Virus record (IMG/VR): IMGVR_UViG_2675903562_000009
DNA length: 22,290 nt
Reading direction: 5' to 3' (one strand)
DNA from: a virus
Taxonomy: Duplodnaviria > Heunggongvirae > Uroviricota > Caudoviricetes
This document shows positions 1 through 22,290 of the stretch, in pieces. Both the position numbers and the translations under genes were made by a program. How positions within the stretch are numbered: position 1 is the stretch's first letter; every line of letters begins with the position of its first letter. The notes below the pieces were generated by a model. The model ran no database searches. It had not been told where the DNA came from and saw only the letters and a list, made by a program, of their open reading frames with translations.

Positions 1-1980
1 TGAGATAATCGGGGCATCAGGATTTTTTCCCATGGTTTCGAGGTCGATCATTAGATGGCCACACGTCCTGCTGGTGGATGTGATTTCGTGATGACCGTTC
101 ACCTTAATTGAGTGATCTGCCGCCTCGCCAGTTGCATTATCGCTGGCGTGGTCCTGAGCGCTGCCAGCATTCTCCTTGTGTGGATGTTCAGCGCCTTCCA
201 TTTCCTCCGGATCGTTTTCCTGAACTTCAACCTGATTCTCTTCATCGAATGTTTCCTGGTATGTTGCGTCGCCCATCACCGCGCCACAATCAGGGCAGTT
301 GCCGCCACCGCTCTGACCACAGGCGGTGCAGGCTTTTTCCGGTTCCTGTTGCGCTACTGGTTCAGGTTGTTTCGTTTCTGGCTCGTTTTGTTGCGTATTT
401 GGGCTGTTTTGTTCCGCTTTCTGGTCGTTCTGTTCCGTTTCTTGCTGGTTCTGGTTCACAGAATCGCGGGTTTCAATCCCCTTCACCCATTTCGGATCAT
501 TCGGGTCGCTAATCCCTTCAATAAATTCACCACGTGATGCAGCAAGCAACTTATCGGCGTCAGGCTGGCTGATATTGGCTGCCTGCATAATTTTGTTTAC
601 TTCGTCAGCGGTAACTTTTACCGGTTCTGGCTGTGCGGTCGTGTCAGATGCACCAGTATTTTGTTGTGAACCTGAGCATGTACTGTTTTTGCGGGCGAAA
701 TATTCTTCTTTCGTGATTTCAGTAGCCCCGGCAGCCAGCGCCTTATCCAGACCAGAAAGTTTGTTTGCGCGACCGTATTTTTCGCCATCCTTGTCGGTGA
801 AGAGGAAGTAGAACGGCCCCTCACGCTCTACAGATGGTTCGACTTCCACTTTGCATTCGGTTTTTTCGTTGTCCGGAATTGCCGTTTCCACTGCATCAGT
901 TTCTGGTACTGGCGACGAGAGAGTATCAGTTGCGCTCTGATTTGTTCCTTCATCTTCAAACACGCCCTTTGTAGTCAGGTATTCAGTAATGTATTTGTTC
1001 AGTGCCACAGGGTCTTTGTGAATGTCGATCGGACGTTCACGAACAAGGCCAAAAATAGTCTGGCGGTCGTAGCGAAGGGTATCAGGCTGTTTGCGCATTG
1101 ATGCCGAGATACGCTTCCAGTCTTCGCGGTCGTTGTTGATAACTTCATTTTTTGCCCAGCGATGGATGCTGCCGTCAATGTTTCCGGCATCAATGTCACC
1201 AGGCCACAGAGCGTAGGCCAGTTCATCATCCAGTGTTTTCCATGTCTGCTTGTATTCGCGATGAGTGGCAGCAATGGCCGGGTTGATTTTTCCTGTTGAA
1301 TTTTCAGTGTTCTGTTGATTGGCTCTGGCGCGGGCGAGATCAACAACAGACGTGTATTTTCCGGTTTCCTTGCGTTCACCTTCGCGACGTTTTTTCCAGA
1401 TGCGCATCTCTGCCTGAATTTCGGGCCATTTGGCACCAGGCTTACATTTATGCTTAACCCACCCGATGGCATGCAGCTTAAGCTCCGGATACATGGCGTT
1501 AACTTCTGGCATTTTCATCAACGCTTCAACGATATGTCCGTCGAATGTTGCCATGTCTTCCTGCAACAATTCCTGCGCGCTAATCACCATATCAACGGTG
1601 ATATTTTCACATGTGTCGAACTTAACCATGACAGCGTTCTGTACTTCAGGGGCCAGCTTGTCAAAAGTGACGTTCATCGGATCTGATTCAGTCTCAACCG
1701 GGACAAAGGAAGCAGACTCCTCATCCCAGCGGTTTTCCTGCATATATTCGGTATCCCAGGAGTCGATAGCAGGGCGGGGTATACCGGGTTTATCCTCGCA
1801 AACAAGAAATTTATAAGCGCAGTCCTGAGCAGCCGGATAATGTTCCAGGAATTGCCAGTGAAATTTTGCGCGGGCGCGACGTTCATCACCAGCTTCAATG
1901 GCAGTGGCTACAGCGACTGCACCTTCTTCCTTTATTGCCTGTTCGTCCGGAATGGCGGCGCAAATAAAGACTTTACTCAT
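1..1980 (-). CDS. recE: RecE-family (exodeoxyribonuclease VIII-like) protein, 3' end beyond window start
   Basis: Minus-strand ORF from ATG at 1980-1978, hand-translated with no stop to position 1 (660 codons). It is absent from the ORF track, apparently because it has no in-window stop. The stretch KLLAASRGEFIEGISDPNDPKWVKGI...CPDCGAVMGDATYQETFDE...DPEEMEGAEHPH matches the central linker of E. coli RecE as I remember it; the N-terminal ~400 aa do not. Overlapping plus-strand ORFs 108-811 are antisense artefacts. Confidence 0.7.
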   Translation of the reverse strand, partial: MSKVFICAAIPDEQAIKEEGAVAVATAIEAGDERRARAKFHWQFLEHYPAAQDCAYKFLVCEDKPGIPRPAIDSWDTEYMQENRWDEESASFVPVETESDPMNVTFDKLAPEVQNAVMVKFDTCENITVDMVISAQELLQEDMATFDGHIVEALMKMPEVNAMYPELKLHAIGWVKHKCKPGAKWPEIQAEMRIWKKRREGERKETGKYTSVVDLARARANQQNTENSTGKINPAIAATHREYKQTWKTLDDELAYALWPGDIDAGNIDGSIHRWAKNEVINNDREDWKRISASMRKQPDTLRYDRQTIFGLVRERPIDIHKDPVALNKYITEYLTTKGVFEDEGTNQSATDTLSSPVPETDAVETAIPDNEKTECKVEVEPSVEREGPFYFLFTDKDGEKYGRANKLSGLDKALAAGATEITKEEYFARKNSTCSGSQQNTGASDTTAQPEPVKVTADEVNKIMQAANISQPDADKLLAASRGEFIEGISDPNDPKWVKGIETRDSVNQNQQETEQNDQKAEQNSPNTQQNEPETKQPEPVAQQEPEKACTACGQSGGGNCPDCGAVMGDATYQETFDEENQVEVQENDPEEMEGAEHPHKENAGSAQDHASDNATGEAADHSIKVNGHHEITSTSRTCGHLMIDLETMGKNPDAPIIS

Positions 1981-2060
1981 TTTGTTTTAACCTCATTACA
2001 GATTTAAGGATGAACAAATCCCTGCCATTGCTGGCATATAAAAATGAAACCGGATATTAA

Positions 2061-2264
2061 TTACGGTGCTGTTTTAAGTCCTGCCGGGATTTCGTTATTA
2101 TCCTGGTGAATAACTTTATCGACCGGATAACAGTTACCGGGAATTTTCTGCTCCACTGCGGCAACCATGCATTCTTTCATTGAGCCGTATACGCCAGTAA
2201 CCATGTCAACCGGTTCACCGGAAACAAGAAAAACCGTCAGAACAAGTGCAAATGTGATATTCAT
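2061..2264 (-). CDS. Small hypothetical early-left protein (67 aa) with hydrophobic N-terminus
   Basis: ORF-track ORF 2061..2318 trimmed to the internal ATG (MNITFALVLTVFLVSGEP...), which has an AAGGA Shine-Dalgarno about 9 nt upstream. Start overlaps the upstream gene in ATGA fashion. Confidence 0.5.
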   Translation of the reverse strand: MNITFALVLTVFLVSGEPVDMVTGVYGSMKECMVAAVEQKIPGNCYPVDKVIHQDNNEIPAGLKTAP

Positions 2265-2449
2265 TGCCAGTATCCTTTTTGCATCAGACGTAAACGGGCC
2301 AGCATCGAAACAATGCATATTTGATTTAATAACTCCCGTTCGTGTTTTCTCTTATTAATGGCATCTTCAGTAAATACTGGATTACTGATTTTGACACCAA
2401 TTTCAAAACAACCTTCAGACGTATTAACGTTTGGTAATAACGTTTTCAT
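2261..2449 (-). CDS. Small hypothetical protein (62 aa) in the kil position of the leftward operon
   Basis: ORF 2261..2548 trimmed to ATG at 2449 (MKTLLPNVNTSEGCFEIGVK...), preceded by a GAGGGTG SD. Position between the pL-proximal genes and recE corresponds to kil/racC-type genes; identity not established. Confidence 0.5.
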   Translation of the reverse strand: MKTLLPNVNTSEGCFEIGVKISNPVFTEDAINKRKHERELLNQICIVSMLARLRLMQKGYWQ

Positions 2450-3000
2450 TATCGCACCCTCAACAATGAATTTTGTGATGCGGTGCCTGGTGCCTCCAGG
2501 TGACGTTAACCAGTTAACAATTAACGCCGGATACAGAACCCCACCCATAACTTGGTTTTAACTGTTCCGCGTGCGCTTAGCCGCATTCACCGCATCACAA
2601 AATTCACTTTAAAAAGGACGGCAGAGCAGTCACGGAGTAAAACTGATACCGCCAAACGCCACCAGAAAATTGATAACAGAGGGCGTTGCAGCGGGGTTGT
2701 CACTTAAGCGCATGGTCAACCTGACAACCCGGTGTCTCAATGGGGGAGGAATAACCCCGCCATACTTACCGCCGCGCCATTTCGCGGAGTGCCACAACCG
2801 GAAGCGCACGGTCGACGAAAATTTAACGACAGGCTATCTATGAACCAACTACCTCGCCGTGCGCTTTCGCGTTATGCCCTGACTTTTCAGGAAAATGCCC
2901 TTTCAGTAAACTGTCAGTGCCGGATGCTCACCCGTGTCCGGCGCACGCACTCCACCTCACCCGTGGAGAACCCCTTAATTACCAACCCTCAGGAGGGTGA

Positions 3001-3223
3001 AATGACTAGTAAAAATGTAAATATCCAGTTTAACCACGATGTTTCTCCTGCTGGACTTGCGGATGATCTCACCGCTATAAAAACGGCAATTATGCTACTT
3101 GCTGCTAAGTTGCCTGCGTCATCAAAGCCAGCGGAAATTTGTGACTCATTGCGTAAGATGAATTCAACAAAATGCAATGAGATGGCATCACTTATTGAAA
3201 GTGCAATTGATTTTAATGATTAA
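3001..3223 (+). CDS. Hypothetical protein (73 aa) encoded opposite to the leftward operon
   Basis: ATG at 3001 preceded by a strong SD (GGAGGGTGAA). The long form of the track ORF (2732..3223) has an Arg/Pro-rich, non-protein-like N-terminal part and is not adopted. Confidence 0.45.
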
Positions 3224-3587
3224 TCGAAATTTCATGGCTAACTGTAACCCTCCCATCTGTGGCGGGATGGTTTAAATCGCTGGGATTAATGCCGCACTCA
3301 GTAAAATGGTTCTTAAGGGGTTCTATCCGAATCCCTTTCTTTTTCATTAACAAGCCAAACCCCTTATCAATGATATCCATTAATTCCAGGAAGTATTTTT
3401 CATGTAAATCCTGGCTATCAGAGAGCCGCTTCTCTTCGTACAGACCGATAAAGGCACGACGCACGTTACCGGATATAGTATCGATGGTTTCTTTTTCTAC
3501 GGTACTCAGGTCAAGAGTCGCCAGTTGGAAACGAACTATATTCGCTGCCATTTCCTGGAATTGCATTGGTAAATCTTTAAATTCCAT
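3213..3587 (-). CDS. Hypothetical early-left protein (124 aa)
   Basis: Track ORF with protein-like composition (E/K/D/L rich) and a GAGG SD upstream of the ATG at 3587; the overlapping plus-strand ORF 3259..3606 is S/R/F-rich and looks antisense. Confidence 0.55.
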   Translation of the reverse strand: MEFKDLPMQFQEMAANIVRFQLATLDLSTVEKETIDTISGNVRRAFIGLYEEKRLSDSQDLHEKYFLELMDIIDKGFGLLMKKKGIRIEPLKNHFTECGINPSDLNHPATDGRVTVSHEISINH

Positions 3588-3609
3588 TATTAGCCTCGTT
3601 GGTTAGCTA

Positions 3610-3828
3610 TTAACGTGGGTATGTAATCATTCTGGCAATGCTTAATGCCGCTGCTTTTTCCAGCCTGGTGATATCCTGCTCCAGAGCGGACAGATTTTCA
3701 GCCTGCTTAGCCCTGGCTTCATTGGCCCATTTCAGATCCTGCGCTGCATTAATTTTCTGGCGCATCCACTCATAAAGTTCATCATCGGTATAGTCTGGCG
3801 CGATGATGACGGGTTCTCGTTTCTGCAT
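3610..3828 (-). CDS. Hypothetical protein (72 aa), first gene downstream of the putative pL
   Basis: Track ORF; GAGGA SD about 6 nt upstream of the ATG at 3828; charged, helix-prone composition. Confidence 0.55.
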   Translation of the reverse strand: MQKREPVIIAPDYTDDELYEWMRQKINAAQDLKWANEARAKQAENLSALEQDITRLEKAAALSIARMITYPR

Positions 3829-4013
3829 ACTGATTCCTCGCGGTGCTGTTTCCCCTTAACGCCGGGGTGGCGGAACAAAAACCTGCTGCATAGTTATTAA
3901 AGTTGAACCCTGCCGTCATGTTCTTACGCCTCGGGCTGGCTACTTACCCCCTGACCACTGCCTGGTAACTCGAAGTATTGCCCTGCATTCTGTGGGGCGG
4001 GGTGGGTTGGTAT

Positions 4014-4048
4014 GTTGTTAAGGTAACAAGTGTTACCTTTCGAGTCAA
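4014..4048 (-). promoter_or_regulatory. Putative OL/pL: operator GGTAACAAGTGTTACC with leftward promoter-like hexamers
   Basis: Inverted repeat GTAAC-N4-GTTAC at 4023-4036, the same motif as the two sites between cI and cro. On the minus strand a TTGACT -35-like hexamer (plus 4043-4048) lies 17 bp from a weak -10 (TACCTT) that overlaps the operator. Confidence 0.4.
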
Positions 4049-4077
4049 TGCAATGTTGCAAAAAGTACATTTGAGGG

Positions 4078-4106
4078 CGTGAAAAACCCGCAATGAATGC
4101 GGGTTA
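4078..4106 (-). terminator. Rho-independent terminator downstream of cI
   Basis: Minus-strand hairpin AACCCGCA / loop TTCAT / TGCGGGTT followed by TTTTT, immediately after the cI stop codon at 4111. Confidence 0.7.
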
Positions 4107-4110
4107 TGAC

Positions 4111-4785
4111 TCAGTCTAAGTATTGATGTATTTGTGAAACTTTACCTTTAATGGTGTAACCACCATTCAGTTCGATGGGTTTGTAAAGCGGATTCAGTGA
4201 CAACAGATAGATGTTTGGTCCGTCAATCGCAACTTTTTTTAGTGTTACGTTTGGCGTTCCTTCCAATTGGATTAAGATTATTTTTCCCACCAGTTCTCTA
4301 ATGTTACTTGAGCATGGTGTGATCAGCACGGTAGATCCGTCGGGGATGGTTGGGAGGCCGTTAGAGTTTGTCATCGCATCTCCCTCAACATGCAATAAAA
4401 AAGAGTTTTCAGCGGTTTTTGTCATGACATCAACCCAATTCTTAATACCAGGAATCTCGGTTACTGGACAACTCATATCCCAATAACCAGCCTGTTCCCA
4501 CGTTAAAACGGGCAACCGGGCGATGTTGTCACTAATGTAAAGGTACTGATTCAGACGCAGATCATCGGTTTTATCGTGACCGTCCTTTCCATAAAGAATC
4601 CATTCAGGAGATTTGGAAAGCAATTTTGACAGTAGATGCAAATTCTCACCGTCAGGTTTTGAAGAGCCATTTTCCCATTTTGTTACGGATACACGAGATA
4701 TGCCGATTGCTTTCGCAACCTGCTGTTGGGTTAATCCAACGTCTTTTCGACGATTCCGAATACGTTCGCTGATAGTGTTTTTCAT
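4111..4785 (-). CDS. cI: CI-type prophage repressor (XRE-family HTH N-terminal domain, S24/LexA-like C-terminal domain with Ala at the nucleophile position)
   Basis: HTH segment LTQQQVAKAIGISRVSVTKWENG; C-terminal domain has the LexA/CI-like VEGDAMT motif and a downstream LKK lysine. Start placed at ATG 4785 (MKNTISERIRN...), where the operator abuts the start codon with no SD (leaderless-like); the track ORF extends to a TTG at 4884, and 4827 is an alternative ATG. Confidence 0.85.
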   Translation of the reverse strand: MKNTISERIRNRRKDVGLTQQQVAKAIGISRVSVTKWENGSSKPDGENLHLLSKLLSKSPEWILYGKDGHDKTDDLRLNQYLYISDNIARLPVLTWEQAGYWDMSCPVTEIPGIKNWVDVMTKTAENSFLLHVEGDAMTNSNGLPTIPDGSTVLITPCSSNIRELVGKIILIQLEGTPNVTLKKVAIDGPNIYLLSLNPLYKPIELNGGYTIKGKVSQIHQYLD

Positions 4786-4860
4786 GTAACCAATGTTACT
4801 ACCAAGTGATGTTGCTATGGTTGACATTGTAATGTAACTATTGTTACCCTCCTGCTCGAA
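4786..4860. promoter_or_regulatory. OR-like divergent control region between cI and cro, with repeated GTAAC-N4-GTTAC operators
   Basis: GTAACCAATGTTAC at 4786-4799 and GTAACTATTGTTAC at 4834-4847, centres 48 bp apart, with a degenerate candidate (GTTGCTATGGTTGA) midway giving about 24-bp spacing. TTGACA hexamer at 4821-4826. Confidence 0.6.
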
Positions 4861-4876
4861 ATAACAGGAGAGTTTT

Positions 4877-5092
4877 ATGTTCAAAGATGATGTTCTGCGC
4901 TATTTCAAAAAAAAGCGACTAGTAGCTGAGGCTCTTGGAATTTCACATGTGGCTGTTGTGCGGTGGAAAGCAGTTATTCCCAAACTTCGCGCAATGGAAC
5001 TGGATGAAATTACTAACGGTGAATTGAAATACAACCCAGAACTTTACAAGAAGCAGGATAGCACCTCGAACGAAGGAAAGAATGATTCATGA
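4877..5092 (+). CDS. cro: Cro-type repressor (P22 Cro-like)
   Basis: 71-aa ORF with GGAGAG SD; MFKDDVLRYFKKKRLVAEALGISHVAVVRWKAVIP resembles P22 Cro as remembered; divergent from cI across the operator region. Confidence 0.8.
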   Translation: MFKDDVLRYFKKKRLVAEALGISHVAVVRWKAVIPKLRAMELDEITNGELKYNPELYKKQDSTSNEGKNDS

Positions 5093-5514
5093 AAATCAAG
5101 CATGAACACATCCGCATGGCGATGAATGCCTGGGCGCGTCCTGATGGCGAAAAAGTTCCAGCAGCTGGAATAACCCAGGCTTATTTTGAGTTGGGTATGA
5201 CGTTCCCAGAACTGTATGACGACAGCCATCCGGAAGCCCTGGCTCGTAATACCCAGAAAATTTTCCGCTGGGTAGAGAAAGACACCCCTGATGCAGTTGA
5301 AAAAATTCAGGCGTTGTTACCAGCGATCGAAAAGGCAATGCCACCTTTGCTGGTGGCCAGAATGCGCAGCCACAGTTCAGCTTATTTTCGGGAGCTGGTG
5401 GAGACGCGGGAACGACTGGTGAGAGACGCTGATGATTTTGTCGCAGTGGCGATCGCTGGTTTCAATCAGATGAATCGTGGTGGCCCGGCAGGAAATGCCT
5501 TGGTGATGCACTAA
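5089..5514 (+). CDS. YdaT-family protein (CII-like regulator, sometimes annotated as a toxin)
   Basis: 141-aa ORF overlapping the cro stop (ATGA), AAGGAAAG SD; the N-terminus MKIKHEHI matches what I recall of Rac YdaT; occupies the cII position. Confidence 0.65.
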   Translation: MKIKHEHIRMAMNAWARPDGEKVPAAGITQAYFELGMTFPELYDDSHPEALARNTQKIFRWVEKDTPDAVEKIQALLPAIEKAMPPLLVARMRSHSSAYFRELVETRERLVRDADDFVAVAIAGFNQMNRGGPAGNALVMH

Positions 5515-5537
5515 AAGCACGGTGTTCGGAGTTTTTT

Positions 5538-6485
5538 ATGAGCAGCAAGCTTCATGGTCTTGTCTGGGAAGGGTGTGCCTTCACCGGCATGATCTTATCC
5601 AGGGTGGCAGTTATGGCTCGCCTTGCAGATTACAGCAATGACGAAGGTGTGTCATGGCCTGCAGTGGAGACCATTCGTCGTCAGATTGGGGCAAAGAGTG
5701 AATCAACGGTTAAAGCTGCGATAGCAGAACTGGAAAAGAACGGCTGGCTGACGAAGGAGGAACGTAAGGTCGGTGGGCGTAATGAAAGCAATATCTACCG
5801 TCTTAATGTGGAAAAACTCGAAGCAGCAGCAGCGGCGGCGCGTGAGGCATATAAACCGAAAAGAAAAATTAGCCAGGCAAAAAATGACCCGTCAAATATT
5901 GCCCCCTCAACGGTTAACCCATCAAATTTTGATGGATCAACCGTTGATAAAAAACAGTCGGATAGGGGGGCGATGGTTGGCCCCGATCCGTCAGTATTAA
6001 AACCTGATCCGTCAGATAAAAGATCTTTTCGTCCGGAAGCTTCGCAACCGGACATGCAGACGGCTGAACAGGATTTTTTAACCCGACACCCTGACGCGGT
6101 TGTGTTCAGTGCGAAAAAACGCCAGTGGGGTAGCCAGGAAGATTTAGCGTGTGCGCAGTGGATCTGGGGGCGAATCGTGAGTCTTTACGAGCAGGCCGCC
6201 AGCGATGATGGCGAGATTTCGCGACCGAAAGAACCCAACTGGACCGCATGGGCCAACGACGTGCGCACAATGCGGATGCTGGATGGCAGAACTCACAGAC
6301 AAATTTGTGAAATGTTTGGTCGGGTGCAGCGGGATCCATTTTGGGTAAAAAATATCATGAGTCCGTCAAAGCTTCGCGAAAAATGGGATGAACTGGTTAT
6401 CCGCCTGGGGCGTTCGTCTGTACAGCGTTGTGTGAATCATATTTCTGAGCCGGATACCGAAATTCCGCCGGGATTCAGGGGGTGA
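5538..6485 (+). CDS. Replication initiation/organiser protein (O-like: winged-HTH N-terminus, DnaT-like C-terminus)
   Basis: 315-aa ORF with GGAG SD; positioned immediately upstream of the DnaC-like gene; its linker-coding region contains iteron-like direct repeats. Confidence 0.75.
   Translation: MSSKLHGLVWEGCAFTGMILSRVAVMARLADYSNDEGVSWPAVETIRRQIGAKSESTVKAAIAELEKNGWLTKEERKVGGRNESNIYRLNVEKLEAAAAAAREAYKPKRKISQAKNDPSNIAPSTVNPSNFDGSTVDKKQSDRGAMVGPDPSVLKPDPSDKRSFRPEASQPDMQTAEQDFLTRHPDAVVFSAKKRQWGSQEDLACAQWIWGRIVSLYEQAASDDGEISRPKEPNWTAWANDVRTMRMLDGRTHRQICEMFGRVQRDPFWVKNIMSPSKLREKWDELVIRLGRSSVQRCVNHISEPDTEIPPGFRG
5885..6020. repeat. Iteron-like direct repeats inside the replication-initiator gene (candidate origin)
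   Basis: CCGTCAAATATT (5888), CCATCAAATTTT (5918), GATCCGTCAGTATT (5985) and GATCCGTCAGATAA (6006), with the palindrome ATCAAATTTTGAT and AT-rich spacers; lambdoid origins characteristically lie inside the O gene. Confidence 0.5.
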
Positions 6486-6491
6486 CGTGTC

Positions 6492-7238
6492 ATGAAAAAC
6501 ATTGCGGCAGGTGGTGTTCTTGAGCGTATCCGTAAGCTGGCCCCACAGCATGTAATCGCGCCGTACCGGACAGTGGACGAGTGGCGCGAGTGGCAACTAG
6601 CAGAAGGGCGAAAACGTAGCGAGGAAATCAACCGCCAGAATCGCCAGTTGCGGGTGGAAAAAATCCTGAATCGTTCGGGCATCCAGCCTCTGCACAGCAA
6701 ATGCTCGTTTGCGAATTATCAGGTGCAGAATGACGGGCAAAAACACGCGCTGAGCCAGGCAAAATCCATCGCTGACGAACTGATGACCGGGTGCACGAAT
6801 TTTGTGTTCAGCGGTAAGCCGGGTACCGGAAAGAACCACCTTGCAGCCGCCATTGGTAATCATCTTCTGGCGAAAGGTCGCAGCGTGATTGTGATAACGG
6901 TGGCTGATGTGATGCTGGCGTTACACAACAGCTACGACAACAAAAACTCAGGCGAAAAATTTTTACAGGGGTTGTGTGATGTTGACCTGCTTGTCCTGGA
7001 TGAAATCGGAATGCAGCGGGATACGCGCAACGAGCAGGTCACGCTGAACCAGATAGTCGACCGCAGAACGGCTTCGATGCGCAGTGTCGGAATGCTGACA
7101 AACCTGAACCACGTAGCGATGAGTACGCTTCTTGGTGAGCGTGTAATGGACCGCATGGTCATGAACGGTGGTCGCTGGGTGAATTTTAACTGGGAGAGCT
7201 GGCGTTCGAATGTCAGGCACCTGAGGGTTGTGAAGTAA
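6492..7238 (+). CDS. DnaC-like helicase loader (AAA+ ATPase, IstB/DnaC family)
   Basis: 248 aa; Walker A FSGKPGTGKNHLAAAIG; strong end-to-end resemblance to E. coli DnaC as remembered (NRSGI.PLH..CSF.NY, LLVLDEIG, TNLN, LGERVMDRM). Confidence 0.9.
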   Translation: MKNIAAGGVLERIRKLAPQHVIAPYRTVDEWREWQLAEGRKRSEEINRQNRQLRVEKILNRSGIQPLHSKCSFANYQVQNDGQKHALSQAKSIADELMTGCTNFVFSGKPGTGKNHLAAAIGNHLLAKGRSVIVITVADVMLALHNSYDNKNSGEKFLQGLCDVDLLVLDEIGMQRDTRNEQVTLNQIVDRRTASMRSVGMLTNLNHVAMSTLLGERVMDRMVMNGGRWVNFNWESWRSNVRHLRVVK

Positions 7239-7259
7239 TTTTGTCCGGAGGAAATTTTA

Positions 7260-8021
7260 ATGGAAACCGTTTTTGACGCACTGAAAGCAATGGGAAAAGC
7301 CACATCCATAGAACTTGCTGCGCGACTTGATATCAGTCGTGAAGAAGTGCTGAACGAACTATGGGAACTGAAAAAGGCTGGTTTCGTTGATAAAAGCGCG
7401 TACACCTGGCGTGTGGCTGATAACAACGTTCAGCAGGAACAGCCAGCGCAGGCAGAACTGCCGGAAGAAACCTCCACGGCGACAGTAGCGAAAATCTCAG
7501 AGTGCGATTTAACCGCGACGATTGAACAACACGGACCACAAACGGCTGATGAGCTGGCTACATTGTTTGGTACCACATCACGCAAAGTGGCTTCAACGCT
7601 GGCAATGGCAATCAGCAAAGGACGCCTGATTCGTGCAAATCAGGACGGTAAATTTCGTTACTGCATGCCGGGCGATAATTTACCAGCAGAGCCGAAAGCA
7701 GCATCGGTAGCGGAAACTGATGGTAAAGCCTTTCCTCAGCCTGCATGTGTTGCGTTACCAGTACAGGAGGCTGCAACACAGGAAGATATTAAAACAGAAA
7801 CTGTGGCGGACATTGTGCAGTCGCTGCCATCGTTTACTGAAACGCGAGCGGATGACCTGGTTTTACCATCGCTGCATATGGCAAACCGCGAACTGCGTCG
7901 GGCGAAAAGTCATGCCCAGAAGTGGGAACGAGTCTGCGCCGCGCTGCGGGAGCTGAACAAGCACCGGGATATTGTTCGACATATTTTCGATTCCTCCAGT
8001 CATATTGTGTCGGAAAAGTGA
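7260..8021 (+). CDS. Hypothetical phage protein with two winged-helix-like segments
   Basis: 253-aa ORF with GGAGG SD; two HTH-like stretches ([28 protein letters not shown] and [30 protein letters not shown]). Confidence 0.65.
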
Positions 8022-8037
8022 TTCCTGGGGAGGGCTT

Positions 8038-8460
8038 ATGGCAAAAGTTTTTACACAAGAAGAGCGAGAAAAAATTAAAGGGCAGGTTGTTGAACTCGTA
8101 CGCCAGAGTGGGCGTGAGACGTTACGGCAACTGGAAGTCAAGACAGGTGCGACAAGATATCTGATGAGCGTTCTCGCAAGAGAGCTGGTTGCCAGCGGCG
8201 ATGTATACAACTCTGGTTACGGGTTATTCCCGTCTGAACAGGCGCGTAAGGACTGGCAAAATGCCCGTAAAAAACTATCAAGGGCAAAGGTGAAGAAACC
8301 GGTTGTGGTTGATCCTGACCTTATCTGGTCATTACCCGACGGAGAAATACGTCGTTACGACAGGCGTCTGAACATAATCTGTCGCGAGTGCCGGAAGAGT
8401 GAGGTTATGCAGCGAGTGCTGGCGTTTTATCAGGGTAATTTTCAGGAGGTGATGGCGTGA
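8038..8460 (+). CDS. Hypothetical phage protein (140 aa)
   Basis: Track ORF 7972..8460 trimmed to ATG 8038, which follows a GGGGAGGG SD. Confidence 0.6.
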   Translation: MAKVFTQEEREKIKGQVVELVRQSGRETLRQLEVKTGATRYLMSVLARELVASGDVYNSGYGLFPSEQARKDWQNARKKLSRAKVKKPVVVDPDLIWSLPDGEIRRYDRRLNIICRECRKSEVMQRVLAFYQGNFQEVMA

Positions 8461-8870
8461 GGGTGAGGGTTTATATCGCTGGTCCGATGACCGGGTATAA
8501 AAATTTCAACCGTGAGGCGTTCCACAAGGCGGAAGAGGAACTGAAACGGGAAGGGCATACAGTCTTGAACCCGGCAGTACTTCCGGACGGGCTGACACAG
8601 CCACACTACATGGATATCTGCATGGCGATGATTCGTTGCGTGGATGCGATTTACATGCTGCAAGGCTGGCAGCGGTCAGCAGGCGCTAAAGCGGAACTGG
8701 CTCTGGCGGAGAAGCTAGGGCATGTGGTTGTTTTTCAGAGGGGGCGATATGCCGATTCTCTGGTTTCAGGAGGTGTGGGAAAAAGAAATGTGGGAAGGTC
8801 TTGTGATTGTGGCCGAAACAGTTCTTTTATTATGGTCTGTGATTGCGTGTATTTTTATGATTTATTGTGA
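8457..8870 (+). CDS. DUF4406-like protein (nucleoside 2-deoxyribosyltransferase-like fold)
   Basis: GTG start overlapping the upstream stop (GTGA) with AGGAGG 6 nt upstream; N-terminal YIAGPMTG...NF pattern typical of this family; the Cys-rich C-terminal tail is atypical. Confidence 0.55.
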   Translation: MRVRVYIAGPMTGYKNFNREAFHKAEEELKREGHTVLNPAVLPDGLTQPHYMDICMAMIRCVDAIYMLQGWQRSAGAKAELALAEKLGHVVVFQRGRYADSLVSGGVGKRNVGRSCDCGRNSSFIMVCDCVYFYDLL

Positions 8871-8902
8871 ATGATGTGAATCTCGCGGTGGCCACTGAAT
8901 TG

Positions 8903-8943
8903 CAACCATTACCCCCTGTGATGTAATTGTGGGGTAATGGTTG
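8903..8943. repeat. Perfect 13-bp inverted repeat (CAACCATTACCCC / GGGGTAATGGTTG) with 15-nt spacer
   Basis: Read directly from the sequence, in the 5' leader of the 8978 gene; no T-tract follows, so it is not a classical terminator. Confidence 0.6.
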
Positions 8944-8977
8944 CGCAGGCATAGCGACAGGACTGGATGAGAAAAAT

Positions 8978-9400
8978 ATGACGAAATTTACCAGAGAGCA
9001 ATTGATTGCTCATGCTAATGAAAGTGTGAAATCCATGAAATTTGCTGCGCGACAGACCGTGTTTAAGACTTCAAGAGTTGCCATTGAAATGGATCTTGCG
9101 CTTGCCCGTATTGCGCTTGCCTCACTTGAAGCAATGCCAGTTGCATGGTCCTGTGCTCACAATATGGTTTTGTTCAATGCTGAATCTGTTGCGGCATACG
9201 CAAAACACTCAGCCATTGCGCCAAAACCCCTGTACGCTGCGCAACCGGCATCACTTTCACATGAGGAAGAGTTGACAATGCTGGTTAAACAATTGGTAAG
9301 TCAGTTGAAAAAAGCGAAACCAGATTGCAAATTACCGGATATGGCGATGGGGTATCTGGAGCGGAATGGGCTGATAAGCGCGGAGGATGTTTTACGATGA
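8978..9400 (+). CDS. Hypothetical phage protein (140 aa)
   Basis: Track ORF 8927..9400 trimmed to the ATG at 8978 (MTKFTREQLIAH...). Confidence 0.55.
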   Translation: MTKFTREQLIAHANESVKSMKFAARQTVFKTSRVAIEMDLALARIALASLEAMPVAWSCAHNMVLFNAESVAAYAKHSAIAPKPLYAAQPASLSHEEELTMLVKQLVSQLKKAKPDCKLPDMAMGYLERNGLISAEDVLR

Positions 9401-9480
9401 CCTGGCCGGAGGCATTCACAACGACAGGAATTGCAATGGCGGCAGCACTTGTTGTGTATTCGATTTGCCGCTGGGGATAA
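9397..9480 (+). CDS. Candidate 27-aa single-pass membrane peptide
   Basis: ATG overlaps the upstream stop (ATGA) and has a GGAGGA SD 9 nt upstream; encodes MTWPEAFTTTGIAMAAALVVYSICRWG. Below the ORF-track size cut-off. Confidence 0.35.
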   Translation: MTWPEAFTTTGIAMAAALVVYSICRWG

Positions 9481-9691
9481 AAACGGTTTGCAGTGAAAGG
9501 GGAGTTAAGTAGAATTGCTGCGGGTGCTTGAGGCTATCTGCCTCAGGCATGAACACCAAAAGGCAGATAGAGAAAAGCCCCAGTTAACATTACGCGTCCT
9601 GCAAGACGCTTAACATTAATCTGAGGCTCAATCTATGTCTCACAAATGTAGGTTAGCCTCTTACGTGCCGAAAGGCAAGGAGAAGCAGGCT

Positions 9692-9847
9692 ATGAAGCAG
9701 CAAAAGGCGATGTTAATCGCCCTTATCGTCATCTGTTTAACCGTCATAGTGACGGCACTGGTAACGAGGAAAGACCTCTGCGAGGTACGAATCCGAACCG
9801 GCCAGACGGAGGTCGCTGTCTTCACAGCTTACGAACCTGAGGAGTAA
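9692..9847 (+). CDS. hok: Hok/Gef-family type I toxin (51 aa) with in-frame upstream extension from 9635
   Basis: MKQQKAMLIALIVICLTVIVTALVTRKDLCEVRIRTGQTEVAVFTAYEPEE is near-identical in pattern to Gef/HokC as remembered; AAGGAGAAG SD; structured leader upstream and a 3' hairpin (GCGAGGG...CCCTCGC at 9856-9877) typical of hok mRNAs. Confidence 0.8.
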   Translation: MKQQKAMLIALIVICLTVIVTALVTRKDLCEVRIRTGQTEVAVFTAYEPEE

Positions 9848-9915
9848 GAGACCAGGCGAGGGAGAAATCCCTCGCCACCTCTGATGTGTCAGGCATCCTC
9901 AACGCACCCGCACTT

Positions 9916-9937
9916 AACCCGCTTCGGCGGGTTTTTC
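9916..9937 (+). terminator. Rho-independent terminator after hok
   Basis: AACCCGC-TTCG-GCGGGTT followed by TTTTT. Confidence 0.7.
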
Positions 9938-10062
9938 GTCGCATAATGAGGTTGTAATTTTAGCTACCATTAGACTATCCTAAGGATCTCAAACAGATCT
10001 ATTTTGCATCAAATTTGGTGCATGGCTTTGCCAATAATCGGAAAACAAAAGGACTCATTAGT

Positions 10063-10242
10063 ATGAGCTGCCCACTCAAAAAACACACGCGGTTGAGTAT
10101 TCCGCCTCGCGATAAAAGCGTTGTGGCAGTCCCTCGCCCAGCGATTGATGAAAACTGCGCACATCGTGAACAAGTGAAAAATGCTTTTGATTTCGGTTTT
10201 TCTCGTTATGAGAAAGCCATGGAAGAACTTTCAAAAGTGTAA
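10063..10242 (+). CDS. Small ORF (59 aa) upstream of the Doc-like toxin; candidate antitoxin
   Basis: AAGGA SD 9 nt upstream of ATG 10063; ends 18 nt before the Doc-like start; sequence not recognisably Phd/YefM-like. Confidence 0.45.
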   Translation: MSCPLKKHTRLSIPPRDKSVVAVPRPAIDENCAHREQVKNAFDFGFSRYEKAMEELSKV

Positions 10243-10260
10243 TGATGGGTATTGTGCTCT

Positions 10261-10746
10261 ATGGCTGAGATTGTTGAAGGAGTGCATTACCTTACGGTTG
10301 ATGATCTTGTTGAAATCAATCGTTCCCTAATTGAATTACAGACGCCAGATGAGCCCGTTGGTGTTCTGAGTCCAGATAACTTAAGTTCTTCTCAGGCCCG
10401 TCCCAGCATGGTTCGATGGTATGAACAGACTAATGACATGTTTGTACTGGCATCGGTATTGATTGAAAGTCTGATTCAGAATCATCCGTTTGCTAATGCG
10501 AACAAACGAACAGCTATGATGGCTGGTTACGTCTTCTTGTTGTTGAATGGCTATGAGTTAACAGCACCAGGCGATGAAATCGTGGAAATGGCAGAGGGAC
10601 TGGCCTGCAAAACCTATACTCGAGAAGATCTCGAGAACTGGTTGTGTTATTGGTCTCGCGCGTATGACAGCCGGGAATTATGTAAAACAGGCGCAACTAT
10701 TGTTTTGTATGAAACTATCAAGCTTAAAATAGAACAGCAAAACTAA
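10261..10746 (+). CDS. Doc/Fic-family toxin-like protein
   Basis: Contains HPFANANKRTA, matching the Doc-type variant of the Fic motif (HxFx[D/N][A/G]NKR); size is appropriate for a Fic/Doc family member. The track start is a TTG at 10252; the ATG at 10261 is preferred. Confidence 0.7.
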   Translation: MAEIVEGVHYLTVDDLVEINRSLIELQTPDEPVGVLSPDNLSSSQARPSMVRWYEQTNDMFVLASVLIESLIQNHPFANANKRTAMMAGYVFLLLNGYELTAPGDEIVEMAEGLACKTYTREDLENWLCYWSRAYDSRELCKTGATIVLYETIKLKIEQQN

Positions 10747-10760
10747 AGGTGCTTCCAATG

Positions 10761-10789
10761 AAAACCCGCTTCGGCGGGTTTTGTTTTTT
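10761..10789 (+). terminator. Rho-independent terminator after the Doc-like gene (possibly bidirectional)
   Basis: AAAACCCGC-TTCG-GCGGGTTTT followed by GTTTTTT; same stem-loop sequence as the terminator at 9916. Confidence 0.7.
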
Positions 10790-10861
10790 CCTGGCATTCT
10801 GGTTTACAATTCGCACGCCAGCCTGAACAACTGGCACCTGCTGCGCCAGCAGAGACAACCG

Positions 10862-11134
10862 ATGGCGCACAAAAACAAATTTCACAATTCTGATACCGAC
10901 CTTGCCATCCGGCACGGGCGGCGTTCACACGCATTTAAAACCGACTGGTACCAACACCCACCATGTACTGAAGAACAGGCCGAATGGCTAATTCATAACT
11001 ACCGCAGGCGCGGATACGAGGTTAAGAAAGCCCTCAGCCTCGATTATCGTCACTGGATAATCTATGTCAGGCTCCCTTATTCCGAACGCCCACCGCGTCC
11101 GTCCCGCACATTCCAGCAACGCATCTGGAGGTAA
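10862..11134 (+). CDS. Hypothetical protein (90 aa)
   Basis: Track ORF 10781..11134 trimmed to ATG 10862, because the longer form would begin inside the terminator. Weak SD; its stop immediately precedes the SD and GTG start of the next gene. Confidence 0.4.
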   Translation: MAHKNKFHNSDTDLAIRHGRRSHAFKTDWYQHPPCTEEQAEWLIHNYRRRGYEVKKALSLDYRHWIIYVRLPYSERPPRPSRTFQQRIWR

Positions 11135-11135
11135 C

Positions 11136-12185
11136 GTGCGGGTATTACTTCGACCTGTTCCGGTACCGGAACTTGGGCTGGTGGTGCTAAAACCGGGCCG
11201 TGAATCCATGCAGGTATTTCATAACCCTCGAGTTCTGGTGGAGCCGGAACCGAAAAGCATGCATGGTCTGCCGTCCGGAGTCGTTCCTGCTGTTCGCCAG
11301 CCGCTGGCGGAGGATAAATCATTACTGCCATTTTTCAGCGATGAGCGGGTGATTCGTGCTGCTGGTGGTGCTGGTGCATTGTCTGACTGGCTGTTACGCC
11401 ACGTTAAATCCTGCCAGTGGCCTCATGGTGACTATCATCACAGTGAAACCGTTATTCACCGTTATGGTACTGGCGCAATGGTGTTGTGCTGGTACTGCGA
11501 CAACCAGCTGCGTGACCAGACTTCTGAATCACTCGGGCAGCTTGCTCACCAAAACCTGTCAGCATGGATGATTGATGTCATCCGCCACGCAATGAATGGC
11601 ACGCAGGAGCGGGAATTATCGCTGGCTGAATTATCCTGGTGGGCGGTCTGCAATCAGGTGGCGGACGCGCTACCAGAGGCAGCATTACGTCGTTCTCTGG
11701 GGTTACGTGCGGAAAAAATTCGCTCAGTATACCGCGAGAGCGACATCGTGCCGGGAGAGCAGACCGCCACCAGCATGCTGAAGCAGCGCACAAAAAATCT
11801 TGCGCCGCTGCCTCACGCCCACCAGCAACAGAACCCACCACAGGAAAAGACGGTGGTCAGCATTGCCGTTGATCCTGAGTCTCCGGAATCTTTCATGAAA
11901 CGACCTAAACGTCGCCGCTGGGTTAACGAGAAATACACACGCTGGGTGAAGACACAGCCGTGTGCGTGTTGTGGTAAGCCAGCCGACGATCCCCATCACC
12001 TGATTGGTCATGGTCAGGGCGGAATGGGGACAAAATCTCACGATATTTTCACGCTACCGCTGTGTCGGGGGCATCACAACGAGCTTCATGCGGATCCGCT
12101 GGCGTTCGAAGAAAAGCATGGTTCTCAGGTTGATTTAATTTTTCGTTTTCTTGATCACGCCTTTGCAACTGGCGTGCTTGGGTAA
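11136..12185 (+). CDS. DUF968-family protein with HNH-like Cys/His-rich C-terminus
   Basis: GTG start 3 nt after a GGAGGT SD and directly after the upstream stop; C-terminus PCACCGKPADDPHHLIGHGQGG...LPLCRGHHNELH. Confidence 0.7.
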   Translation: MRVLLRPVPVPELGLVVLKPGRESMQVFHNPRVLVEPEPKSMHGLPSGVVPAVRQPLAEDKSLLPFFSDERVIRAAGGAGALSDWLLRHVKSCQWPHGDYHHSETVIHRYGTGAMVLCWYCDNQLRDQTSESLGQLAHQNLSAWMIDVIRHAMNGTQERELSLAELSWWAVCNQVADALPEAALRRSLGLRAEKIRSVYRESDIVPGEQTATSMLKQRTKNLAPLPHAHQQQNPPQEKTVVSIAVDPESPESFMKRPKRRRWVNEKYTRWVKTQPCACCGKPADDPHHLIGHGQGGMGTKSHDIFTLPLCRGHHNELHADPLAFEEKHGSQVDLIFRFLDHAFATGVLG

Positions 12186-12197
12186 AAGAGGTGACTG

Positions 12198-12557
12198 ATG
12201 CTCATAGATTTGGTTTTACCTTACCCGCCGACGGTGAACACTTACTGGCGACGCCGTGGCAGCACATATTTTATCTCGGAGGAGGGAAAGCGTTATCGCC
12301 GGGCTGTGGCGCTTATTGTTCGCCAGCAGCGGCTGAAATTAAACCTGTCCGGAAGGCTGGCGATAAAGGTGATTGCAGAGCCACCGGATAAACGTCGTCG
12401 TGACCTGGACAATATCCTGAAAGCACCACTGGATGCACTGACACATGCGGGGTTGCTTATCGACGACGAGCAGTTTGATGAAATTAATATTGTGCGCGGT
12501 CAGCTTGTTCCTGGTGGGCGGTTGGGGATAAAAATCACAGAACTGGAGTGCGCATGA
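12198..12557 (+). CDS. rusA: RusA-family Holliday junction resolvase
   Basis: 119 aa; LPYPPTVNTYWRRRG N-terminus and the RRRDLDN...LIDDEQ acidic motifs characteristic of RusA. Confidence 0.85.
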   Translation: MLIDLVLPYPPTVNTYWRRRGSTYFISEEGKRYRRAVALIVRQQRLKLNLSGRLAIKVIAEPPDKRRRDLDNILKAPLDALTHAGLLIDDEQFDEINIVRGQLVPGGRLGIKITELECA

Positions 12558-13243
12558 ATAACCAGTATTTACAGTTTGTTCGTGAGCAACTCATGATTGC
12601 CACCGCCGATTTGAGTGGATCAACAAAAGGGCAGCTTGAAGCCTGGCAGGAGAATGCCATGTTCGATACAGGGCGTTACAGGCGAAAAAAAATCCGGTAC
12701 CGCGATGAAGTGACTGGAAAAATGATAACGCGGGATAATCCACCAATCCCGGGAAAGCAATCGCTGGCGAAAGGTTCATCAATTGCCCTGGTCAGTCCGG
12801 TTGAGTTTTCGACATCATCATGGCGACGCGCCGTTCTGTCTCTTGAAGAGCATCAGAAGGCGTGGGTGCTGTGGGTATACAGTGAAAATCCGAGTTGGGA
12901 TTATCAGGTGGTCATTGCGAAATGGGCGTGGGATAAGTTTCAGGTGCATTTTGGCACCAGAAAAATTACAGGGAAAACGCTTGAGCGTCTGAAGAAATTA
13001 ATCTGGCTGGCGGCGCAGGATGTCAGGGGGAGGATTACTGGGCGTGACGTCTACCAGCGACAGGAACTTGCCAGACTGTGTGGAGTTAAGCCTGACAACT
13101 GGAGCCATAATTATGCGAACTACTGGCGTGAGATGTGCGACATTTTTAAGAAACTCGATACAGAATCCTTGATTTGCACCGTGAAAATGAGATCGCAACA
13201 AAAAGCGACCTTTTCACGACGAGATATTGCAAAAGTCAATTAA
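12554..13243 (+). CDS. Candidate late-gene antiterminator (Q-like), assigned by position
   Basis: 229-aa ORF (ATG overlapping the rusA stop, GGAG SD); last gene of the nin-like region, immediately followed by a promoter-like element and a strong terminator, as for lambda Q/pR'/tR' and Qin ydfU-quuQ. No motif-level confirmation. Confidence 0.5.
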   Translation: MNNQYLQFVREQLMIATADLSGSTKGQLEAWQENAMFDTGRYRRKKIRYRDEVTGKMITRDNPPIPGKQSLAKGSSIALVSPVEFSTSSWRRAVLSLEEHQKAWVLWVYSENPSWDYQVVIAKWAWDKFQVHFGTRKITGKTLERLKKLIWLAAQDVRGRITGRDVYQRQELARLCGVKPDNWSHNYANYWREMCDIFKKLDTESLICTVKMRSQQKATFSRRDIAKVN

Positions 13244-13255
13244 ATCGCATACATT
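13227..13255 (+). promoter_or_regulatory. Candidate late promoter (pR'-like)
   Basis: TTGCAA (13227-13232), 17 bp, TACATT (13250-13255); would give a roughly 50-nt transcript ending at the terminator at 13291-13315. Confidence 0.3.
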
Positions 13256-13290
13256 TTATGTAAATGTGATATTTTGCCGTATAGTGTGTA

Positions 13291-13315
13291 AACCCGCTTA
13301 AATGCGGGTTTTTTG
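13291..13315 (+). terminator. Rho-independent terminator (tR'-like)
   Basis: AACCCGC-TTAAAT-GCGGGTT followed by TTTTTT. Confidence 0.75.
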
Positions 13316-13387
13316 CTTAACTCTGTGGACCTTTTTATCTGTAGTTGTAAGATATGGATATTCTTACAATTTAGGTCGGTGAGCTTA

Positions 13388-14152
13388 ATGGAAGAACAGC
13401 ACGGTAATTACTTTATAAAACGAATTCAGTTGATTGGAAGGGGTGCATTTGGCTTTGTTGAACACGTTAAGGTTTACAACCTCAACAAGGGTGAATGTGG
13501 GGATTATGCTAGAAAGGTTTTAGCCCCCGAAAAACCAGAGCTTTTGGCGCAAATAGAGCAGTTTAGAAGGCGTTTTAAAAGGGAGGTCGTGTATCAATCA
13601 CATTGCGTACATAGCAATATTGTTCCTATTTATTTGTGCGATTTGTTTGCCGAGAATCCATGGTTCATTATGGATAAAGCAGAATGTGATCTTGAGCACG
13701 AAATAACGAACAACCTTCTTACAACAGATCAAAAAATTTCAATAGTGAAAATGGTATTAGATGGTGTAGCTCACATCCATGCGAAAGGCTATTTACACAG
13801 AGATATAAAACCATTTAATGTCTTGCGATTTAGCGACGGAACATACAAGGTGTCTGATTTTGGTCTGGTAAAAGATACAAATCCCGAAGGGGATACCACT
13901 AAATTGACCGAGATCGGTACCCGTATGGGAAGTACAAGATATATGGCTCCCGAGATTTTATATAATGCCGAGTATTCAGTTAAGACTGATGTTTATGCGG
14001 TGGGGCGGTTAATTGAGGACTTAAATTTAGATGATAAAAAAATAAAGCCTATCATAGCGAAGTGTACCAGGATGGATAAAGATGATAGATATCAGACAAT
14101 AGATGATGTGGCGTTTGATTTTGTGCATTCTTTTTTAAGGAGTGAGTCATGA
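13388..14152 (+). CDS. Hanks-type (eukaryotic-like) Ser/Thr protein kinase
   Basis: 254 aa from ATG 13388. Gly-rich loop GRGAFGFV, lysine in YARKVL, catalytic loop HRDIKPFNVL, DFG (VSDFGLV) and APE (YMAPEIL) motifs all present; region is visibly AT-rich relative to neighbours (not computed). Confidence 0.85.
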   Translation: MEEQHGNYFIKRIQLIGRGAFGFVEHVKVYNLNKGECGDYARKVLAPEKPELLAQIEQFRRRFKREVVYQSHCVHSNIVPIYLCDLFAENPWFIMDKAECDLEHEITNNLLTTDQKISIVKMVLDGVAHIHAKGYLHRDIKPFNVLRFSDGTYKVSDFGLVKDTNPEGDTTKLTEIGTRMGSTRYMAPEILYNAEYSVKTDVYAVGRLIEDLNLDDKKIKPIIAKCTRMDKDDRYQTIDDVAFDFVHSFLRSES

Positions 14153-14892
14153 TTCAGCTGATAGCGACTTCATCATTCTCGTATCCAAAAGAACCAGGTA
14201 GGGTCAACGAAGATTCATTGCTTCCTCCCAAAATTGTAGGGGATGGCATCTTATTTGCCGTAGCTGATGGTGTAGGTTCATACACTGGTGCCAGTCAGGC
14301 TTCATCAATGGCAATTGCTGAACTTTCAGCATTGACAAGCTTATCTTTTGACACAGTTCCGGATGTATTTGATGAAGTTAAGCGAAAGGTTATGTCGTTA
14401 GCTGATGTTAATGATGAGTTCGATAAAGCTGCTACTACACTTACGTTTTGTTATGTTTGTGATAGCGGAATTATTATTGGTCATATTGGTGATTGTCGTT
14501 TGTATTGCATTGGAGAGAAGAAAGCATACCAATTGACGAAGGACGATACCAGGCATCAGATGCTAATTGATCAGAATATTTTTAAACCCAGAGATTTGAA
14601 GGATAAACCGGGCAAAAATATCTTAACGACGGCTATAGCCTCAAATGTTGATATGGAATACGACTGTGATTTTATCACATGGAAAGATTTACCTAGTATT
14701 AACGGGGTATATCATCTGTGTATCATGTCTGATGGGGTTCATAACGTTTGGGAAAAACGCCCCAGATTTACATCAAATACGATGAGTAATAGTCAGAAGT
14801 TTTCTAATGGCATTTTGCGTCGTATAGAGAGAGCCGGACCTGATGATGACTTTTCTTTAGTAAGTATAATGGTGCGTGTGACGTCAGATTAG
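14149..14892 (+). CDS. PP2C-family Ser/Thr protein phosphatase
   Basis: 247 aa; start overlaps the kinase stop (ATGA) with AAGGAG SD; metal-binding motifs VNEDS, AVADGVGS, GDCR and MSDGV typical of bacterial PP2C phosphatases. Confidence 0.85.
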   Translation: MIQLIATSSFSYPKEPGRVNEDSLLPPKIVGDGILFAVADGVGSYTGASQASSMAIAELSALTSLSFDTVPDVFDEVKRKVMSLADVNDEFDKAATTLTFCYVCDSGIIIGHIGDCRLYCIGEKKAYQLTKDDTRHQMLIDQNIFKPRDLKDKPGKNILTTAIASNVDMEYDCDFITWKDLPSINGVYHLCIMSDGVHNVWEKRPRFTSNTMSNSQKFSNGILRRIERAGPDDDFSLVSIMVRVTSD

Positions 14893-14967
14893 TTGTATAA
14901 ACTCAGTAGGGAATGCTAATTTCACATACAACATAGTTAAAGAAAACTTAATTTTAATGTAAAAAGG

Positions 14968-14996
14968 CTGCCCTCAGGCGGTCTTTTTATGCTCGA
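14968..14996 (+). terminator. Probable intrinsic terminator after the kinase-phosphatase operon
   Basis: Imperfect hairpin GGCTGCC-CTCA-GGCGGTC (one G-U pair, one mismatch) followed by TTTTTAT. Confidence 0.4.
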
Positions 14997-15110
14997 AAAT
15001 TGATGCAGTACGTTAAACGCGCTGGTGGTTGCGAATACCGGTCTTTCAGCTTGCTGGCTTTTTAGACAAGAGTTATTGGTATGTCACGTTAACCAGAAAA
15101 GGGAAAAAGA

Positions 15111-15309
15111 CATGCTAAAACAGCAGGATATGACCGAAACCGCCAGAGTGGTGTTTAATGAATTAAGCGTCACCGAACCGGCGACCGTCGGGGAAATTGC
15201 GCAGAATACTTACCTTTCACGCGAACGCTGCCAGTTAATCCTGACCCAGCTTGTTATGGCGGGTCTGGCAGATTATCAGTTCGGTTGTTACAGACGCCTT
15301 CTGCAGTGA
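15111..15309 (+). CDS. Small putative winged-helix DNA-binding protein (66 aa)
   Basis: Track ORF 15025..15309 trimmed to ATG 15111 (MLKQQDMTETARVVFNELSVTEPATVGEIAQNTYLSRERCQLILTQLVMAGLADY); lies upstream of the methyltransferase. Confidence 0.55.
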
Positions 15310-15459
15310 AGGCTTTTTAATTTGTGGTAATGGGCGGCTGGTGGGTGTTAGCGGCACCTGCCAGCCATCTGCTCATGCGTTGGGGTCACAAGCAAACCTC
15401 AGGCCCATCTGCTTTGCGCAAAAGCAGTATGAGCCTATCAGAGAAGTGCTTATTGATCT

Positions 15460-16509
15460 ATGACTAATACTGTAAAAATATCCAGTTGTGAGTTAATCAA
15501 CGCTGATTGCCTGAAATTTATCCAGACCTTACCGGAAAACTCTGTCGATCTGATAGTCACAGACCCGCCATACTTTAAAGTGAAGCCCGAGGGCTGGGAT
15601 AACCAGTGGGAGGGCGACGATGATTACCTGAAATGGCTGGACCAGTGTCTGGCGCAGTTCTGGCGGGTACTGAAGCCTGCCGGAAGTCTTTACCTGTTCT
15701 GTGGTCATCGCCTGGCATCTGACACCGAAATCATGATGCGTGAGCGCTTTAATGTGCTGAACCACATTATCTGGGCGAAGCCGTCCGGACGCTGGAACGG
15801 GTGCAATAAGGAAAGTCTGCGGGCGTATTTTCCGGCAACAGAGCGCATTCTGTTTGCAGAACATTATCAGGGACCGTATCGCCCGAAAGATGATGGCTAT
15901 GTGGCACAGGGGCGCGAGCTAAAACAGCACGTCATGGCCCCGCTGATTTCTTACTTTCGTGATGCGCGTAAATCACTGGGAATAACGTCAAAACAGATAG
16001 CGGAAGCCACCGGAAAGAAAAACATGGCTTCGCACTGGTTTGGTACCAGTCAGTGGCAGTTACCGAACGAGGGTGATTACAACAAATTGCAGGCGTTGTT
16101 TGCGCGTGTTGCGGCAGAAAAACATCAGCGCGGGGAACTGGAAAAGCCACACCACCAGCTGGTCAGCACATACAGTGAGCTGAACCGGCAGTACACGGAA
16201 CTGCTGAGTGAATATAAAAATTTGCGGCGGTATTTCGGTGTGACGGCGCAGGTTCCGTACACCGATGTCTGGACGCATAAACCGGTGCAGTACTATCCAG
16301 GAAAACATCCGTGCGAAAAACCGGCAGAAATGCTGCAGCAGATAATCAACGCGAGCAGTCGTCCGGGAGACCTGGTTGCAGATTTTTTTATGGGTTCAGG
16401 TTCAACGGTAAAAGCGGCGATGGCACTGGGGCGTTGTGCGATTGGTGTTGAGCTGGAGACAGGACGTTTTGAACAGACAGTCAGGGAAGTTCAGGATTTA
16501 ATCGTTTGA
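15460..16509 (+). CDS. Orphan DNA methyltransferase (N6-adenine/N4-cytosine class, beta-type motif order)
   Basis: 349 aa; motif IV DPPY (VTDPPYF) near the N-terminus and motif I FFMGSGST near the C-terminus; overall architecture like YhdJ-type enzymes. No restriction endonuclease gene is adjacent. Confidence 0.9.
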   Translation: MTNTVKISSCELINADCLKFIQTLPENSVDLIVTDPPYFKVKPEGWDNQWEGDDDYLKWLDQCLAQFWRVLKPAGSLYLFCGHRLASDTEIMMRERFNVLNHIIWAKPSGRWNGCNKESLRAYFPATERILFAEHYQGPYRPKDDGYVAQGRELKQHVMAPLISYFRDARKSLGITSKQIAEATGKKNMASHWFGTSQWQLPNEGDYNKLQALFARVAAEKHQRGELEKPHHQLVSTYSELNRQYTELLSEYKNLRRYFGVTAQVPYTDVWTHKPVQYYPGKHPCEKPAEMLQQIINASSRPGDLVADFFMGSGSTVKAAMALGRCAIGVELETGRFEQTVREVQDLIV

Positions 16510-16558
16510 AACGGATGAGATTGCAGAATTAATTACGCACCATTATTATTCTGCTCCC

Positions 16559-16634
16559 GGCCCTTTAGCTCAGTGGTGAGAGCGAGCGACTCATAATCGC
16601 CAGGTCGCTGGTTCAAATCCAGCAAGGGCCACCA
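16559..16634 (+). tRNA. tRNA with CAU anticodon; closely resembles E. coli tRNA-Ile2 (ileX-type, lysidine-dependent), Met not excluded
   Basis: 76 nt with perfect 7-bp acceptor stem (GGCCCTT/AAGGGCC), D-arm GCTCAGTGGTGAGAGC, anticodon loop CTCATAA, T-loop TTCAAAT and encoded CCA. Confidence 0.85.
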
Positions 16635-16635
16635 A

Positions 16636-16712
16636 CCGTCACCAGTTCATCAGGAAAGAGCGTCAACCCTTTAAGTTGAGTGTGCGAGGTTCGAGTCCTC
16701 GGTGGCGGGCCA
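16636..16712 (+). tRNA. Non-canonical tRNA-like gene (anticodon loop CCTTTAA, nominal UUU) or tRNA pseudogene
   Basis: Acceptor stem CCGTCAC/GTGGCGG (one G-U), T-arm CGAGG-TTCGAGT-CCTCG and encoded CCA, but C at positions 8 and 33 and an atypical D-arm. Begins 1 nt after the preceding tRNA. Confidence 0.45.
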
Positions 16713-16714
16713 GT

Positions 16715-16790
<76 letters not shown>

Positions 16791-16793
16791 TAT

Positions 16794-16868
<75 letters not shown>

Positions 16869-17142
16869 GCATTTGAAATAAGCCTTATTGTATTGCAGCA
16901 CTGGCGTATTTTTTATTACGTGGGAGCAGGTTGTTTTAAGAGACATTCTGTTCTCTGGCTATGATTTGAGGCCAGGTTAGCCTCAGTGCTGATTTTTTTT
17001 ACGACAGCAGAATGGTGCATTATCGGTGGAGATTTTGTATTTCCTGGCAGGGTCGGTAATGCATCATTCTGATGTTGTAAGCATCGCTCAGAATAACGTT
17101 GAGATTAATCGCGTACTAAGCAAAACTTGGAAATACATCCTT

Positions 17143-17168
17143 AACCGCCGCACCAGGCGGTTTTTTTT
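17143..17168 (+). terminator. Rho-independent terminator
   Basis: AACCGCC-GCACCA-GGCGGTT followed by eight T. Confidence 0.75.
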
Positions 17169-17183
17169 ATTCATTTTTTTCAT

Positions 17184-17206
17184 GGCTCGCTACGGCGGGC
17201 CTTTTT
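17184..17206 (+). terminator. Rho-independent terminator (second of a stack)
   Basis: GGCTCGC-TACG-GCGGGCC followed by TTTTT. Confidence 0.55.
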
Positions 17207-17292
17207 CATATCCTCGCCACACCCGGCGCATATCACATCAAATAACGCCGCGCAAAAGGCATCTGCGGGCGCCTTTGACGGGGTGTTTTTAC

Positions 17293-17314
17293 GGGCCGCT
17301 GGTGGCCCTTTTTT
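17293..17314 (+). terminator. Rho-independent terminator (third of a stack), 20 nt upstream of the next start codon
   Basis: GGGCC-GCTGGT-GGCCC followed by TTTTTT. Confidence 0.65.
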
Positions 17315-17333
17315 ATTTACAGGAGAAAAACGT

Positions 17334-18746
17334 ATGTCTGAACCCTTATCTGGTTCCGGCACGGCTGCGGCGCTCGGTGGGGCGACGGTATTCGGGCTGT
17401 TTACCGGAACGGATTTCGGGATTGTGTTTGGTGCGTTCGCCGGGGCGTTATTTGTGGCAACGATGCCGCAGGCGCTTTCAATCTGGCGTGTGGTGGCGCA
17501 TTTTTTGGTGTCGTTTATCGTCGGCGTGCTGGGGGCGCGCGTGCTGTCAGCCTGGATTGCATCAAAAACAGGGTATGACGGTACATCGGCAGATGCGCTG
17601 TGTGCGGTGCTGGTATCGGTGGTGTCGGTGAAGATTGCGGATATCAGGCAGGTTGAAACCACAGCACGCTATCTTGGCACGGCGCTGTACTGGATAGCCG
17701 CCAGTATCAATATCAGGCCGGGCCATAATTATTATTTTTACGTTCGCAGTGTGAACACCGTTGGCAAATCGGCATTCGTGGAGGCTGTTGGTCAGCCGAG
17801 TGATGACGCATCCGGCTATCTGGATTTTTTCAAAGGCGAGATAGGGAAAACCCATCTGGCTCAGGAGCTGTGGACGCAGATTGATAACGGTCAGCTTGCG
17901 CCTGACCTGGCTGAAATCAGGACATCCATTACGGATGTCAGCAATGAAATCACACAGACCGTCAATAAGAAACTGGAAGACCAGAGTGCAGCGATCCAGC
18001 AGATACAGAAGGTTCAGGTTGATACAAATAATAACCTGAACAGCATGTGGGCTGTGAAGCTGCAGCAGATGCAGGACGGACGCCTTTATATCGCGGGTAT
18101 CGGTGCCGGTATTGAGAATACGCCAGCAGGCATGCAGAGTCAGGTGCTGCTGGCGGCAGACAGGATTGCGATGATTAATCCTGCGAATGGCAACACAAAG
18201 CCGATGTTTGTTGGTCAGGGCGATCAGATATTCATGAACGAAGTGTTCCTGAAATATCTGACGGCTCCCACCATTACCAGCGGCGGTAATCCTCCGGCAT
18301 TTTCCCTGACACCGGACGGAAAGCTGACCGCTAAAAATGCGGATATCAGTGGCAGTGTGAATGCGAACTCCGGGACGCTCAACAACGTCACGATTAACGA
18401 GAACTGCCGGGTTCTGGGAAAACTGTCCGCGAACCAGATTGAAGGCGATCTCGTTAAAACAGTGGGCAAAGCTTTCCCCCGGGACTCCCGTGCACCGGAG
18501 CGGTGGCCATCAGGGACCATTACCGTCAGGGTTTATGACGATCAGCCGTTTGACCGGCAAATTGTTATTCCGGCGGTGGCATTCAGTGGCGCTAAGCATG
18601 AGAGAGAGCATACTGATATTTACTCCTCATGCCGTCTGATAGTGCGGAAAAACGGTGCTGAAATTTATAACCGTACCGCGCTGGATAATACGCTGATTTA
18701 CAGTGGCGTTCCCGCCGTCACATGCCGGGACCATCACCGTGTATGA
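17334..18746 (+). CDS. Chimeric ORF: about 100-aa hydrophobic N-terminus joined to a C-terminal fragment resembling tail-tip host-specificity protein J; likely a deletion remnant
   Basis: ATG 17334 with AGGAGA SD. First ~100 aa contain three hydrophobic stretches. From about [42 protein letters not shown] onward the sequence parallels the C-terminal third of lambda J as remembered ([42 protein letters not shown]). Confidence 0.6.
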
Positions 18747-21480
18747 AGATTCCCGACCCGGTACGCTGAATGATTTTCTCGGTGCCATGACGGAGGATGA
18801 TGCCCGTCCGGAGGCACTGCGCCGTTTTGAACTGATGGTGGAAGAGGTGGCGCGTAACGCGTCCGCAGTGGCACAGAACACGGCAGCCGCGAAGAAGTCA
18901 GCCAGTGATGCCAGCACATCAGCCCGTGAGGCGGCAACCCATGCGACTGATGCTGCAGGCTCAGCACGCGCAGCCAGCACGTCAGCCGGACAGGCCGCGT
19001 CGTCGGCTCAGTCAGCGTCTTCCAGCGCAGGAACGGCATCGACAAAGGCCAGTGAAGCAGCGAAAAGTGCTGCTGCTGCAGAGTCATCAAAAAGCGCGGC
19101 AGCTACCAGCGCCAGTGCCGCGAAAACGTCAGAAACGAATGCCGCAGCATCACAAAAATCGGCAGCCACTTCTGCATCCACAGCGACCACGAAGGCGTCA
19201 GAAGCTGCCACCTCGGCACGGGGGGCGGCGGCCTCAAAAGAGGCAGCGAAATCATCAGAAACGAATGCATCATCAAGTGCCAGTAGTGCAGCTTCCTCGG
19301 CAACGGCGGCAGGAAATTCCGCGAAGGCGGCAAAGACGTCTGAGACAAACGCTAAGTCTTCTGAAACGGCAGCAGCACAGAGTGCCTCAGCTGCGGCAGG
19401 TTCAAAAACAGCGGCTGCATCGTCGGCCAGTGCCGCGTCAACAAGTGCCGGGCAGGCCTCAGCCAGTGCCACCGCCGCCGGAAAATCGGCAGAAAGCGCC
19501 GCATCATCCGCTTCAACAGCCACAACGAAGGCTGGCGAAGCCACTAAGCAAGCCACTGCAGCAGCGAGGTCTGCTTCTGCAGCAAAAACCTCTGAAACAA
19601 ATGCAAAGACTTCAGCAGACAATGCTGCTTCCTCTAAGGCGGCAGCCGCATCGTCCGCTGGTTCAGCGGCGTCATCGGCATCATCTGCGTCTGCTTCAAA
19701 AGATGAGGCGACCAGACAAGCGTCAGCAGCGAAAGGTAGTGCCACGACAGCAACAACGAAAGCATCAGAGGCGGCAGGCAGTGCGACGGCTGCATCTCAG
19801 AGCAAAGTTGCTGCTGAATCCGCGGCAACGCGTGCCGAAACAGCAGCAAAACGGGCAGAGGATATTGCTGATGCCGTATCTCTGGAAGATGCGAGCACGA
19901 CGAAAAAAGGTGTGGTTCAGCTCAGCAGTGCGACCAACAGCACTTCCGAGTCACTGGCGGCAACACCAAAGGCAGTAAAGGCAGCATATGACCTTGCTAA
20001 CGCAAAATATACCGCTCAGGATGCAACGACGGCACGAAAAGGGATAGTTCAGCTCAGTAGCGCCACTAACAGCCCGTCTGAAACGCTGGCTGCGACACCA
20101 AAAGCGGTTAAGGCGGTAATGGATGAAACGAACAAGAAAGCGCCTTTAAACAGTCCTGCGCTGACCGGAACGCCAACAACGCCAACTGCGCCAAAAGGGA
20201 CTAATAATACTCAGATCGCAAGCACGGCTTATGTGATGGCCGCGATTGCCGCACTTGTAGACTCGTCGCCTGACGCACTGAATACGCTGAACGAGCTGGC
20301 GGCGGCGCTGGGAAACGACCCGAATTTTGCGACCACCATGACTAACGCGCTTGCGGGTAAGCAACCGAAAGATGCCACCCTGACGGCGCTGGCCGGGCTT
20401 GCTACTGCGGCAGACAGGTTTCCGTATTTTACGGGGAATGATGTCGCCAGCCTGGCAACCCTGACAAAAGTCGGGCGGGATATTCTTGCGAAATCGACCG
20501 TTGCCGCTGTTATCGAATACCTCGGTTTACAGGAAACGGTAAGTCAGGCTTCTGGCGCATTACAGAAAAACCAGAACGGCGCAGATATTCCAGGAAAAGA
20601 TACCTTCACCAAAAATATTGGTGCCTGCCGCGCATATAGCTCATGGCTGAATATTGGTGGCGATAGTCAGGTCTGGACAACCGCGCAATTTATTTCGTGG
20701 CTGGAGAGTCAGGGGGCATTTAACCATCCTTACTGGATGTGCAAAGGCTCATGGGCTTATGCAAATAATAAGGTCATTACAGATACAGGTTGCGGAAATA
20801 TTTGTCTTGCAGGTGCTGTGGTGGAAGTTATTGGCACTCGCGGCGCAATGACCATACGCGTTACTACGCCGAGCACGTCCAGCGGTGGCGGAATTACTAA
20901 CGCTCAATTCACTTATATTAATCATGGTGATGCTTACGCTCCTGGCTGGCGACGAGACTACAACACGAAAAACCAGCAGCCTGCATTTGCTTTAGGGCAA
21001 ACAGGACGCAGGGTCGCAAATGATAAAGCTGTTGGCTGGAACTGGAATAGCGGTGTTTATGATGCAGATATCAGTGGTGCATCGACATTAATCCTCCACT
21101 TCAATATGAATGCGGGGAGTTGCCCTGCTGTACAGTTCCGCGTGAATTACAGGAACGGCGGTATTTTTTATCGTTCAGCGCGTGATGGTTATGGCTTTGA
21201 AGCTAACTGGTCAGAGTTTTACACCACAACACGCAAACCCTCTGCGGGGGATGTTGGTGCATATACGCAGGCAGAATGTAACTCAAGGTTTATTACAGGT
21301 ATTCGCCTTGGCGGTCTGTCATCTGTTCAGACATGGAAAGGCCCCGGCTGGTCTGACAGGTCAGGTTATGTCGTTACGGGTTCAGTTAACGGAAACCGTG
21401 ATGAATTAATTGATACAACTCAGGCAAGGCCAATTCAGTATTGCATTAATGGGACGTGGTATAACGCGGGGAGTATTTAA
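18703..21480 (+). CDS. stf: Side tail fibre protein (Stf/StfR-like), lacking the usual N-terminal about 55 aa
   Basis: 925-aa ORF. Begins at a GTG with no SD, exactly at the conserved [15 protein letters not shown] motif; long Ala/Ser-rich repeat region; duplicated KKG(V/I)[21 protein letters not shown] module; C-terminal domain with YRNGG(I/L)FYRS(A/S)RDGYGFE. Opposite-strand and alternate-frame ORFs here are artefacts. Confidence 0.85.
18880..19900 (+). repeat. Coding low-complexity tandem repeats (Ala/Ser/Thr-rich fibre shaft)
   Basis: Recurring DNA units such as GCGAAAACGTCAGAAACGAATGC / GCAAAGACGTCTGAGACAAACGC encoding AKTSETNA-type motifs. Confidence 0.7.
20511..20536. other. gix/pix/cix-like crossover site for a Gin/Pin-family DNA invertase, inside stf
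   Basis: TTATCGAATACCTCGGTTTACAGGAA differs at about 2 positions from the Mu gix sequence as remembered (TTATCCAAAACCTCGGTTTACAGGAA); it lies in the codons for [10 protein letters not shown], the conserved constant/variable boundary of invertible tail-fibre genes. Confidence 0.7.
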
Positions 21481-21482
21481 CG

Positions 21483-22016
21483 ATGATGCACTTAAAAAAC
21501 ATTACTGCTGGCAACCCTAAAACAAAAGAGCAATACCAGCTAACAAAGCAATTTAACATCAAATGGCTTTATTCAGATGATGGAAAAAACTGGTATGAGG
21601 AACAAAAGAATTTCCAGCCAGACACTTTGAAAATGGTCTATGACCATAACGGCGTTATTATTTGTATTGAAAAGGATGTTTCAGCAATTAATCCAGAGGG
21701 TGCAAGCGTCGTTGAATTACCTGATATTACAGCAAATCGCCGGGCTGATATTTCGGGGAAATGGATGTTCAAAGATGGCGTAGTGATAAAGCGAACTTAT
21801 ACCGAGGAAGAGCAGAGGCAACAAGCGGAAAATGAAAAGCAAAGCCTGTTGCAACTTGTCAGGGATAAAACCCAGCTATGGGACTCACAGCTACGGCTGG
21901 GCATCATTTCCGACGAGAATAAACAAAAATTAACCGAGTGGATGCTCTATGCGCAGAAAGTCGAATCTACAGACACCTCCAGCCTGCCAGTAACATTTCC
22001 AGAACAACCAGCATGA
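21483..22016 (+). CDS. tfa: Tail fibre assembly protein (Tfa family)
   Basis: 177 aa immediately after stf (GGGGAG SD); C-terminal pattern EEQRQQAE...L.EW..Y...V...DTSS.P..FPEQP typical of Tfa chaperones. Confidence 0.8.
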   Translation: MMHLKNITAGNPKTKEQYQLTKQFNIKWLYSDDGKNWYEEQKNFQPDTLKMVYDHNGVIICIEKDVSAINPEGASVVELPDITANRRADISGKWMFKDGVVIKRTYTEEEQRQQAENEKQSLLQLVRDKTQLWDSQLRLGIISDENKQKLTEWMLYAQKVESTDTSSLPVTFPEQPA

Positions 22017-22021
22017 AACAA

Positions 22022-22046
22022 GGCCCGATAGCGGGCCTTAATTTTT
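22022..22046. terminator. Hairpin between convergent tfa genes (probable bidirectional terminator)
   Basis: GGCCCG-ATAG-CGGGCC followed by TTAATTTTTATT on the plus strand and by a short T-containing tract on the minus strand. Confidence 0.5.
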
Positions 22047-22290
22047 ATTCAGGCTTTTGTGGCCATTCAGGATTTGCCGTATCCACACGGCTGACCAGAA
22101 CACTGTAGCGTCCCCATGCTTCCAGTCGTGTGCGTTCCTCGTCTGTTGCCATATTCAGCCTGACAGCGCGTTCCAGCGGCCGAATAACGCTTTCTGCTTC
22201 GGAAAGTAACGCGGCCTTTTGTGATTCGGCCTGTTGTTGCTGTTCGTCAGCCGTATAAATCCGTTTAACGACTGCGTCGTCCTTAAACAT
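22045..22290 (-). CDS. Inverted second tfa-like gene, 5' part beyond window end (alternate tail-fibre cassette)
   Basis: Minus-strand ORF whose product ([21 protein letters not shown]...[26 protein letters not shown]) parallels the C-terminal half of the plus-strand Tfa; the ATG at the window edge corresponds to an internal Met of the plus-strand Tfa, so the gene probably extends past 22290. Confidence 0.7.

Follow-up and report, generated by a model that had tools for sequence, protein, structure and literature searches.

Canonical RecE, the exonuclease VIII of the Rac prophage of Escherichia coli K-12, has two domains that are recognised by Pfam. When the K-12 protein was searched, PF06630, the Enterobacterial ExoVIII N-terminal domain, was matched at aa 2-178 (E 6e-98) and DUF3799, the PD-(D/E)XK domain, at aa 615-850 (E 4e-28). 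Lambdoid phages also have Rec modules with DnaQ-like 3'-5' nucleases, according to PMC12315714, in which a Chi-rich 'Tritos' class is described that has just a nuclease and lacks both a SAP and an anti-RecBCD function. Nucleases of a similar kind are also found on their own, with EcD, a stand-alone E. coli homologue of the phage enzyme DexA, able to degrade T4 DNA and protect cells (PMC12153337).

The window analysed here is a stretch of 22,290 nucleotides (IMG/VR record IMGVR_UViG_2675903562_000009), and the gene at its left edge is probably best explained overall as an intact ydfE-type mosaic, in which a RecE scaffold is joined to a DEDDh 3'-5' exonuclease in a cassette without recT. The gene lies on the minus strand, starting with an ATG at 1980-1978 that has a Shine-Dalgarno GAGG 10 nt upstream (1991-1994, minus strand, read directly from the sequence). 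Translation from 1980 to 1 gives 660 codons without a stop, the frame remaining open through window position 1 with ...HLMIDLETMGKNPDAPIIS / ...TSRTCGHLMIDLETMGKNPDAPIIS as the last residues at the window edge. An earlier, sequence-only reading had held that the gene is truncated by the window, which is borne out, the window holding codons 1-660 of 823 (1-1980) and the final 163 lying past the left edge. The sequence beyond was seen in two complete E. coli genomes, TW10690 and E1316, both of which are 100% identical to window 1-4000 and encode an identical 823-aa product (WP_001763171.1, annotated "3'-5' exonuclease"). The C-terminal 163 aa are read from these other genomes, identical to the window over 1-4000, because the whole window is intact in none of the complete genomes searched, with E1316 being 100% identical over 80% of it and E1739 99.5% identical over 93%.

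The same reading had noticed a DnaQ-like exonuclease motif at the window edge and had suggested that the gene is a RecE variant with a different nuclease module, the first of which is confirmed and the second supported by the complete gene. Within the window is the first strand of a DEDDh (Rv2179c/DexA-like) domain (aa 642-660, 1-57, on the minus strand as are all features of the gene given below), with only the Exo I motif, D646-x-E648, inside it at window 43-45 and 37-39, and Exo II (D746) and Exo III (H796-x4-D801) lying beyond. The likeness inside the window is 19 residues long and gives a Pfam Rv2179c-like match of E=0.0098 and 16.1 bits, which is below the cut-off of 27, thus this fragment is not significant alone. 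In the complete gene the match to PF16473 spans aa 642-813 and the full length of the model (positions 2-177 of 177), with E=9.4e-68 and 227.8 bits where 27 are required, and the DEDD identity can be taken as decisive once the remainder of the gene is read from the genomes that are identical over window 1-4000. The domain search that had been proposed, RecE PD-(D/E)XK versus DnaQ/RNase T, gave a full DEDDh domain, with DUF3799 and PF06630 both absent.

The residues D646, E648, D746, H796 and D801 align with D7, E9, D119, H186 and D191 of DexA, and all five are invariant among 33 unique domain sequences. The DEDD domain is under purifying selection, with a median dN/dS of 0.14 over 248 pairs; values for the folded domains of the protein are 0.09-0.23, and the linker at 0.46 is the most relaxed segment. 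A profile search of the PDB found T4 DexA (8kel, E 2.5e-15) as the closest solved relative, with no chain except DexA at E<=0.1 and no exoribonuclease chain at E<=1. The structure model is an AF2 model of P0121, a homologue that is 95% identical over its full length, rather than of the window protein itself, and this model has the DnaQ fold, its best Foldseek match being DexA (E 4e-8, TM 0.61-0.69), with RNase T, Orn and REXO2 next, all at a probability of 1.00. The C-terminal domain is predicted to be an active Mg2+-dependent and probably dimeric 3'-5' exonuclease, its substrate and dimeric state being taken from relatives that are 23-38% identical. DNA appears more likely than RNA as the substrate, because the domain is most closely related, among characterised proteins, to T4 DexA and E. 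coli EcD.

The remainder of the protein is made up of several distinct parts. The N-terminal module is of the YdfE type (aa 1-257, 1210-1980) and has two subdomains, one alpha/beta (aa 1-100) and the other helical (aa 105-216). The module has 95% identity to ydfE, the Qin prophage pseudogene of K-12 of which the gene is an intact version, and is unlike the RecE N-terminus (PF06630), no likeness to which was found in aa 1-257. A helical core domain (aa 245-345, about RecE 278-390; 946-1248), supported by BLASTP, phmmer and pLDDT of 91-98, is common to the whole RecE/YdfE/Gifsy-RecE family, its phmmer matches being 40 representative proteins with DEDD, PD-(D/E)XK or no known nuclease; for ten family members without a recognisable C-terminal nuclease a local copy of Pfam gave zero matches. 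A small domain of a beta-hairpin and helix (aa 385-435, 676-828, AF2 pLDDT 93-97) falls in a gap of the BLASTP alignment with Rac RecE, where it is absent, and is present in other YdfE-type relatives. The motif LLAASRGEFIEGISDPNDPKWVKGI (aa 478-502, 475-549) is near-identical to RecE 458-482, and the acidic Q/E/N-rich linker (aa 496-636, 73-495) has a net charge of -22, is ~85% identical to RecE 476-591 by BLASTP and is predicted to be disordered on the basis of pLDDT of 29-42 and composition. Within the linker is a Cys4 motif, CTACGQSGGGNCPDC (CxxC-x7-CxxC, aa 551-565, 286-330), which is also found in Rac RecE at 517-531 and is putatively zinc binding, the region being of low confidence in the structure model.

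The RecE-family central core domain and acidic linker are present in the window gene, as BLASTP aligns aa 262-625 with RecE 278-591 (E 3e-63), with identity of ~85% from about aa 470 to 625, the last similarity at aa 625 / RecE 591 and none past RecE residue 591. The same limit is found in a MAFFT alignment of TW10690 DNA with K-12 Rac, where the ~90% nucleotide identity to Rac recE in the linker ends abruptly at about aa 625, a mosaic joint (100-115) just ahead of the nuclease domain. The sequence-only reading had also described a non-RecE N-terminal 400 aa. The N-terminus is indeed unlike RecE, but RecE homology begins at ~aa 262 (RecE 278) and is strong only over ~470-625, thus the non-RecE N-terminus is about 260 aa, together with an insert at ~aa 346-450 that is absent in Rac RecE. 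An end-to-end alignment with canonical RecE, named there as the result that would speak against a variant, was not seen by BLASTP. Canonical RecE is ruled out as an identity for the gene: the 823-aa protein has no Pfam match to DUF3799 (PD-(D/E)XK) or to PF06630, the NCBIfam ExoVIII equivalog NF007259 gives 276.7 bits against a cut-off of 1269 and covers aa 235-625 only (model positions 258-602), and the BLASTP alignment is only partial. The 823-aa product is a domain mosaic of a YdfE-type N-terminal module, the RecE-family core, the small extra domain and a RecE-type linker (aa 470-636), with the DEDDh domain occupying the exact place of the PD-(D/E)XK 5'-3' nuclease of RecE.

The swap exceeds the nuclease domain, with PD-(D/E)XK versions followed by recT, as in Rac, Gifsy-1, HK225 and mEp237, and DEDDh versions followed by xis-int, as in TW10690, E1316, mEp460_ev081 and vB_EcoS-689R5. 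A survey was made of 80 IMG/VR viral contigs with RecE-like scaffolds, taken from the core-domain alignment and confined to RecE-N-type scaffolds. Across these loci, which are phylogenetically redundant and fall in 10 clusters, recT was found with none of the 43 DEDD-type genes and with 27 of the 28 PD-(D/E)XK-type genes, thus the nuclease and recT swap as one cassette. Where at least 1.5 kb is available downstream of a DEDD gene an integrase is found 265-368 bp after it (24/24), and a single scaffold cluster at 90% identity contains 35 DEDD and 4 PD-(D/E)XK genes. That the same scaffold carries either PD-(D/E)XK with recT or DEDDh without it, even at >90% identity, provides a clean natural experiment, and this either/or pattern is a hint that the N-terminal two-thirds of RecE, which has been little studied, may be a nuclease-independent delivery or tethering module.

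The edge gene closes the early operon dicF-dicB-ydfD, which runs leftward in a lambdoid prophage that has inserted next to ompW. The upstream genes of the operon (2061-2667, minus strand) are the DicF sRNA (2616-2667, Rfam 70.8 bits), dicB (2261-2449, Pfam DicB and RefSeq annotation) and a DUF1482/ydfD-like gene (2061-2264, Pfam DUF1482 and RefSeq annotation), and the gene order matches dicF-dicB-ydfD-ydfE of K-12 Qin, with the YdfE-family N-terminal module again found downstream of dicF-dicB-ydfD. A recT-like annealase, whose presence downstream the earlier reading had thought worth checking, does not follow, as xis (excisionase), int (integrase) and ompW come directly after the gene in TW10690 and E1316. 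Neither an annealase nor Gam was found in the early-left operon of the window. Further along, the Q/tRNA region is followed directly by tail-fibre genes, lysis and head genes being absent from the interval.

The protein family is real, very common in E. coli and already catalogued and annotated. Of 5426 complete E. coli genomes, 4047 (about 75%) have the DEDD domain, some in up to 7 copies, and the same full-length gene is carried by the isolated phages mEp460_ev081, Evi, Tritos and HannyBb. A search of the literature found no biochemical or genetic test of the 823-aa protein, and no functional work on either ydfE or phage Rv2179c-like domains. Many phage records label the gene "exodeoxyribonuclease VIII/RecE", and some RefSeq records have '3'-5' exoribonuclease domain-containing protein'. 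The RefSeq annotation "3'-5' exonuclease" is the correct name and the RecE label a common mislabel, since the nuclease of RecE and a RecT partner are both missing and the predicted polarity is opposite.

The window contains 11 Chi sites where shuffled sequences would give 0.76, and 8 of the 11 are on the + strand. The E. coli genome has on average about one Chi per 4.6 kb. By that average about 4.8 sites would be expected (Poisson P about 0.01), thus the excess is modest. Chi density was rejected as a discriminator between the two types of locus, the values per 10 kb of 3.1 for DEDD and 1.8 for PD-(D/E)XK loci being only modestly different and drawn from redundant loci; the PD-(D/E)XK loci are Chi-biased too, so a Chi bias is not peculiar to the DEDD type.

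With a polarity opposite to that of RecE and no annealase partner, the DEDDh protein presumably cannot work as part of a resection-annealing pair of the RecET type. The role preferred here, tentatively, is that during lytic growth the exonuclease, tethered by the RecE-like scaffold, would trim phage DNA at its 3' ends or 3' overhangs. The beneficiary would be a phage that lacks Gam and an annealase, is rich in Chi sites of the right orientation and depends on the host RecBCD-RecA. It is also conceivable, if doubtful, that the gene forms a one-gene 'Rec module', in which blunting or trimming of 3' ends would let host RecBCD load and reach correctly oriented Chi, as an alternative to RecE and RecT. 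If so, the conserved scaffold, made up of the YdfE/RecE core and the acidic linker with its Cys4 motif, would bring either nuclease to one and the same partner or DNA structure. Counting against a recombination role, 3'-5' DnaQ-like exonucleases are stated in PMC12315714 usually to inhibit homologous recombination and not to promote it. The gene may bear on recombination of lambdoid phages without Gam or an annealase, or on prophage-encoded defence.

A role in defence is rather improbable. The protein would in that case be an anti-phage superinfection-exclusion nuclease of the HREX/EcD kind, which would selectively digest the modified (5hmC-type) DNA of incoming T-even phages and so protect the lysogen. 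DicB, encoded in the same operon, is reported to be protective against some phages, which was counted in favour. The EcD precedent (PMC12153337) points the same way, as does the 38% identity of an EcD-like 189-aa protein to aa 644-816 (E 4e-35), this protein having been recovered with the primer sequence from that paper and having A78 as the paper describes. However, W152 and D169 of DexA, which are necessary for 5hmC recognition (PMC12153337), correspond to Y766, a position that is variable (Y/C/V/T/H/W) in fused relatives, and to K778. The gene is also deep in the repressor-controlled early-left operon by xis-int, not in the position of a moron expressed in the lysogen, and its fusion to a RecE-type scaffold that alternates with the recE-nuclease and recT cassette points to DNA recombination or replication. 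PADLOC gave zero matches with the full-length protein, using a library that predates HREX.

That the domain is instead an RNA-directed 3'-5' exoribonuclease or nanoRNase, which might process or degrade DicF or host transcripts, is very unlikely. The best Pfam family is named for the Mycobacterium tuberculosis exoribonuclease Rv2179c, RNase T, Orn and REXO2 are among the structural neighbours, and the exoribonuclease name is used on some RefSeq records. Against this, the DNases DexA and EcD are the nearest by both sequence and fold, and as DexA was the sole solved chain at E<=0.1 no exoribonuclease structure is a close sequence relative. The fold leaves the substrate undecided, since RNase T is itself able to trim the 3' ends of DNA, and the domain sits in the DNA-exonuclease slot of the RecE scaffold. 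It is hardly credible that the gene is what remains of a cryptic prophage in decay, a non-functional product of accidental fusion whose activity is not selected. In favour of this, the K-12 pseudogene ydfE is interrupted by IS2, truncations or internal deletions are found in many database entries (P0002, P0012, P0088) and the window prophage itself appears deleted. Against it, the 823-codon frame is intact, the dN/dS values are low and the catalytic residues invariant, and the full-length gene is present in isolated phages and in multiple copies across E. coli genomes.

The preferred reading, a RecE-type scaffold with a DEDDh exonuclease that would trim phage DNA, can be set beside the systems already described. 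With Rac RecE (b1350) the protein shares the helical core (aa 262-345 to RecE 278-360) and the acidic linker (aa 470-625 to RecE 450-591, about 85% amino acid and about 90% nucleotide identity), the LLAASRGEF...KGI and Cys4 motifs being common to both linkers, and the gene has the same place late in the early-left operon ahead of xis-int. It differs in having neither PF06630 nor DUF3799, in a predicted polarity of 3'-5' where that of RecE is 5'-3', and in that no recT, ralR or rcbA follows it. The DEDDh fold and the five aligned catalytic residues are shared with DexA of T4/T2 (exonuclease A; PDB 8KEL/8KEN) at about 23% identity, whereas DexA is a stand-alone protein of 227 aa with extra loops and has W152 and D169 (5hmC DNA) where the window protein has Y and K. 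EcD/'HREX' (PMC12153337) is of the same DEDDh subfamily, the EcD-like protein being 38% identical over the whole domain; EcD is, however, stand-alone and about 190 aa, whereas the window domain forms the C-terminal part of a scaffold protein of 823 aa. At the 5hmC-recognition positions, Y766 and K778 here, W and E are found in the EcD-like protein. The Rv2179c-like family (PF16473), with its full-length model match, takes its name from a small RNase of mycobacteria. Between the Tritos gene and window 1-1980 the nucleotide identity is 91%, and the nuclease-only module of that class (PMC12315714) has, like the window, a nuclease, no annealase, no anti-RecBCD protein and a richness in Chi. Lastly, YdfE of K-12 Qin (b1577) is 95% identical over aa 1-257 and has the same upstream dicF, dicB and ydfD, but the K-12 gene is interrupted by IS2E past codon 257 and lacks the whole of the remainder, whereas the gene of the window is intact.

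The exonuclease gene is a single open frame of 660 codons at the left edge of the window (1-1980, minus strand, by translation), starting at an ATG (1980-1978, minus strand) with GAGG 10 nt upstream and passing the edge with the reading ...TSRTCGHLMIDLETMGKNPDAPIIS. Window 1-4000 has a 100% identical match in the chromosomes of two E. coli strains, TW10690 and E1316, and in both the gene is completed at 823 codons, with an identical product (WP_001763171.1) labelled "3'-5' exonuclease" in RefSeq. The whole 22-kb window is intact in no complete genome, the best being E1316 with 100% identity across 80%, so the last 163 codons are taken from near relatives and not from the true source. The sequence-only reading had asked whether a recT-like annealase gene follows; what lies directly 3' of the gene in TW10690 and E1316 is instead an excisionase, an integrase and the chromosomal ompW.

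That reading had also seen a DnaQ-like motif at the window edge and proposed a RecE variant with a different nuclease module, whilst judging this unresolvable within the window. The caution was justified, as the likeness in the fragment extends over 19 residues (Pfam Rv2179c-like, E 0.0098, 16.1 bits where the cut-off is 27), and the motif itself is borne out by the full-length protein, for which the Pfam matches are one to the complete Rv2179c-like 3'-5' exonuclease domain (aa 642-813, E 9.4e-68), a weak one to RNase_T and no others across the 823 aa. K-12 RecE, in contrast, has PF06630 at aa 2-178 and the PD-(D/E)XK domain DUF3799 at aa 615-850, both of which the window protein lacks. The match to the NCBIfam ExoVIII equivalog is limited to aa 235-625 (277 bits, well short of the cut-off of 1269), BLASTP aligns aa 262-625 with RecE 278-591 at 40% identity overall and ~85% from aa 470, and DNA identity to Rac recE is ~90% until it ends abruptly at ~aa 625 (window ~106), immediately before the DEDDh nuclease domain, which supports the proposed RecE variant.

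The N-terminus has another affinity, with aa 1-257 being 95% identical to ydfE, a pseudogene of the K-12 Qin prophage that is interrupted by IS2E and lies behind dicF-dicB-ydfD. Upstream of the exonuclease gene, all on the minus strand, are a DUF1482/ydfD-like gene (2061-2264), dicB (2261-2449) and the DicF sRNA (2616-2667), the same gene order as in the dicBF operon of K-12 Qin, where the ydfE pseudogene comes last. As both the N-terminus and the upstream genes agree, the window carries ydfE in intact form. AlphaFold models predict a folded region of two subdomains (aa 1-216), a folded helical core (aa 245-345), a small folded domain (aa 385-435) and the DEDD domain (aa 640-820); the N-terminal 345 aa gave no informative match among solved structures. 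The acidic linker predicted to be disordered (aa 500-636) includes, as in RecE, a putative zinc-binding CxxC-x7-CxxC motif (window 286-330, minus strand; K-12 RecE aa 517-531), where AF2 confidence is low and which, among 51 representative relatives of at least 600 aa, is present in the closest one only.

The nearest solved protein to the nuclease domain is T4 DexA (sequence profile E 2.5e-15, Foldseek E 4e-8), followed by RNase T, oligoribonuclease and REXO2, all of which are dimeric DEDDh enzymes. In the alignment D646, E648, D746, H796 and D801 correspond to the catalytic D7, E9, D119, H186 and D191 of DexA, and all five are invariant across 33 unique homologous domain sequences. The C-terminal domain is predicted to be an active 3'-5' exonuclease, with DNA a more likely substrate than RNA. 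One family member (P0229, 752 aa) is altered at two catalytic residues, having D-L-K for the D-x-E of Exo I and SFANV for the SFDNV of Exo II in its DEDD domain (aa 567-752), which is probably inactive on an otherwise intact scaffold. Three others (P0002, P0012, P0088) have internal deletions, so that the YdfE N-terminus runs into an incomplete DEDD domain without Exo I, and many further database entries are fragments ending at contig edges, consistent with a multi-copy gene breaking assemblies.

The family is combinatorial. An exhaustive search with aa 1-343 gave 178 representative clusters, the long members of which were classified by phmmer: around a shared core domain the N-terminus is of YdfE or RecE (PF06630) type, the C-terminus is DEDDh, PD-(D/E)XK or without a recognisable nuclease, and every combination is found. 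Phage vB_EcoS-689R5, for example, joins a RecE-type N-terminus to a DEDD domain 98.9% identical to that of the window protein. Ten proteins of 683-798 aa with a YdfE-type N-terminus (P0126, P0130, P0131, P0139, P0145, P0153, P0158, P0180, P0204, P0263) have a C-terminal ~300 aa that matches neither nuclease type nor any Pfam family, and may be the 'RecE-2' proteins without nuclease domain mentioned in PMC12315714. The PD-(D/E)XK members Rac, Gifsy-1, HK225 and mEp237 have recT next downstream, whereas DEDD members have xis-int. In a set of 80 IMG/VR loci retrieved using the RecE-type core domain, recT is present in 27 of 28 PD-(D/E)XK loci and 0 of 43 DEDD loci, and wherever a DEDD locus has 1.5 kb or more of downstream sequence (24 loci) an integrase follows the gene after 265-368 bp, counts that overstate independent events as the loci form 10 clusters. 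One 90%-identity scaffold cluster contains both types (35 DEDD, 4 PD-(D/E)XK). What is exchanged is therefore either a nuclease domain together with recT or a DEDD domain by itself.

Chi (GCTGGTGG) occurs 11 times in the window against 0.76 expected from dinucleotide shuffles, with eight sites on the plus strand (70-77, within the exonuclease gene, 5349-5356, 5394-5401, 11177-11184, 11361-11368, 15021-15028, 15337-15344 and 17298-17305) and three on the minus strand (11767-11774, 11819-11826 and 16152-16159). The excess is modest against the E. coli average, with ~4.8 expected (P ~0.01). The plus strand is the direction of cro and the replication genes, and it is on this strand that Chi works in lambda. 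In the IMG/VR loci around related genes Chi shows a strong bias to the strand opposite the exonuclease gene (126:10 in DEDD, 53:1 in PD-(D/E)XK). The early-left operon of the window contains no recognisable annealase or Gam. The best-supported mechanism, at somewhat under an even chance, is that the protein would act as a scaffold-tethered DNase trimming 3' ends during lytic growth of a phage dependent on host RecBCD-RecA.

An alternative is an HREX-type defence nuclease, as the DEDD domain has 38% identity to an EcD-like protein. Against this, DexA W152 and D169, needed for 5hmC recognition, are Y766 and K778 here, residue 766 is variable among relatives, the gene lies within a repressor-controlled operon and PADLOC gave no match. 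A role as an RNase is suggested only by the Pfam family name, and a pseudogene reading is contradicted by purifying selection on the DEDD domain (median dN/dS 0.14) and by carriage in viable phages.

Elsewhere in the window, the immunity region (4111-5092), with a CI-like repressor of HTH and S24-peptidase type (4111-4884, minus strand) and a P22-Cro-like gene (4877-5092, plus strand), differs from that of TW10690 between identical flanks. A sok antitoxin RNA (9522-9697, plus strand, Rfam 121.6 bits) implies a hok/sok-type toxin-antitoxin locus, and its TW10690 counterpart is annotated hokD. The late-regulatory region has a 373-aa HNH-endonuclease-family protein (PHROG 96; 11064-12185, plus strand), annotated DUF968 in related genomes, with four Chi sites within or beside its gene. 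Beyond are a Q-like antiterminator (12548-13243), a Ser/Thr kinase (13313-14152), a DNA methyltransferase (15460-16509), three tRNAs (16559-16865) and a tail-fibre gene (18703-21480); no lysis, terminase or head genes were recognised between tRNAs and tail fibre, and the prophage looks deleted across 12548-21480.

The gene is an ordinary object, a very widespread prophage gene for which a correct annotation and a catalogued architecture already exist. Of 5426 complete E. coli genomes, 4047 contain the DEDD-domain DNA (at least 80% coverage), in up to 7 copies, the protein matches PHROG 2082 ("exonuclease") end to end, and the N-terminal parts of relatives carry the precomputed Pfam labels PF27430 and PF27432. 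The study that solved the DexA structure (PMC12153337, NAR 2025) also reports digestion of 5hmC DNA and protection against T4 by EcD, a stand-alone homologue from E. coli. Five IMG/VR loci (L006, L011, L021, L024, L027) carry a stand-alone 189-aa DEDDh protein (MIDTETLGNGPDAAI...) whose start corresponds to the published forward primer for EcD and which shares the Ala described at position 78 of EcD; because it sits on viral contigs, this 'bacterial' nuclease of defence may in fact be carried by prophages. The polarity predicted for the window protein is opposite to that of RecE. DnaQ-like 3'-5' nucleases are described in Rec modules of lambdoid phages, among which the Chi-rich "Tritos" class has a nuclease without annealase or anti-RecBCD function (PMC12315714), and the gene of phage Tritos is 91% identical in nucleotides to the window exonuclease gene.

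Follow-up and report, generated by a model that had tools for sequence, protein, structure and literature searches.

Candidate operators of a lambda/P22-type switch flanking the repressor gene of a defective lambdoid prophage

In phage lambda, the repressor gene and cro are divergent, three phased palindromes of 17 bp (24 and 23 bp apart, centre to centre) lie over back-to-back promoters with pR and pRM starts 82 bp apart, further operators occur at the leftward early promoter, and the cI message is leaderless. In phage P22, 5-bp half-sites (TTAAG, in the core TTAAG-N4-CTTAA) are contacted around a 4-bp centre that varies freely. The SOS box, which is bound by the winged-helix N-terminal domain of LexA, has the established consensus CTGT-N8-ACAG.

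The switch of prophage CP-933P from E. coli O157:H7 has a repressor that was found experimentally to be leaderless, with operators at pR/pRM and pL that contain the consensus GTTTAGTAA in 18-bp palindromes (PMC8630535). This repressor, PaaR2, is short (approximately 15 kDa with its His tag) and shares its operon with a toxin-antitoxin pair (PMC8630535). In CP-933P, YdaT, which serves as the CII equivalent, comes after a Cro-like protein, the gene for which carries a YdaT repeat at its 3' end (PMC8630535, PMC9986795). In the Qin prophage, the repressor DicA is short and without an S24 domain, and a leftward operon with ydfC, DicF RNA and dicB lies under a pL-like promoter beside the repressor gene.

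The locus described here lies in a 22,290-nucleotide stretch of Caudoviricetes DNA, the whole of which was analyzed and is referred to below as the window. The prophage sits at ompW and is defective. The features of its repressor-cro region are as follows.

4023-4036, no strand: proposed operator OL1, GTAACAAGTGTTAC; exact motif, PWM rank 3
4111-4785, minus strand: repressor gene, 224 amino acids, HTH_3 and Peptidase_S24 domains (from Pfam, PDB sequence matches and the start-site argument below)
4786-4799, no strand: proposed operator OR3, GTAACCAATGTTAC; exact motif, directly adjoining the repressor ATG, PWM rank 2
4811-4824, no strand: degenerate candidate operator OR2, GTTGCTATGGTTGA; offset +25, right half overlapping the pR -35
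4834-4847, no strand: proposed operator OR1, GTAACTATTGTTAC; exact motif, PWM rank 1, 48 bp from OR3 in every locus compared
4877-5092, plus strand: cro gene, 71 amino acids, P22_Cro family (Pfam PF14549, E=2.9e-16), with a Shine-Dalgarno sequence (SD) AGGAG at 4866-4870

As in lambda, a repressor with HTH and S24 domains and cro are encoded divergently, with 91 bp between their start codons, and several copies of one palindrome, phased roughly 2.2-2.4 helical turns from each other, occupy the right operator region, the middle one weak in this copy. Taken together, the findings below indicate with a probability of roughly 85% that the three exact palindromes act as strong operators (OL1, OR3 and OR1) of a lambda/P22-type lysis-lysogeny switch in this lambdoid prophage.

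The original prediction that three copies of GTAAC-N4-GTTAC with the same 5-bp half-sites flank the repressor gene was borne out by an exact search with GTAACNNNNGTTAC, which matched only at the positions of OL1, OR3 and OR1 in the window. Three matches compare with 0.01 expected, and three or more were found in none of 100 shuffles. Allowing up to two mismatches gave extra matches only at background level (11 versus 6.5 expected), and only the same three sites matched exactly across 40 kb of chromosome surrounding a near-identical prophage. When all 22,277 window positions were ranked with a PWM made solely from other lineages, OR1, OR3 and OL1 took the first, second and third places with scores of 17-22 bits, and the next best position scored 12.

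Loci for comparison were gathered from protein homologs of the repressor and their contigs. In 12 related loci, among them five sequenced phages, with repressors down to approximately 42% identity, the half-sites were conserved in the same places while spacers and flanks varied. The OR3 14-mer was identical in nine of the 12, spacer included, and was adjoined by CAT every time. At OL1, the half-sites were invariant among copies that were 83-98% identical, with differences in the spacer (AAGT, AGAA or AAGA) as well as in the flanks. The offsets of OR3, OR2 and OR1 (0, +25 and +48, i.e., 25+23 bp phasing) did not vary in any of the 12 loci or in phage ZF40, and eight lineages could be aligned without gaps as CAT, OR3, 11 variable bp, OR2, 9 variable bp and OR1. 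A repressor search of contigs from species-representative genomes returned only two irrelevant HTH matches, from Firmicutes/Mollicutes MAGs; these genomes are evidently without this prophage.

The motif varied together with both proteins. Thus, the recognition helices, G[VI]SRVSVTKWE in the repressor and SHxAVxRW in Cro (SHVAVVRW in the present Cro), were conserved wherever the motif was present, whereas both recognition helices differed in two control loci that had other 5+4+5 palindromes and no GTAAC-N4-GTTAC site. These were L017, with helices DRASISQWE and TPQLVYQW, and the DicA-like phage PhiR42_1, with repressor helix SHVSVSQWE, which has the ydfC flank in common with the present locus and carries TTAG(T/C)-N4-(A/G)CTAA palindromes. 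Conservation of the half-sites and this co-variation are consistent with the proposal that the motif is a candidate operator consensus for the repressor/Cro pair.

Positions of the sites relative to promoters also agreed with an operator role. A promoter scan at its thresholds gave no sigma-70 match between 3600 and 5200, and assignments of pR and pL were therefore based on our own scoring and on conservation. The relevant features are as follows.

4020-4025, minus strand: predicted pL -10, TACCTT; starts with the final three bases of an OL1 half-site
4043-4048, minus strand: predicted pL -35, TTGACT; 17-bp spacer to the -10
4055-4068, no strand: possible weak OL2, GTTGCAAAAAGTAC, tentative; 6/10 match, 32 bp from OL1, PWM rank 18 of 22,277 (top 0.08%)
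4082-4105, minus strand: intrinsic terminator downstream of the repressor gene; ACCCGCA/TGCGGGT stem then U5, fold -13.4 kcal/mol, kept in related loci
4793-4798, minus strand: candidate pRM -10, TAACAT; within OR3, separated by 7 nt from the A of the ATG
4821-4826, plus strand: predicted pR -35, TTGACA; read from the sequence and conservation
4845-4850, plus strand: predicted pR -10, TACCCT; 18-bp spacer, overlapped by OR1

In eight of 10 lineages, the best rightward promoter candidate was the predicted pR, at a constant offset of +59. Its -35 was invariant in six E. coli/Salmonella-type loci and in Hamiltonella, distant relatives having TTTGCT or TTGCTA. The left site was found where pL had been expected, 6 bp downstream of the minus-strand TTGACT and overlapping TACCTT. 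An AGTCAA sequence 6 bp from the left operator was kept in related loci, and the arrangement TAC|CTT or TAC|ATT at the -10 was kept in L001, L002, L007, L008, L009 and L010. As in Qin, the predicted pL heads an operon with ydfC, DicF RNA and dicB, and it is insulated from repressor transcripts by the terminator at 4082-4105. The leader between 3829 and 4013, examined as a possible nut/put-like RNA, gave nothing above noise in Rfam and did not fold more stably than shuffled sequence (z=+1.6). In L007, L012 and L013/14, the first left site was accompanied by a good second one at a distance of 32-35 bp.

These positions suggest how the switch would operate. A dimer of the 224-aa repressor would bind GTAAC-N4-GTTAC with one 5-bp half-site per recognition helix and no direct readout of the central 4 bp. 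On OR1 it would cover the spacer and -10 of pR (TTGACA-N18-TACCCT), silencing cro, ydaT and the replication genes, and on OL1 it would cover the -10 of pL (TTGACT-N17-TACCTT), silencing the ydfC-DicF-dicB operon. The weak OR2, 23 bp from OR1, would probably be filled cooperatively and would cover the pR -35, while OR3 occupied by Cro, or by excess repressor, would turn pRM off. Cro, which has the P22_Cro fold, would be expected to use the same sites.

The least certain part of this arrangement is OR2. A degenerate site had been predicted between the two right-hand sites, the 48-bp separation of which (start to start) was confirmed, and a candidate was located at 4811-4824, at distances of 25 and 23 bp from the flanking sites. 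It is possible, although doubtful, that only OR1, OR3 and OL1 work and that this sequence is a decayed relic or plain pR -35 region between the sites of a two-site OR. In favour of this reading, the candidate matches just six of 10 half-site bases, which alone is not significant, and scores -2.5 bits, the strong sites scoring 17-22; the overlapping -35 TTGACA accounts for its right half, GTTGA, and its left half differs among close copies that are 83-98% identical (GTTGC, GTTAC and GTCAC). Across independent lineages, however, G1, T2 and mostly C5 of that left half were retained amid otherwise unconserved sequence, and a clear site, GTAACTGTTGTTTG, with eight of 10 half-site bases was present at the identical +25 offset in the distant relatives L012, L013, L014 and L016. 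The candidate also ranked 89th of 22,277 positions (top 0.4%) at a place predicted beforehand, and the lambda-CI-like C-terminal domain of the repressor could give the cooperativity for filling a weak site.

The nearly identical register of OL1 and OR1 to TTGAC(T/A) and TACC(T/C)T might instead indicate that the repeats are alike as duplicated or homologous pL and pR promoter modules with a shared -35, spacer and -10, rather than as sequences read by a protein. This is very improbable given that OR3, the most conserved copy, lies outside such a promoter context, that conservation is two-fold symmetric over the half-sites with the central bases free at OL1, and that where the motif was lost, the repressor and Cro recognition helices had both changed as well. 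Even less credible is the possibility that the palindromes form RNA hairpins serving in attenuation or termination, or that they are recognized by some other factor, for example YdaT or an enzyme of restriction-modification. The sites are indeed inverted repeats and the OL1 region with its flanks folds at -8.8 kcal/mol, but the OR3 and OR1 hairpins fold at only -3 to -3.9 kcal/mol and lie upstream of or at predicted transcription starts, the YdaT repeat differs (TTGATTN6AATCAA) and is separately present at 5082-5099, and a restriction-modification target would not occur at just three places, all close to promoters, within 40 kb.

With the palindromes taken as operators, their overlap with promoters was consistent and conserved for the predicted pR and pL, whereas for pRM it involved just the weak TAACAT hexamer. 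No leftward promoter scored well by consensus, and the -35 partner of TAACAT, ACCATA, is poor and lies inside OR2; TAACAT was nevertheless the only leftward TAnnnT that recurred at a fixed position across lineages. Another hexamer considered as pRM -10, TACAAT (4831-4826, minus strand), was rejected since it lies in the unconserved gap of 7-9 bp across lineages and was not positionally recurrent. The likeness to lambda OR1-3 that had been proposed extends to the phased three-site layout and not to promoter spacing, the predicted pR and pRM starts being approximately 72 bp apart rather than 82. At this spacing OR2 would lie over the pRM -35 and not beside it, and positive autoregulation therefore cannot be assumed; the geometry for a lambda-style activating contact from OR2 is not reproduced here.

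The prediction that OR3 abuts the start of a leaderless cI was supported in both respects. OR3 adjoins CAT at 4783-4785, i.e., the minus-strand ATG of the repressor gene; this start codon was ATG in 11 of 11 loci and was preceded by an SD in none of them, whereas cro had an SD in 10 of 11. Because OR3 abuts the ATG and holds the only conserved leftward -10-like hexamer, the repressor mRNA is probably leaderless, like that of lambda cI. For the same reason, the centre of OR3 would be at about -7.5 from the proposed start, compared with about -20 in lambda. The RefSeq annotation starts the repressor at an ATG 42 nt further upstream (4827; 238 aa), which would place OR3 inside coding sequence. 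This start was rejected since the 14 additional residues showed conservation solely at their overlaps with OR3 (…N-I-G-Y) and the pR -35 (M-S-T), distant homologs start at the OR3-adjoining ATG, and the alignment with P22 C2 begins at residue 5. The additional codons result from translating OR3 and the pR -35, and the repressor is therefore corrected to 224 aa.

The two domains of the repressor resemble those of different phage repressors. The N-terminal domain has P22 C2 as its closest solved relative (1adr and 2r1j; E=2.6e-12). Membership of the present Cro in the P22_Cro family and 5-bp half-sites around a freely varying 4-bp centre are further resemblances to P22. The two systems differ in sequence. 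Thus, GTAAC and the P22 half-site have only the central TAA in common, with different outer and inner positions, and four of eight positions differ between the recognition helices (SRVSVTKW here versus SNVAISQW in C2), so that P22 operator specificity (imm P22) was rejected and a different immunity specificity would be expected. By its sequence, the present repressor would work like P22 C2 but outside the P22 immunity group.

The C-terminal domain is homologous to that of lambda CI (E=1e-13). Among features required for RecA-stimulated self-cleavage (an Ala-Gly cleavage site and a Ser-Lys dyad), QAG at residues 98-100 and the Lys (in LKK) are present and the Ser is absent. Thus, Ala137 (codon 4375-4377) occupies the catalytic position (GDAMT, compared with GNSMT in lambda and GMSMK in LexA), which was Ser in 72 of 76 homologs. 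From sequence, this change would affect inducibility and not operator function. Other differences from lambda are the 14-bp core sites with 5-bp half-sites of unrelated sequence, the single strong OL site and the YdaT-family protein in the CII role.

The RefSeq product name, LexA family protein, might suggest a repressor of the LexA/SOS-box type. This was rejected on the basis of an N-terminal domain that is HTH_3 (Cro/C1-type) rather than the LexA DNA-binding domain; only the S24 domain is common to both proteins, and GTAAC-N4-GTTAC is unrelated to the SOS box. A CP-933P-type PaaR2/YdaS/YdaT switch was likewise rejected, as both the operator motif and the repressor architecture differ, the present repressor having a C-terminal S24-peptidase domain in contrast with the short PaaR2. 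The lack of an S24 domain in DicA similarly distinguishes the repressor of Qin.

A literature search for the half-sites, six exact operator 14-mers and the operators of ZF40 and telomere phages found no description of a GTAAC-N4-GTTAC operator, which is apparently a binding sequence not described before. An earlier computational prediction is possible, in that Hall, Lefevre & Cordes 2005, reportedly a computational survey of Cro/OR half-site pairs, may include a member of this family.

The results provide a testable operator consensus, GTA(A/C)C-N4-GTTAC, with OR3, OR2 and OR1 at 0, +25 and +48 and OL at pL, that predicts which phages are homo-immune. Phages vB_EcoS-733R5 and vB_EcoS-716R3 fall within the same operator family. 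The results also point to a candidate for what silences DicB and DicF, both inhibitors of division, in carrier strains. The switch itself would be an ordinary one that leaves the understanding of lambdoid switches unchanged. The immunity region occurs in approximately 13% of complete E. coli genomes, ST131 and O111 included, and related regions are carried by phages from many genera of enterobacteria. Speculatively, the operator, the fixed 48-bp OR geometry and both recognition helices may form a frozen "immunity supergroup" in temperate phages of at least nine genera (Escherichia, Salmonella, Klebsiella, Yersinia, Pantoea, Edwardsiella, Pectobacterium (ZF40), Hamiltonella and Arsenophonus), the C-terminal domain having diverged to approximately 42% overall identity. 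The E. coli ompW prophage might then have kept the module with a catalytically dead repressor (Ser137 to Ala), domesticated as a permanent, SOS-uninducible silencer of dicB/DicF and the pR-side genes that gives cross-immunity to phages of the same group.

Two further features lie to the right of the switch.

5082-5099, no strand: YdaT-type inverted repeat, ATGATTCATGAAAATCAA; one mismatch to TTGATTN6AATCAA, the sole such match in the window
5089-5514, plus strand: ydaT-like gene (CII equivalent), downstream of cro (Pfam PF06254, E=7.4e-10)

The order of cro and ydaT is that of CP-933P, and the repeat is placed at the 3' end of cro in the same way as the footprinted OM of that prophage (3' end of cro/ydaS). 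Its position, together with its retention in L001, L002 and L008, suggests that it is a probable site for the CII equivalent in a pRE region.

Exact pattern searches of the 22,290-bp window with GTAACNNNNGTTAC returned exactly three matches, at the coordinates of the original prediction, with the right-hand pair 48 bp apart start to start and the site at 4786 directly touching the CAT (4783-4785) of the proposed repressor start, as had been claimed. The matches were as follows:

4023-4036, left site (candidate OL1), GTAACAAGTGTTAC, exact match
4786-4799, candidate OR3, GTAACCAATGTTAC, exact match
4834-4847, candidate OR1, GTAACTATTGTTAC, exact match

The motif search over prophage and surrounding genome came out in favor of the prediction: in 40 kb of chromosome around a near-identical prophage, nothing beyond these three sites matched exactly, and dinucleotide-preserving shuffles of the window held a mean of 0.01 matches to GTAACNNNNGTTAC and never reached three. 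With two mismatches allowed, the additional matches were background (11 vs 6.5 expected). A PWM trained solely on sites from other lineages and then run on the window (22,277 positions) ranked OR1, OR3 and OL1 1, 2 and 3, with scores of 21.9, 20.3 and 17.2 bits, the next-best position scoring 12.1 bits.

Homologs of the repressor were gathered from 89% down to 36% identity and their loci retrieved. In every locus with the repressor helix G[VI]SRV[ST][VI]TKWE, a CAT (the repressor ATG) was followed immediately by GTAAC-N4-GTTAC (OR3), and a second site (OR1) always began 48 bp to the right. These loci comprised six E. coli copies, two Salmonella-like contigs and loci from Hamiltonella, Yersinia, Edwardsiella, Klebsiella phage ST101-KPC2phi6.3, E. 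coli phage vB_EcoS-733R5, Pantoea phage AH07 and Pectobacterium phage ZF40. The sequence of OR1 was GTAACTATTGTTAC in E. coli/Salmonella-type loci, GTAACTATTATTAC (one mismatch) in Hamiltonella and GTACC(T/C)TT(T/A)GTTAC in Yersinia, Edwardsiella, Klebsiella and Pantoea. In an ungapped alignment of eight lineages, the conserved parts were CAT, OR3, a block from +25 to +38 (counted rightward from the start of OR3), the predicted -35 element of pR, and OR1 with the next three bases, while the 11-bp and 9-bp gaps between these blocks were unconserved. At the left site, both half-sites were invariant among copies of 83-98% DNA identity, whereas the spacer varied (AAGT, AGAA or AAGA) and the flanks diverged. 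Such a footprint is what a dimeric HTH protein would be expected to leave if it read two 5-bp half-sites but not the center.

The recognition helix of the repressor was nearly invariant while overall identity dropped to approximately 42% (alignment A3), the invariant residues including T19, Q20, R31, S33, W37 and E38, and the Cro recognition helix S-H-x-A-V-x-R/K-W was kept in all loci with the common operator. Two related loci served as negative controls. In the first (L017), the helices were DRASISQWE for the repressor and TPQLVYQW for Cro; no GTAAC-N4-GTTAC site was found there even at one mismatch, and TTTAC-N4-GTAAA repeats were present instead. The second, phage PhiR42_1, carried a window-like ydfC flank together with a DicA-like repressor (helix SHVSVSQWE); it also lacked GTAAC-N4-GTTAC sites, its palindrome being TTAG(T/C)-N4-(A/G)CTAA. 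Thus, the motif tracks the DNA-reading surfaces of both proteins and not the flanking genes. The conserved sites and helix co-variation support the reading of these repeats as operators that would set the immunity specificity of this repressor/Cro pair.

A degenerate candidate between the right-hand sites, at approximately 24-bp spacing, had also been proposed. The window sequence at +25 (OR2, 4811-4824) was GTTGCTATGGTTGA, which matches 6/10 half-site bases and is meaningless when taken alone. At exactly +25, however, distant relatives had GTAACTGTTGTTTG or GTAACTTTTGTTTG (8/10), G1, T2 and usually C5 of the left half were kept across lineages amid otherwise free sequence, and the window copy was within the top 0.4% of positions scored with the other-lineage PWM. 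These findings argue that the candidate is the homolog of a genuine OR2, weakened in this lineage. The right half of OR2 always lacked the outer GT because it is overlapped by the predicted pR -35 (TTGACA in the window, TTTGCT or TTGCTA in relatives). On the left, relatives had a good second site 32-35 bp from the first, and a counterpart in the window is tentatively regarded as a weak OL2. Sites beside OL1 were as follows:

4055-4068, possible weak OL2, GTTGCAAAAAGTAC, 32 bp from OL1, PWM rank 18 of 22,277
L007 (related locus), 2261-2309 (locus + strand; 1409-1457 when reverse-complemented to window orientation), paired left operators
L012 (related locus), 1420-1467, paired left operators
L013 (related locus), 1405-1450, paired left operators

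The number of OL sites thus differed within the family, with two good sites in each of these loci and one strong and one degenerate site in the window.

Genes and predicted signals around the sites were as follows:

4020-4048, minus strand, predicted pL: -35 TTGACT (4048-4043), 17-bp spacer, -10 TACCTT (4025-4020), OL1 in the same register as OR1 in pR
4082-4105, minus strand, intrinsic terminator, -13.4 kcal/mol, conserved
4111-4785, minus strand, repressor ORF (HTH_3 and Peptidase_S24), between left and right sites
4821-4850, plus strand, predicted pR: -35 TTGACA (4821-4826), 18-bp spacer, -10 TACCCT (4845-4850), best rightward candidate
4877-5092, cro (P22_Cro family), divergent from the repressor gene
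5089-5514, YdaT-family gene, next after cro

An automated promoter scan found no promoter at its thresholds, so the pR and pL assignments are predictions that rest on conservation and our own scoring. An equivalent pR pair at the same offset was the top candidate in 8/10 lineages; OR1 takes up its spacer and reaches three bases into the -10, and cro, with the Shine-Dalgarno sequence AGGAG, lies downstream. The predicted pL elements agree with the earlier placing of the left site where pL should be, and the terminator stands between the repressor gene and pL. Between pL and ydfC was a leader of approximately 185 nt (minus-strand RNA, 3829-4016). An 83%-identity copy conserves it strongly and a 66%-identity relative in part; it also occurs, at 76-98% identity, in 12 phages whose immunity regions differ, either without annotation or wrongly annotated as 'head-DNA stabilization protein D'. 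This leader had no match in Rfam, and its fold was not better than that of shuffled sequence (z=+1.6).

The only leftward TAnnnT hexamer recurring at a fixed place was TAACAT (4798-4793, minus strand), located within OR3, 7 nt ahead of the A of the repressor ATG; its final T, the second spacer base, was conserved in OR3, whereas in OL1 it varied. The -35 partner of this hexamer, ACCATA, is poor and lies inside OR2, and approximately 72 bp separate the predicted starts of pR and pRM, one helical turn less than in lambda. Thus, repressor bound at OR2 may either activate pRM, as in lambda, or repress it. The OR3-adjoining codon was ATG in 11/11 loci, preceded by a Shine-Dalgarno sequence in none of the 11, while cro had one in 10/11. 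Together with the fixed TAACAT, the conserved spacer T and the leaderless repressor mRNAs documented for lambda cI and paaR2 of prophage CP-933P (PMC8630535), this suggests that the repressor mRNA is likely leaderless. The RefSeq start (ATG at 4827, 238 aa) was rejected on four grounds: the 14 extra codons were conserved only where they form OR3 (…N-I-G-Y) or the pR -35 (M-S-T) and were variable between; distant homologs were called from the OR3-adjoining ATG; alignment with P22 C2 begins at residue 5; and the Hamiltonella locus lacks the extension. This start, 14 codons too early (4786-4827, minus strand), is given to WP_001394126.1 and relatives by RefSeq/PGAP and by several metagenome gene callers. 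The artefact recurred, with the endings NIGY, NIDY or NLNY, among homologs in Arsenophonus, Pantoea phage AH07 and ZF40.

Among solved structures, P22 C2 was the nearest by sequence to the N-terminal domain of the repressor (E=2.6e-12), and the 5+4+5 site geometry is also that of P22 C2; the full-length protein aligned with lambda CI (E=1e-13). In its predicted workings the module resembles the lambda and P22 switches. It falls outside the P22, lambda, 434, CP-933P and DicA immunity groups and, in spite of a RefSeq product name suggesting LexA, has no relation to the LexA SOS box. The CP-933P operator, GTTTAGTAA (PMC8630535), is different. The immunity core (3990-5095) was present in 718/5,426 complete E. 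coli genomes, and none of the sequenced phages searched had it above approximately 75% DNA identity. A literature search returned neither the half-site pair in an operator context nor any of six exact operator 14-mers, and the operator was undescribed in the ZF40 and telomere-phage literature. Some family member may have been the subject of an earlier in-silico prediction, for example by Hall, Lefevre and Cordes (2005), reportedly a computational survey of Cro/OR pairs. The evidence supports an ordinary lambdoid switch whose immunity specificity had not been characterised before, a finding of use in annotation and in the prediction of cross-immunity that specialists would find unsurprising.

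Substitution of Ala for the catalytic Ser abolishes self-cleavage in LexA and lambda CI. Residue 137 of the window repressor, at the S24 catalytic serine position, was Ala (GCG, 4375-4377, minus strand), the aligned motifs being GDAMT in this protein, GNSMT in lambda CI (Ser149) and GMSMK in LexA (Ser119); the Ala-Gly site and Lys were retained. Hence, this repressor is predicted to resist cleavage and so not to be SOS-inducible. Ser occupied this position in 72/76 homologs. The Ala allele was noted in the window, in copies from ST131 and O111 and in one relative from Salmonella, whereas the 83%-identity E. coli variant has Ser. Spanning the cro stop and ydaT start, ATGATTCATGAAAATCAA (5082-5099) has one mismatch to TTGATTN6AATCAA, the footprinted repeat of YdaT, which is the CII equivalent in some lambdoid prophages (PMC9986795). 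The footprinted OM/pRE of CP-933P is at the same position, and the repeat was kept in three close relatives (L001, L002 and L008), with a similar one in Yersinia.

Leftward of the immunity region, on the minus strand, were ydfC, the DicF sRNA (2616-2667, downstream of pL) and dicB; rightward of ydaT were O-like and DnaC-like replication genes, hok/sok, RusA, Q, a kinase/phosphatase pair, a methylase and three tRNAs. In a genome with a 100% identical immunity core, the element was at ompW, beside int, xis and exo. An ORF at 17283-18746 (plus strand) fused a phage holin domain (aa 18-119) to the Ig and C-terminal domains of tail-tip protein J (aa 116-474), which implies that lysis, terminase, head and tail genes were deleted and that the prophage at ompW is defective. 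Endolysin (lysis) and tail genes were annotated as truncated in the RefSeq record of a related copy. The rightward features included, all on the plus strand, a sok/hokD type I toxin-antitoxin locus (9522-9697), eukaryotic-type Ser/Thr protein kinase and PP2C phosphatase genes (13313-14892) directly downstream of the antiterminator Q gene, and, upstream of the lysis region, three tRNA genes (16559-16865) named Ile, Lys and Gly in RefSeq.

Follow-up and report, generated by a model that had tools for sequence, protein, structure and literature searches.

The textbook account of lambdoid induction requires that the prophage repressor cleave itself, and the locus described here raises the question of what becomes of immunity when the repressor lacks the catalytic residue for that reaction and a natural one-base polymorphism separates close alleles that share their operators. 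The locus belongs to an E. coli prophage and lies in a window of 22,290 nucleotides (the whole stretch of DNA that was analysed, IMG/VR record IMGVR_UViG_2675903562_000009). A preliminary description, aligning the protein by eye, proposed that this CI-type repressor carries alanine in place of the nucleophilic serine of the S24 fold, that it cannot therefore be cleaved upon RecA stimulation, and that the prophage would be non-inducible by SOS, in keeping with other signs of domestication.

The repressor and its nucleophile position

The gene product is a two-domain repressor (Table 1) that matches lambda CI and P22 C2 in phmmer comparisons against structures, with an HTH domain approximately 40% identical to the N-terminal domain of P22 C2 and 54% identical to DicA of prophage Qin. 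The Peptidase_S24 match extends over profile positions 1-115 of 116, bearing out the domain assignment of the preliminary description. An AlphaFold model (pLDDT 82) has lambda CI 3bdn, 2hnf, and 8gmu as its best Foldseek matches and resembles the C-terminal domains of lambda CI and LexA with E-values of 1e-8 to 1e-6; mutant structures of the non-cleavable LexA S119A and lambda CI S149A are among the structural matches of the repressor. In RefSeq the start is placed 14 codons upstream, at 4827, to give a protein of 238 aa. Sequence comparison makes the short form of 224 aa more likely, as distant homologues and DicA begin at the short-form Met, and as the conserved-looking "SNIGYM" of the longer form is the operator GTAACATTGGTTAC itself, the remaining extension being poorly conserved.

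Alignment by phmmer to full-length lambda CI (3bdn) places "hvEGDAMt" on "evEGNSMt" (Ser149), "tlKKv" on "tfKKl" (Lys192), and "eQAGyw" on "vQAGmf" (Ala111-Gly112). When 78 homologues are aligned with MAFFT, Ser occupies the nucleophile column in 72 proteins and Ala in four, the other two being one degenerate and one truncated protein, and a homologue 88% identical to the window repressor reads VEGDSMTN where the latter reads VEGDAMTN. The column of the Lys general base is invariant in the family alignment, and the Ala-Gly bond is nearly invariant in the family and, among the Ala-type proteins inspected, missing from a single one. Both alignments thus put Ala137 on the nucleophile Ser, and the alignment made by eye was right; Ala at the S24 nucleophile position is confirmed by sequence, profile, and fold comparisons alike. 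The remaining particulars of the earlier claim also hold, in that the minus strand reads GCG at this codon, the partner Lys is kept (Lys183), and the codon stands one transversion from TCG, with the nearest Ser allele (L017) reading TCG and differing there by a single T/G change. The Thr that follows the Met was considered as a substitute nucleophile; the same Thr occurs in the Ser alleles and in lambda, and it is thus not compensatory.

The repressor can be placed by these features among known systems. It shares with lambda CI and P22 C2 the two-domain architecture and fold, the Ala-Gly bond of the linker, and the Lys general base, as well as the N-terminal HTH, a divergent cro, and repeated predicted operators at both early promoters, PL and PR. 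Of the features of the S24 family, the recognizable domain, the Lys, and the Ala-Gly bond are present, and the serine of the G-x-S-M motif is absent; unlike lambda CI and P22 C2, the nucleophile position is held by Ala. Like the uncleavable repressors DicA of Qin and GfoR and GtgR of Gifsy, it would be expected to escape SOS cleavage. However, those proteins are short and lack both the S24 domain and the Ala-Gly bond (PMC10448788; PMC3121763), whereas the window repressor has the full domain and the bond, lacks the nucleophile hydroxyl, and is homologous to DicA only in its HTH.

LexA S119A and lambda CI S149A are without self-cleavage. Because these mutants lose the reaction, the Ala repressor, which bears the identical substitution at the identical position, would be expected to have lost it as well and to repress in a SOS-blind manner, and by this analogy a natural ind-minus-like state is a well-supported prediction. 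The lambda cI ind-minus allele likewise affects the same class of residue. We regard it as most improbable that the Ala protein is still cleaved, whether in trans by a Ser-type homoimmune repressor or another S24 protein, or very slowly via water or another residue. Cleavage of one molecule by another is known from LexA fragments and UmuD, and heterodimers are conceivable between Ser and Ala alleles, which share operators and have near-identical C-terminal domains; the conservation of Ala99-Gly100 and Lys183 in Ala lineages points the same way, and, if cleavage were obsolete, erosion of these residues might have been expected. However, conservation of the Ala-Gly region and of the Lys can be structural, Ser-type partners are rare (approximately 16 genomes), and LexA S119A and lambda CI S149A have been stable enough as non-cleavable forms in structural work. 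Comparison of the repressor sequences further found no compensating Ser or Thr specific to the Ala alleles.

Operators, promoters, and the early operons

The immunity module of the window prophage is intact (Table 1). The window contains three exact copies of the GTAAC-N4-GTTAC operator and one site with a single mismatch, where 0.45 such sites (exact or 1-mismatch) would be expected by chance. The operator that abuts the repressor start overlaps the putative -10 element of PRM and is likely, from its placement, to be an autoregulatory site; with an operator over the -10 element, a short-leader or leaderless repressor transcript is likely, as in lambda CI and P22 C2. Apart from small variants, neither the sequence nor the position of this operator differs among the Ala and Ser alleles, and the one within PR is identical in all seven alleles compared, including those of Salmonella and Enterobacter. 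The cro gene and the promoter layout are likewise conserved and do not differ between Ala and Ser alleles. The arrangement differs from that of lambda CI and P22 C2 in that two strong operators, 48 bp apart, stand on the right side rather than three adjacent ones, and in that the operator is a 14-bp palindrome. A strict consensus scan made no call at the position of PR, nor did it report the stem-loop that follows the repressor stop codon.

Table 1. Features of the repressor locus and its flanks (positions are those of the window).
Feature	Position	Strand	Basis and detail
Immunity repressor gene, lambda CI / P22 C2 type	4111..4785	-	ORF; 224 aa + stop
HTH domain, residues 9-63	4597..4761	-	Pfam HTH_3, E 2e-16
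S24 (LexA-like) C-terminal domain, residues 92-216, without nucleophile	4138..4512	-	Pfam Peptidase_S24 (PF00717), E 9.4e-17
Codon 137, GCG = Ala, nucleophile Ser position (lambda Ser149, LexA Ser119)	4375..4377	-	"cgc" on the plus strand
Codon 183, AAA = Lys, general base of the Ser/Lys dyad (lambda Lys192, LexA Lys156), kept	4237..4239	-	Alignment
Ala99-Gly100, counterpart of the lambda CI Ala111-Gly112 scissile bond, kept	4486..4491	-	Alignment
Predicted operator GTAAC-N4-GTTAC, abutting the repressor ATG	4786..4799		Exact palindrome
Predicted operator GTAACTATTGTTAC, between -35 and -10 of the rightward lytic promoter	4834..4847		Palindrome match
Putative PR	4821..4850	+	-35 TTGACA 4821-4826, -10 TACCCT 4845-4850, spacer 18; read from sequence
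Putative PL	4020..4048	-	-35 TTGACT 4043-4048, -10 TACCTT 4020-4025; architecture as PR
Predicted operator GTAACACTTGTTAC, over the PL -10	4023..4036		Palindrome match
Stem-loop and T-run (AACCCGCA-TTCAT-TGCGGGTT-TTT), likely intrinsic terminator	4082..4105	-	Read from sequence; directly after the repressor stop
Divergent cro, P22_Cro family	4877..5092	+	Pfam P22_Cro, E 2.9e-16; annotated Cro/CI family regulator
CII-like activator, YdaT family	5089..5514	+	PHROG 163, E 3.7e-45
Leftward early operon	2061..3828	-	ydfC, 124-aa ORF, DicF sRNA, dicB, DUF1482/ydfD-like gene
DicF sRNA	2616-2667	-	Rfam, 70.8 bits
dicB	2261-2449	-	Annotation of identical record
DUF1482/ydfD-like gene	2061-2264	-	Qin counterpart ydfD annotated as lysis protein

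The repressor occupies the same genomic position as DicA of Qin, between dicC/cro and ydfA-ydfC-dicF-dicB-ydfD, and the gene order of the leftward operon matches dicA-ydfABC-dicF-dicB-ydfD of Qin. From the position of the operators over the putative -10 elements, and from the purifying selection on its gene, the repressor is predicted to confer immunity and to repress PL and PR, and it should thereby silence this leftward operon.

Prevalence and evolution of the Ala and Ser alleles

Ala137 is not a sequencing error: of 5426 complete E. coli genomes, 642 (approximately 12%, a count inflated by oversampled clones, e.g., ST131-like clinical isolates) share the exact 81-mer that surrounds the codon, and none has the TCG version of this 81-mer. 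With three sequenced variants included, Ala carriers number at least 645 genomes as against approximately 16 with Ser, a tally outside which stand approximately 41 of 702 genomes, those with variant 81-mers. Hosts of the Ala allele include ST131-like and O111 EHEC strains, and the gene is annotated as intact in all records listed. The laboratory non-cleavable mutants were engineered or selected; the Ala form occurs naturally and is fixed across hundreds of genomes and throughout entire clusters from E. coli and Salmonella.

The closest Ser allele (L017) has 96% nucleotide identity to the window allele and reads TCG for GCG. Ser alleles of this type (L017/L022, 96% nucleotide identity) occur in O55:H7 and other strains, and a second type (L003, 84% nucleotide identity) resides on the Stx2a prophage of O178:H19, each type being represented by eight complete-genome records; Ser carriers include FDAARGOS_1077, O55:H7 RM12579, and the Stx2a lysogen O178:H19 2012C-4431. 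These sister alleles have right-hand operators and spacing identical to those of the window allele and share its flanking genes; they differ in carrying TCG or TCA and reside in intact-looking prophages. Two further clusters at 90% identity are all Ala, one from E. coli and one from Salmonella (codon GCA), so that, given the Ser sisters, at least three Ser/Ala changes are needed in this small repressor clade. Shared descent with reversion and independent losses of Ser are equally parsimonious. A reading in which Ala had been long maintained, drawn from the low dN/dS between the window allele and the Ala allele P0002 (dS 0.53, omega 0.11), is too simple in view of the 96%-identical Ser allele. 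Segment-wise distances also lend no support to the import of an Ala patch into P0002 by recombination, which inspection by eye had suggested: whichever alleles are compared, the central segment is the better conserved.

By comparison of sequences, the Ala gene is not decaying and the rest of it is under strong purifying selection. The dN/dS of the window allele against more distant alleles is 0.05-0.11, and two Ala haplotypes differ at 17 nucleotides and two amino acids. Among the Salmonella Ala variants, the active-site surroundings are unchanged in 15 of the 15 listed, and Val-Gly replaces Ala-Gly in one of them. In the wider family of S24 repressors, a catalytic-dead nucleophile is found in 17 of 102 representatives, and such repressors are thus no rarity in sequence space. 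No phage record encodes a relative of more than 60% identity, and as the same is true of the Ser sister alleles, this absence is uninformative on inducibility. A full-text search of the literature turned up no account of the allele, nor of any E. coli CI repressor in which Ala naturally replaces this Ser.

State of the carrier prophages

It had been proposed that lysis and morphogenesis genes are missing from the prophage and that the Ala substitution fits with this domestication. The first point is true of the window, where the remnants of a holin and a tail-tip gene, both truncated, are fused at approximately 17580-17630 and everything between the two is gone. The second holds only in part. 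Degradation is evident in the window prophage, through its deletion, and in the O111-type carriers, through a frameshifted integrase and three copies of IS1203, but the ST131 carrier of the Ala allele is nearly complete, and a third attachment site (potC, in strain CM2010-0578/1) holds a prophage that encodes the identical Ala protein and shows no annotated disruption over the 36 kb inspected. Since the same protein is found in near-complete and intact-looking prophages, the Ala change predates, and is independent of, the deletion in the window. In all, prophages bearing the Ala allele occupy three attachment sites and have three integrases among them.

These observations bear upon the possibility, which we consider distinctly unlikely, that the substitution is a neutral lesion in a dead prophage, whose serine codon drifted once the lysis and morphogenesis functions had been lost. 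The deleted window prophage and the decayed O111-type carriers would accord with such a history. However, the order of events is the reverse of the one required; the remainder of the gene shows strong purifying selection, and drift would not be expected to strike the nucleophile codon alone in three separate 90%-identity clusters. In addition, a defective prophage that retains dicB, a DUF1482/ydfD-like gene, and DicF would not be indifferent to derepression.

Search for another route of induction

The claim that the prophage is non-inducible by SOS assumes that no antirepressor route exists, and the search for one covered the window and the Ala prophages examined. A phage with an uncleavable repressor could still be inducible if a small antirepressor lifted the repressor off the DNA, as in the Gifsy prophages, coliphage 186 (Tum), N15 (AntC), and Qin (Rem on DicA), in which case the change from Ser to Ala would be nearly neutral for the phage. 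Its gene could lie in another part of the prophage, on a different prophage or, acting in trans, at some other place in the genome, and might be LexA-controlled. DicA, from the same prophage family and with an HTH 54% identical to that of the window repressor, is controlled by Rem (PMC10448788), and antirepressors can act in trans upon non-cognate repressors (PMC3121763). The attR end of the ST131 carrier bears an ash gene and a Rha-family gene; however, this pair is absent from the window prophage and has no LexA box upstream in the ST131 prophage.

Systems of the DicA and Gifsy kind typically encode a small antirepressor away from the immunity region and under LexA control; in contrast, the window and the Ala prophages examined yielded neither a cognate antirepressor nor a dinI-type operon controlled by LexA. 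None of the unassigned ORFs matched an antirepressor family in PHROG or Pfam, a tblastn search with Qin Rem returned no homologue, and the ORF that stands where Rem would be expected (10862-11134) does not resemble it. The window has no exact match to a LexA box, and the one strong LexA-like box that emerged falls within a methyltransferase gene and is present in the Ser prophages too. Neither a dinI-like gene nor a convincing LexA-box promoter was present in the window or the Ala prophages examined, and among the prophages examined no LexA-box operon separates Ala from Ser, nor was any difference between the two found beyond the codon itself. In view of these results, an antirepressor route appears unlikely, although less so than the neutral lesion. 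The observations that speak for it are those that sit least easily with a SOS-blind repressor. Ala lineages persist and diversify, which could mean that self-cleavage is dispensable through another route, and the three attachment sites and the intact-looking and near-complete carriers are easier to understand if Ala phages still spread, which hints at some other exit from lysogeny.

A proposed model of SOS-blind immunity

The reading that we favor, and hold to be reasonably probable, is that the window encodes a working immunity repressor of a Qin-like lambdoid prophage from which self-cleavage was lost by one base, leaving repression blind to SOS. This model proposes that the HTH domain binds the GTAAC-N4-GTTAC operators overlapping PL and PR, and that the repressor thereby shuts both the leftward DicF/dicB/ydfD operon and the rightward operon of cro, cII, and replication genes, with the S24-fold C-terminal domain being kept for dimerization and cooperative binding. 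A T-to-G change at one base (TCG to GCG) would have taken the serine nucleophile from the Ser/Lys dyad, such that the Ala repressor could not cut its own Ala99-Gly100 bond upon formation of the RecA filament. An Ala prophage, and a homoimmune phage in the same cell, would then stay silent under DNA damage, and the host may be spared SOS-triggered killing. Selection by the host against induction is a plausible force for keeping Ala, by analogy with lambda cI ind-minus, an allele that reduces induction by a factor of 1000 and removes the fitness penalty that lysogens pay in the mouse gut (PMC4752277). The prevalence of Ala is consistent with such retention.

Implications

Beyond the preliminary description, the analysis finds the allele to be carried by approximately 12% of complete E. 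coli genomes, the residue to have changed at least three times, and dead-nucleophile S24 repressors to be fairly common, the SOS-blindness of this one being a prediction by analogy. If the repressor is SOS-blind, it would exemplify the "grounding" of a prophage by its repressor rather than by the integrase or att defects that alone are named in a review of the subject (PMC6379469), and it may provide a field example of the gut advantage measured for lambda cI ind-minus (PMC4752277) and a natural brake on the induction of homoimmune Stx phages. A broader and more tentative proposal, which we would put forward as a possibility rather than as the expected outcome, is that the nucleophile codon is a recurrent, selected one-base switch between SOS-inducible and SOS-blind states. 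A change between Ser and Ala, made at least three times in the Qin-like repressor clade, would then turn an inducible lambdoid phage into a SOS-blind resident, and selection in the gut against induction would explain the preponderance of Ala over Ser of approximately 40 to 1 in complete genomes. In a variant of this proposal, Ala forms would persist as active phages via an antirepressor still to be discovered, possibly Rem-like and acting on the DicA-like HTH. Were the switch real, the shared operators would make the Ala repressor dominant over homoimmune Ser-type phages, the Stx2a-converting phage included, and its damage-proof immunity would block the induction of Ser phages, and the release of toxin, in double lysogens.

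Results

The immunity repressor carries alanine (Ala137) at the nucleophile position of its S24 domain. When aligned with lambda CI, EGDAMT falls on EGNSMT (Ala137 on Ser149), TLKKV on TFKKL (Lys183 on Lys192) and EQAGYW on VQAGMF, which places Ala99-Gly100 on the scissile bond Ala111-Gly112. With lambda CI, LexA and database homologues aligned by MAFFT, the nucleophile column is Ser in 72 of 78 homologues and Ala in four, and the remainder are a degenerate Arsenophonus protein and a truncated protein; the Lys183 column is invariant and those of Ala99 and Gly100 are nearly so. The alignment is secure, as a homologue at 88% identity reads VEGDSMTN where the window repressor reads VEGDAMTN. The by-eye assignment of the preliminary description, including the retained partner Lys and the GCG codon, is thus confirmed, and the Peptidase_S24 profile that it had proposed as a check matches the C-terminal domain.

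The solved structures closest in sequence are that of full-length lambda CI (3bdn, E 1e-13) and that of the DNA-binding domain of P22 C2 (E 3e-12). An AlphaFold model built with 29 homologues as input (mean pLDDT 82) retrieved lambda CI first in Foldseek (3bdn, 2hnf, 2ho0 and RecA-bound 8gmu), followed by LexA structures. The window is identical to an ompW-adjacent prophage in an ETEC O6:H16 chromosome, in which the repressor is annotated as "LexA family protein". The start given in the preliminary description appears preferable to that of RefSeq, since the sole well-conserved part of the N-terminal extension, SNIGYM, is encoded by a DNA palindrome, GTAACATTGGTTAC, while the remainder varies freely, and since DicA and more distant homologues begin at the short-form Met.

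Coordinates of the repressor locus and of other features of the window
Feature	Position	Strand	Remarks
Immunity repressor ORF	4111-4785	-	224 codons
HTH_3, N-terminal	residues 9-63		Pfam E 2e-16
Peptidase_S24, C-terminal	residues 92-216		Pfam E 9.4e-17; nearly whole profile covered
Codon 137 (GCG)	4375-4377
RefSeq repressor start	4827		14 codons upstream of 4785
Operator	4023-4036		within TTGACT-17-TACCTT, facing leftward operon (sequence reading)
Operator	4786-4799		adjoins repressor ATG
Operator	4834-4847		between TTGACA (4821-4826) and TACCCT (4845-4850), facing divergent cro (sequence reading)
cro, divergent	4877-5092		P22_Cro family
First toxin module	9522-9847		hokD and sok antisense RNA (Rfam, 121.6 bits)
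Second toxin module	10063-10746		Doc-family toxin 10261-10746, preceded by 59-aa ORF (possible antitoxin)
Kinase/PP2C phosphatase pair	13313-14892		overlapping genes; Pkinase E 3e-33
DNA N6/N4 methyltransferase	15460-16509
LexA-box-like sequence	15468-15487		16/20 consensus positions
tRNA cluster	16559-16868		upstream of lysis region
Extra tRNA-Lys call	16636-16712		may be spurious or degenerate
Deletion junction	17334-18710		truncated holin, then directly truncated tail-tip (J-like) gene
Tail fibre and its assembly genes	18703-22016		surviving

Of 5426 complete E. coli genomes, 702 carry the repressor gene; an 81-base probe with codon 137 at its centre matches 642 genomes exactly, and its TCG version none. 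The closest Ser allele (locus L017, strain FDAARGOS_1077; eight genomes of this type, mostly O55:H7) reads TCG and shows 26 differences in 717 bases; a single transversion thus separates Ser from Ala, as first proposed. Another Ser type, with codon TCA and 84% nucleotide identity, is found in eight complete-genome records, the sole one examined (L003, O178:H19) being a Stx2a-converting prophage. Between the window allele and a further Ala haplotype (L018-L020) there are 17 differences in coding positions but only two in amino acids. Among 90%-identity protein clusters, Ala is present in 9/9 full-length members of P0002 (E. coli, 89% amino-acid identity), and in all 15 variants listed of a cluster from Salmonella enterica, subspecies diarizonae included (70% identity, codon GCA), to which no Ser protein in the collection searched was more than 71% identical; Ser is present in 15/15 members of P0003 and 5/5 of an Enterobacter cluster. 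Given the distances between alleles, any tree requires at least three changes at codon 137, whether as three independent losses or as a single loss followed by reversions. Segment-wise distances do not support the suspicion that P0002 gained Ala through recombination.

Against more distant alleles, dN/dS of the window allele is 0.09-0.11 overall and approximately 0.05 in the C-terminal domain, and variation in the Salmonella Ala cluster is concentrated in the linker, with the surroundings of the dead active site unchanged; the repressor is therefore maintained rather than decaying. As proof of long maintenance of Ala, however, the low dN/dS is weakened by the 96%-identical Ser allele.

The window contains a complete immunity module. 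Three exact copies of the palindrome GTAAC-N4-GTTAC lie in it, against 0.45 matches (exact or with one mismatch) in shuffled sequence, and the operators are the same in Ala and Ser sister alleles. The early promoters placed around them are putative, and a strict consensus scan called none of them. The leftward operon holds ydfC, DicF (Rfam, 70.8 bits), dicB and a DUF1482/ydfD-like gene, in the order found downstream of dicA in the K-12 prophage Qin. As DicA is 54% identical to the repressor HTH domain (window 4567-4776 against 7935-8342 of the Qin locus, L024) and the flanking genes are syntenic, the repressor holds the DicA slot of a Qin-like prophage, but with a full S24 domain; short antirepressor-controlled and long S24-type repressors thus alternate at one locus in this phage family. 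A naturally truncated E. coli relative (P0009, 132 aa, 87% identical over its own length) ends shortly past the Ala-Gly bond, with none of the S24 domain, approximating the N-terminal cleavage product or DicA in size.

The preliminary description had linked the Ala residue to domestication, which the present data bear out only in part. Its observation of missing genes holds for the window prophage, where a partial holin is joined to a partial tail-tip gene, so that the genes for lysis, terminase and head and most of those for the tail have been lost. Carriers at yccA-serT (O111:H8 and RM9131) are likewise decayed, their integrase being frameshifted and IS1203 present in three copies; the type III effector genes tccP2 and espV, the latter partial, lie at their far end (L016 and L021, 38651-40382), so that this presumably locked prophage also serves as an effector-carrying island. 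However, the ST131-like strain 81009 has the Ala allele at ompW in an approximately 55-kb prophage whose lysis, head and tail genes are all present and which has two IS insertions, and CM2010-0578/1 has an identical repressor protein in a prophage at potC with no disruption annotated in the 36 kb inspected. Each of the three Ser prophages inspected appears intact. Ala is therefore enriched in decayed prophages, in a small and clonally confounded sample, yet not confined to them, and the codon change predates the window's deletion.

Other routes of induction were also sought. No exact LexA box was found in the window, nor an antirepressor family among its unassigned ORFs, nor a Rem homologue, nor a LexA-box operon separating Ala from Ser prophages (the positive control, the sulA box, scored 17/20). 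Gifsy prophages combine short repressors with a LexA-controlled dinI-antirepressor operon 1.3 kb downstream of replication genes (PMC3121763), an arrangement that this prophage does not show. An antirepressor might still be supplied in trans by another prophage, which would be consistent with Ala lineages having persisted.

One sequence, TACTGTAAAAATATCCAGTT, a candidate LexA box that resembles the one of uvrB, sits 8 bases inside the start of the methyltransferase gene, and its position is conserved in related prophages of both Ala and Ser type (L002, L003, L017 and L023). In 81009, ash-family and Rha-family regulator genes lie between the tail-fibre region and attR (L014, 5954-6783) behind a near-consensus promoter (TTGACA-17-TATATT), and the window prophage has neither; some Rha-domain proteins carry an antirepressor annotation. 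The early right region of the window holds two toxin modules. A eukaryote-like Ser/Thr protein kinase and PP2C phosphatase pair lies just downstream of the Q antiterminator and is present in L017 and absent from ST131 and O111 carriers. ARAGORN calls four tRNA genes (anticodons CAT, TTT, TTT and TCC) in a cluster where Rfam and RefSeq annotation have three; stx2a follows the equivalent cluster in L003.

Discussion

The present data allow a model in which the repressor would occupy its operators and silence the leftward and rightward early promoters as usual. LexA S119A and lambda CI S149A do not self-cleave on RecA filaments and, by analogy, the Ala137 protein is predicted not to do so, leaving repression blind to SOS. 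The host would thereby be spared death through induction, as well as expression of dicB, DicF and the DUF1482/ydfD-like gene in response to SOS. Because the operators are the same in both alleles, the Ala protein is also predicted to be dominant over homoimmune Ser-type phages, the Stx2a phage included. A natural ind-minus state is the best explanation, and a reasonably probable one. An ind-minus allele of lambda cI reduced induction 1000-fold in the mouse gut and relieved the lysogen of its fitness cost (PMC4752277).

Catalytically dead S24 repressors are not rare, as the nucleophile column of 102 full-length representatives of related 50%-identity clusters holds 85 Ser, 5 Ala, 5 Thr and 7 other residues, and in many non-Ser representatives the cleavage site is degenerate too. 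The window allele stands apart from these by a recent change that has removed nothing but the hydroxyl, by natural Ser sisters with the same operators and by its very high frequency in E. coli. No description of this allele was found in the literature searched, and the causes of prophage "grounding" named in a review are defects of integrase and att, not catalytic mutations of the repressor (PMC6379469). The Ala repressor represents a natural variant of a well-known system.

Follow-up and report, generated by a model that had tools for sequence, protein, structure and literature searches.

A probably intact hok/sok-type toxin–antitoxin cassette, of the same lineage as hokD and hokW, within a defective lambdoid prophage

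The window, a stretch of 22,290 nucleotides from a viral record assigned to the Caudoviricetes (IMGVR_UViG_2675903562_000009), carries on its plus strand a short toxin gene of the hokD/hokW type (hok, 9692–9847), which is preceded by the Shine-Dalgarno (SD) sequence AAGGAG at 9677–9682. The translated 51-amino-acid peptide, MKQQKAMLIALIVICLTVIVTALVTRKDLCEVRIRTGQTEVAVFTAYEPEE, shows the features of a Hok protein, namely a length of about 50 residues, an N-terminal hydrophobic helix, and a conserved cysteine-containing C-terminal region (MKQQKAMLIALIVICLTVIVTALVTRKDLCEV...). It matches the Pfam profile HOK_GEF (PF01848) over all of its 42 positions with 82.9 bits against a cut-off of 22 (E = 1.2e-23) and is identical in every residue to HokD (RelF) of Escherichia coli K-12, which bears out its assignment to the Hok/Gef family in a first-pass annotation of the same DNA. 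RefSeq likewise names the identical protein, WP_000813254.1, HokD. Two NCBIfam models score below their curated cut-offs, NF007279 (Hok subfamily) with 48.5 against 73 and NF007290 (HokA equivalog) with 40.2 against 89; both derive from other Hok subgroups. A second reading frame, mok (9635–9847, plus strand), comprises 70 codons, lies in frame with hok and ends at the same stop codon; its ATG at 9635 is located 57 nt upstream of the hok start and 8 nt downstream of an SD sequence, GAGG (9623–9626). An in-frame upstream start at this position had been proposed as the counterpart of mok, and the open reading frame found there agrees with the annotation of mokW in phage 933W and of mokC in K-12, both of which are in frame in the same way.

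Both genes lie on a predicted hok mRNA of ~415 nt, which extends on the plus strand from a G at 9522 to a terminator U-run ending at 9936. Its promoter (9487–9515) consists of a −35 hexamer TTTGCA at 9487–9492, a 17-nt spacer, and a −10 hexamer TAGAAT at 9510–9515. This is the sole σ70-like site called in the region 9350–10100, which is no excess over chance since shuffled versions of the region yield 0.9 sites on average. The 5′ end at 9522 is derived from promoter spacing together with homology to plasmid R1 and hokW, and it coincides with the first base of the match to Rfam family RF01794 (‘sok antitoxin’; plus strand, 9522–9697; 121.6 bits against a gathering score of 59; E = 1.2e-27; full model, 1–157). 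In almost all of 73 related loci described below, a −10-like hexamer is found 6–7 nt ahead of a GG(G)YGC start. The predicted mRNA (9522–9938) folds with −173.7 kcal/mol (z = −8.1 relative to shuffles), and the Rfam match bears out the structured leader noticed at first reading. The same reading had begun the unit at 9560; the start has to be moved to about 9487 for the promoter and 9522 for the mRNA, as a start at 9560 drops the hok promoter and the first 38 nt of the transcript, including its 5′ tac element. Downstream of the stop codon, a local hairpin is predicted by RNA folding at 9855–9876 (GGCGAGGGA/UCCCUCGCC), followed by an intrinsic terminator (9916–9936) of the form AACCCGC-UUCG-GCGGGUU with its hairpin at 9916–9933 and a T5 run at 9932–9936. 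The latter was read directly from the sequence and substantiates the terminator mentioned earlier. Matches of the 3′ UTR to the Rfam families isrK (27 bits versus 50) and rsmX (22.6 versus 56) were rejected as they reflect only a generic hairpin-plus-terminator shape.

On the minus strand, opposite the leader, a Sok antisense RNA of 71 nt is predicted at 9643→9573, a position that was transferred through alignment from the SokW feature of phage 933W (AF125520). An antisense RNA had been expected around the leader on this strand, and the mapping now gives it a place. In its predicted fold (−30 kcal/mol, z = −6.1 versus shuffles), a 5′ tail of 14 unpaired nucleotides (GUGAGACAUAGAUU) precedes a long hairpin, which is followed by a terminal UUUU; the tail covers the mok AUG, the overlap between Sok and the start of mok amounting to 9 nt (9635–9643). 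The hairpin is more stable on the antisense than on the sense strand (−30.0 versus −19.1 kcal/mol). The Sok promoter (9650–9678, minus strand) could be read directly as a −35 hexamer TTGCCT (9678→9673), a 17-nt spacer, and a −10 hexamer TAACCT (9655→9650), with Sok starting 7 nt beyond the −10 element. With four and three of six positions agreeing with the consensus, the match is weak, and in a generic σ70 scan of 9350–10100 this promoter stayed under the threshold and was not called. The search for a minus-strand σ70 promoter suggested by the first-pass annotation nevertheless ends at a promoter identical to the tested one of sokW: the window equals 933W from 9647 to 9715 without a mismatch, both hexamers included. 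In the ‘pro-less’ primer YO-421, other bases take the place of AGGTTA, the plus-strand complement of the −10 element, and the sokW construct made with this primer lost its antitoxin activity (PMC8621323). A simple terminator scan of 9350–10100 called neither the hok mRNA terminator nor the Sok terminator; the hok terminator, the Sok promoter, and the Sok terminator were placed via direct reading, homology to the annotated and tested sokW, and folding. The Rfam ‘sok’ hit was rejected as proof of an antisense gene. The model matches the plus strand, the hok sense strand, with its last consensus bases falling on the hok AUG, and hence describes the leader of hok mRNA; on the minus strand, the match reaches only 21.1 bits. 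At the level of sequence, the hallmarks of a sok gene are all present: the leader houses an antisense promoter, and the RNA expected from it combines a single-stranded 5′ tail lying across the mok start with a hairpin and a terminal run of U residues.

The hok mRNA further contains the putative elements of a conformational switch. In the minimum free energy fold of the full-length mRNA, the translational activator element, tac (9522–9533, GGGUGCUUGAGG), is predicted to be clamped by 12 pairs to the fold-back inhibitory element, fbi (9897–9909, CCUCAACGCACCC), which starts ~50 nt after the stop codon. In the same fold, the upstream complementary box, ucb (AGCCCC, 9576–9581), pairs with the mok SD region (9623–9628) and thereby covers the mok SD sequence, and the SD sequence and AUG of hok are located inside helices. 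Upon in silico 3′ truncation to 9896, which removes fbi, tac re-pairs with ucb and the mok SD region becomes the partner of the downstream complementary box, dcb (AGCCUC, 9655–9660). A 3′ fold-back hairpin had been reported for this mRNA: the local hairpin at 9855–9876 does exist, but the functional fold-back would be the pairing of 9897–9909 with 9522–9533. Both conformations are energy-minimized predictions from a single sequence, and the exchange of partners appears with the 3′ end set at 9896 and is absent at 9900 or 9890. Owing to this dependence on the chosen end, a folding switch of the window mRNA on 3′ trimming is suggestive and falls short of proof. The same pairing exchange has been described for the hok mRNA of plasmid R1 (PMC9841398).

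The arrangement was compared across the family by scanning one genome per species for a pattern spanning the leader, GCCTCTTACN{10,13}CAAGGAGAAG. Loci with hok were retrieved from Escherichia, Shigella, Kluyvera, Citrobacter, Klebsiella, Serratia, Pantoea, Erwinia, Atlantibacter, Franconibacter, and others, and the set finally used consists of 73 distinct loci from Enterobacterales with an intact hok gene and enough flanking sequence. No hok open reading frame accompanies the pattern in metagenome-assembled genomes of archaea, Bacteroidota, and Collinsella, and these hits were rejected; hits outside the Enterobacterales fit chance, which for 19 specified bases in 596 Gb is roughly estimated to produce ~17 matches. 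Short contigs assigned to Xanthomonas (431 bp), Haemophilus (2.6 kb), and ‘Scatousia’ (3 kb) bear fragments identical to hokD, which resemble contamination. A tac element is recognizable in 70 loci and occurs in five variants, each accompanied by a complementary fbi: GGGUGCUUGAGGC, GGCGCUUGAGGC, GGGUGCUUGAGAC, GGGUGCUCUGGAU, and GGGCGCCUGAGGC, each given here with its complementary segment. In most loci, the segment equivalent to fbi is found 44–57 nt past the stop codon. In the 70 loci, tac forms a duplex of −20.9 kcal/mol on average with its own 3′ UTR, compared with −16.7 kcal/mol for the 3′ UTRs of other tac groups and −14.7 kcal/mol for shuffled ones. Compensatory variation affects at least seven tac–fbi positions that have changed on both sides, counting only pairs picked by the duplex optimizer. 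In 70 of the 73 loci, the Sok hairpin in its antisense form exceeds the sense complement in stability (mean −22.8 versus −12.3 kcal/mol), as would be expected if selection had favored G·U pairs in the antisense RNA; a G·U signature confined to one strand suggests that it is the antisense structure on which selection has acted. TAACCT, the −10 hexamer of the window, is the commonest one for Sok (18/73 loci). Predicted Sok RNAs fall into a short class of ~49–56 nt, comprising hokC and most plasmid-type loci, with 60–65 nt in R1-identical loci, and a long class of ~69–74 nt with a 16-nt stem extension, to which the window, hokW, and the Kluyvera loci belong.

A mok-like ATG 56–58 nt upstream of hok is a feature of the family as a whole, only a few of the 73 loci being devoid of it. 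Many loci, including the window, hokC, and hokW, have an in-frame mok of 68–71 amino acids starting at 57 nt, and in others a mok of the same length range starts at 58 nt and is out of frame. The latter group includes three R1-type loci (L088, L099, and L101) whose Hok proteins match the R1 query, two exactly and one with two differing residues. The idea that an in-frame mok is atypical was therefore dropped: both frames are common, mokC and mokW representing the in-frame and R1 the out-of-frame type, and the mok of the window is normal. Coexistence of the two frames is consistent with translation through the leader, rather than the Mok peptide, being what matters.

Among known systems, hokW–mokW–sokW of the Stx2 phage 933W and of Sakai prophage Sp5 is the nearest, with 93% nucleotide identity to the window locus, and a phage collection yields matches to the locus in Stx-converting phages. 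The 933W record has mokW, hokW, and a ‘SokW antisense RNA’ as annotated features at the corresponding position. Its HokW has 51 residues like the window protein, differing in five C-terminal ones, and the two loci share the in-frame 70-codon mok, the 71-nt long-hairpin Sok, the Sok promoter, and a lambdoid prophage setting. They diverge in the Sok 5′ tail and the underlying mok codons 2–4, where five of 14 positions differ (GUGAGACAUAGAUU in the window, GUUCAGCAUGGAUU in 933W). Homology stops at ~9921, the terminator of the window being absent from 933W. In the linear record of that phage (61.7 kb), the cassette is placed between L0139 and L0136 (58.4–58.7 kb), unlike the window cassette, which lies between replication genes and a Fic/Doc gene in a defective prophage. 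The hokW–sokW locus of Sp5 constitutes a working type I toxin–antitoxin system (Takada et al. 2021, PMC8621323): HokW is toxic and found in the inner membrane, its toxicity is neutralized by sokW transcribed from the native sokW promoter, both RNAs are seen on northern blots, and RNase III and Hfq contribute partially. In Sp5 treated with mitomycin C, sokW RNA vanishes and HokW appears in a RecA-dependent manner, and deletion of hokW–sokW halves phage release (PMC8621323). The window locus is thus an element of an already known type with a near-identical, experimentally characterized relative.

Plasmid R1 and its IncF relatives carry hok/sok (parB) with an organization like that of the window: a tac element, a ucb, a mok start 57–58 nt upstream, a Sok promoter inside the mok–hok leader, an fbi ~50 nt past the stop codon, and a terminator. 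The tac sequence itself is GGCGCUUGAGG in R1 and GGGUGCUUGAGG in the window, with a matching fbi in each. At the protein level, HokW, which is five residues away from the window Hok, has 44% identity to R1 Hok (PMC8621323). In R1-type loci (L088, L099, L101), mok begins 58 nt upstream and out of frame, whereas that of the window is in frame, and the R1-type Sok is shorter (~53–65 nt) and devoid of the 16-nt stem extension. The K-12 locus hokC/mokC/sokC (gef) resembles the window in possessing an in-frame mok that ends at the hok stop, the same tac, and a 9-nt overlap of sokC with the mokC start. In contrast to the long Sok of the window, sokC belongs to the short-hairpin class (~52 nt), and hokC is a chromosomal, non-prophage locus with IS186 immediately downstream. 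The K-12 locus encoding the identical Hok protein, hokD (relF) of the Qin cryptic prophage, is near-identical in DNA sequence from the hok SD (~9677) through the 3′ UTR hairpin, fbi, and terminator. Its homology to the window ends ~17 nt upstream of the ATG, where relBE (relE) abuts; tac, ucb, the mok start, the Sok target, and the sok promoter, all present in the window, are missing from it. Judged by sequence, K-12 hokD is best described as a 5′-truncated remnant and the window locus as the complete, ancestral-type cassette. Qin shares dicB, DicF, and ydfC with the window prophage.

A query covering 9400–10000 (601 nt) finds identical copies in four chromosomes of enterotoxigenic E. coli (ETEC), where the coding sequence is annotated as ‘hokD: type I toxin-antitoxin system toxin HokD’; TW10690, E1739, and E1316 are examples of ETEC strains with the identical locus. 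Among 5,426 complete E. coli genomes, 4,731 contain some match, and in 1,076 of them a match at one place spans 80% or more of the query. The best match to the full window is ETEC strain E1739, with 99.5% identity over 93% of the window. According to the E1739 annotation, the gene order begins with a 3′–5′ exonuclease, dicB, DicF (2616–2667, minus strand, identified by Rfam), and ydfC, and continues with a CI-like LexA-family repressor (4111–4827, minus strand), cro, ydaT, replication genes, and hok. After hok follow a 59-amino-acid open reading frame, a Fic/Doc family toxin gene (10261–10746) that adjoins the hok locus, DUF968, rusA, and Q; the last part holds a Ser/Thr kinase, a PP2C phosphatase, a DNA methyltransferase, three tRNAs, a truncated lom, and tail-fiber genes. 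The neighboring genes are thus of the lambdoid-prophage type, as had been supposed when the locus was placed within a prophage, and the cassette lies in the early-right region between replication genes and Q, with hok oriented like the cro–O/P–Q genes. From the tRNAs to the truncated lom and tail-fiber genes, the E1739 annotation lists no holin, endolysin, head, or tail-shaft genes, and with lysis, head, and tail-shaft genes missing, the prophage is defective.

Taken together, the locus is in all probability (roughly 90%) a type I toxin–antitoxin cassette of the hok/sok kind that is intact, belongs to the hokD/hokW lineage, and resides in a defective lambdoid prophage. By direct reading and folding, its elements are undamaged, including both promoters, tac, ucb, the mok ATG, dcb, hok, fbi, and the terminator. 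The observation of a hok/gef-like locus is confirmed, no described feature being plausibly derived by chance, and the interpretation given to it at first reading is supported. By analogy with its relatives, we infer that the window locus would also resemble them in transcription, 3′ processing, Sok turnover, and toxicity. On the plasmid R1 model, a constitutive promoter would supply a stable hok mRNA of ~415 nt, in which tac is clamped to fbi and ucb hides the mok ribosome-binding site; because of this clamp and the covering of the mok ribosome-binding site, the full-length RNA is proposed to be neither translated nor bound by Sok. Slow 3′ trimming would then strip fbi, allowing tac to pair with ucb and shifting the mok SD into the dcb hairpin. 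As long as the unstable 71-nt Sok is available, the trimmed mRNA would be bound, with the Sok 5′ tail over the mok start codon, and degraded, presumably by RNase III. Once Sok is depleted, the trimmed mRNA would be translated, and through coupling of hok to mok translation the 51-amino-acid Hok would be made, enter the inner membrane, and kill or lyse the cell. The cassette could serve to retain prophage DNA (addiction) and/or to damage the membrane after prophage induction or the SOS response, the latter having been shown for hokW–sokW. Stabilization of the element, killing linked to SOS or induction, and abortive infection are all possible roles.

Many chromosomal hok loci are inactive, and the question arises whether the window locus is also a decayed, silent relic like those of the K-12 chromosome, in which the peptide reading frame has been kept and regulation or expression lost. 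There are precedents, since K-12 hokD retains only the stretch from the SD sequence to the terminator and has no leader, mok, or sok, in several loci of the family the mok ATG has become ATA or hok is disrupted, and the host prophage is itself defective. However, no damaged element is found in the window locus, the sequence is 96–100% conserved across many ETEC genomes, and the functional sokW is driven by an identical promoter. A relic is therefore very improbable, and an intact cassette is preferred.

Given an intact cassette, its main benefit might be sought elsewhere than in post-segregational stabilization. It might chiefly aid lysis or death on prophage induction in the way of Sp5 hokW–sokW, with rightward early transcription reading through the locus and silencing the convergent sok promoter. 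The disappearance of sokW and the rise of HokW in Sp5 after mitomycin C, together with the halved release on deletion (PMC8621323), speak for such a role, as do the co-orientation of hok with cro–O/P–Q and the presence of genes for a CI-like LexA-family repressor and a cro-like protein. The read-through route, on the other hand, is our own proposal, and loss of the lysis and morphogenesis genes leaves no progeny to be released, so the phage-release role of hokW does not apply here as such; this function is tenable yet doubtful. Less likely still is a cassette acting mainly in abortive infection, whereby a lytic phage would stop host transcription, Sok would decay, and Hok would kill the cell early. 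R1 hok/sok on a high-copy plasmid does lower the plating efficiency and plaque size of T4 (a report cited in PMC8621323). This effect is modest and stems from a high-copy plasmid; loci of the hokD/hokW lineage might act likewise. The adjoining Fic/Doc toxin gene at 10261–10746 would fit a defensive function insofar as two toxin genes could represent a defense-type cluster.

The significance of the locus reaches little beyond annotation. In the identical genome copies checked, RefSeq marks only the hokD coding sequence and leaves mok, Sok, and the cis-regulatory RNA elements unannotated. The label ‘hokD’ conceals what is, from its sequence, a complete and probably active killer cassette, unlike the K-12 namesake. 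To the previous description are added exact coordinates for Sok, the Sok promoter, and the switch elements, and a unit start at 9487/9522 instead of 9560. For work on prophage stability, SOS-induced death, and persistence in ETEC, an intact hok/sok locus beside a Fic/Doc gene is worth knowing.

A side observation concerns the Sok recognition tail. Among close relatives, no other stretch of the transcript ahead of the terminator region varies as much as the ~20-nt block 9627–9646, which comprises the mok start and this tail, and the block also differs between copies on the same chromosome that encode identical or near-identical Hok proteins. Variants of the tail include GUGAGACAUAGAUU in the window, GUUCAGCAUGGAUU in 933W, and GCAAAGCAUGAAAU. 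Tentatively, and with the odds against it, this variability might be ascribed to diversifying selection that keeps the hok/sok cassettes of co-resident prophages orthogonal. If this were true, the Sok of one prophage could not rescue the cell from losing another prophage, a situation analogous to that of the incompatibility determinants of antisense-controlled plasmid replicons. The variability of the tail, if confirmed, would make a small addition to what is understood about the coexistence of multiple type I toxin–antitoxin copies in one genome.

Judged from its sequence, the hok/sok locus is a mosaic with respect to its two best-known relatives, hokW of the Stx2 phage 933W and hokD of the Qin prophage of E. 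coli K-12. The leader of the locus matches that of 933W hokW but not that of K-12 hokD, whereas its terminator matches that of hokD and finds no match in 933W, which diverges from ~9921. The positions concerned are 9921-9960 of the window, ~2020-2070 of locus L002, and the minus strand of locus L003.

Variation is also concentrated in a short block within the leader. Among 19 close relatives, positions 9627-9646 (both strands) vary more than any other part of the transcript lying 5′ of the terminator region, with 0.9-1.13 bits per column; the flanking regions are almost invariant in the same relatives (0.03-0.1 bits). This block surrounds the mok start and at the same time constitutes the 5′ tail of Sok, the predicted antisense RNA. 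Copies residing together in one chromosome carry different Sok tails despite encoding identical or near-identical Hok peptides; variation of this kind is tied to the related loci L027, L039, L043, L069, and L072. In S. flexneri SFBU1023, for instance, three distinct tails are found, GTTCAGCATGGATT, GTGAGACATAGATT, and GCAAAGCATGAAAT. The 9627-9646 block may act as an orthogonality determinant.

The Rfam model RF01794, termed “sok antitoxin”, matches positions 9522-9697 on the plus strand. Since this model represents the hok leader in its sense orientation, its last bases being the hok AUG, the match marks the hok 5′ UTR rather than the strand of the Sok gene. The hok 3′ UTR (9856-9937, plus strand) aligns with isrK, an sRNA of the Salmonella Gifsy-1 prophage, at 27 bits, which is below the Rfam gathering score of 50, and the alignment reflects a common hairpin-plus-terminator layout and nothing more.

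Several relatives bear doubtful taxonomic labels. A phage record ascribed to Actinobacillus pleuropneumoniae (H26, PP818812.1) contains the present E. coli locus at 96.5% identity, and hokD-identical fragments are found on short contigs of 0.4-3 kb assigned to Xanthomonas pisi, a Haemophilus MAG, or “Candidatus Scatousia”. These matches probably represent contamination or misattribution; loci L034, L044, and L067 are listed alongside H26.

The surrounding prophage harbors the small RNA DicF (2616-2667, minus strand; RF00039, 70.8 bits versus 48) adjoining dicB and ydfC, a module also present in Qin. Downstream of Q, the gene for a Ser/Thr protein kinase of eukaryote-like type (Pkinase, E=2e-33) overlaps that for a PP2C phosphatase (E=2.1e-14); both lie on the plus strand (13388-14892). 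In the 16559-22290 part, three tRNA genes with the anticodons CAU, UUU, and UCC, for which a genome of 99.5% identity gives the annotations Ile, Lys, and Gly, are directly followed by lom, which is truncated, and by genes for tail fibres. Because lysis and morphogenesis genes are missing between the tRNAs and these genes, the prophage is defective.

Upstream of hok, an unannotated, hydrophobic ORF of 27 codons (9397-9480, plus strand; product MTWPEAFTTTGIAMAAALVVYSICRWG) begins with an ATG sharing bases with the stop codon of the preceding gene (ATGA) and ends just short of the hok promoter. It is kept open in 933W, L027, and L072, where substitutions are hydrophobic, and may encode a small membrane protein. 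Directly 3′ of hok, a plus-strand ORF of 59 aa (10063-10242) without a match in Pfam precedes a gene for a Fic/DOC-family protein of 161 aa (10261-10746, plus strand; PF02661, E=6.6e-12), labelled “type II toxin-antitoxin system death-on-curing family toxin” in RefSeq. Together, the two would form a second toxin-antitoxin-like module adjoining hok.

Follow-up and report, generated by a model that had tools for sequence, protein, structure and literature searches.

A 59-residue protein encoded upstream of a prophage Doc toxin as a putative antitoxin reduced to its neutralising helix

The window analysed here (the whole stretch of 22,290 nt of Caudoviricetes DNA, IMG/VR record IMGVR_UViG_2675903562_000009) carries a two-gene cassette that is a real, unannotated variant of a well-known type of system, in which a small ORF directly precedes a gene for a Doc-family toxin. 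The cassette is probably a bicistronic type II toxin–antitoxin module, and the upstream 59-aa protein would be a Doc antitoxin that derives from the AbrB-type doc_partner antitoxins and is cut down to the neutralising helix module. The arrangement showed the generic type II layout, with adjacent, co-oriented small genes, the first one in the antitoxin position, and a short junction (18 nt here). PGAP annotates both genes alike in E. coli DNA of identical sequence. The features are listed in Table 1.

Table 1. Features of the small ORF–Doc cassette, with positions in the window
Feature	Position	Strand	Evidence and remarks
Left terminator stem-loop, 20 nt, AACCCGCTTCGGCGGGTTTT	9916..9935	+	Perfect direct repeat with 10763–10782, spacing 847 bp
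Leader/promoter region, 127 nt	9936..10062	+	Strong divergence between lineages
Inverted repeat GATCT-CAAAC-AGATC	9985..9999		Present in the sequence; as RNA, the first of two adjacent hairpins
18-bp near-palindrome TGCATCAAA/TTTGGTGCA	10005..10022		8/9 positions match; reached by 7.4% of shuffles
Shine–Dalgarno sequence AAGGA of the small ORF	10049..10053	+	Read from the sequence; 9 nt before the ATG
Small ORF, 59 aa, putative neutralisation-only antitoxin	10063..10242	+	ATG at 10063, stop TAA at 10240–10242; WP_001277774.1 (PGAP 'hypothetical protein'); phrog_2208 family
Predicted amphipathic α-helix, codons 34–57, HREQVKNAFDFGFSRYEKAMEELS, proposed Doc-binding element	10162..10233	+	AF2, conservation
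Doc-family toxin, 161 aa	10261..10746	+	WP_000818167.1 (PGAP); Pfam Fic, TIGR01550, phrog_577
Catalytic motif HPFANANKRTA, Doc residues 75–85	10483..10515	+	Read from the sequence; fits Doc-type HxFx(D/N)(A/G)NKR
Right terminator	10761..10792	+	Terminator scan, direct repeat, fold; 9-bp stem, GNRA-like loop, T-run; cassette end

Prophage setting of the cassette

A direct-repeat comparison within the window delimited the cassette as an 847-bp unit between two perfect terminator copies. The left copy, whose hairpin was predicted at −13.9 kcal/mol (z −2.9, RNA fold), terminates the hokD unit located upstream and serves as the left boundary of the cassette. Evi-like phages had one terminator copy and no cassette; the flanks were contiguous in the Evi alignment, and in several phage records they lay near each other or directly abutted. 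Lying in the nin region of a lambdoid prophage, the cassette is a moron: a discrete insertion with its own terminator, which some of the otherwise collinear phage genomes have and others lack. Identical cassettes were found in 4 E. coli genomes, and 119 had matches with at least 80% query coverage; TW10690 is an example of a strain with an identical cassette. The plasmid search returned essentially no copies, its sole match being a 4-Mb Proteus record.

The Doc toxin

The preliminary description had read the larger protein as Doc/Fic-like with a Doc motif, and this was borne out by the profile searches and the intact motif. TIGR01550 (DOC_P1) matched the 161-aa protein over model positions 2–122 of 122 with 128.5 bits (cutoff of 38.65; E 1.5e-37), and PF02661 (Fic) matched with 46.6 bits (cutoff of 24; E 6.6e-12). 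It was also matched by phrog_577 ('Doc-like toxin'), which belongs to the PHROG category 'moron, auxiliary metabolic gene and host takeover'. The Doc motif was kept in 19/19 members of the subfamily, of which none had the canonical Fic motif HxFx[DE]GNGRxxR, and all the invariant Doc residues were present in the window toxin. The pN/pS of the gene (0.06–0.22) indicated purifying selection. The nearest solved relatives were EFDoc (9vzc_A, 4.7e-13) and P1 Doc (3k33, 5.6e-5), the latter being only distant, and the subfamily carries a C-terminal extension of ~30 residues with conserved W/W/R/D/C positions. From its family membership, we infer that the window Doc is toxic and that the kinase would phosphorylate EF-Tu (by analogy at Thr382), leading to translation arrest.

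The small ORF is a conserved gene

An ORF of 59 aa with a good Shine–Dalgarno sequence in the antitoxin position had been described, and it was recovered with identical coordinates and product. A G-rich Shine–Dalgarno sequence lay 5–10 nt before the ATG in almost all of the 26 loci compared. The dN/dS of about 0.1 (0.09–0.3) indicated purifying selection, with a pN of 0.05 and a pS of 0.39 against the 90% E. coli variant. Synonymous sites were saturated in comparisons with other genera, and the pN of the C-terminal half was 0.02–0.1 in most of them. The small ORF is a genuine and conserved gene.

Its family comprised 38 representatives among 1.84 billion proteins, with lengths of 38–121 aa, except for one 2917-aa outlier that matched over a 25-residue stretch only. 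Five of the longer members were checked and had no recognisable extra domain; the N-terminally extended members probably reflect mis-called starts. The small protein had no match among the Pfam, NCBIfam, and PADLOC models and was placed only in phrog_2208, a family of unknown function. No Pfam match was common to 35 family members (E ≤ 10), and a PDB profile search with the family gave only a spurious match to ribosomal S25 (E 0.2). The family was not named in the literature searched by accession and PHROG identifier.

Linkage of the two genes

The homologues of the two genes were found together from either side of the pair. When genome loci were seeded on the window Doc subfamily (22 loci from Enterobacterales, Gilliamella, and Pseudomonas, with Doc identity down to 45%), a 55–59-aa homologue of the small protein was encoded directly upstream in all 22, with a gap of 0–18 nt to the start of Doc at the loci with an intact Doc frame. 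When viral loci were seeded on the small ORF, an intact Doc of 154–166 aa lay 3–18 nt downstream in 80/80. The pair occurred in unrelated contexts, namely the lambdoid nin region, the tail region of a Salmonella phage, and, in Pseudomonas phages, a site next to a P2-like integrase; in Providencia, it lay between the chromosomal genes topA and sodC. The purifying selection on both genes and their strict co-occurrence across genera place the pairing beyond chance. At three loci, the Doc frame was disrupted (by clear frameshifts at two of them) and the small ORF was intact; the reverse was never seen. An antidote would be expected to show this asymmetry, in which Doc decays and the small ORF stays intact.

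Relationship to doc_partner antitoxins

In front of more distant Docs, the position of the small ORF is occupied by the AbrB-type antitoxin doc_partner (TIGR02609). In hhalign, columns 5–57 of the small family aligned on the last 48 columns of doc_partner with the C-termini in register (score of 24.4, E 1.7e-4; the HHpred-style probability was just 50%). This score was not attained in any of 200 column-shuffled or 200 block-shuffled controls (maximum of 18.2), and MazE, the AbrB-type antitoxin of a different toxin used as a control, gave nothing against the small family (score of 7). Single-profile searches with TIGR02609 (NCBIfam, window protein, E ≤ 1) and PF04014 (Pfam, 35 members, E ≤ 10) returned no match to the small protein. 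The alignment begins after the KIGNSxGVxLP hairpin, and this N-terminal DNA-binding hairpin is absent from the small protein. By this profile comparison, the small protein corresponds to the C-terminal ~45 residues of doc_partner antitoxins, and it is best explained as an N-terminally truncated relative.

The preliminary description had seen no resemblance to Phd/YefM; this agrees with the lack of a Pfam or NCBIfam match and with hhalign against authentic P1 Phd, which was not significant (probability of 1.1%). The alignment against EFPhd, with the sequence rebuilt from published peptides, was not significant either, and it fell in the same His-to-C-terminus register. The suggestion of a distinct antitoxin family stood in so far as no curated family covers the small protein; as an unrelated new fold, it did not, given the alignment with the C-terminal half of doc_partner. 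A FicA-type inhibitor of class I Fic proteins was also considered and rejected. The motif [ST]xxxE[GN] was absent from the window protein and matched by chance in 2/35 members, at non-homologous positions.

Predicted structure and proposed neutralisation

The preliminary description had proposed HMM and structure prediction of both proteins. The toxin was identified by its profiles (TIGR01550, Fic), but its AF2 model, built alone from 19 close homologues, was too poor for a fold search (mean pLDDT of 51; all-helical secondary structure, in line with expectation). The small protein, for which no Pfam or NCBIfam profile matched, was modelled as coil over residues 1–33 and one helix over residues 34–57 (mean pLDDT of 82), with block means of 93–94 over residues 41–59. 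The segment without secondary structure had a pLDDT of 79–85, which hints at an ordered state when bound to a partner. The helix was nearly invariant in the family (pN mostly 0.02–0.1, up to 0.25, against a pS of 0.4–1.0), and its hydrophobic moment ranked in the top 4% of shuffles. Upstream of the helix, the family shares the motif R-L-x-I-P-x-R-D-K, with I13, P14, and R16 in at least 90% of the members; this motif could contact DNA or serve another role.

The proposed antitoxin would thus consist of 33 mostly unstructured N-terminal residues followed by the C-terminal helix. Its helix would dock in the concave face of Doc, a mode assumed by analogy with residues 52–73 of P1 Phd and 52–79 of EFPhd, and the small protein would presumably neutralise Doc physically in this way. 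Precedents exist for so small an element: the Phd 52–73 peptide alone bound Salmonella Doc with picomolar affinity and rescued growth (PMC9207808), Phd-C stabilised with SUMO is by itself enough to neutralise a Doc (PMC10440598), and in 9vzc, the antitoxin is ordered only at residues 52–79, which form a bent helix lying in the groove of Doc (PMC13034048). Compared with doc_partner, the small protein would have kept the part aligned with the last two β-strands and the C-terminal tail and would have lost the KIGNSxGVxLP DNA-binding hairpin. Because this hairpin is lost, the small protein is probably no classical operator-binding autorepressor, and we infer that it does not bind DNA.

The leader and a possible DNA-binding role

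A strict sigma-70 scan of the cassette found no promoter. The best candidate by eye was the weak TTGTAA-18-TATCCT (9952–9981; 8-of-12 match), and the 90% variant has TTGTGA-18-TATGCT at the same hexamer positions, where a promoter may be supposed. The preliminary description had proposed GATCT-N5-AGATC as a candidate autoregulatory operator. The proposal was not sustained. At least one equivalent repeat (perfect 5-bp arms and a loop of 3–8 nt in the 127-nt leader) was held by 55% of the dinucleotide-preserving leader shuffles, so that the repeat is at chance level. The E. coli cassette with 90% identity (PSS-15 type) lacks the repeat and has unrelated sequence in its place, although the two small proteins differ at only 7/59 positions. 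No DNA-binding fold was predicted.

The same evidence bears on the reading that the small protein is a new DNA-binding antitoxin repressing its own synthesis, alone or with Doc, at the GATCT repeat or at the 18-bp near-palindrome. The autoregulation common to most type II antitoxins would fit this reading, as would the location of the GATCT repeat, which closely follows the best −10-like hexamer, and the occurrence of short inverted repeats of some kind in the leaders of all lineages. The N-terminal half of the small protein is basic (6 K/R vs 3 D/E), carries the conserved motif, and aligns with β3–β4 of the AbrB domain. However, the small protein lacks the N-terminal hairpin with which its AbrB-type relatives contact DNA, and its AF2 model shows no DNA-binding fold. 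The substitutions within the repeats (window type and Kluyvera/Citrobacter type) were G.U-compatible and thus fit RNA hairpins better than DNA palindromes; in the near-palindrome, a C-to-T change in 11/25 window-type viral copies breaks the DNA symmetry and keeps an RNA G.U pair. The RNA structure of the leader was significant in the window (z −3.1, −2.2) and not significant in the PSS-15 and Salmonella leaders. We regard this autorepressor reading as quite unlikely.

Other roles for the pair

A further reading takes the small protein not as a neutraliser but as an accessory that Doc requires (aiding its folding or fold complementation, adapting its specificity, or sensing a trigger) and the pair as a prophage-encoded abortive-infection or host-takeover device and not an addiction module. 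It draws on the location of the pair at moron or accessory positions in unrelated temperate phages and on the PHROG category of Doc. The inhibition of P1 Doc by Phd is described as 'through fold complementation' in a title cited in PMC10440598, and the antitoxin in 9vzc leaves the catalytic motif uncovered and acts through dimerisation (PMC13034048), so that binding does not have to amount to simple occlusion. Against this accessory role, the pair has the gene order, narrow gap, and size of a classical antitoxin–toxin layout, Doc decays at loci where the small ORF stays intact, the small protein is homologous to the tail of antitoxins proven or accepted to act on Doc, and no PADLOC model matched above noise. 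A defence role would also be compatible with the small protein being an antitoxin. We consider a purely accessory function very unlikely.

That the cassette is an inert remnant here, with an inactive toxin and a passive small ORF, is highly improbable: the prophage region does hold decayed genes (PGAP flags a truncated DUF4406 gene) and Doc is frameshifted in some lineages, but both frames are intact in the window, no invariant Doc residue is lost, strong purifying selection acts on both genes even between close E. coli variants, and the cassette recurs, unchanged or at high coverage, in the genomes counted above.

Comparison with known systems

Reading the small protein as an antitoxin reduced to its helix module, we compared the pair with the closest known systems. 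The doc_partner–Doc systems (TIGR02609) share the antitoxin gene directly upstream of Doc and C-terminal ~45 residues that align in register. They differ in the antitoxin, which is 73–79 aa vs 59 aa here and contains the N-terminal β-hairpin and helix (KIGNSxGVxLPKE) of the AbrB swapped-hairpin DNA-binding dimer; the small protein lacks this part and any TIGR02609/PF04014 match. The ~30-residue C-terminal extension of the window Doc subfamily is a further difference. TasA–TasB is a composite mazE-doc system (PMC1626090). In the E. faecalis EFPhd–EFDoc pair (9vzc, PMC13034048), the window Doc has no closer solved relative than EFDoc, and the C-terminal bent helix of EFPhd (52–79) is of similar length.

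Phd–Doc of P1 and Salmonella (3k33, 3dd7) is likewise a prophage-borne two-gene operon with the antitoxin first and a Doc with the HxFx(D/N)(A/G)NKR motif. The C-terminal helix of Phd neutralises the toxin and is sufficient alone (PMC9207808), and the same mode is proposed for the small protein. By eye, F42/F46/Y49/M53/L56 of the small protein may be in register with hot spots 56/60/63/67/70 of Phd, and either chain appears to end 3 residues past the last Leu. The small protein differs from Phd in lacking the YefM/Phd N-terminal domain and in having no detectable similarity to it. The PanA-Phd-C:Doc systems and other 'linear neutralisation element' antitoxins (NetFlax, PMC10440598) embody the same concept of a short, neutralising Doc-binding element joined to varied N-terminal domains or to none, and the authors note antitoxins that have no domain other than the neutralising one (PMC10440598); the small protein has no Panacea domain. 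The class I Fic antitoxins FicA, VbhA, and YhfG resemble it as small (~55–60 aa) helical proteins encoded upstream of a Fic-fold toxin; they differ in the [ST]xxxE[GN] motif, which the small protein lacks, and in the toxin, since the window protein has the Doc motif and not the AMPylating Fic motif.

Implications

Annotation pipelines label such Docs 'type II TA toxin' and leave the partner a 'hypothetical protein'. As the partner is unannotated, the modules look like orphan toxins in the prophages of E. coli, Salmonella, Providencia, Yersinia, and Pseudomonas, and this gap would be mended if the 59-aa family were recognised as the cognate antitoxin. A broader picture, which we consider rather unlikely in its entirety, is a widespread, so far unrecognised 'headless' class of Doc antitoxins, i.e., truncated AbrB-type doc_partners without operator binding, in which structured 5' leaders with two or three hairpins (and, in some lineages, anti-Shine–Dalgarno pairing) would exert post-transcriptional control, the N-terminal R-L-x-I-P-x-R-D-K segment would grip the C-terminal extension of Doc, and the module might act as an abortive-infection switch and not in addiction.

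If the proposed antitoxin function is true, the small protein would be a natural minimal inhibitor of Doc, made of ~26 residues of helix and tail, and would bear on work with peptide mimetics of Phd (PMC9207808). It would also be a natural case of an antitoxin shedding its DNA-binding domain, in which the dispensability of conditional cooperativity and autoregulation for a Doc module could be tested.

Genomic setting of the Doc cassette

Two co-oriented ORFs were found between positions 9900 and 10800 of the window, a small ORF preceded by AAGGA 9 nt 5' of its ATG and an ORF encoding a Doc-type toxin. The peptide of the small ORF is exactly that of the preliminary description. The surrounding 1 kb (9850-10850) matched four complete E. 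coli genomes at 100% identity and was covered to at least 80% in 119 of 5,426 genomes. PGAP called both genes in the identical E. coli records as in the window, where they lie within a lambdoid prophage with hokD on one side and DUF968/rusA genes on the other.

Features of the window and of the compared loci
Feature	Sequence	Coordinates	Strand	Remarks
DicF sRNA	window	2616-2667	-	Rfam, 70.8 bits
DUF4406 ORF	window	8457-8870		Pfam match over residues 4-93
hok/sok module	window	9522-9847		Rfam sok, 121.6 bits
Hok/Gef ORF	window	9635-9847		part of hok/sok module
hokD terminator	window	9916-9935		left copy
Terminator repeat	window	10763-10782		right copy
GATCT-CAAAC-AGATC	window	9985-9999		inverted repeat in leader
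TGCATCAAA-TTTGGTGCA	window	10005-10022		better palindrome
Small ORF	window	ATG 10063, TAA 10240-10242	+	59 residues; WP_001277774.1, PGAP "hypothetical protein"
Doc ORF	window	ATG 10261 to 10746	+	161 aa; WP_000818167.1, PGAP "type II toxin-antitoxin system death-on-curing family toxin"
HPFANANKRTA motif	window	10483-10515		Doc residues 75-85
Doc C-terminal extension	window	10643-10746		residues ~128-161
tRNA cluster	window	16559-16865		three genes; Rfam
PSS-15-type cassette	L002	3208-3891		part compared with window 10063-10746; 90%-identical E. coli variant
Doc, Proteus penneri	L027	2977-3455		two-frame frameshift
Doc, Arsenophonus nasoniae	L029	2986-3442		two-frame frameshift
Doc, Providencia sp. 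Me31A	L023	528-968		N-terminus (first ~15 residues) missing from match

The hokD terminator, an intrinsic terminator, recurs 847 bp away as a perfect 20-nt direct repeat. The flanks alone, without the cassette, were matched in several lambdoid phage records, and in phage Evi they were contiguous in the alignment with one terminator, which represents an empty site. Thus, the Doc pair forms a discrete moron that has a terminator of its own and was inserted directly after the type I hok/sok module. Two unrelated toxin-antitoxin modules stand back to back, the same terminator sequence ending each, and about 25 nt 3' of the left copy bear a diverged likeness to the sequence 3' of the right copy.

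Elsewhere in the window, the DicF sRNA and the tRNA cluster are consistent with a Qin/Rac-like lambdoid prophage. Feature offsets differ from those of strain TW10690, with which the window is not collinear outside the cassette, and the prophage is therefore a mosaic. The DUF4406 domain (9.2e-38) is followed by unrelated sequence, and PGAP flagged the TW10690 equivalent of this gene as a C-terminally truncated pseudogene.

The Doc toxin

The earlier assignment to Doc was borne out by matches to Pfam Fic (6.6e-12), NCBIfam TIGR01550 DOC_P1 (128.5 bits, cutoff 38.65, whole model covered), and phrog_577 (Doc-like toxin), with the HPFANANKRTA motif intact. The nearest solved relatives were E. faecalis Doc (9vzc, 4.7e-13), followed by P1 Doc (3k33, 5.6e-5). 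All 19 aligned subfamily members kept HxFx(D/N)(A/G)NKR, and the AMPylating Fic motif was found in none of them. Doc is under purifying selection (pN/pS 0.06-0.22). The subfamily carries a C-terminal extension of about 30 residues past the TIGR01550 model, in which W131, R133, D136, and C141 are invariant; a further invariant residue, W127, falls just before the extension, where the part covered by the model ends. P1 Doc lacks this extension.

The small ORF as a conserved gene linked to Doc

No match to the small ORF was found in Pfam, NCBIfam, or PADLOC; phrog_2208, a function-unknown family, matched it end to end (6.9e-41). The family is compact: 15 clusters were found at 90% identity, and in a set of 1.84 billion proteins it has 38 representatives at the 50% level. 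All but one of the representatives range from 38 to 121 aa, with the match spanning them wholly or for the most part; the exception is a 2917-aa protein whose match is limited to a 25-residue stretch. Close relatives share the C-terminal 24 residues, EQVKNAFDFGFSRYEKAMEELSKV, almost without change, and the N-terminal half is variable except for an R-L-x-I-P-x-R-D-K motif. Codon analysis against the 90%-identical E. coli variant gave pN 0.05 and pS 0.39; against other genera, synonymous sites were saturated (pS 0.6-0.9), and pN of the C-terminal half was 0.02-0.1 in most comparisons. Strong purifying selection is evident in these values, and the ORF is a genuine gene. Compared with the PSS-15-type cassette, the window shows far higher synonymous divergence in the small ORF (pS 0.39) and the leader (127 nt upstream of the small ORF) than in Doc (pS 0.11). 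This pattern suggests either that a recombination breakpoint lies within the cassette or that the antitoxin half turns over faster.

A Doc-seeded search (one genome per species) retrieved 22 subfamily loci from Enterobacterales, Gilliamella, and Pseudomonas, with Doc identity down to 45%. A 55-59-aa homologue of the small ORF lay directly upstream in all 22, with a gap of 0-18 nt wherever the Doc frame was intact. Conversely, all 80 loci of the small-ORF-seeded IMG/VR search had a Doc-motif ORF of 154-166 aa 3-18 nt downstream. In E. coli the pair occupies the lambdoid nin region; it is flanked by tail genes in a Salmonella prophage, adjoins the integrase in Pseudomonas phages, and is chromosomal in Providencia, between topA and sodC. 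The two genes move as a unit among unrelated contexts. The Doc frame was disrupted and the small ORF intact in three genome loci (L023, L027, and L029), and the opposite decay was not seen among the loci compared. Such one-sided decay, in which the toxin goes first, is what a toxin-antidote pair would be expected to show.

Leader and proposed operator

The autoregulatory operator proposed at GATCT-CAAAC-AGATC was not supported. An equivalent repeat arose in 55% of dinucleotide shuffles of the leader, and the repeat was conserved only among nearly identical window-type copies; the PSS-15-type cassette has unrelated sequence there, while its small protein differs at only seven positions. The better palindrome was equalled by 7% of shuffles, and a C-to-T change in 11 of 25 window-type viral copies breaks its DNA symmetry and keeps an RNA G.U pair.

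As RNA, the two repeats (9984-10022) form adjacent hairpins (z -3.1). Kluyvera/Citrobacter-type leaders (L093-L113, L014, and L022) have a GGAUGU/ACAUCC hairpin that tolerates four changes, each of them to G.U, and their Shine-Dalgarno sequence pairs with a UCCUC stretch. Leaders of different lineages each have two or three short hairpins of differing sequence, with substitutions mostly G.U-compatible. No significant folding was found for the PSS-15 and Salmonella leaders. These features hint that the leaders may act at the RNA level, with significance in some lineages. No consensus promoter was found for the cassette, the best candidate by eye being a weak TTGTAA-18-TATCCT.

Relatives and predicted structure of the small protein

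The small protein does not resemble Phd, as previously noted: hhalign against authentic P1 Phd (verified against 3hry and 3k33) gave a probability of 1%. A FicA/VbhA-type inhibitor was also rejected, as the inhibitory motif is absent. In the three remotest Doc loci (Symploca, Sphingomonas, and Mesorhizobium), the position of the small ORF is taken by an AbrB/SpoVT-type antitoxin, NCBIfam TIGR02609 "doc_partner". In a profile-profile alignment of the small family (35 sequences) with these doc_partners, columns 5-57 aligned with the final 48 doc_partner columns, with C-terminal residues in register (score 24.4, E 1.7e-4). This score was reached by none of 200 column and 200 block shuffles (mean 9.4, maximum 18.2), and MazE, the AbrB-type antitoxin of a different toxin, scored 7. 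The matched part comprises the last two AbrB-domain beta-strands and the C-terminal tail, whereas the DNA-contacting N-terminal KIGNSxGVxLP hairpin has no counterpart. Of the suggested distinct antitoxin family, the non-Phd character stands; rather than unrelated, the protein is better described as a putative truncated doc_partner without the DNA-binding head.

Structure prediction, proposed for both proteins, was usable for the small one. AF2 (35-sequence alignment, mean pLDDT 82) predicted residues 1-33 without secondary structure and one helix at 34-57, with block-mean pLDDT of 93-94 over residues 41-59; the helix is amphipathic (top 4% of shuffles). The Doc model, from a shallow alignment, was poor (pLDDT 51) and was left unused.

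Proposed neutralization

Three findings from the literature lend plausibility to a helix-only antitoxin. Residues 52-73 of Salmonella Phd suffice by themselves for picomolar binding to Doc, for inhibition of EF-Tu phosphorylation, and for growth rescue (PMC9207808). Without its Panacea domain, a Phd-C element stabilised with SUMO neutralises a Doc, and the same study notes the existence of antitoxins made of a single neutralisation domain (PMC10440598). In 9vzc, which holds the closest solved Doc, order in the AbrB-like antitoxin is confined to residues 52-79, which form a bent helix that enters the concave Doc face (PMC13034048). On these grounds, the 59-aa protein is most likely a "headless" antitoxin, and its C-terminal helix would dock on Doc. 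By eye, its conserved F42/F46/Y49/M53/L56 face has the spacing of Phd hot spots 56/60/63/67/70, and the 25 residues from conserved His34 to the C-terminus equal those from His54 of EFPhd, the 9vzc antitoxin, to its end. Neither hhalign alignment of the small family, with Phd or with EFPhd, was statistically significant, and the docking geometry is thus drawn by analogy. As a guess, the conserved N-terminal motif might contact the C-terminal extension that is specific to this Doc subfamily. The small ORF represents an unannotated, narrowly distributed, putative antitoxin family for a Doc subfamily.

Follow-up and report, generated by a model that had tools for sequence, protein, structure and literature searches.

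A two-gene Hanks-type kinase and PP2C phosphatase cassette of temperate phages: a candidate phospho-switch for phage exclusion

Phosphorylation-based phage defence is a young topic, and the examples found were Stk, Stk2, PD-T4-6, TerY-P and KKP. Stk of the Shiga toxin phage 933W reportedly excludes phage HK97. The KKP (kinase-kinase-phosphatase) system, PfpC-PfkB-PfkA, is carried by Pf, P2, P4 and Mu-like prophages (Guo et al. 2024, PMC11341870). In Pseudomonas and E. coli prophages, the Ser/Thr kinases of KKP act as the toxin and its PP2C phosphatase as the antitoxin, and defence is triggered by a phage protein that inhibits the phosphatase (PMC11341870). KKP also governs induction of the Pf prophage, through phosphorylation of the silencer MvaU (PMC11341870). 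A second combination of this kind is formed by the TerY-P triad and the TerY-P-like system (Anantharaman 2012; Gao 2020, as summarised in PMC10542128). Among the five examples, the two that contain a phosphatase (TerY-P and KKP) have three genes and extra domains.

Here we report the analysis of a pair of genes in a 22,290-nucleotide stretch of phage DNA (IMG/VR record IMGVR_UViG_2675903562_000009), referred to below as the window. In Gammaproteobacteria the pair forms a discrete cassette of just two genes. It is the smallest conceivable version of such a system, about 1.5 kb encoding a kinase domain and a PP2C phosphatase with nothing added, and is native to E. coli. Conservation, structural models, genomic position and patterns of decay are used to weigh what the pair may do.

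The two enzymes and their coupling

The kinase gene occupies positions 13388..14152 on the forward strand (ATG at 13388, TGA ending at 14152) and encodes a protein of 254 aa consisting of a lone Hanks-type RD Ser/Thr kinase domain. Its Pfam matches are Pkinase (E=2e-33, over the gathering score) and PK_Tyr_Ser-Thr only, with no accessory domain. All features of the Hanks family (PF00069) are present: the glycine loop, the VAIK Lys, the helix-C Glu, HRDxKxxN, DFG, APE, the Asp of subdomain IX and the Arg of subdomain XI. Residues G17, G19, G22, K43, E66, H137, R138, D139, K141, N144, D157, F158, G159 and D201 are invariant in alignments of both 24 and 72 sequences, and E189 and R234 are invariant in the 24 homologues and conserved in at least 90% of the 72. 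The AlphaFold2 model (pLDDT 89.9) has the canonical bilobal fold with a disordered activation loop (residues 162-178), and is closest to kinases of the PknB/Stk1 type (TM ~0.73). The protein ends directly after subdomain XI, with a helix at residues 238-253, and its homologues are 241-285 aa long.

The phosphatase gene follows at 14149..14892 on the same strand (ATG at 14149, TAG ending at 14892) and encodes 247 aa of the PPM/PP2C family, matched by Pfam PP2C_2 with E=2.1e-14, also over the gathering score. The features of PF13672 and PF00481 were found, namely the metal-coordinating Asp residues in the ED, DGxG, GD and SDG motifs, the C-terminal DD/DN motif and the four-layer PPM fold. D22, D40, G41, G114, D115, D195, G196 and D233 are invariant in alignments of 23 and 74 sequences; D234 is invariant in the 23 homologues and present in at least 90% of the 74. 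The AlphaFold2 model (pLDDT 92.4) resembles Stp1, PstP and tPphA at TM 0.75-0.78. A match of the phosphatase to positions 273-520 of phrog_5650, a 565-position profile, suggested the existence of fused kinase-phosphatase proteins; the kinase does not match this profile and no fused protein occurs among 210 phosphatase homologues, so the idea was dropped.

An earlier reading of the letters alone (the sequence-only reading) had claimed complete catalytic motifs in both ORFs. Every motif that it listed was found, with residues invariant or conserved in at least 90% of homologues, and the HMM searches and structure predictions that it had proposed agree, giving the Pfam matches and the confident kinase and PP2C models described above. 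Substitutions of the catalytic Lys or Asp, named there as evidence to the contrary, did not appear in the alignments, in which K43, D139 and D157 are invariant. Judged by conserved residues and predicted folds, both enzymes look catalytically competent.

The two genes meet at a junction spanning 14137..14152 on the forward strand, where a Shine-Dalgarno sequence AAGGAG (14137-14142) lies 6 nt before the phosphatase ATG (14149-14151), and this start codon shares 14150-14151 with the kinase TGA (14150-14152) to give an ATGA overlap. The overlap and the ribosome binding site had been pointed out from the sequence alone, and both are in place; a 4-nt overlap recurs in 64 of 79 homologous junctions, from cassettes at 38-100% identity and despite differing surrounding nucleotides, which implies coupled translation. 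The survey of neighbouring genes suggested at the same time located the phosphatase immediately 3' of the kinase on all of 80 IMG/VR viral contigs (38-100% identity), in several accessory slots, and the same order was seen in all 9 other contexts examined. Divergence of the kinase is correlated with that of the phosphatase (r=0.80; 0 of 1000 Mantel permutations as high). The pair thus has the toxin-antitoxin-like trait of two adjacent genes, taken as co-transcribed, that are inherited as one unit. To judge from substitution ratios, purifying selection is strong on both genes, with dN/dS of 0.037 for the kinase against the allele of ML35 and 0.12 for the phosphatase. Such selection on both enzymes across the 38-100% range, together with the kept coupling junction, suggests a selected activity.

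Position, expression signals and distribution

Upstream of the cassette, and outside it, lies the late antiterminator gene Q (12548..13243, forward strand; PF06323 Phage_antiter_Q, E=5.2e-84; phrog_304), whose counterpart is annotated as Q in RefSeq relatives. A terminator scan identified a tR'-like intrinsic terminator at 13290..13317 on the forward strand, a hairpin (AAACCCGC..GCGGGTTT) with a U-run, and the hairpin and U-run at 13290-13311 fold as RNA with -14.2 kcal/mol (z=-4.0). This terminator stands between the kinase gene and Q with its presumed late promoter, and the hairpin after Q is kept in the ML35, Cronobacter, Yersinia, L035 and phiES15 relatives. The only -10-like hexamer from the terminator to the kinase start is TACAAT at 13365..13370 (forward strand), which lacks an acceptable -35 and is kept in close E. 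coli alleles only; on its sequence it would be a weak candidate promoter at best. A sigma-70 promoter scan reported nothing at 13317-13387, and alignment of the upstream regions of six relatives revealed the kept Q-linked terminator and no kept promoter. For strong expression, the cassette of the window should rely on Q to carry transcription through the terminator. Given this late-operon site behind a Q-controlled terminator, with no convincing sigma-70 promoter, the cassette of the window may be nearly silent in the lysogen, the stage at which defence must act.

On its downstream side, the cassette is followed by a strong hairpin at 14959..14990 (forward strand), with an A-run on one side and a U-run on the other (-18.3 kcal/mol, z=-4.5; 0 of 200 shuffles as stable), which looks like a bidirectional terminator ending the cassette, and by a 65-aa ORF. 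Of the features of a moron, the cassette shows an insertion between Q and lysis or methylase genes, a low GC content and a terminator, at 14959-14990; a promoter of its own, the remaining feature, was not found by the promoter scan of the window. The placement of the pair directly after Q and its terminator, in the moron slot, is as the sequence-only reading had described it, as is its AT-richness: windowed GC is 0.37-0.40 over 13200-15000 and 0.49-0.53 on either side, a drop of about 12 points.

Of 5426 complete E. coli genomes, 50 (~1%) carry the cassette at 95-100% nucleotide identity, among them ETEC E24377A and EAEC 55989, and RefSeq annotates the genes there as a kinase plus a PP2C phosphatase. 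In strain 503025 the pair belongs to a prophage that looks complete. Hosts of the wider family range from Xanthomonas to Haemophilus. In 38 of 38 representatives the cassette is lower in GC than its flanks, by 4-19 points, and by composition and position it is mobile and foreign. Phage-borne copies are mostly within the late operon and co-oriented with late genes. The slot from Q to holin is occupied behind three unrelated Q families, that from Rz to the small terminase in some phages, and one near the integrase in a Haemophilus prophage. The slot after Q is also that of the stx genes in related phages, where these toxin genes are Q-dependent. In 5 of 42 non-redundant viral clusters, the cassette lies directly behind a cI-type repressor gene and is co-oriented with it; in one such locus (L046), no terminator was called in the interval from repressor to kinase, and there is one straight after the phosphatase gene. 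By position and by analogy, the layout corresponds to that of lambda cI-rexAB, a set of genes that lysogens express.

Non-phage contexts consist of four individually inspected loci. In one of them, a Xanthomonas island, the cassette adjoins genes for a NACHT ATPase and a SymE toxin; in another, from Pseudomonas putida, it is found amid transposase genes, with a PNP_UDP_1 protein encoded nearby. These defence-like neighbours are two single cases and carry no statistic. A scan of genome contigs with generic kinase motifs yielded nothing but generic Hanks kinases (24-35% identity) and was uninformative for the family of the cassette kinase. A profile of the phosphatase, to which about 20 clusters at 50% identity score above 220 bits, would be a specific probe for the family.

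What the pair may do

The reading that we favour, and judge a little short of probable, is that the cassette is a toxin/antitoxin-like phospho-switch for superinfection exclusion or abortive infection. The two genes would form one self-contained, horizontally mobile accessory cassette (moron) of temperate phages. The RD-type kinase would be the effector, activating itself by phosphorylation of its activation loop (candidate site T174) and acting on host or phage proteins, and the phosphatase, made in fixed proportion by coupled translation, would keep removing the phosphates and so leave the cell unharmed. A perturbation would shift the balance to the kinase, most likely when a phage that enters or competes supplies a protein able to inhibit the phosphatase or to activate the kinase, and the resulting phosphorylation would block this phage by exclusion or abortive infection. 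We infer the toxicity of the kinase, its restraint by the phosphatase, the trigger, the targets and expression in the uninduced lysogen. The sequence-only reading had proposed a toxin/antidote or exclusion role, and comparison of the genomes suggests that this is the best-supported reading, because of the obligate linkage of the genes, their mobility (including the cI-operon slot), the NACHT and SymE neighbours and a pattern of decay confined to the kinase.

Inactivation of the kinase alone has occurred in at least five separate events: an A7-to-A6 frameshift carried by 5 E. coli genomes, a 10-bp deletion, W93stop, a stop at codon 3 and the frameshifts of locus L095. The reverse, a broken phosphatase beside an intact kinase, was absent among the 50 genomes and 80 loci, and homopolymer runs are equally frequent in the two genes. 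These events are a handful; sequencing errors in homopolymers could account for some of them, and neutral decay of cryptic prophages for all. The A7 tract was also considered as a site of phase variation, and this was rejected: runs of 6-9 A are scattered in both genes of all relatives, none is conserved in position, and they are read as AT-richness.

A serious rival, which we nevertheless hold to be unlikely, is a role in lytic growth. The pair would be made late, after Q antitermination, with the kinase rewiring proteins of the host or the phage while virions are made and the phosphatase limiting the damage, as a temperate-phage counterpart of the T7 gp0.7-type kinases; possible effects are tuning of host metabolism, timing of lysis, blocking of co-resident prophages or satellites and disarming of host defences. 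The late-operon, co-oriented position of most phage copies (Q to holin, or Rz to small terminase) speaks for this role, as do the tR'-like terminator ahead of a window cassette with no detected promoter and the use of the same slot by the Q-dependent stx genes. Phage kinases that phosphorylate host defence proteins are described in the available accounts of the T7 kinase (bioRxiv 10.1101/2024.12.20.629319) and JSS1_004 (PMC12345140); however, in those accounts the known anti-defence kinases are early genes and have no paired phosphatase, and a late gene would come too late against defences that act at entry. The cassette is moreover found in the cI operon and in non-phage chromosomal islands, where there is no lytic cycle. 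The prophage of the window itself is broken, its lysis and structural genes lost, yet the cassette in it is under purifying selection. If a lytic-cycle function were true, it would be the first paired kinase and phosphatase late function in lambdoid phages.

The insertion site could also decide the role. On this account, which we think improbable, the cassette in lambdoid late operons would be a phospho-switch gated by Q and coupled to induction: it would stay silent in the lysogen and be turned on at lytic commitment, with the kinase guarding or reshaping the doomed cell and the phosphatase capping phosphorylation, and the copies in cI operons would act in exclusion at the lysogen stage. The kinase may then exclude superinfecting phages, hijack satellites during virion production or time lysis. 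One minimal two-enzyme module would thus serve opposite stages of the life cycle, set solely by where it is inserted.

Also doubtful, in our estimate, is a regulator of lysogeny or host physiology, in which the balance of the enzymes would set the phosphorylation of a host regulator such as a prophage-silencing nucleoid protein, and so control prophage induction or a host trait (stress tolerance, or virulence in ETEC and EAEC carriers). KKP provides a precedent in the MvaU-dependent induction of Pf (PMC11341870), the cI-adjacent site in some phages would suit a lysogeny regulator, and the carriers do include E24377A and 55989. The free variation of slot and host, from Xanthomonas to Haemophilus, argues against a dedicated host-specific target, Pfam finds in neither enzyme a DNA-, RNA- or phosphopeptide-binding domain for target specificity, and only about 1% of E. 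coli genomes carry the cassette.

Very unlikely is a purely selfish addiction module or inert passenger with no anti-phage benefit, kept by hitch-hiking or since its loss (or loss of the phosphatase first) harms the cell: kinase-only decay fits addiction logic, and selfish cassettes are typically mobile and poor in GC, but the strong purifying selection on both enzymes and the kept coupling junction point to a selected activity, neither partner has the features of an unstable antitoxin, and many toxin/antitoxin modules once thought selfish later proved defensive (PMC11341870, discussion).

Comparison with known kinase and phosphatase systems

The closest described system is KKP, which likewise pairs prophage-borne Hanks-type Ser/Thr kinases with a PP2C phosphatase in Gram-negatives including E. 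coli, and whose experimentally shown toxin/antitoxin logic is the one proposed for the cassette. KKP differs in having three genes of 900-1300 bp each in the order phosphatase-kinase-kinase, whereas the cassette has one kinase first and then the phosphatase, a two-gene layout found in the window and in 80 of 80 relatives. Both KKP kinases are required and their FHA and cold-shock domains are essential for toxicity; Pfam detects neither the cold-shock domain of PfkA nor the FHA domain of PfkB in the 254-aa kinase. The cassette also resides in lambdoid phages, usually in the late-operon slot.

TerY-P shares with the cassette a PP2C phosphatase and a Ser/Thr kinase in conflict-system contexts, one version being a stand-alone anti-phage system, but as far as the summary in PMC10542128 describes, it needs the TerY vWA protein and a kinase whose C-terminus carries a zinc ribbon or an OB fold. 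No vWA ORF adjoins the pair, and none is among the most frequent neighbour Pfam families in the 42 viral clusters; the kinase, ending after subdomain XI, carries neither a zinc ribbon nor an OB fold.

Stk, Stk2 and PD-T4-6 have no partner phosphatase. Stk of 933W is a eukaryotic-like kinase encoded by an accessory gene of a lambdoid E. coli prophage and lies in the immunity region, where some relatives of the cassette also sit; it is a single gene, and its product and the window kinase are 25.7% identical in an alignment covering 68% of the length. Stk2 of staphylococci and PD-T4-6 of E. coli use a Hanks kinase domain as an abortive-infection effector and are single, longer proteins. PADLOC models of both match the window kinase (PD-T4-6, E=1e-34; Stk2, E=5e-28) in the kinase domain only, for example at profile positions 11-201 of 327. 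The PD-T4-6 models also match the housekeeping PASTA kinase of every S. thermophilus genome (PMC11514479), so this match is not diagnostic. For the MADS kinase MAD6, the NCBIfam model antiphage_MADS6 gives 66.7 bits where its curated equivalog cut-off is 460, and PADLOC mad6 is covered at profile positions 51-243 of 659. Filing the pair under a PADLOC system was rejected, as the matches (mad6, PD-T4-6, Stk2 and MkoA) are to the kinase domain only and that of the phosphatase (E=0.007) is meaningless; in NCBIfam, nothing comes near any curated cut-off.

Housekeeping eSTK/eSTP pairs (Stk1/Stp1, PknB/PstP, PrkC/PrpC) resemble the cassette in their adjacent, co-transcribed kinase and PP2C genes, and provide the closest solved structures and the best NCBIfam matches for both proteins, at scores of 104 against a cut-off of 450 and 93.5 against 230. 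They differ in that their kinases are membrane receptors with PASTA domains, the phosphatase gene precedes the kinase gene and the genes are core chromosomal ones. Lambda cI-rexA-rexB is alike in position only: its two exclusion genes share a transcript with the repressor and end at a terminator, matching the L046 layout of repressor, kinase, phosphatase and terminator; its proteins are unrelated, and the cassette of the window lies at another position.

The cassette is not among the validated DefensePredictor systems, and the literature search returned nothing specific on the phiES15 genes or on any phage cassette made up of one kinase and one PP2C gene, and no experiment on members of the family. 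The sequence-only reading had matched the pair to no named defence system. As regards the combination of enzymes this has to be corrected, since KKP and TerY-P already join a kinase to a PP2C phosphatase; as regards the architecture it stands, and what finds no match is the two-gene, domain-minimal form that dispenses with a second kinase and with vWA, cold-shock, FHA and OB domains. Compared with the three-gene systems, the cassette offers an easy system for studying how such a pair senses infection, which phosphorylation targets stop a phage and what effect the site of insertion has.

The gene pair and its prophage

The window is a section of a lambdoid E. coli prophage, in which an S24 cI-like repressor gene (4111-4884, minus strand; ORF and Pfam annotation) is followed by the replication genes. 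A Fic/DOC-family ORF (10252-10746, plus strand; PF02661, E=7e-12), likely to be a further accessory gene of the prophage, comes ahead of DUF968, RusA and then Q (12548-13243), this last directly before the kinase (13388-14152, plus strand) and phosphatase (14149-14892, plus strand) genes, referred to here as the cassette. The sequence-only reading had claimed the two ORFs, an ATGA overlap and an AAGGAG; all were read from the sequence exactly as claimed, the AAGGAG being located 6 nt 5' of the phosphatase ATG, and the HMM search that it proposed returned Pfam Pkinase (E=2e-33) and PP2C_2 (E=2e-14). Its description of the pair as AT-rich agrees with the GC profile, 0.37-0.40 over the cassette against ~0.50 on both sides.

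Terminator scanning and RNA folding placed a hairpin with a U-run (13290-13311) 3' of Q, so the pair does follow a Q-like gene and terminator, as had been proposed. The same hairpin is present after Q in divergent relatives and is therefore part of the Q/late-promoter module. The cassette is closed by a second, stronger hairpin and U-run (14959-14990; -18.3 kcal/mol, z=-4.5). No convincing sigma-70 promoter emerged when the stretch separating the first terminator from the kinase start was scanned.

Between the cassette and an N6/N4 DNA methylase gene (15460-16509) lies a 65-aa ORF (15112-15309, plus strand; phrog_331, weakly matching a TrmB-like wHTH), which is not part of the cassette, since it is missing, together with the methylase N-terminus, from the allele of the type found in strain ML35. 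Four tRNA genes follow (16559-16868, plus strand), with anticodon CAT (Met, or Ile2-type), Lys, Lys and Gly. Otherwise similar prophages carry other sets (Ile, Thr, Gly in E24377A and 503025; Ile, Arg, Arg in ML35), and the slot 3' of the methylase is thus itself variable. Further downstream, an in-frame fusion ORF (17283-18746, plus strand) shows 97% identity to the E24377A prophage holin (Phage_holin_8) over residues 18-118 and otherwise consists of a C-terminal portion of tail-tip protein J (Ig_J_second, Phage_Tail_Tip, Ig_GpJ_C). Lost in the deletion behind this fusion were the genes for endolysin, spanin, terminase, head and tail, and the prophage is therefore defective, in contrast to the apparently complete prophage of strain 503025; Q, the cassette, the methylase and the tRNAs are still present.

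Enzyme integrity, linkage and distribution

All Hanks signature residues of the kinase were invariant or nearly so in two alignments, one of 24 kinases and one of 72. G17, G19, G22, K43, E66, H137, R138, D139, K141, N144, D157, F158, G159 and D201 were invariant in both, and E189 and R234 in the smaller, with at least 90% conservation in the larger. In the phosphatase, metal-binding D22, D40, D115, D195 and D233 were invariant in alignments of 23 and 74 sequences, as was D234 among the 23 (at least 90% among the 74). The catalytic motifs earlier described as complete are therefore conserved in homologues, and the Lys and Asp positions at which substitution would have counted against activity (K43, D139, D157) are unchanged. 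Ser/Thr-type kinases are marked by an HRDxKxxN loop and a G(T/S)xxYxAPE segment, both present here, and the HRD arginine makes this an RD kinase, a class usually activated by activation-loop phosphorylation. AlphaFold2, in line with the structure prediction suggested earlier, gave confident kinase and PP2C-type folds (pLDDT 89.9 and 92.4), disordered only in the kinase activation loop (162-178), which superpose on PknB/Stk1-type kinases and on the phosphatases Stp1, PstP and tPphA, respectively. A comparison of two E. coli alleles of 96% nucleotide identity gave the kinase a dN/dS of 0.037 and the phosphatase one of 0.12, indicating that selection maintains both genes.

The cassette, identical or 95-96% identical, was found in 50 of 5426 complete E. 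coli genomes, every time chromosomal and after Q. Strain E24377A (NC_009801.1) carries it at two places; two IMG/VR viral contigs with one IMG source genome id (640753024) hold an identical cassette (L024, L025), and there are likewise two copies in IMG genome 2836755666, where L060 is intact and the L065 kinase has a stop codon. Two isolated phages encode the pair at 40-45% identity, in the order Q, kinase, phosphatase, lysis genes in Cronobacter phiES15 and Rz, kinase, phosphatase, small terminase in Escherichia phage Flotzy. Protein searches returned ~250-aa homologues of each gene from Enterobacterales, Vibrionales, Pasteurellales, Aeromonadales, Pseudomonadales, Xanthomonadales and Acinetobacter. 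Searched against 1.84 billion representatives, the phosphatase profile gave ~20 clusters above 220 bits and, below that, a continuum of generic PP2C proteins. It is a small family with clear limits.

A phosphatase homologue lay directly 3' of the kinase in all 80 IMG/VR loci (kinase identity 38-100%), and the 4-nt start/stop overlap was conserved in 64 of 79 junctions despite differing surrounding nucleotides. Divergence of the two proteins was correlated (r=0.80, reached by 0 of 1000 Mantel permutations), and cassette GC was 4-19 points below the flanks in 38/38 representatives. As the two genes already bear generic kinase and phosphatase labels in RefSeq and PHROGs, they are not in themselves unknown, as distinct from the uncharacterised two-gene unit and its role.

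Insertion sites, kinase decay and possible function

Across 42 non-redundant viral clusters, Pfam tallies of the genes around the cassette, together with individual look-ups, revealed four kinds of site and no conserved third gene. The first runs from Q to holin, where Q may belong to any of three unrelated families (PF06323, PF03589, PF06530); in Providencia, the methylase precedes the cassette instead of following it. The second runs from endolysin/Rz to the small terminase; and the fourth, in a Haemophilus prophage, between SSB and Bro/integrase. At the third, in 5 of the 42 clusters (L041, L046, L063, L081, L091), the cassette is directly 3' of a cI-type repressor and co-oriented with it. 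In L046 (4878-7485), a minus-strand cro-like gene precedes the repressor (5147-5902), after which come the kinase (5998-6723) and phosphatase (6720-7463) genes and, last, a terminator (7468-7485). The interval from repressor to kinase yielded no terminator call. Repressor and cassette apparently form one operon in these phages. This is the position of rexA-rexB in lambda cI-rexA-rexB, and expression in the lysogen is thereby implied for such loci.

Copies outside recognisable prophages occurred in four places: in Xanthomonas (L010), adjoining a NACHT ATPase (654 aa, 9682-11646) and a SymE toxin (6148-6501); in Pseudomonas putida (L007), amid transposases near a 507-aa PNP_UDP_1 protein (12357-13880); in Aeromonas, alone between housekeeping genes; and in Vibrio, at the border of a small prophage-like block. 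The NACHT, SymE and PNP_UDP_1 neighbours are defence-like. The neighbour survey proposed earlier showed an obligate two-gene linkage in several accessory slots, Q-to-holin included, rather than one fixed lambdoid late position.

Independent inactivating mutations recurred in the kinase with the phosphatase intact (relatives including 118UI and 510016): an A7-to-A6 frameshift truncating at residue 218 in five complete E. coli genomes and L032, a 10-bp deletion (strain 510016, L033), W93stop in L065 (its sister L060 being intact in the same genome), termination at codon 3 in L068, and frameshifts in L095, which may stem from sequencing errors. No intact kinase with a broken phosphatase was seen in the 50 genomes and 80 loci; in one genome, SY033, IS elements interrupt both genes. 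Homopolymer runs are equally common in the two genes, and the asymmetry of five events against none is no more than suggestive (one-sided p ~0.03), as some events could be sequencing errors. It would nonetheless fit a kinase that does harm without its phosphatase.

As the likeliest of the readings considered, though at slightly less than even odds, we propose that the cassette is a toxin/antitoxin-like phospho-switch. The RD kinase would autophosphorylate and also phosphorylate phage or cellular proteins; coupled translation would supply phosphatase in a fixed ratio, holding net phosphorylation low; and when an invading phage, or a competing one, supplies a signal, the balance would tip and phosphorylation would block that phage. 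Enzyme integrity, obligate linkage, conserved coupling and mobility are results of the analysis; the remaining steps are inferred, mainly from context and from the prophage module PfpC-PfkB-PfkA (KKP), whose Ser/Thr kinases act as toxin and PP2C as antitoxin, T4 Gp59 inhibiting the phosphatase to trigger defence (PMC11341870). The toxin/antidote or exclusion role suggested by the sequence-only reading is partly supported, by linkage and mobility and by kinase-only decay. The main weakness of the phospho-switch concerns expression: most phage copies, the window's included, lie within a Q-dependent late operon without a recognisable promoter, so that expression in the lysogen is only presumed.

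That same placement would suit a late function, by which the host is remodelled or competitors are countered in lytic growth, and phage kinases that disarm defences offer precedent (T7 kinase, bioRxiv 10.1101/2024.12.20.629319; JSS1_004, PMC12345140). We consider it unlikely, however, given the cI-operon and non-phage copies and the retention of the cassette by the window's defective prophage. Control of lysogeny or of host physiology, in the way that KKP acts on MvaU, is more doubtful still, and least probable is an addiction module of purely selfish benefit, or an inert passenger.

Comparison with known systems

The sequence-only reading had found no named defence system to assign this pair to; two in fact combine a Ser/Thr kinase and a PP2C. 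KKP is defined as a PP2C, kinase, kinase triplet whose kinases bear FHA and cold-shock domains (PMC11341870), and TerY-P and TerY-P-like systems have as their defining parts a PP2C, a vWA protein and a kinase carrying either a zinc ribbon or an OB fold (PMC10542128). The cassette, in contrast, has one bare kinase without FHA or cold-shock domains, in reversed order, no vWA protein and no OB domain in its kinase. The defining features of both systems being absent, it is treated here as working in the manner of KKP without belonging to it. The remaining candidates drop out or tell little: PADLOC matches to mad6, PD-T4-6 and Stk2 were confined to the kinase domain, and PD-T4-6 models also match housekeeping PASTA kinases (PMC11514479). 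NCBIfam scores (104 against 450, 66.7 against 460, 93.5 against 230) fell far under every curated cut-off. Stk of Shiga-toxin phage 933W shares only 25.7% identity with the cassette kinase and has no phosphatase partner.

After KKP, the cassette will be no great surprise to the specialist. It is nevertheless compact, native to E. coli and amenable to direct testing, and it raises a concrete question by alternating between slots of the lysogenic kind and slots in the late operon. It is a minimal version of a known kind of prophage module.

Follow-up and report, generated by a model that had tools for sequence, protein, structure and literature searches.

A probable holin–J fusion pseudogene produced by microhomology deletions in a defective lambdoid prophage at the Escherichia coli ompW locus

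The stretch of DNA analysed here, called the window below, is 22,290 nucleotides long and carries phage genes in lambdoid order: exonuclease, dicB, repressor/cro, O/P-like genes, RusA and Q. It was aligned by blastn to L001, an intact collinear prophage of E. coli 504239, which serves as the reference. The part of the window that runs from Q to its right end holds the following features.

12548–13243, plus strand: antiterminator Q gene (Pfam Phage_antiter_Q, E = 5e-84; 71% amino acid identity to the Q of L001)
13290–13311, plus strand: candidate tR' immediately downstream of Q, a terminator-like hairpin with an 8-bp stem and then a T-run (from a consensus scan; putative role)
13313–16509, plus strand: cargo block with a Ser/Thr kinase, a PP2C phosphatase and a DNA methyltransferase (Pfam)
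13313–14152, plus strand: Ser/Thr kinase (Pfam; PADLOC matches PD-T4-6, mad6 and Stk2)
14149–14892, plus strand: PP2C phosphatase (Pfam)
15460–16509, plus strand: N6/N4 DNA methyltransferase (Pfam; PADLOC match MTase_II)
16559–16868, plus strand: four tRNA genes (ARAGORN), with anticodons CAT (Met/Ile2), TTT twice (Lys) and Gly-TCC
17143–17314, plus strand: block of three terminator-like hairpins with T-runs (17143–17162, 17184–17201 and 17293–17308; consensus scan; putative function), directly 5' of the chimeric reading frame and within its upstream 190 nt
17334–18746, plus strand: chimeric open reading frame, 470 amino acids plus stop (ATG at 17334, stop at 18744–18746)
17334–17636, plus strand: holin-derived segment, codons 1–101 of a putative holin of 129 amino acids, with three hydrophobic segments
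17633–17636, plus strand: junction 1, GATT, a 4-bp microhomology of the holin and J parents (three-way alignment; the blastn blocks overlap by 4 bp)
17637–18710, plus strand: J-derived segment, amino acids 102–459, with the second Ig-like domain, the tail-tip domain and the first 60% or so of the receptor-binding domain
18709–18710, plus strand: junction 2, TT, a 2-bp microhomology of the J and stf parents (three-way alignment; blastn blocks)
18711–18746, plus strand: 11 out-of-frame stf codons, then the stop (translation and alignment)
18709–21480, plus strand: stf remnant without its first 66 codons or a start of its own (phage_tail_N, profile positions 67–134 of 134; Stf residues 67–704 by tblastn)
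21483–22016, plus strand: apparently intact tfa (Pfam Caudo_TAP; 99% amino acid identity to Tfa2 of L001)
22048–22290, minus strand: second tfa fragment (tblastn), part of an invertible tail-fibre segment, which runs off the window

The product of the Q gene would drive transcription of the late operon. The cargo block that follows Q is absent from L001 and present in the copies of the prophage in E925, E1316, E1739 and E24377A. A preliminary description of the locus placed the chimeric reading frame directly after a Q-like gene and cargo; both are indeed found upstream, but the four tRNA genes lie between the cargo and the reading frame. Relatives have annotated tRNAs at the equivalent place, and the first TTT tRNA (16636–16712) is either annotated as tRNA-Arg or left unannotated in them. 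A Shine-Dalgarno sequence, AGGAG, is present at 17321–17325, 8 nt 5' of the ATG of the chimera. Transcription of the chimera would probably depend on Q antitermination, because one hairpin follows Q and three others precede the reading frame, as in lambdoid late operons. If Q turns on late transcription, the first late product to be made would be the chimera.

The N-terminal part of the chimera derives from a putative holin. Residues 1–102 match the Pfam family Phage_holin_8 (PF16931; profile positions 1–100 of 121, E = 7e-19, 68.6 bits for a cutoff of 26.4), PHROG 198 ("holin") covers residues 1–101 with E = 4e-35, and tblastn gives 98% amino acid identity (two differences) to residues 1–101 of the L001 holin. 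In a Kyte-Doolittle profile, hydrophobicity peaks three times, around residues 36, 62 and 95. The preliminary description had read the first 100 residues or so as membrane-like, with three hydrophobic segments, and as possibly a holin; both proposals agree with these data, and the 101 N-terminal residues, which were also checked for a genuine match to J, align to the holin and not to J. The third hydrophobic segment is clipped by the junction, as VSVKI/LSFI in the holin becomes VSVKI/ADIR in the chimera. The chimera is not a complete holin, since it has only residues 1–101 of 129. Nor does the holin segment lie beside an endolysin, an arrangement that holds in L001, L006 and phage phiP27 and that is lost in the window, where the endolysin is deleted. 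"Holin" is used here as a family label for a gene of putative activity, the first of two holin-like genes in a phiP27-type cassette.

The larger part of the chimera derives from the tail-tip protein J. Pfam recognizes Ig_J_second at residues 99–166 (profile positions 37–104 of 105, so that the match begins in mid-profile), Phage_Tail_Tip at residues 220–348 and Ig_GpJ_C at residues 377–457 (only profile positions 1–84 of 135). The NCBIfam model lambda_TipJ (NF049904) aligns residues 99–459 with its positions 750–1114 of 1163, and the score of 603 bits is below the curated cutoff of 1950 for a whole J. Structures of lambda J (PDB 8iyk, 8xcj and others) match residues 100–459 of the chimera at about residues 752–1083 of 1132. 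In lambda numbering, residues 102–459 thus correspond to about 753–1083, that is, to the second Ig-like domain, the tail-tip fibre and part of the receptor-binding domain. In contrast to lambda J, the chimera has neither the N-terminal 750 residues or so, which form the tail-tip hub, nor the last 48 residues of the receptor-binding domain, which are also missing in comparison with the parent sequence, and the window holds none of the partner tail genes. The remainder of the protein had been described as the C-terminal third of J. This is correct as regards its start, near residue 753, but the final 48 residues of J are gone and 11 stf codons stand at the end.

Nucleotide comparison finds no difference over 1,078 nt (100.000% identity) between the J segment and the J genes of the E. 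coli prophages L009 and L010, and several full-length J proteins are 100% identical across the part of J that the chimera retains. Identities of 97–100% to known genes are far above chance and, as far as sequence comparison goes, fix the identity of each part of the chimera.

The intact prophage L001 has the order Q, tRNAs, putative holin, second holin, M15 endolysin, ISCro1, terS/terL, portal, head genes, tail genes, J, lom, stf and tfa. In the blastn alignment, window positions 16521–17636 correspond to L001 16659–17776 (tRNAs and holin codons 1–101), 17633–18710 to L001 40117–41194 (J from about codon 753) and 18709–20591 to L001 42271–44153 (stf from codon 67). The window therefore differs from L001 by two deletions. 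The first, between holin and J, is in frame and amounts to 22,344 bp of L001, or about 19.6 kb once the 2.7-kb ISCro1 insertion, which is private to L001, is subtracted. It takes the 3' end of the holin gene, the second holin, the M15 endolysin, cos, the terminase, portal, capsid and tail genes, and continues through the first two thirds of J. The second, between J and stf, is a deletion of 1,078 bp relative to L001 which takes the end of J (48 codons), the whole of lom and codons 1–66 of stf. The chimera stops 11 codons past the second junction because this deletion is out of frame; the frame of the stf remnant differs from that of the chimera. Further to the right, positions 20504–22290 (about 1.8 kb, the invertible tfa segment) are opposite in orientation to L001.

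The preliminary description explained the locus by an internal deletion that joined the 5' end of a membrane-protein gene to the 3' part of J, with a loss of about 20 kb. The fusion is real and the gap relative to L001 has the expected size, but there are two deletions, and the 20 kb or so may plausibly have gone in one step.

Base-level alignment of the 40 nt that flank each junction reveals no similarity between the joined parents other than the GATT and the TT. The junctions have the features of microhomology-mediated deletions: the flanks are collinear, the parents share a few bases, and neither junction coincides with a long repeat, an IS end or an att site, so that an IS-mediated or a site-specific deletion was rejected. 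A deletion between two chromosomal prophages was also rejected, since the flanks on either side are parts of a single element at a single locus, and the ompW-side host genes follow directly to the right. The chimera is thus very probably a fusion pseudogene, made by microhomology deletions, in a defective lambdoid prophage at the ompW locus of E. coli. An illegitimate (homology-independent) deletion would have joined codon 101 of the holin gene to about codon 753 of J at the GATT, in frame by chance, and a second, small deletion at the TT would have linked a point 48 codons short of the end of J to codon 67 of stf. In E. coli, such deletions are known to arise by replication slippage as well as by alternative end-joining, and either may have produced those seen here.

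The extent of the loss was assessed by a tblastn search of the window with 52 proteins of L001. Matches were obtained for the early genes, Q, residues 1–101 of the holin, residues 67–704 of Stf, and Tfa. The same search of the window gave no second holin, endolysin, terS, terL, portal, protease, decoration protein, capsid, FI, FII, Z, U, V, G, H, M, L, K, I or Lom. The stretches of the window that do not align to L001 correspond to genes annotated as non-structural in L004, a copy which is 99.6% identical (DicB, repressor/Cro, DUF1627, Doc-type toxin, kinase, PP2C and methylase). The claim that lysis and morphogenesis genes are missing is thus upheld by the negative search of the window, and none was found elsewhere in the prophage either, whether in the window or in the flank up to ompW'/yciE.

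The ends of the element were located by means of related sequences. The same contig past the window (L002, 100% identical over window positions 7334–22290) passes straight from the tfa fragment into yciE/F/G and trpA, and in the near-identical copies of E925 and E1316 the tfa fragment and yciE are separated by an annotated ompW fragment. At the left end of the E925 copy, int and xis adjoin an intact ompW. The ompW gene is described in the literature on STEC as a recognized prophage integration site. With lambdoid gene order at a chromosomal attachment site, and with the lysis, packaging and virion genes absent, the element is, by its gene content, a cryptic lambdoid prophage.

Judged by its gene content, the element would be unable to lyse its host, to package DNA or to form particles, because there is no endolysin, the holin is clipped, cos and the terminase, head and tail genes are gone, the J fragment lacks the hub and a full receptor-binding domain, and stf has no start. 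It retains the repressor, the replication genes, Q, the toxin modules and the cargo of kinase, phosphatase and methylase.

Phage phiP27 (an Stx2e phage, AJ298298) has the late order methylase L24, tRNAs, stx2e, L28 (putative holin), L29 (putative holin) and L30 (endolysin). Positions 15006–17636 of the window are about 91% identical to phiP27 and have the same gene order, the N-terminus of the chimera being the homologue of L28. Unlike phiP27, the window passes from the tRNAs to the holin without stx, it has lost L29, L30 and all that follows them, and its tRNA set and Q module differ.

The element also resembles the cryptic prophages Rac, DLP12, Qin and e14 of E. coli K-12. Like them, it is fixed in the chromosome, has lost its morphogenesis genes by internal deletions, and keeps regulatory genes, toxin-like modules, cargo and a truncated J/lom/stf/tfa region at its right end. 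It differs from them by its ompW site, its phiP27-type lysis cassette and its breakpoints. DLP12 and Qin keep their lysis cassettes, whereas the cassette of the window element is destroyed. The relative L009 has the Rac-type arrangement Rz-trkG-ynaK-J'. Defective prophages that are "grounded", or domesticated, are presented as a general pattern in a review (PMC6379469) which cites Bobay et al. 2014 (PMC4143005).

The same prophage is found at ompW in three ETEC strains, E925, E1316 and E1739, which share the cargo and have a near-identical left arm. Outside one recombination patch, their left arms are at least 99.9% identical to the window: the E925 copy has 4 differences across positions 3000–17636, the E1316 copy 6 differences in 10.1 kb and the E1739 copy 5 differences in 6.5 kb. 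None of the three copies has head or tail genes or an intact lysis cassette, and the deletions differ. In E925, codon 39 or so of the M15 endolysin is joined to the 3' end of stf, a deletion that spares the two holin genes and the 5' part of the endolysin gene. In E1316, the holin gene is cut at a point equivalent to window position 17619, which is 17 bp from the breakpoint of the window, and joined to an inverted tfa fragment. In E1739, a point 90 bp upstream of the holin gene is joined to codon 118 of lom. None of these three deletions makes a holin–J fusion. The window, E925 and E1739 types each hold sequence that the others have lost, and at least three independent deletions must therefore have occurred. 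The four left breakpoints lie no more than about 0.9 kb apart, at the lysis cassette or shortly ahead of it. In this small sample, the clustering fits selection against the lysis genes with retention of the Q-proximal cargo, which we infer as one explanation; a local deletion hot spot may be another.

The chimera itself has a narrow distribution. The exact protein of 470 amino acids, including the 11 frameshifted codons, is found on 33 E. coli contigs (NCBI, ENA and Logan), the longest of which is 4.87 Mb, and its name at NCBI is "DUF1983 domain-containing protein [Escherichia coli]". Both junctions are also present in another assembly, L003, which differs from the window only by a patch of 22 SNPs at 11576–11858. 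Carriers include the strains behind GCA_012387645.1 and GCA_000773575.1. The holin/J junction occurs in 0 of 5,426 complete RefSeq genomes of E. coli, and the exact 40-nt pattern that spans it has no match in a collection of species-representative genomes (32.2 million contigs). The chimera is thus a lineage-restricted allele. All its known copies are identical, and its J and holin parts are near-identical to intact alleles, which indicates that the fusion is recent. The 100% nucleotide identity of the J part to intact alleles, together with the two amino acid differences of the holin part from L001, shows that no decay has taken place since the fusion.

A search of 5.8 billion proteins gave no other holin–J fusion among the 120 best hits listed. 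Among these, every hit with a reported coverage extends over at most 77% of the chimera and matches the J part only. The top hit, P0004, whose coverage was unreported, was considered as a holin fusion and rejected, since it is a J remnant of Shigella sonnei with an internal duplication.

The route by which the chimera arose may have had more steps than a comparison with L001 suggests. The ancestor could already have been short of most morphogenesis genes, for instance as a Rac-like remnant, and the holin/J event would then be a later, smaller deletion or a recombination with the J of another prophage; we regard this as possible, though less likely than not. It draws on L009 (E. coli 2741950), which has the same ompW/yciE flank, a Rac-like Rz-trkG-ynaK::J remnant and no head or tail genes left, and whose J is 100.000% identical to window positions 17633–18710; its contig stops short of the left arm. 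The stf of the window is only 96–97% identical to those of L009, L010 and E1739. This divergence and the identical J allele of L009 in its Rac-like setting indicate that the right arm is a mosaic, and the two separate deletions of the window are themselves in keeping with stepwise decay. The holin/J event may therefore have removed less than 20 kb from an element that was already defective. Against this, E925, with its near-identical left arm, keeps the holin, the second holin and the 5' end of the M15 gene of a phiP27/L001-type cassette, and not Rz-trkG. A tail-intact prophage at potB is the other element with a J part of 100% identity, and no complete genome was found that joins either an L009-type or a potB-type element to this left arm. 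Under either route, the chimera is made by deletion and the genes are absent.

Based on its sequence, the fusion pseudogene described above is most likely a non-functional by-product. It is very improbable that the in-frame fusion is a maintained functional gene, either a Q-dependent membrane toxin, acting in abortive infection when a related phage supplies Q, or a membrane-anchored J fragment directed against superinfecting phages. The reading frame is in frame with a native start and a Shine-Dalgarno sequence, it keeps three hydrophobic segments, the terminator-like hairpins upstream fit control by Q, it is unchanged on the 33 contigs, and the neighbouring cargo looks defence-like according to PADLOC. 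However, a join is in frame in one case out of three by chance, and the identity of all the copies gives no sign of purifying selection. The receptor-binding domain is cut within Ig_GpJ_C and the reading frame ends in frameshifted stf codons, and the third hydrophobic segment is clipped at the junction. Moreover, PADLOC gives no defence-family match for the chimera, the 120 best hits listed contain no comparable fusion, and the sister strains have deleted the same region without producing one. An extended form of the proposal, in which holin residues 1–101 fused to J residues 753–1110 would stand first in a Q-dependent late operon, be made once a resident or superinfecting lambdoid phage provides Q, and be active as a membrane-damaging abortive-infection effector or as a membrane-anchored tail-tip decoy, and in which the recurrent loss of the lysis and structural genes would reflect selection for a fixed defence island with its cargo, appears equally improbable.

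That the chimera is an assembly artefact, a holin contig mis-joined to a J contig of another prophage, was suggested by the absence of the junction from the complete RefSeq genomes and from the species-representative collection and by the many repeats of J and stf sequences in each genome, but it has a negligible probability and is effectively refuted by the exact-protein look-ups, as the protein occurs with the 11 alien codons of the second junction on 33 contigs from several sources, one of them of 4.87 Mb, at least two distinguishable assemblies carry it, an overlap of 4 bp is insufficient for an assembler to make a join, and the flanks follow, in collinear order, a single prophage at a single locus.

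The fusion pseudogene is a product of ordinary prophage decay and leaves the understanding of that process unchanged. It matters for annotation, since the name "DUF1983 domain-containing protein" implies an intact gene where a flag as fusion pseudogene is warranted. As the element would, by its gene content, neither lyse the cell, nor be packaged (cos is gone), nor form particles, its kinase/PP2C/methylase cargo, its toxin modules and its tRNAs would be fixed in the chromosome of the host. A single point is modestly interesting, namely that disarmament has recurred independently in sister strains: a single prophage that has undergone at least three independent deletions of its late region in ETEC copies is a compact natural case of rapid disarmament, which could serve to estimate how fast deletions occur or how strongly lysis genes are selected against.

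The late-region deletion differs in each of the near-identical ompW prophage copies of the ETEC strains E925, E1316 and E1739, all of which correspond to window 17244-22290:

L004, NZ_LR883050.1, sister copy in E925
L005, NZ_CM180512.1, sister copy in E1316
L007, NZ_CM180506.1, sister copy in E1739

The left breakpoints of these deletions cluster within about 0.9 kb, either at the lysis cassette or a short way upstream of it. At least three of these deletions arose independently.

The same nucleotide of lom ends two different deletions, that of E1739 and that of the E24377A copy (L008): positions L007:6464 and L008:10943 both correspond to position 41762 of L001, the intact collinear prophage of E. 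coli 504239, at codon 118/119 of lom (ATA|TGGCTTACAG). On its left, this nucleotide is joined to sequence upstream of the holin gene in E1739, and to the 3' end of terS in E24377A. Among complete E. coli genomes, each of the two junctions is found only in its own genome. The common endpoint may reflect a hot spot, or it may result from sequential deletion.

The cargo located between Q and the tRNAs is kept in all the deleted copies, and is missing from the intact L001:

13313-16509, eukaryotic-like Ser/Thr kinase, PP2C phosphatase and N6/N4 DNA methyltransferase

Three defence models of PADLOC (PD-T4-6, mad6 and Stk2) match the kinase. The methylase-tRNA-holin skeleton (window 15006-17636) is about 91% identical to that of the Stx2e phage phiP27 (L011, AJ298298, 15606-19458). 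The phage phiP27 carries stxA2e and stxB2e between the tRNAs and the holin gene, where the window has no stx genes. ARAGORN identifies a second tRNA-Lys(TTT) at 16636-16712; the equivalent sequence is annotated by PGAP as tRNA-Arg in TW10690 and is unannotated in E925, E1316 and E1739, and this tRNA may not be a tRNA-Lys, or may not be intact. The small open reading frame which precedes the holin gene in L001 (hyp9, 86 aa) is split between two frames in the window (16996-17242), where its equivalent is a pseudogene with a frameshift or else no genuine gene.

A further element lies at the ompW/yciE flank in E. coli 2741950:

L009, positions 1-5666 (GCA_000356225.2, APXF01000116.1)

Its gene order is Rac-like (Rz, trkG, ynaK fused to a FNIII domain of J, then J), and in the J segment it matches the window with 100% identity; it looks like a hybrid of Rac-type and ompW-type prophages. 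The top match of the chimeric protein, a 608 aa "host specificity protein J" from Shigella sonnei (P0004), is a J remnant in which about 200 tail-tip residues are duplicated internally, and thus a J pseudogene rearranged in another way.

The segment which encodes the tail-fibre C-terminus and tfa (20504-22290) is inverted with respect to L001, and resembles an invertible cassette of the Pin/Gin type. The sister copies have no annotated invertase gene between this segment and the ompW fragment, so that its orientation is probably frozen.

Between prophage copies that are otherwise identical, the differences come in clusters. The window differs from L003, a second assembly which has both of its junctions, by 22 SNPs in 283 bp of the DUF968 gene (11576-11858), and from the E925 copy by 61 differences in 2 kb of the exonuclease/dicB region (1000-2999). 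Such clusters are what gene conversion from other resident prophages typically leaves.

Follow-up and report, generated by a model that had tools for sequence, protein, structure and literature searches.

Does the overlap between a J-like ORF and a truncated side tail fibre gene in a defective coliphage genome represent a natural gene arrangement, maintained within a phage lineage, or a scar left by a rearrangement? The locus lies in the 22,290-nucleotide stretch of DNA analyzed here (IMG/VR record IMGVR_UViG_2675903562_000009; hereafter, the window), where the J-like ORF (17283..18746) shares 44 nt (18703-18746) with the downstream stf' ORF (18703..21480; the prime denotes a truncated gene). 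A sequence-only reading of the window had proposed that the J-like ORF terminates 44 nt inside stf, that no lom-like gene intervenes, and that the joint is a recombination or deletion scar. The overlap is as described, with the stop of the J-like ORF at 18746, and there is indeed no lom-like ORF between J' and stf'.

The window consists of a lambdoid prophage that is inserted at ompW, between ompW and yciE-trpA, in an ETEC-like Escherichia coli. The early region of this prophage is intact and encompasses the exonuclease, dicB, the repressor, cro, ydaT, replication genes, hokD, and doc, along with a DUF968 gene, rusA, Q, a Ser/Thr kinase, a PP2C phosphatase, a DNA methyltransferase, and a tRNA cluster. 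Downstream of the tRNAs (16559-16868), the late region is reduced to a holin'::J'::stf'-tfa array followed by an inverted tfa' stub. The only ORF between the tRNAs and stf' is the holin'::J' fusion; no ORFs for an endolysin, terminase, portal, capsid, or tail tube were found in this interval, as befits a defective prophage. Sister prophages are eroded in the same part of the genome, each in its own way. E1739 matches window positions 1-17244 at 99.87% identity, after which come 246 nt left over from lom and a complete stf. In E1316, the match to window positions 1-17619 is followed directly by the counterpart of 22029-22290, yielding a holin'::tfa' joint. The relatives located at the potB/potC site show comparable erosion while keeping a complete stf: E24377A carries a terS::lom'-stfR arrangement, and E8 contains many fragments, including L'::J'.

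The breakpoint between J and stf (junction 2; 18709..18710) can be placed to within two nucleotides. Homology to J of phage 2G7b and of contig L011 ends at 18710 with the letters ..TACAGTGGCGTT, and homology to stf begins at 18709 with TTCCCGCCGTCACATGCC... The undeleted J flank reads ..AGTGGCGTT/ATTGAT.. and the undeleted stf flank reads ..GGACGGATT/CCCGCC.. (the slash marks the break), so that the dinucleotide TT at 18709-18710 is all that the two sides have in common. An overlap of 2 nt is expected in 16% of random joints, and hence we do not claim any particular mechanism for this junction. Longer microhomologies suggested by overlapping BLAST alignments, 4 nt at the holin::J joint (junction 1) and 6 nt in E1316, were considered as a mechanistic signal and dismissed: on inspection, the strict overlaps shrink to 1-2 nt, and the rest includes mismatches.

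The reading frames are disrupted at the joint, with the stf frame offset by +1 relative to the J frame. As a result, the holin'::J' ORF continues past the breakpoint into stf codons 67-78 read in the -1 register (18711..18746, plus strand), adding an out-of-frame tail of 11 residues before the TGA at 18744-18746. Such a 12-codon run to a stop codon in the wrong frame is the chance expectation and is unremarkable. In the opposite direction, the stf frame is closed by a TGA at 18694..18696 (plus strand), as the sequence-only reading had pointed out, and this triplet belongs to the J-derived sequence. The first possible start of stf' is then the GTG at 18703, which, again in agreement with that reading, opens the ORF at the FPPSHAGT motif. 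Both this GTG and the next codon, GCG, consist of J-derived bases that are read in another frame within J; the start codon is thus fortuitous, an accident of the joint. A scan for promoters and terminators around the joint identified no promoter-like site near 18700. Several other ORFs cross or adjoin the joint, at 18627-18980 (minus strand), 18734-19090 (minus strand), and 18905-19978 (plus strand); they lie in the GC-rich and Ala-rich shaft of stf, and we regard them as compositional artefacts.

Both flanks of junction 2 have intact counterparts in sequenced prophages, and the identity is complete. Window positions 17633-18710 align with the intact 3' end of J in L011 with 0 mismatches over 1078 nt; beyond this match, L011 encodes the remaining 48 residues of J, the J stop codon, a lom gene, and an stf gene. 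A protein search with J' led to the same contig, which encodes a J fragment (P0002) that is 100% identical to J' and has the normal C-terminal end. On the other side, window positions 18709-21908 align with the full-length stf-tfa module of E. coli E8 with 0 mismatches over 3200 nt, and the E8 stf, which encodes a 989-aa protein, is preceded by the J 3' end and by lom, which is intact there. The flanks are therefore collinear with undeleted relatives, and the genes that belong between them are missing. Projected on the J-lom-stf layout of E8, the segment absent from the window is 1076 bp long (L005 29830-30905) and contains the last 48 codons of J with the stop codon, the J-lom spacer, lom, the lom-stf spacer, and stf codons 1-66. 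The lost lom-stf spacer carried the native SD sequence and ATG of stf.

Neither of the two matching genomes provides both flanks: the stf of L011 is a different allele, with ~91% identity at the 5' end, the J of E8 is 97.2% identical to that of the window, and both prophages reside at the potB/potC site rather than at ompW. Because the two 100%-identical undeleted flanks never occur together in one sequenced genome, we reconstruct the ancestor as a mosaic of the L011 and E8 types. The FDAARGOS_1058 prophage, which lacks lom and has J directly followed by stf, such that a deletion of only 405 bp would be implied, was considered as an alternative ancestor; its flanks are only 85-90% identical to those of the window, and it was dropped given the perfect matches to the lom-bearing E8 and L011. 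Judging from these matches, the ancestor likely possessed lom, which then would have been lost in the same event.

What remains of J is an internal piece. The upstream ORF is a fusion in which 100 holin codons, beginning with the ATG at 17334, are joined at 17633 to the middle of J. The holin' part (17334..17633, plus strand) covers positions 1-100 of the 121 in Phage_holin_8 (PF16931) and has its own ATG with an SD sequence of -7.4 kcal/mol; its homology to the 'putative holin' of E24377A stops at ~17633-17636. The joint with J (junction 1; 17633..17636) shows a strict microhomology of 1 nt (G 17633), with GATT against GGTT as an imperfect match of 3 in 4 positions. The deletion at this point eliminated the remaining lysis genes together with the entire set of head and tail genes and two-thirds of J, counted from its 5' end. 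Accordingly, J' (17634..18710, plus strand; 359 codons) lacks the hub domains of J: its homology starts at 17633, at lambda residue 753, with the holin upstream, and in alignment with the gpJ chain 8iyk_J it corresponds to lambda J residues 753-1083. The Pfam domains detected in J' are Ig_J_second (positions 37-104), Phage_Tail_Tip, and Ig_GpJ_C, the receptor-binding domain, of which positions 1-84 of 135 are present.

The break in J follows lambda residue 1083, beyond which lambda J has 49 more residues. The sequence-only reading was right about the truncation of J; its estimate of about 50 missing residues becomes 48 (49 in lambda numbering), and these 48 residues are present in L011, E8, and FDAARGOS_1058. 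In lambda, the C-terminus of gpJ is the Ig-like receptor-binding domain, in which loops L1-L4 contact LamB (PMC11101478). The loss of approximately the last third of this domain should prevent J' from folding and from binding a receptor. The receptor of this J allele is, in any case, probably not LamB because its receptor-binding part differs from that of lambda J (29% identity over the last ~100 residues). The start of holin' is located downstream of Q and of three terminator-like hairpins found in the promoter and terminator scan; with a good SD sequence in this position, the holin'::J' chimera could be produced from late transcription.

The damage to stf is reciprocal to that in J. The stf' ORF (18703..21480, plus strand) encodes 925 aa, and the true stf sequence starts at 18709/18711, with codon F67, so that the first 66 codons are gone. 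Among all 7 Stf proteins compared (lambda, Rac StfR, and five close relatives), exactly 66 residues precede the FPPSHAGT motif; the sequence-only reading had put this number at about 55 for lambda Stf and Rac StfR. The comparison with lambda and Rac that it had suggested thus shows a 66-residue Stf N-terminus retained in both and lacking in the window. It had also held that intact phages with the same J/stf overlap would point to a normal arrangement in this lineage; the opposite was found, namely, that J of the relatives ends normally and their stf starts 66 codons earlier. In Pfam terms, Stf' matches only positions 67-134 of the 134 in the prophage tail fibre N-terminal domain (PF08400), and Stf of E8 matches positions 1-134, that is, the collar domain is incomplete in Stf'.

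The structure of the fibre base gives this loss a likely consequence. The N-terminus of Stf forms a six-stranded antiparallel beta sheet with a helix, and 12 copies of it make up a collar around the gpV/gpM junction, which, rather than J, is the site where Stf attaches to the tail (PMC12617516). The structure 9e7m in the PDB resolves Stf residues 1-94. By residue counts, the missing 66 residues would amount to about two-thirds of the collar domain and probably include much of its sheet. As residues 1-66 constitute most of the collar anchor, any Stf' that is made is predicted to be unable to mount on a tail; furthermore, the window element encodes neither a tail tube protein (gpV) nor gpM for Stf' to bind. 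The distal part of the fibre is preserved, with two stretches of Phage_fiber_2 (PF03406) repeats in Stf' and tfa next to it. The tfa gene (tail fibre assembly chaperone; 21483..22016, plus strand) is intact, covering Caudo_TAP positions 2-131 of 131, and has an SD sequence of -7.6 kcal/mol. It is followed by a tfa' fragment on the minus strand (22045..22290) that runs to the end of the window and is what is left of the alternative arm in an invertible segment for the fibre tip; in the annotation of the sister genomes E1739 and E1316, ompW' and yciE come after this fragment. The intact survivors, the fibre shaft, the tip, and the tfa module, could serve, at most, as recombination stock for superinfecting lambdoid phages.

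Translation signals of stf' were assessed by the energy of the duplex with the 3' end of 16S rRNA. The values for the candidate starts are -3.1 kcal/mol for GTG 18703, -2.3 for ATG 18787, and +0.4 for ATG 18835, against a background of -2.4 +/- 2.5 kcal/mol at arbitrary positions of the window. Thus, as the sequence-only reading had stated for GTG 18703, there is no SD sequence, and none of the candidates qualifies as a start with a ribosome-binding site of its own. Native stf starts in the three closest relatives range from -6 to -11 kcal/mol, with FDAARGOS_1058 at only -3.3, and most of the other accepted gene starts in the window fall between -5 and -11 kcal/mol. The sole conceivable aid to Stf' initiation would be re-initiation by ribosomes that terminate at the TGA at 18744-18746; relative to this stop, GTG 18703 is 41 nt upstream and ATG 18787 is 41 nt downstream. 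With no SD sequence at any candidate start, Stf' translation should be poor, yielding little protein; the sequence-only reading had likewise suggested that translation may be weak or rely on coupling.

The same junction recurs in numerous assemblies. The exact 925-aa Stf' is encoded on at least 16-19 contigs, where it is annotated as 'tail fiber protein', and the exact 470-aa holin'::J' product, annotated as 'DUF1983 domain-containing protein', on 33 contigs; as the latter includes the out-of-frame tail, it reports both junctions. Independent NCBI assemblies, Logan assemblies of several SRA runs, and one IMG/VR contig all contain the junction, and the contigs bearing it reach 237 kb and 4.87 Mb. 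The single IMG/VR match (L014) is 99.8% identical, has the window-type arrangement, and represents the same defective prophage. Searches elsewhere returned no instance of junction 2: none in 5,426 complete E. coli genomes, the best matches there being two pieces that span ~1005 bp, and none among 50,697 phage records, all of which cover less than 80% of the 601-nt probe. A 34-mer spanning the junction was not found in the GTDB species representatives or in the JGI metagenomes. A search for a full-length J with the aberrant tail retrieved only J proteins with normal ends or partial ones among the best 120 protein matches, in a set where clustering at 90% hides such a variant.

Two of the contigs, L008 and L009, allow the two junctions to be ordered. 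They match window positions 17633-22290 at 100%, with junction 2 included, but upstream of 17633, where the window has the holin, their J continues as an open frame for another ~760 nt. The L008-type J runs at least 613 codons upstream of junction 2, and the contigs end inside J. Their right ends have the ompW-type joint, as in L007 and E1739, and not the E8 sequence. Given that L008 and L009 carry junction 2 without junction 1, junction 2 came first and junction 1 later; junction 2 arose in an ompW prophage with a longer J, before the holin::J deletion at 17633. The holin'::tfa' joint of E1316 is compatible with a still later deletion.

Taken together, these observations make it very likely that junction 2 is a scar that formed when a lambdoid prophage at ompW lost ~1.1 kb of its late region in a single illegitimate deletion. 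The interpretation of the joint as a recombination or deletion scar in the sequence-only reading is thereby supported, by the 100%-identical undeleted flanks, the two Pfam domains cut at the joint, and the absence of an SD sequence. We infer a single intramolecular event that would have acted on the ancestral order J - terminator - lom - stf - tfa and placed stf codon 67, in the +1 register, directly behind J codon ~1083 (lambda numbering), with neither a recombinase site nor homology beyond the 2-nt overlap at the deletion ends; as to the enzymology, either replication slippage or end joining may have been at work. What resulted is a J without its last 48 residues and with an 11-residue nonsense tail, the loss of lom, and an stf without the codons for residues 1-66; the later holin::J deletion, removing the lysis, head, and tail genes, then produced the arrangement seen in the window. 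The truncated J and stf are almost certainly dead remnants, and the joint between them serves no function in itself. Since neither flank has accumulated any substitution, the openness of the ORFs reflects the recency of the event and not selection.

Alternatively, the joint could have formed illegitimately between two resident lambdoid prophages, which supplied an L011-like J and, for example from the prophage at the potB site, an E8-like stf-tfa module, with the resulting block subsequently installed at ompW. The best parent for J (L011) and the best parent for stf (E8) are indeed different genomes, both with the prophage at potB/potC, and the stf genes are clearly mosaic, so that even the E1739 sister at ompW has an stf just 97.7% identical to that of the window. 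We nevertheless consider this origin unlikely. In all relatives, J precedes stf in the same orientation at a distance of ~1.1 kb; given this collinearity, a deletion needs one event, whereas a joint between two prophages needs extra homologous exchanges; furthermore, the mosaic is accounted for just as well by homologous recombination among J and stf alleles prior to the deletion. Both routes end in an identical scar without function. Even less plausible, to the point of being negligible, is an assembly or sequencing artefact, in the form of a contig chimeric for repeated prophage sequences. J and stf are multi-copy in E. coli, occurring in a median of 3 places per genome, and short-read assemblies break there, but the identical junction is present in independent NCBI, Logan, and IMG/VR assemblies, on contigs up to 237 kb and 4.87 Mb long.

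The possibility that the arrangement is normal and functional, with a natural J/stf overlap and Stf made from the FPPSHAGT motif by translational coupling, has to be weighed because both ORFs are open, annotated as proteins, and recur on dozens of contigs. These contigs, however, are identical in sequence and thus belong to one recent lineage; the arrangement is absent from the phage records and complete genomes searched, and 100%-identical undeleted parents exist. With two domains cut midway, a J tail that is out-of-frame stf, no SD sequence, and no morphogenesis genes in the element, we find this reading highly improbable. We assign equally little credence to a low-level +1 slip at the CCC-G proline site (18711-18714) that would fuse J' to Stf' (..LIYSGV-PPSHAGT..). 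The stf frame is exactly the J frame +1, the site is located within the overlap, and CCC-G is a sequence type prone to +1 shifts through slippage of tRNA-Pro; the predicted fusion across the joint (..LIYSGVPPSHAGT..) is seamless, with no internal stop, and in the L008-type precursor, at least 613 codons of J would precede it. Yet, the site comes without a stimulator: nothing resembling an SD sequence precedes it, the A-site codon (GCC, a common one) is neither rare nor a stop, and CCC-G is simply part of the native stf sequence TTC CCG CCG. Moreover, J' of the window lacks the N-terminal hub domains and has no tail on which to be mounted, and the arrangement is too recent to show selection. 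Thus, no conserved relatives, SD sequence, or supported shift site indicate a programmed overlap, coupling, or frameshift. That the L008/L009-type precursor made a J(delta-48)::Stf(delta-66) chimeric central fibre by such a slip, or that stf'-tfa is a selected recombination reservoir, likewise appears scarcely credible. If true, the +1 fusion would swap the receptor-binding domain of J for the shaft and tip of the side fibre and so amount to a natural host-range switch in one step.

If junction 2 is a deletion scar, as we favour, its importance beyond annotation hygiene is small: the 925-aa and 470-aa database proteins derive from fragments of pseudogenes, which their entries should state. As a whole, the locus offers a clean and datable record of how a single ompW prophage suffered successive deletions, first J::stf, then holin::J, and then holin::tfa', with a separate lom' branch, and illustrates prophage erosion that proceeds from the late region while the early toxin, regulator, and kinase cargo is kept. 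The 34-mer spanning the junction is a specific marker of the lineage.

The kind of event described here, prophage decay striking fibre genes, is known, and the particular joint is new. The Rac prophage of K-12 (ynaA, a tape-measure fragment; IS5-split lomR; stfR; tfaR) similarly has lost the lysis, head, and most tail genes and still has, at the right end, a tail-gene fragment, the lom position, and the stf-tfa module. In the window, lom is deleted and both J and stf are cut; Rac, by contrast, has a full-length stfR that includes the 66-residue N-terminus, and its lom was interrupted by IS5. In laboratory lambda (PaPa), as in the window, stf is inactivated by a simple mutation next to an intact tfa; a frameshift that splits stf into orf-401 and orf-314 prevents the synthesis of side fibres (PMC12617516). 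That lesion, however, is a 1-nt frameshift in the middle of the gene that leaves the collar domain, J, and lom intact, whereas the window carries a 1.1-kb deletion. Against the structures of lambda gpJ (PDB 8xcj/8xck) and Ur-lambda Stf (9e7m), J' aligns with residues 753-1083 and Stf' from residue 67 onwards, leaving both the receptor-binding and the collar domains incomplete in the window. A further close parallel is provided by the ETEC sister prophages (E1739, E1316, E24377A, and E8), which share the gene order and near-identical early regions (99.9% identity over 17.2 kb in E1739) and have undergone illegitimate late-region deletions of their own. In E1739, E24377A, and E8, lom or what remains of it is followed by a complete stf, and E1316 has lost stf altogether, whereas the J::stf joint occurs in the window lineage only.

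The first junction, at which the holin gene (window 17334-17636) is joined in frame to the middle of the tail-tip gene J at 17633 with a strict overlap of 1 nt, yields a chimera of 470 amino acids that combines a membrane N-terminus with J fibre domains. The Phage_holin_8 part retains 100 of about 130 codons and is preceded by a good Shine-Dalgarno sequence. The same chimera is found on 33 contigs and carries the NCBI label 'DUF1983 domain-containing protein'. The second joint, between the J fragment and the 5'-truncated side tail fibre gene stf, coincides exactly with the sequence CCC-G (18711-18714), in which G follows a Pro codon. Judging by the reading frames, a +1 slip at this site would read through ..LIYSGVPPSHAGT.. 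and produce a J'-Stf' fusion without a stop codon; no stimulatory signal for such a slip was seen.

Rearrangements of the same region were traced in related prophages. Remnants of lom, the gene between J and stf in undeleted relatives, are 246 nt long in E1739 (L003, 20236-20260) and in E24377A (L006, 23765-23790) and start at the identical lom position in these different prophages. Both share the edge ATA|TGGCTTACAGCCGTG, compared with GGGTG|TGGCTTACAG in intact lom. The right breakpoint is common to the two; the left partners differ, being the position equivalent to window 17244 in E1739, at ompW, and terS in E24377A, at potB. In E1316, also an ompW prophage (L004, 20600-20640), window 17619 is joined to 22029. 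This additional loss of 17620-22028 removes the J fragment, the truncated stf and the fibre assembly gene tfa and creates a holin'::tfa' joint with an imperfect overlap, TA(T/G)CGG; outside the deletion, E1316 and the window share 99.96-100% identity.

The end of the window that includes the stf 3' end and tfa (20510-22290) matches positions 5300-7080 of L011, a contig with an intact J 3' end followed by lom and stf, at 95.7% in inverted orientation. Downstream of the full-length stf-tfa of E. coli E8, a fibre tip and tfa lie on the opposite strand, together with a recombinase fragment. Taken together, these observations indicate a Pin/Gin-type invertible fibre-tip segment. It is frozen in one orientation in the window, where a tfa' stub (22045-22290, minus strand) is the sole part of the other arm left.

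Grounded prophages typically keep toxin-type and host-acting genes as cargo. The early region is still present in the window and abounds in such genes (2261-2449, minus strand; 5089-5514; 9692-9847; 10261-10746). According to the annotation of E1739 and E1316, whose sequence is identical here, they are dicB, a YdaT-family toxin, hokD and a Doc (death-on-curing) toxin. The antiterminator gene Q (12554-13243) is directly followed, at a site used for cargo in Stx phages, by two overlapping genes (13388-14892), one for a eukaryotic-type Ser/Thr protein kinase and one for a PP2C phosphatase; both E24377A and the ompW prophages have conserved this pair. Immediately 5' of the holin start is a stack of three strong terminator-like hairpins with T-runs (17143-17170, 17184-17210, 17293-17318), which are candidate Q-dependent late terminators; 12 terminator-like sites were counted in this region versus 3.0 +/- 2.2 in shuffled sequence.

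Between the methyltransferase and holin genes, ARAGORN calls four tRNAs (16559-16868): one with a CAT anticodon, labelled tRNA-Ile in sister genomes, Lys-TTT (16636-16712), Lys-TTT (16715-16790) and Gly-TCC. RefSeq annotates only three for the identical region of E1739 and E1316, without the 16636-16712 gene. In the E24377A cluster, the middle gene is tRNA-Thr. Finally, the Ala/Ser-rich stf shaft contains alternative-frame or antisense ORFs of up to 357 amino acids (18905-19978, plus strand; 19008-19745 and 18627-19090, minus strand), most likely compositional artefacts of GC-rich repetitive coding sequence; the lambda record includes a similar antisense 'orf206b'.

Follow-up and report, generated by a model that had tools for sequence, protein, structure and literature searches.

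Tail-fibre switches that work by inversion have long been known, among them the G segment of phage Mu, the C segment of P1 and the P segment of e14, as has the grafting of such cassettes onto unrelated fibre genes at their crossover sites. In cryptic prophages of E. coli, decayed copies are common. In an intact cassette, a serine invertase of the Gin/Pin family works together with Fis on an enhancer located at the 5' end of the invertase gene. Both 26-bp sites are cut at the central TC dinucleotide, and the strands are rotated and rejoined, whereby Sv'-U' is exchanged for Sv-U. Gin and Hin require that the two sites and the enhancer share a supercoiled domain and adopt a defined topology; events over long distances or between direct repeats are strongly disfavoured. 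By analogy with this established enzymology, the type of cassette considered here would be expected to follow the Gin/Hin pathway. The invertasome is described elsewhere (PMC3798978). In e14, deletion of either inverted repeat locks the P segment, and the segment is inverted in trans by PinQ (PMC12529663).

A cassette of this type is found at the right end of the DNA analysed here, a viral sequence of 22,290 nucleotides (IMG/VR record IMGVR_UViG_2675903562_000009), hereafter called the window. The cassette belongs to a defective lambdoid prophage integrated in ompW of E. coli. The relevant features are as follows.

17334-18746, + strand: holin::J fusion ORF of 470 aa, a deletion scar; Pfam Phage_holin_8 at residues 1-102, then Ig_J_second, Phage_Tail_Tip and Ig_GpJ_C
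18703-21480, + strand: stf, a 5'-truncated lambdoid side tail fibre gene; longest ORF 925 aa from GTG, constant part to 20509
18705-18710, no strand: J::stf deletion junction, out of frame, at about codon 65 of stf; the end of J, lom and the start of stf are removed
20510-20535, + strand: orphan gix-type crossover site, TTATCGAATACC-TC-GGTTTACAGGAA; it lies in the stf reading frame where the constant part meets the variable part
20536-21480, + strand: variable fibre C-terminus, homologue of Mu S' (Sv', the G(-) form); 308 of 324 residues as in Mu Sv'
21483-22016, + strand: tfa, tail fibre assembly chaperone, homologue of Mu U'; Pfam Caudo_TAP, E 8e-37
22020-22039, no strand: hairpin terminator between the convergent chaperone genes; 8-bp stem with 6 G-C pairs, then AATTTTTATT
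22045-22290, - strand: 3' remnant of an inverted tfa (Mu U); Pfam Caudo_TAP profile positions 44-131

The cassette and its crossover site

A first-pass annotation of the window had described a gix/pix-like site in stf, followed by a variable C-terminus, tfa, a hairpin and an inverted tfa, and had traced this architecture to segments of the Mu G and P1 C type. All of these features are present, and the ancestry is borne out by the DNA. The region from 20510 to 22290, together with the next 35 nt read from other contigs, is genuine G-segment DNA: it aligns with the Mu G segment at 94.2% identity over 1816 ungapped nt that end inside U, and with the G segment of D108 at 96% DNA identity. The Sv'-U'-U DNA is also shared with the C segments of P1 (Cin; 90% identical) and P7 (96%). 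In these the homology begins after the site, at about window 20552-20557, because the cix sites differ, and the window copy has neither the invertase nor the partner site. Identities of 94-96% to Mu/D108 and 90-96% to P1/P7 show descent from a characterised invertible segment.

The variable C-terminus, when residues are counted from the site, ends at the same stop position as Mu Sv', and the matching region is annotated as S' in both Mu and D108. Tfa is identical to Mu U' at 173 of 178 positions. The 47-nt stretch around the hairpin (22010-22056) folds at -16.9 kcal/mol (z = -3.4), and the 20-mer of the hairpin is identical in Mu and annotated as a terminator in D108. Thus the window shares with Mu and D108 the G(-) order Sv'-U'-terminator-U, the stops, the hairpin and the TC core. 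On the other hand, it holds only the left 1816 of the ~3084 bp of the Mu G segment; missing are gixR, Sv, codons 1-82 of U, and gin with its enhancer, and the constant part is a lambdoid Stf, whereas that of Mu is Sc. What is left of U corresponds to residues 83-175 of the Mu protein (93 codons; 88 of 94 positions as in the C-terminus of Mu U) and is labelled 'incomplete; missing N-terminus' by PGAP. Instead of two opposed sets of fibre C-terminus and chaperone, there is one full set (Sv'-U') and this remnant of U, with no Sv.

The site itself had been placed at 20511; it is real, and its start lies one base further to the left. The 26-mer TTATCGAATACCTCGGTTTACAGGAA is present once in the window (20510-20535, + strand), and no further copy with up to 3 mismatches was found there (0.00 expected in shuffled sequences). 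It matches gixL/gixR of Mu (TTATCCAAAACCTCGGTTTACAGGAA) at 24 of 26 bases. The two mismatches fall within the outer half-site; the inner half-site and the TC dinucleotide at the crossover point are unchanged from Mu. The stf reading frame runs through the site, which marks the constant/variable boundary, and the TC core is kept. Mu/D108 homology starts exactly at base 1 of the site, and upstream of it no Mu homology was found except for a short match to fibre repeats.

The right end of the cassette

Segments of the Gin/Pin/Cin type are bounded by two inverted sites of ~26 bp. Only one site is present here: a search with the core consensus AAACCNNGGTTT revealed no partner in the window, and a scan of the window and, in identical contigs, of the following 10 kb revealed none even when 7 mismatches were tolerated. 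At this setting a single site was obtained in the window, L001, L004 and L006-L011, and both sites were recovered in the controls (Mu, L002 and L014-L017).

Since the window itself ends at 22290, the DNA beyond was read from longer contigs that are identical or near-identical to it. Window 11483-22290 (10.8 kb) recurs with 100% identity in L004 and L006, and two lineage-specific deletion scars fall within this stretch. In identical contigs the U remnant runs on for 35 nt, to the equivalent of window position 22325, where Mu homology stops. Beyond it, L004 and L006 have AT-rich DNA of the phage right arm (~0.5 kb), the 3' remnant of ompW (attR) and yciE-yciF-yciG-trpA. The complete genomes of E1739 and E1316 have the same downstream layout, the junction is present in all three complete genomes (the third being LR883050), and yciE-trp lies downstream in all displayed contigs with an identical Tfa. 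When the DNA after the joint was compared with a phage collection, only short matches of 54-62 nt were obtained, to the intergenic right arm of lambdoid and Stx phages. These short matches do not explain the deletion mechanism.

The first-pass annotation had taken the segment to be live, with the partner site, the alternative Stf C-terminus and the invertase just past 22290. The layout up to this position is exactly like the left part of Mu G, complete versions do occur in other lambdoid prophages (L002, L014-L017), and the window end resembles an assembly break. A 12.2-kb IMG/VR contig (L019, 99.8% identical) terminates at the same base, and this shared end suggests an assembly break in a repeat. 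However, the identical 10.8-kb contigs pass directly into attR/ompW without site, Sv or invertase, and the three complete genomes agree with the truncated right end. None of the three predicted elements appears where it was expected: the partner site is absent from L004, L006 and the three complete genomes; there is no Sv, U being cut after 93 codons with ompW ~0.5 kb further on; and tblastn with Mu Gin detected no homologue in the window or the 10 kb downstream. The same search found no match in L001 and L003-L011, and it recovered the invertase remnants of the controls L002 and L014-L017. No recombinase is annotated between tfa and ompW. The DNA homologous to the Fis-dependent enhancer (the invertase 5' end) is absent in cis, as judged from sequence alone, so that a cryptic enhancer elsewhere is possible. 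A live segment is therefore extremely improbable.

The region is very probably a truncated and locked remnant of a Mu G-type tail-fibre cassette that is unable to switch, a reading drawn from sequence comparison. Observed here are the homology and the point of truncation, the lack of a partner site and an invertase, the order in which decay proceeded and, in an intact copy, the competence of the site variant. On this reading, the region is the left 1.8 kb of a ~3.1-kb cassette; the graft onto the lambdoid stf lies at the gix-type site, where the constant part of the gene continues in frame into the cassette. At a point 35 nt past the window, the first 82 codons of U, all of Sv, the right site, the enhancer and the invertase gene were then probably lost through deletion or illegitimate recombination. 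With these lost, the cassette would be locked without switching, and it would have been left in the Sv'/U' orientation, which is like G(-) of Mu. Subsequent deletions in the lineage of the window took out lysis, head and tail genes along with the first ~65 codons of stf, leaving the fibre gene as a probable pseudogene in a cryptic ompW prophage.

Decay of the host prophage

The prophage lacks lysis, head and tail genes as well as the 5' end of stf. The holin::J fusion marks it as defective, with lysis, head and most tail genes gone; window 17633-18710 aligns with the 3' part of gpJ in L002 and L010. By blastn, window 17633-18710 corresponds to L002 2256-3333 and window 18709-22290 to L002 4410-7991; therefore L002 3334-4409 is missing from the window. 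Intact stf encodes 989 aa in L010, L001 and L002. In the window only profile positions 67-134 of the 134 of Pfam phage_tail_N (PF08400) are covered, at residues 3-70. Phage_fiber_2 repeats in Stf and the downstream Caudo_TAP chaperone were both found by Pfam, and the middle part of Stf is Ala/Ser-rich, with no tandem array detected by Tandem Repeats Finder in 18700-22290. By its sequence, the gene is a member of the lambdoid Stf family truncated by a 5' deletion.

The order of events is indicated by L010 (CP024266). Its tail genes are intact and its stf, of 989 aa, is 100% identical to the window, yet its right end shows the same truncation; therefore the truncation of the cassette preceded the decay of the structural genes. 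By the refuting test that the first-pass annotation had set, this copy is not a live switch. In addition, stf is 5'-truncated, and the prophage retains no virion genes for a change of host range.

Both the 925-aa ORF and tfa are intact reading frames with 100% conservation in several variants that carry independent deletions (L004, L006, L008, L010, L011). This might indicate that the locked Stf fragment and Tfa are kept because the host gains from them, for instance if they made a receptor inaccessible to other phages. StfE2 of e14 is a precedent, as it has been reported to block a receptor in this way (PMC12529663). However, the ORF has neither its native start nor the N-terminal domain, and other variants are deleted deep into stf, L005 keeping only window 21048 onwards and L009 only 20247 onwards; therefore stf is dispensable. 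We regard such an exaptation as very unlikely.

The intact copy at potB

A second prophage, situated at potB in ETEC (L002, L016, L017), carries a complete lambdoid Stf::G-type cassette with the same variant left site. It is 99.1% identical to the ompW copy over window 18709-22325, and it has in addition a partner site (TTATCTAAAACCTCGGTTTACAGGAA), full-length U and Sv, all of which are absent from the window copy. It also retains an invertase remnant (Gin residues 1-99), whereas the window copy has none. Comparison of the sister ETEC strains E1433 and E1739 revealed a precise 3157-bp inversion at potB, bounded by the same 26-mer and the partner site, with flanks that are 100% identical between the two strains. 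Both orientations are thus seen at the intact potB copy, whereas the cassette has the same orientation in every ompW locus read (L001, L004, L006-L011). The variant site therefore works when given a partner.

Because this prophage is present in the same genomes with an stf-tfa 99.1% identical to that of the window, the ompW cassette may never have been invertible at its present location, the ompW prophage having gained a partial cassette, made up of the 3' part of stf, tfa and a U fragment, by recombination with another prophage, such as the one at potB. Identity to the potB copy falls to ~91% over the last 134 nt of the U remnant, which points to a mosaic joint, and many lambdoid and Stx phages have the first 54 nt past the joint near their right ends. 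We consider partial acquisition possible but rather unlikely. As against deletion in place, it leads to the same present state: under either history the cassette is locked and has no partner.

The competence of the same 26-mer at potB also raises the question of whether the orphan site is still used, with a Pin-family invertase acting in trans to pair it with the potB gix sites ~140 kb away. Such pairing would produce a large chromosomal inversion or an exchange of cassettes between the prophages. The cis invertase at potB is only a remnant in both orientations, gin/pin homologues are present in 3613 of 5426 complete E. coli genomes, and the action of PinQ on e14 provides a precedent (PMC12529663). 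On the other hand, in E1316 and LR883050, where the strand of each of the two prophages was read, they have the same relative orientation with no inversion, and E1739 is consistent with this. Moreover, E1739 lacks e14/pinE at icd, and the topology of the Gin/Hin invertasome (PMC3798978) disfavours long-range events. Use of the orphan site with potB, whether as a programmed inversion or as a cassette exchange, is accordingly very improbable, as much so as the receptor-blocking role of Stf.

The locked remnant in ompW is an ordinary fossil of an already known system. The e14 P segment is likewise a tail-fibre cassette of a cryptic prophage with its crossover site inside stf genes, but it is complete (1797 bp), with two repeats of other site sequences and an adjacent pinE, whereas the window has one site and no invertase. 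The biological weight of the window copy is small and its practical value lies in annotation: a gix-like site and an inverted tfa are insufficient to call a live switch, which also calls for proof of a partner site and of an invertase, whether the latter acts in cis or in trans.

The flipping of the potB site in the sister ETEC strains may be the more interesting observation. The cis invertase there is a remnant in both orientations, yet the segment flipped precisely, which implies action in trans or an earlier event. Pin recombinases have recently been reported to act in trans on fibre cassettes of cryptic prophages, and a flip next to a truncated cis invertase agrees with this.

The cassette and its crossover site

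The right end of the window carries every feature that the first-pass annotation had described: a crossover site, the stf (side tail fibre) C-terminus, the chaperone gene tfa, a hairpin and an inverted tfa-like gene.

Features of the cassette
20510-20535, plus strand: 26-bp site, TTATCGAATACCTCGGTTTACAGGAA
up to 21480, plus strand: stf open reading frame, in frame through the 26-bp site
21483-22016, plus strand: tfa, 177 aa (Pfam Caudo_TAP, E 8e-37)
22020-22039: G+C-rich 8-bp hairpin with a T-run; the surrounding 47 nt folds at -16.9 kcal/mol (z = -3.4)
22045-22290, minus strand: Caudo_TAP fragment covering profile positions 44-131 (Pfam)

The site, which starts one base to the left of the position first proposed, is translated within the stf frame. 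It is present in a single copy; a second copy with three or fewer mismatches was not found in the window, where none is expected by chance. Mu gixL and gixR are both TTATCCAAAACC-TC-GGTTTACAGGAA, and the window site differs from them at two positions, both in the outer half-site, with no change in the TC core or inner half-site. Directly outside the site (20490-20509) lies GAAATCGACCGTT, encoding K-S-T-V. The gin-proximal flank of Mu (1665-1680 in the Mu locus used here) is AAAATCGACCATT, which reads K-S-T-I in the matching frame. Judged from these few codons, the Mu flank may derive from a former fibre constant region, although so short a match could be due to chance.

BLAST against phage records revealed 96.0% (D108) and 94.1% (Mu) identity to window 20510-22290, a range that in both phages takes in the G-segment features annotated as S' (Sv'), U' and U. 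Homology to Mu and D108 sets in with base 1 of the site, whereas the matches of P7 (96.3%) and P1 (90.1%) begin only after it, at ~20552-20557. Extending the window with the continuation of an identical contig and aligning it directly to Mu gave an ungapped alignment of 1816 nt at 94.2% identity, from base 1 of the site to window-equivalent 22325; upstream of the site, no Mu homology was found beyond one short fibre-repeat match. At the protein level, Sv' matches its Mu counterpart at 308 of 324 positions, U' at 173 of 178, and the inverted fragment matches Mu U at 88 of 94, spanning only U residues 83-175. Together, the DNA and protein matches identify the region, on sequence grounds, as G-segment DNA in the G(-) arrangement (Sv'-U'-terminator-U), joined in frame to the constant part of a lambdoid Stf. 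The ancestry proposed in the first-pass annotation is borne out by this 94-96% DNA identity.

Sequence beyond the window end

The last base of the window is also the terminal base of an independent IMG/VR contig (position 1 of L019; 12,228 bp, 99.8% identical). This suggests an assembly break, both contigs being fragments broken inside a tfa repeat common to a second prophage at potB, and the downstream sequence was therefore inferred from identical longer assemblies. Two contigs, of 78 kb (L004) and 4.75 Mb (L006), are 100% identical to window 11483-22290, a stretch that includes the two lineage-specific deletion scars of the window. In the 4.75-Mb contig the U fragment stops 35 nt past the final base of the window, followed by ~0.5 kb of AT-rich DNA, an ompW 3' remnant and yciE; the complete genomes of E1739 and E1316 have the same layout. 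In the PGAP annotation, the U fragment is a tail fibre assembly protein 'missing N-terminus'. Of 5426 complete genomes, only three (E1739, E1316 and LR883050) contain the truncation junction.

The exact Tfa protein was found in many E. coli contigs; in all eight places listed with it, yciE-yciF-yciG-trpA-trpB lies downstream, and none of the eight carries a recombinase. A gix scan allowing up to seven mismatches detected a single site each in the window and in every ompW-prophage locus, and recovered the pair of sites in Mu and in each of four complete lambdoid cassettes used as controls. A tblastn search with Mu Gin gave no match in the window or downstream loci, and recovered invertase remnants in controls. 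The partner site, alternative Stf C-terminus and invertase predicted just past 22290 are therefore absent from these assemblies, and a live switch with its remainder beyond the window is contradicted alike by the identical contigs, the three complete genomes, the site scan and the Gin search. Thus, the reading of the cassette as a Mu G / P1 C / e14 P-type switch holds for its descent from the G segment and not for its present function.

The final 134 nt of U are more divergent (~91% identity to the potB copy), hinting at a mosaic joint, as would be left if the ompW prophage had gained a partial cassette rather than been truncated in place. Such a gain is not separable from deletion, and both yield the same present state. 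The right arm of the 4.75-Mb contig (L006 11150-11200) contains an 18-19-nt duplication, aatgtatagaattcaaaca, that the right arm of E1739 lacks (compared at 8340-8375 of the ompW-prophage locus L001).

Locked state and the complete potB cassette

Gin or Hin dimers occupy a pair of inverted sites and form a complex with Fis on an enhancer, and the DNA is cleaved at the central dinucleotide, rotated and religated (PMC3575834, PMC3798978). By analogy with these enzymes, inversion of an intact cassette would exchange the fibre tip plus its chaperone. The window cassette is locked, because it has a single site and lacks the enhancer and invertase in cis. In experiments, the e14 P segment was locked once either of its repeats was deleted (PMC12529663).

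The stf-tfa region of the potB prophage matches window 18709-22325 at 99.1% identity. The potB cassette shares the left 26-mer, Sv' and U' but, unlike that of the window, is complete: U is full-length, and Sv, a partner site (TTATCTAAAACCTCGGTTTACAGGAA) and the remnant of an invertase are also present. Between the sister ETEC strains E1433 and E1739 this cassette is inverted precisely, over the 3157 bp between the two sites (5201-8357 in both loci), with 100% identical flanks. Since the adjoining invertase is only a remnant in both strains (64-aa ORF; Gin residues 1-99 by tblastn), it is probable that an enzyme acting in trans catalysed the inversion, or else that the inversion is older than the truncation of the invertase. 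Stf stays in frame across the inverted junction assembled in silico, and the 5426 complete genomes include 358 with the constant-part+Sv junction and 126 with the constant-part+Sv' junction. Because a segment with the same left 26-mer has inverted, the two substitutions in the site are no bar to recombination; the deficit of the window is an absent partner, not a poor site.

It is conceivable that the orphan site is used in trans together with the potB sites: Pin homologues are present in 3613 of the 5426 genomes, and PinQ works in trans on e14 (PMC12529663). However, in E1316 and LR883050 the two prophages have the same orientation relative to each other, E1739 is consistent with this, and e14 is absent from E1739. 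The window copy is a locked, truncated cassette of a well-known system in a decaying prophage, and as a type of system it is not novel.

Decay of the ompW prophage

The window represents a lambdoid prophage inserted in ompW. In its relatives the gene order is int, xis, exo, dicB, cI/cro, replication genes, hokD, Q, a kinase/phosphatase pair, a methyltransferase and tRNAs. The late region of the window is cut down to three pieces: a holin::J fusion, an out-of-frame junction and a 5'-shortened stf, whose N-terminal domain is missing its first half (the PF08400 match begins only at profile position 67 of 134).

Joints in the late region
17334-18746: holin::J fusion ORF, holin N-terminus plus the C-terminal part of the tail-tip protein J
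18705-18710: out-of-frame junction of the J fragment to stf at ~codon 65

The two joints are nested deletion scars, with the lysis, head and tail genes removed. Four relatives (L005, L008, L009 and L011) have differing deletions and a shared right end. CP024266 retains the tape measure protein, J and lom, together with a 989-aa stf that shows 100% identity to the window, yet its right end is already cut at the same point; truncation of the cassette therefore preceded the decay of the virion genes. A putative exaptation of the Stf fragment is made less likely by relatives with deletions reaching deep into stf, which is retained only from window 21048 in L005 and from 20247 in L009.

Downstream of the Q antiterminator gene, a eukaryotic-type Ser/Thr kinase (Pkinase) gene and a PP2C phosphatase gene (13313-14892) resemble the stk-type genes of Stx and lambdoid prophages. 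They are followed by a DNA methyltransferase gene (15460-16509) and a tRNA cluster (16559-16868), in which ARAGORN predicts four genes (CAT anticodon, Lys-TTT twice and Gly-TCC). Relatives have three in their PGAP annotation (Ile, Lys and Gly), with Thr replacing Lys in E24377A, and the surplus Lys-like call (16636-16712) may be a pseudo-tRNA. The middle of Stf (18900-19850) is a long low-complexity stretch rich in Ala, Ser and Thr, in which Tandem Repeats Finder detected no regular repeat array. Near-identical relatives differ mostly upstream of 20300; E1739 is 97.7% identical to the window over 18705-22290 and 99.5% over 20300-22290.
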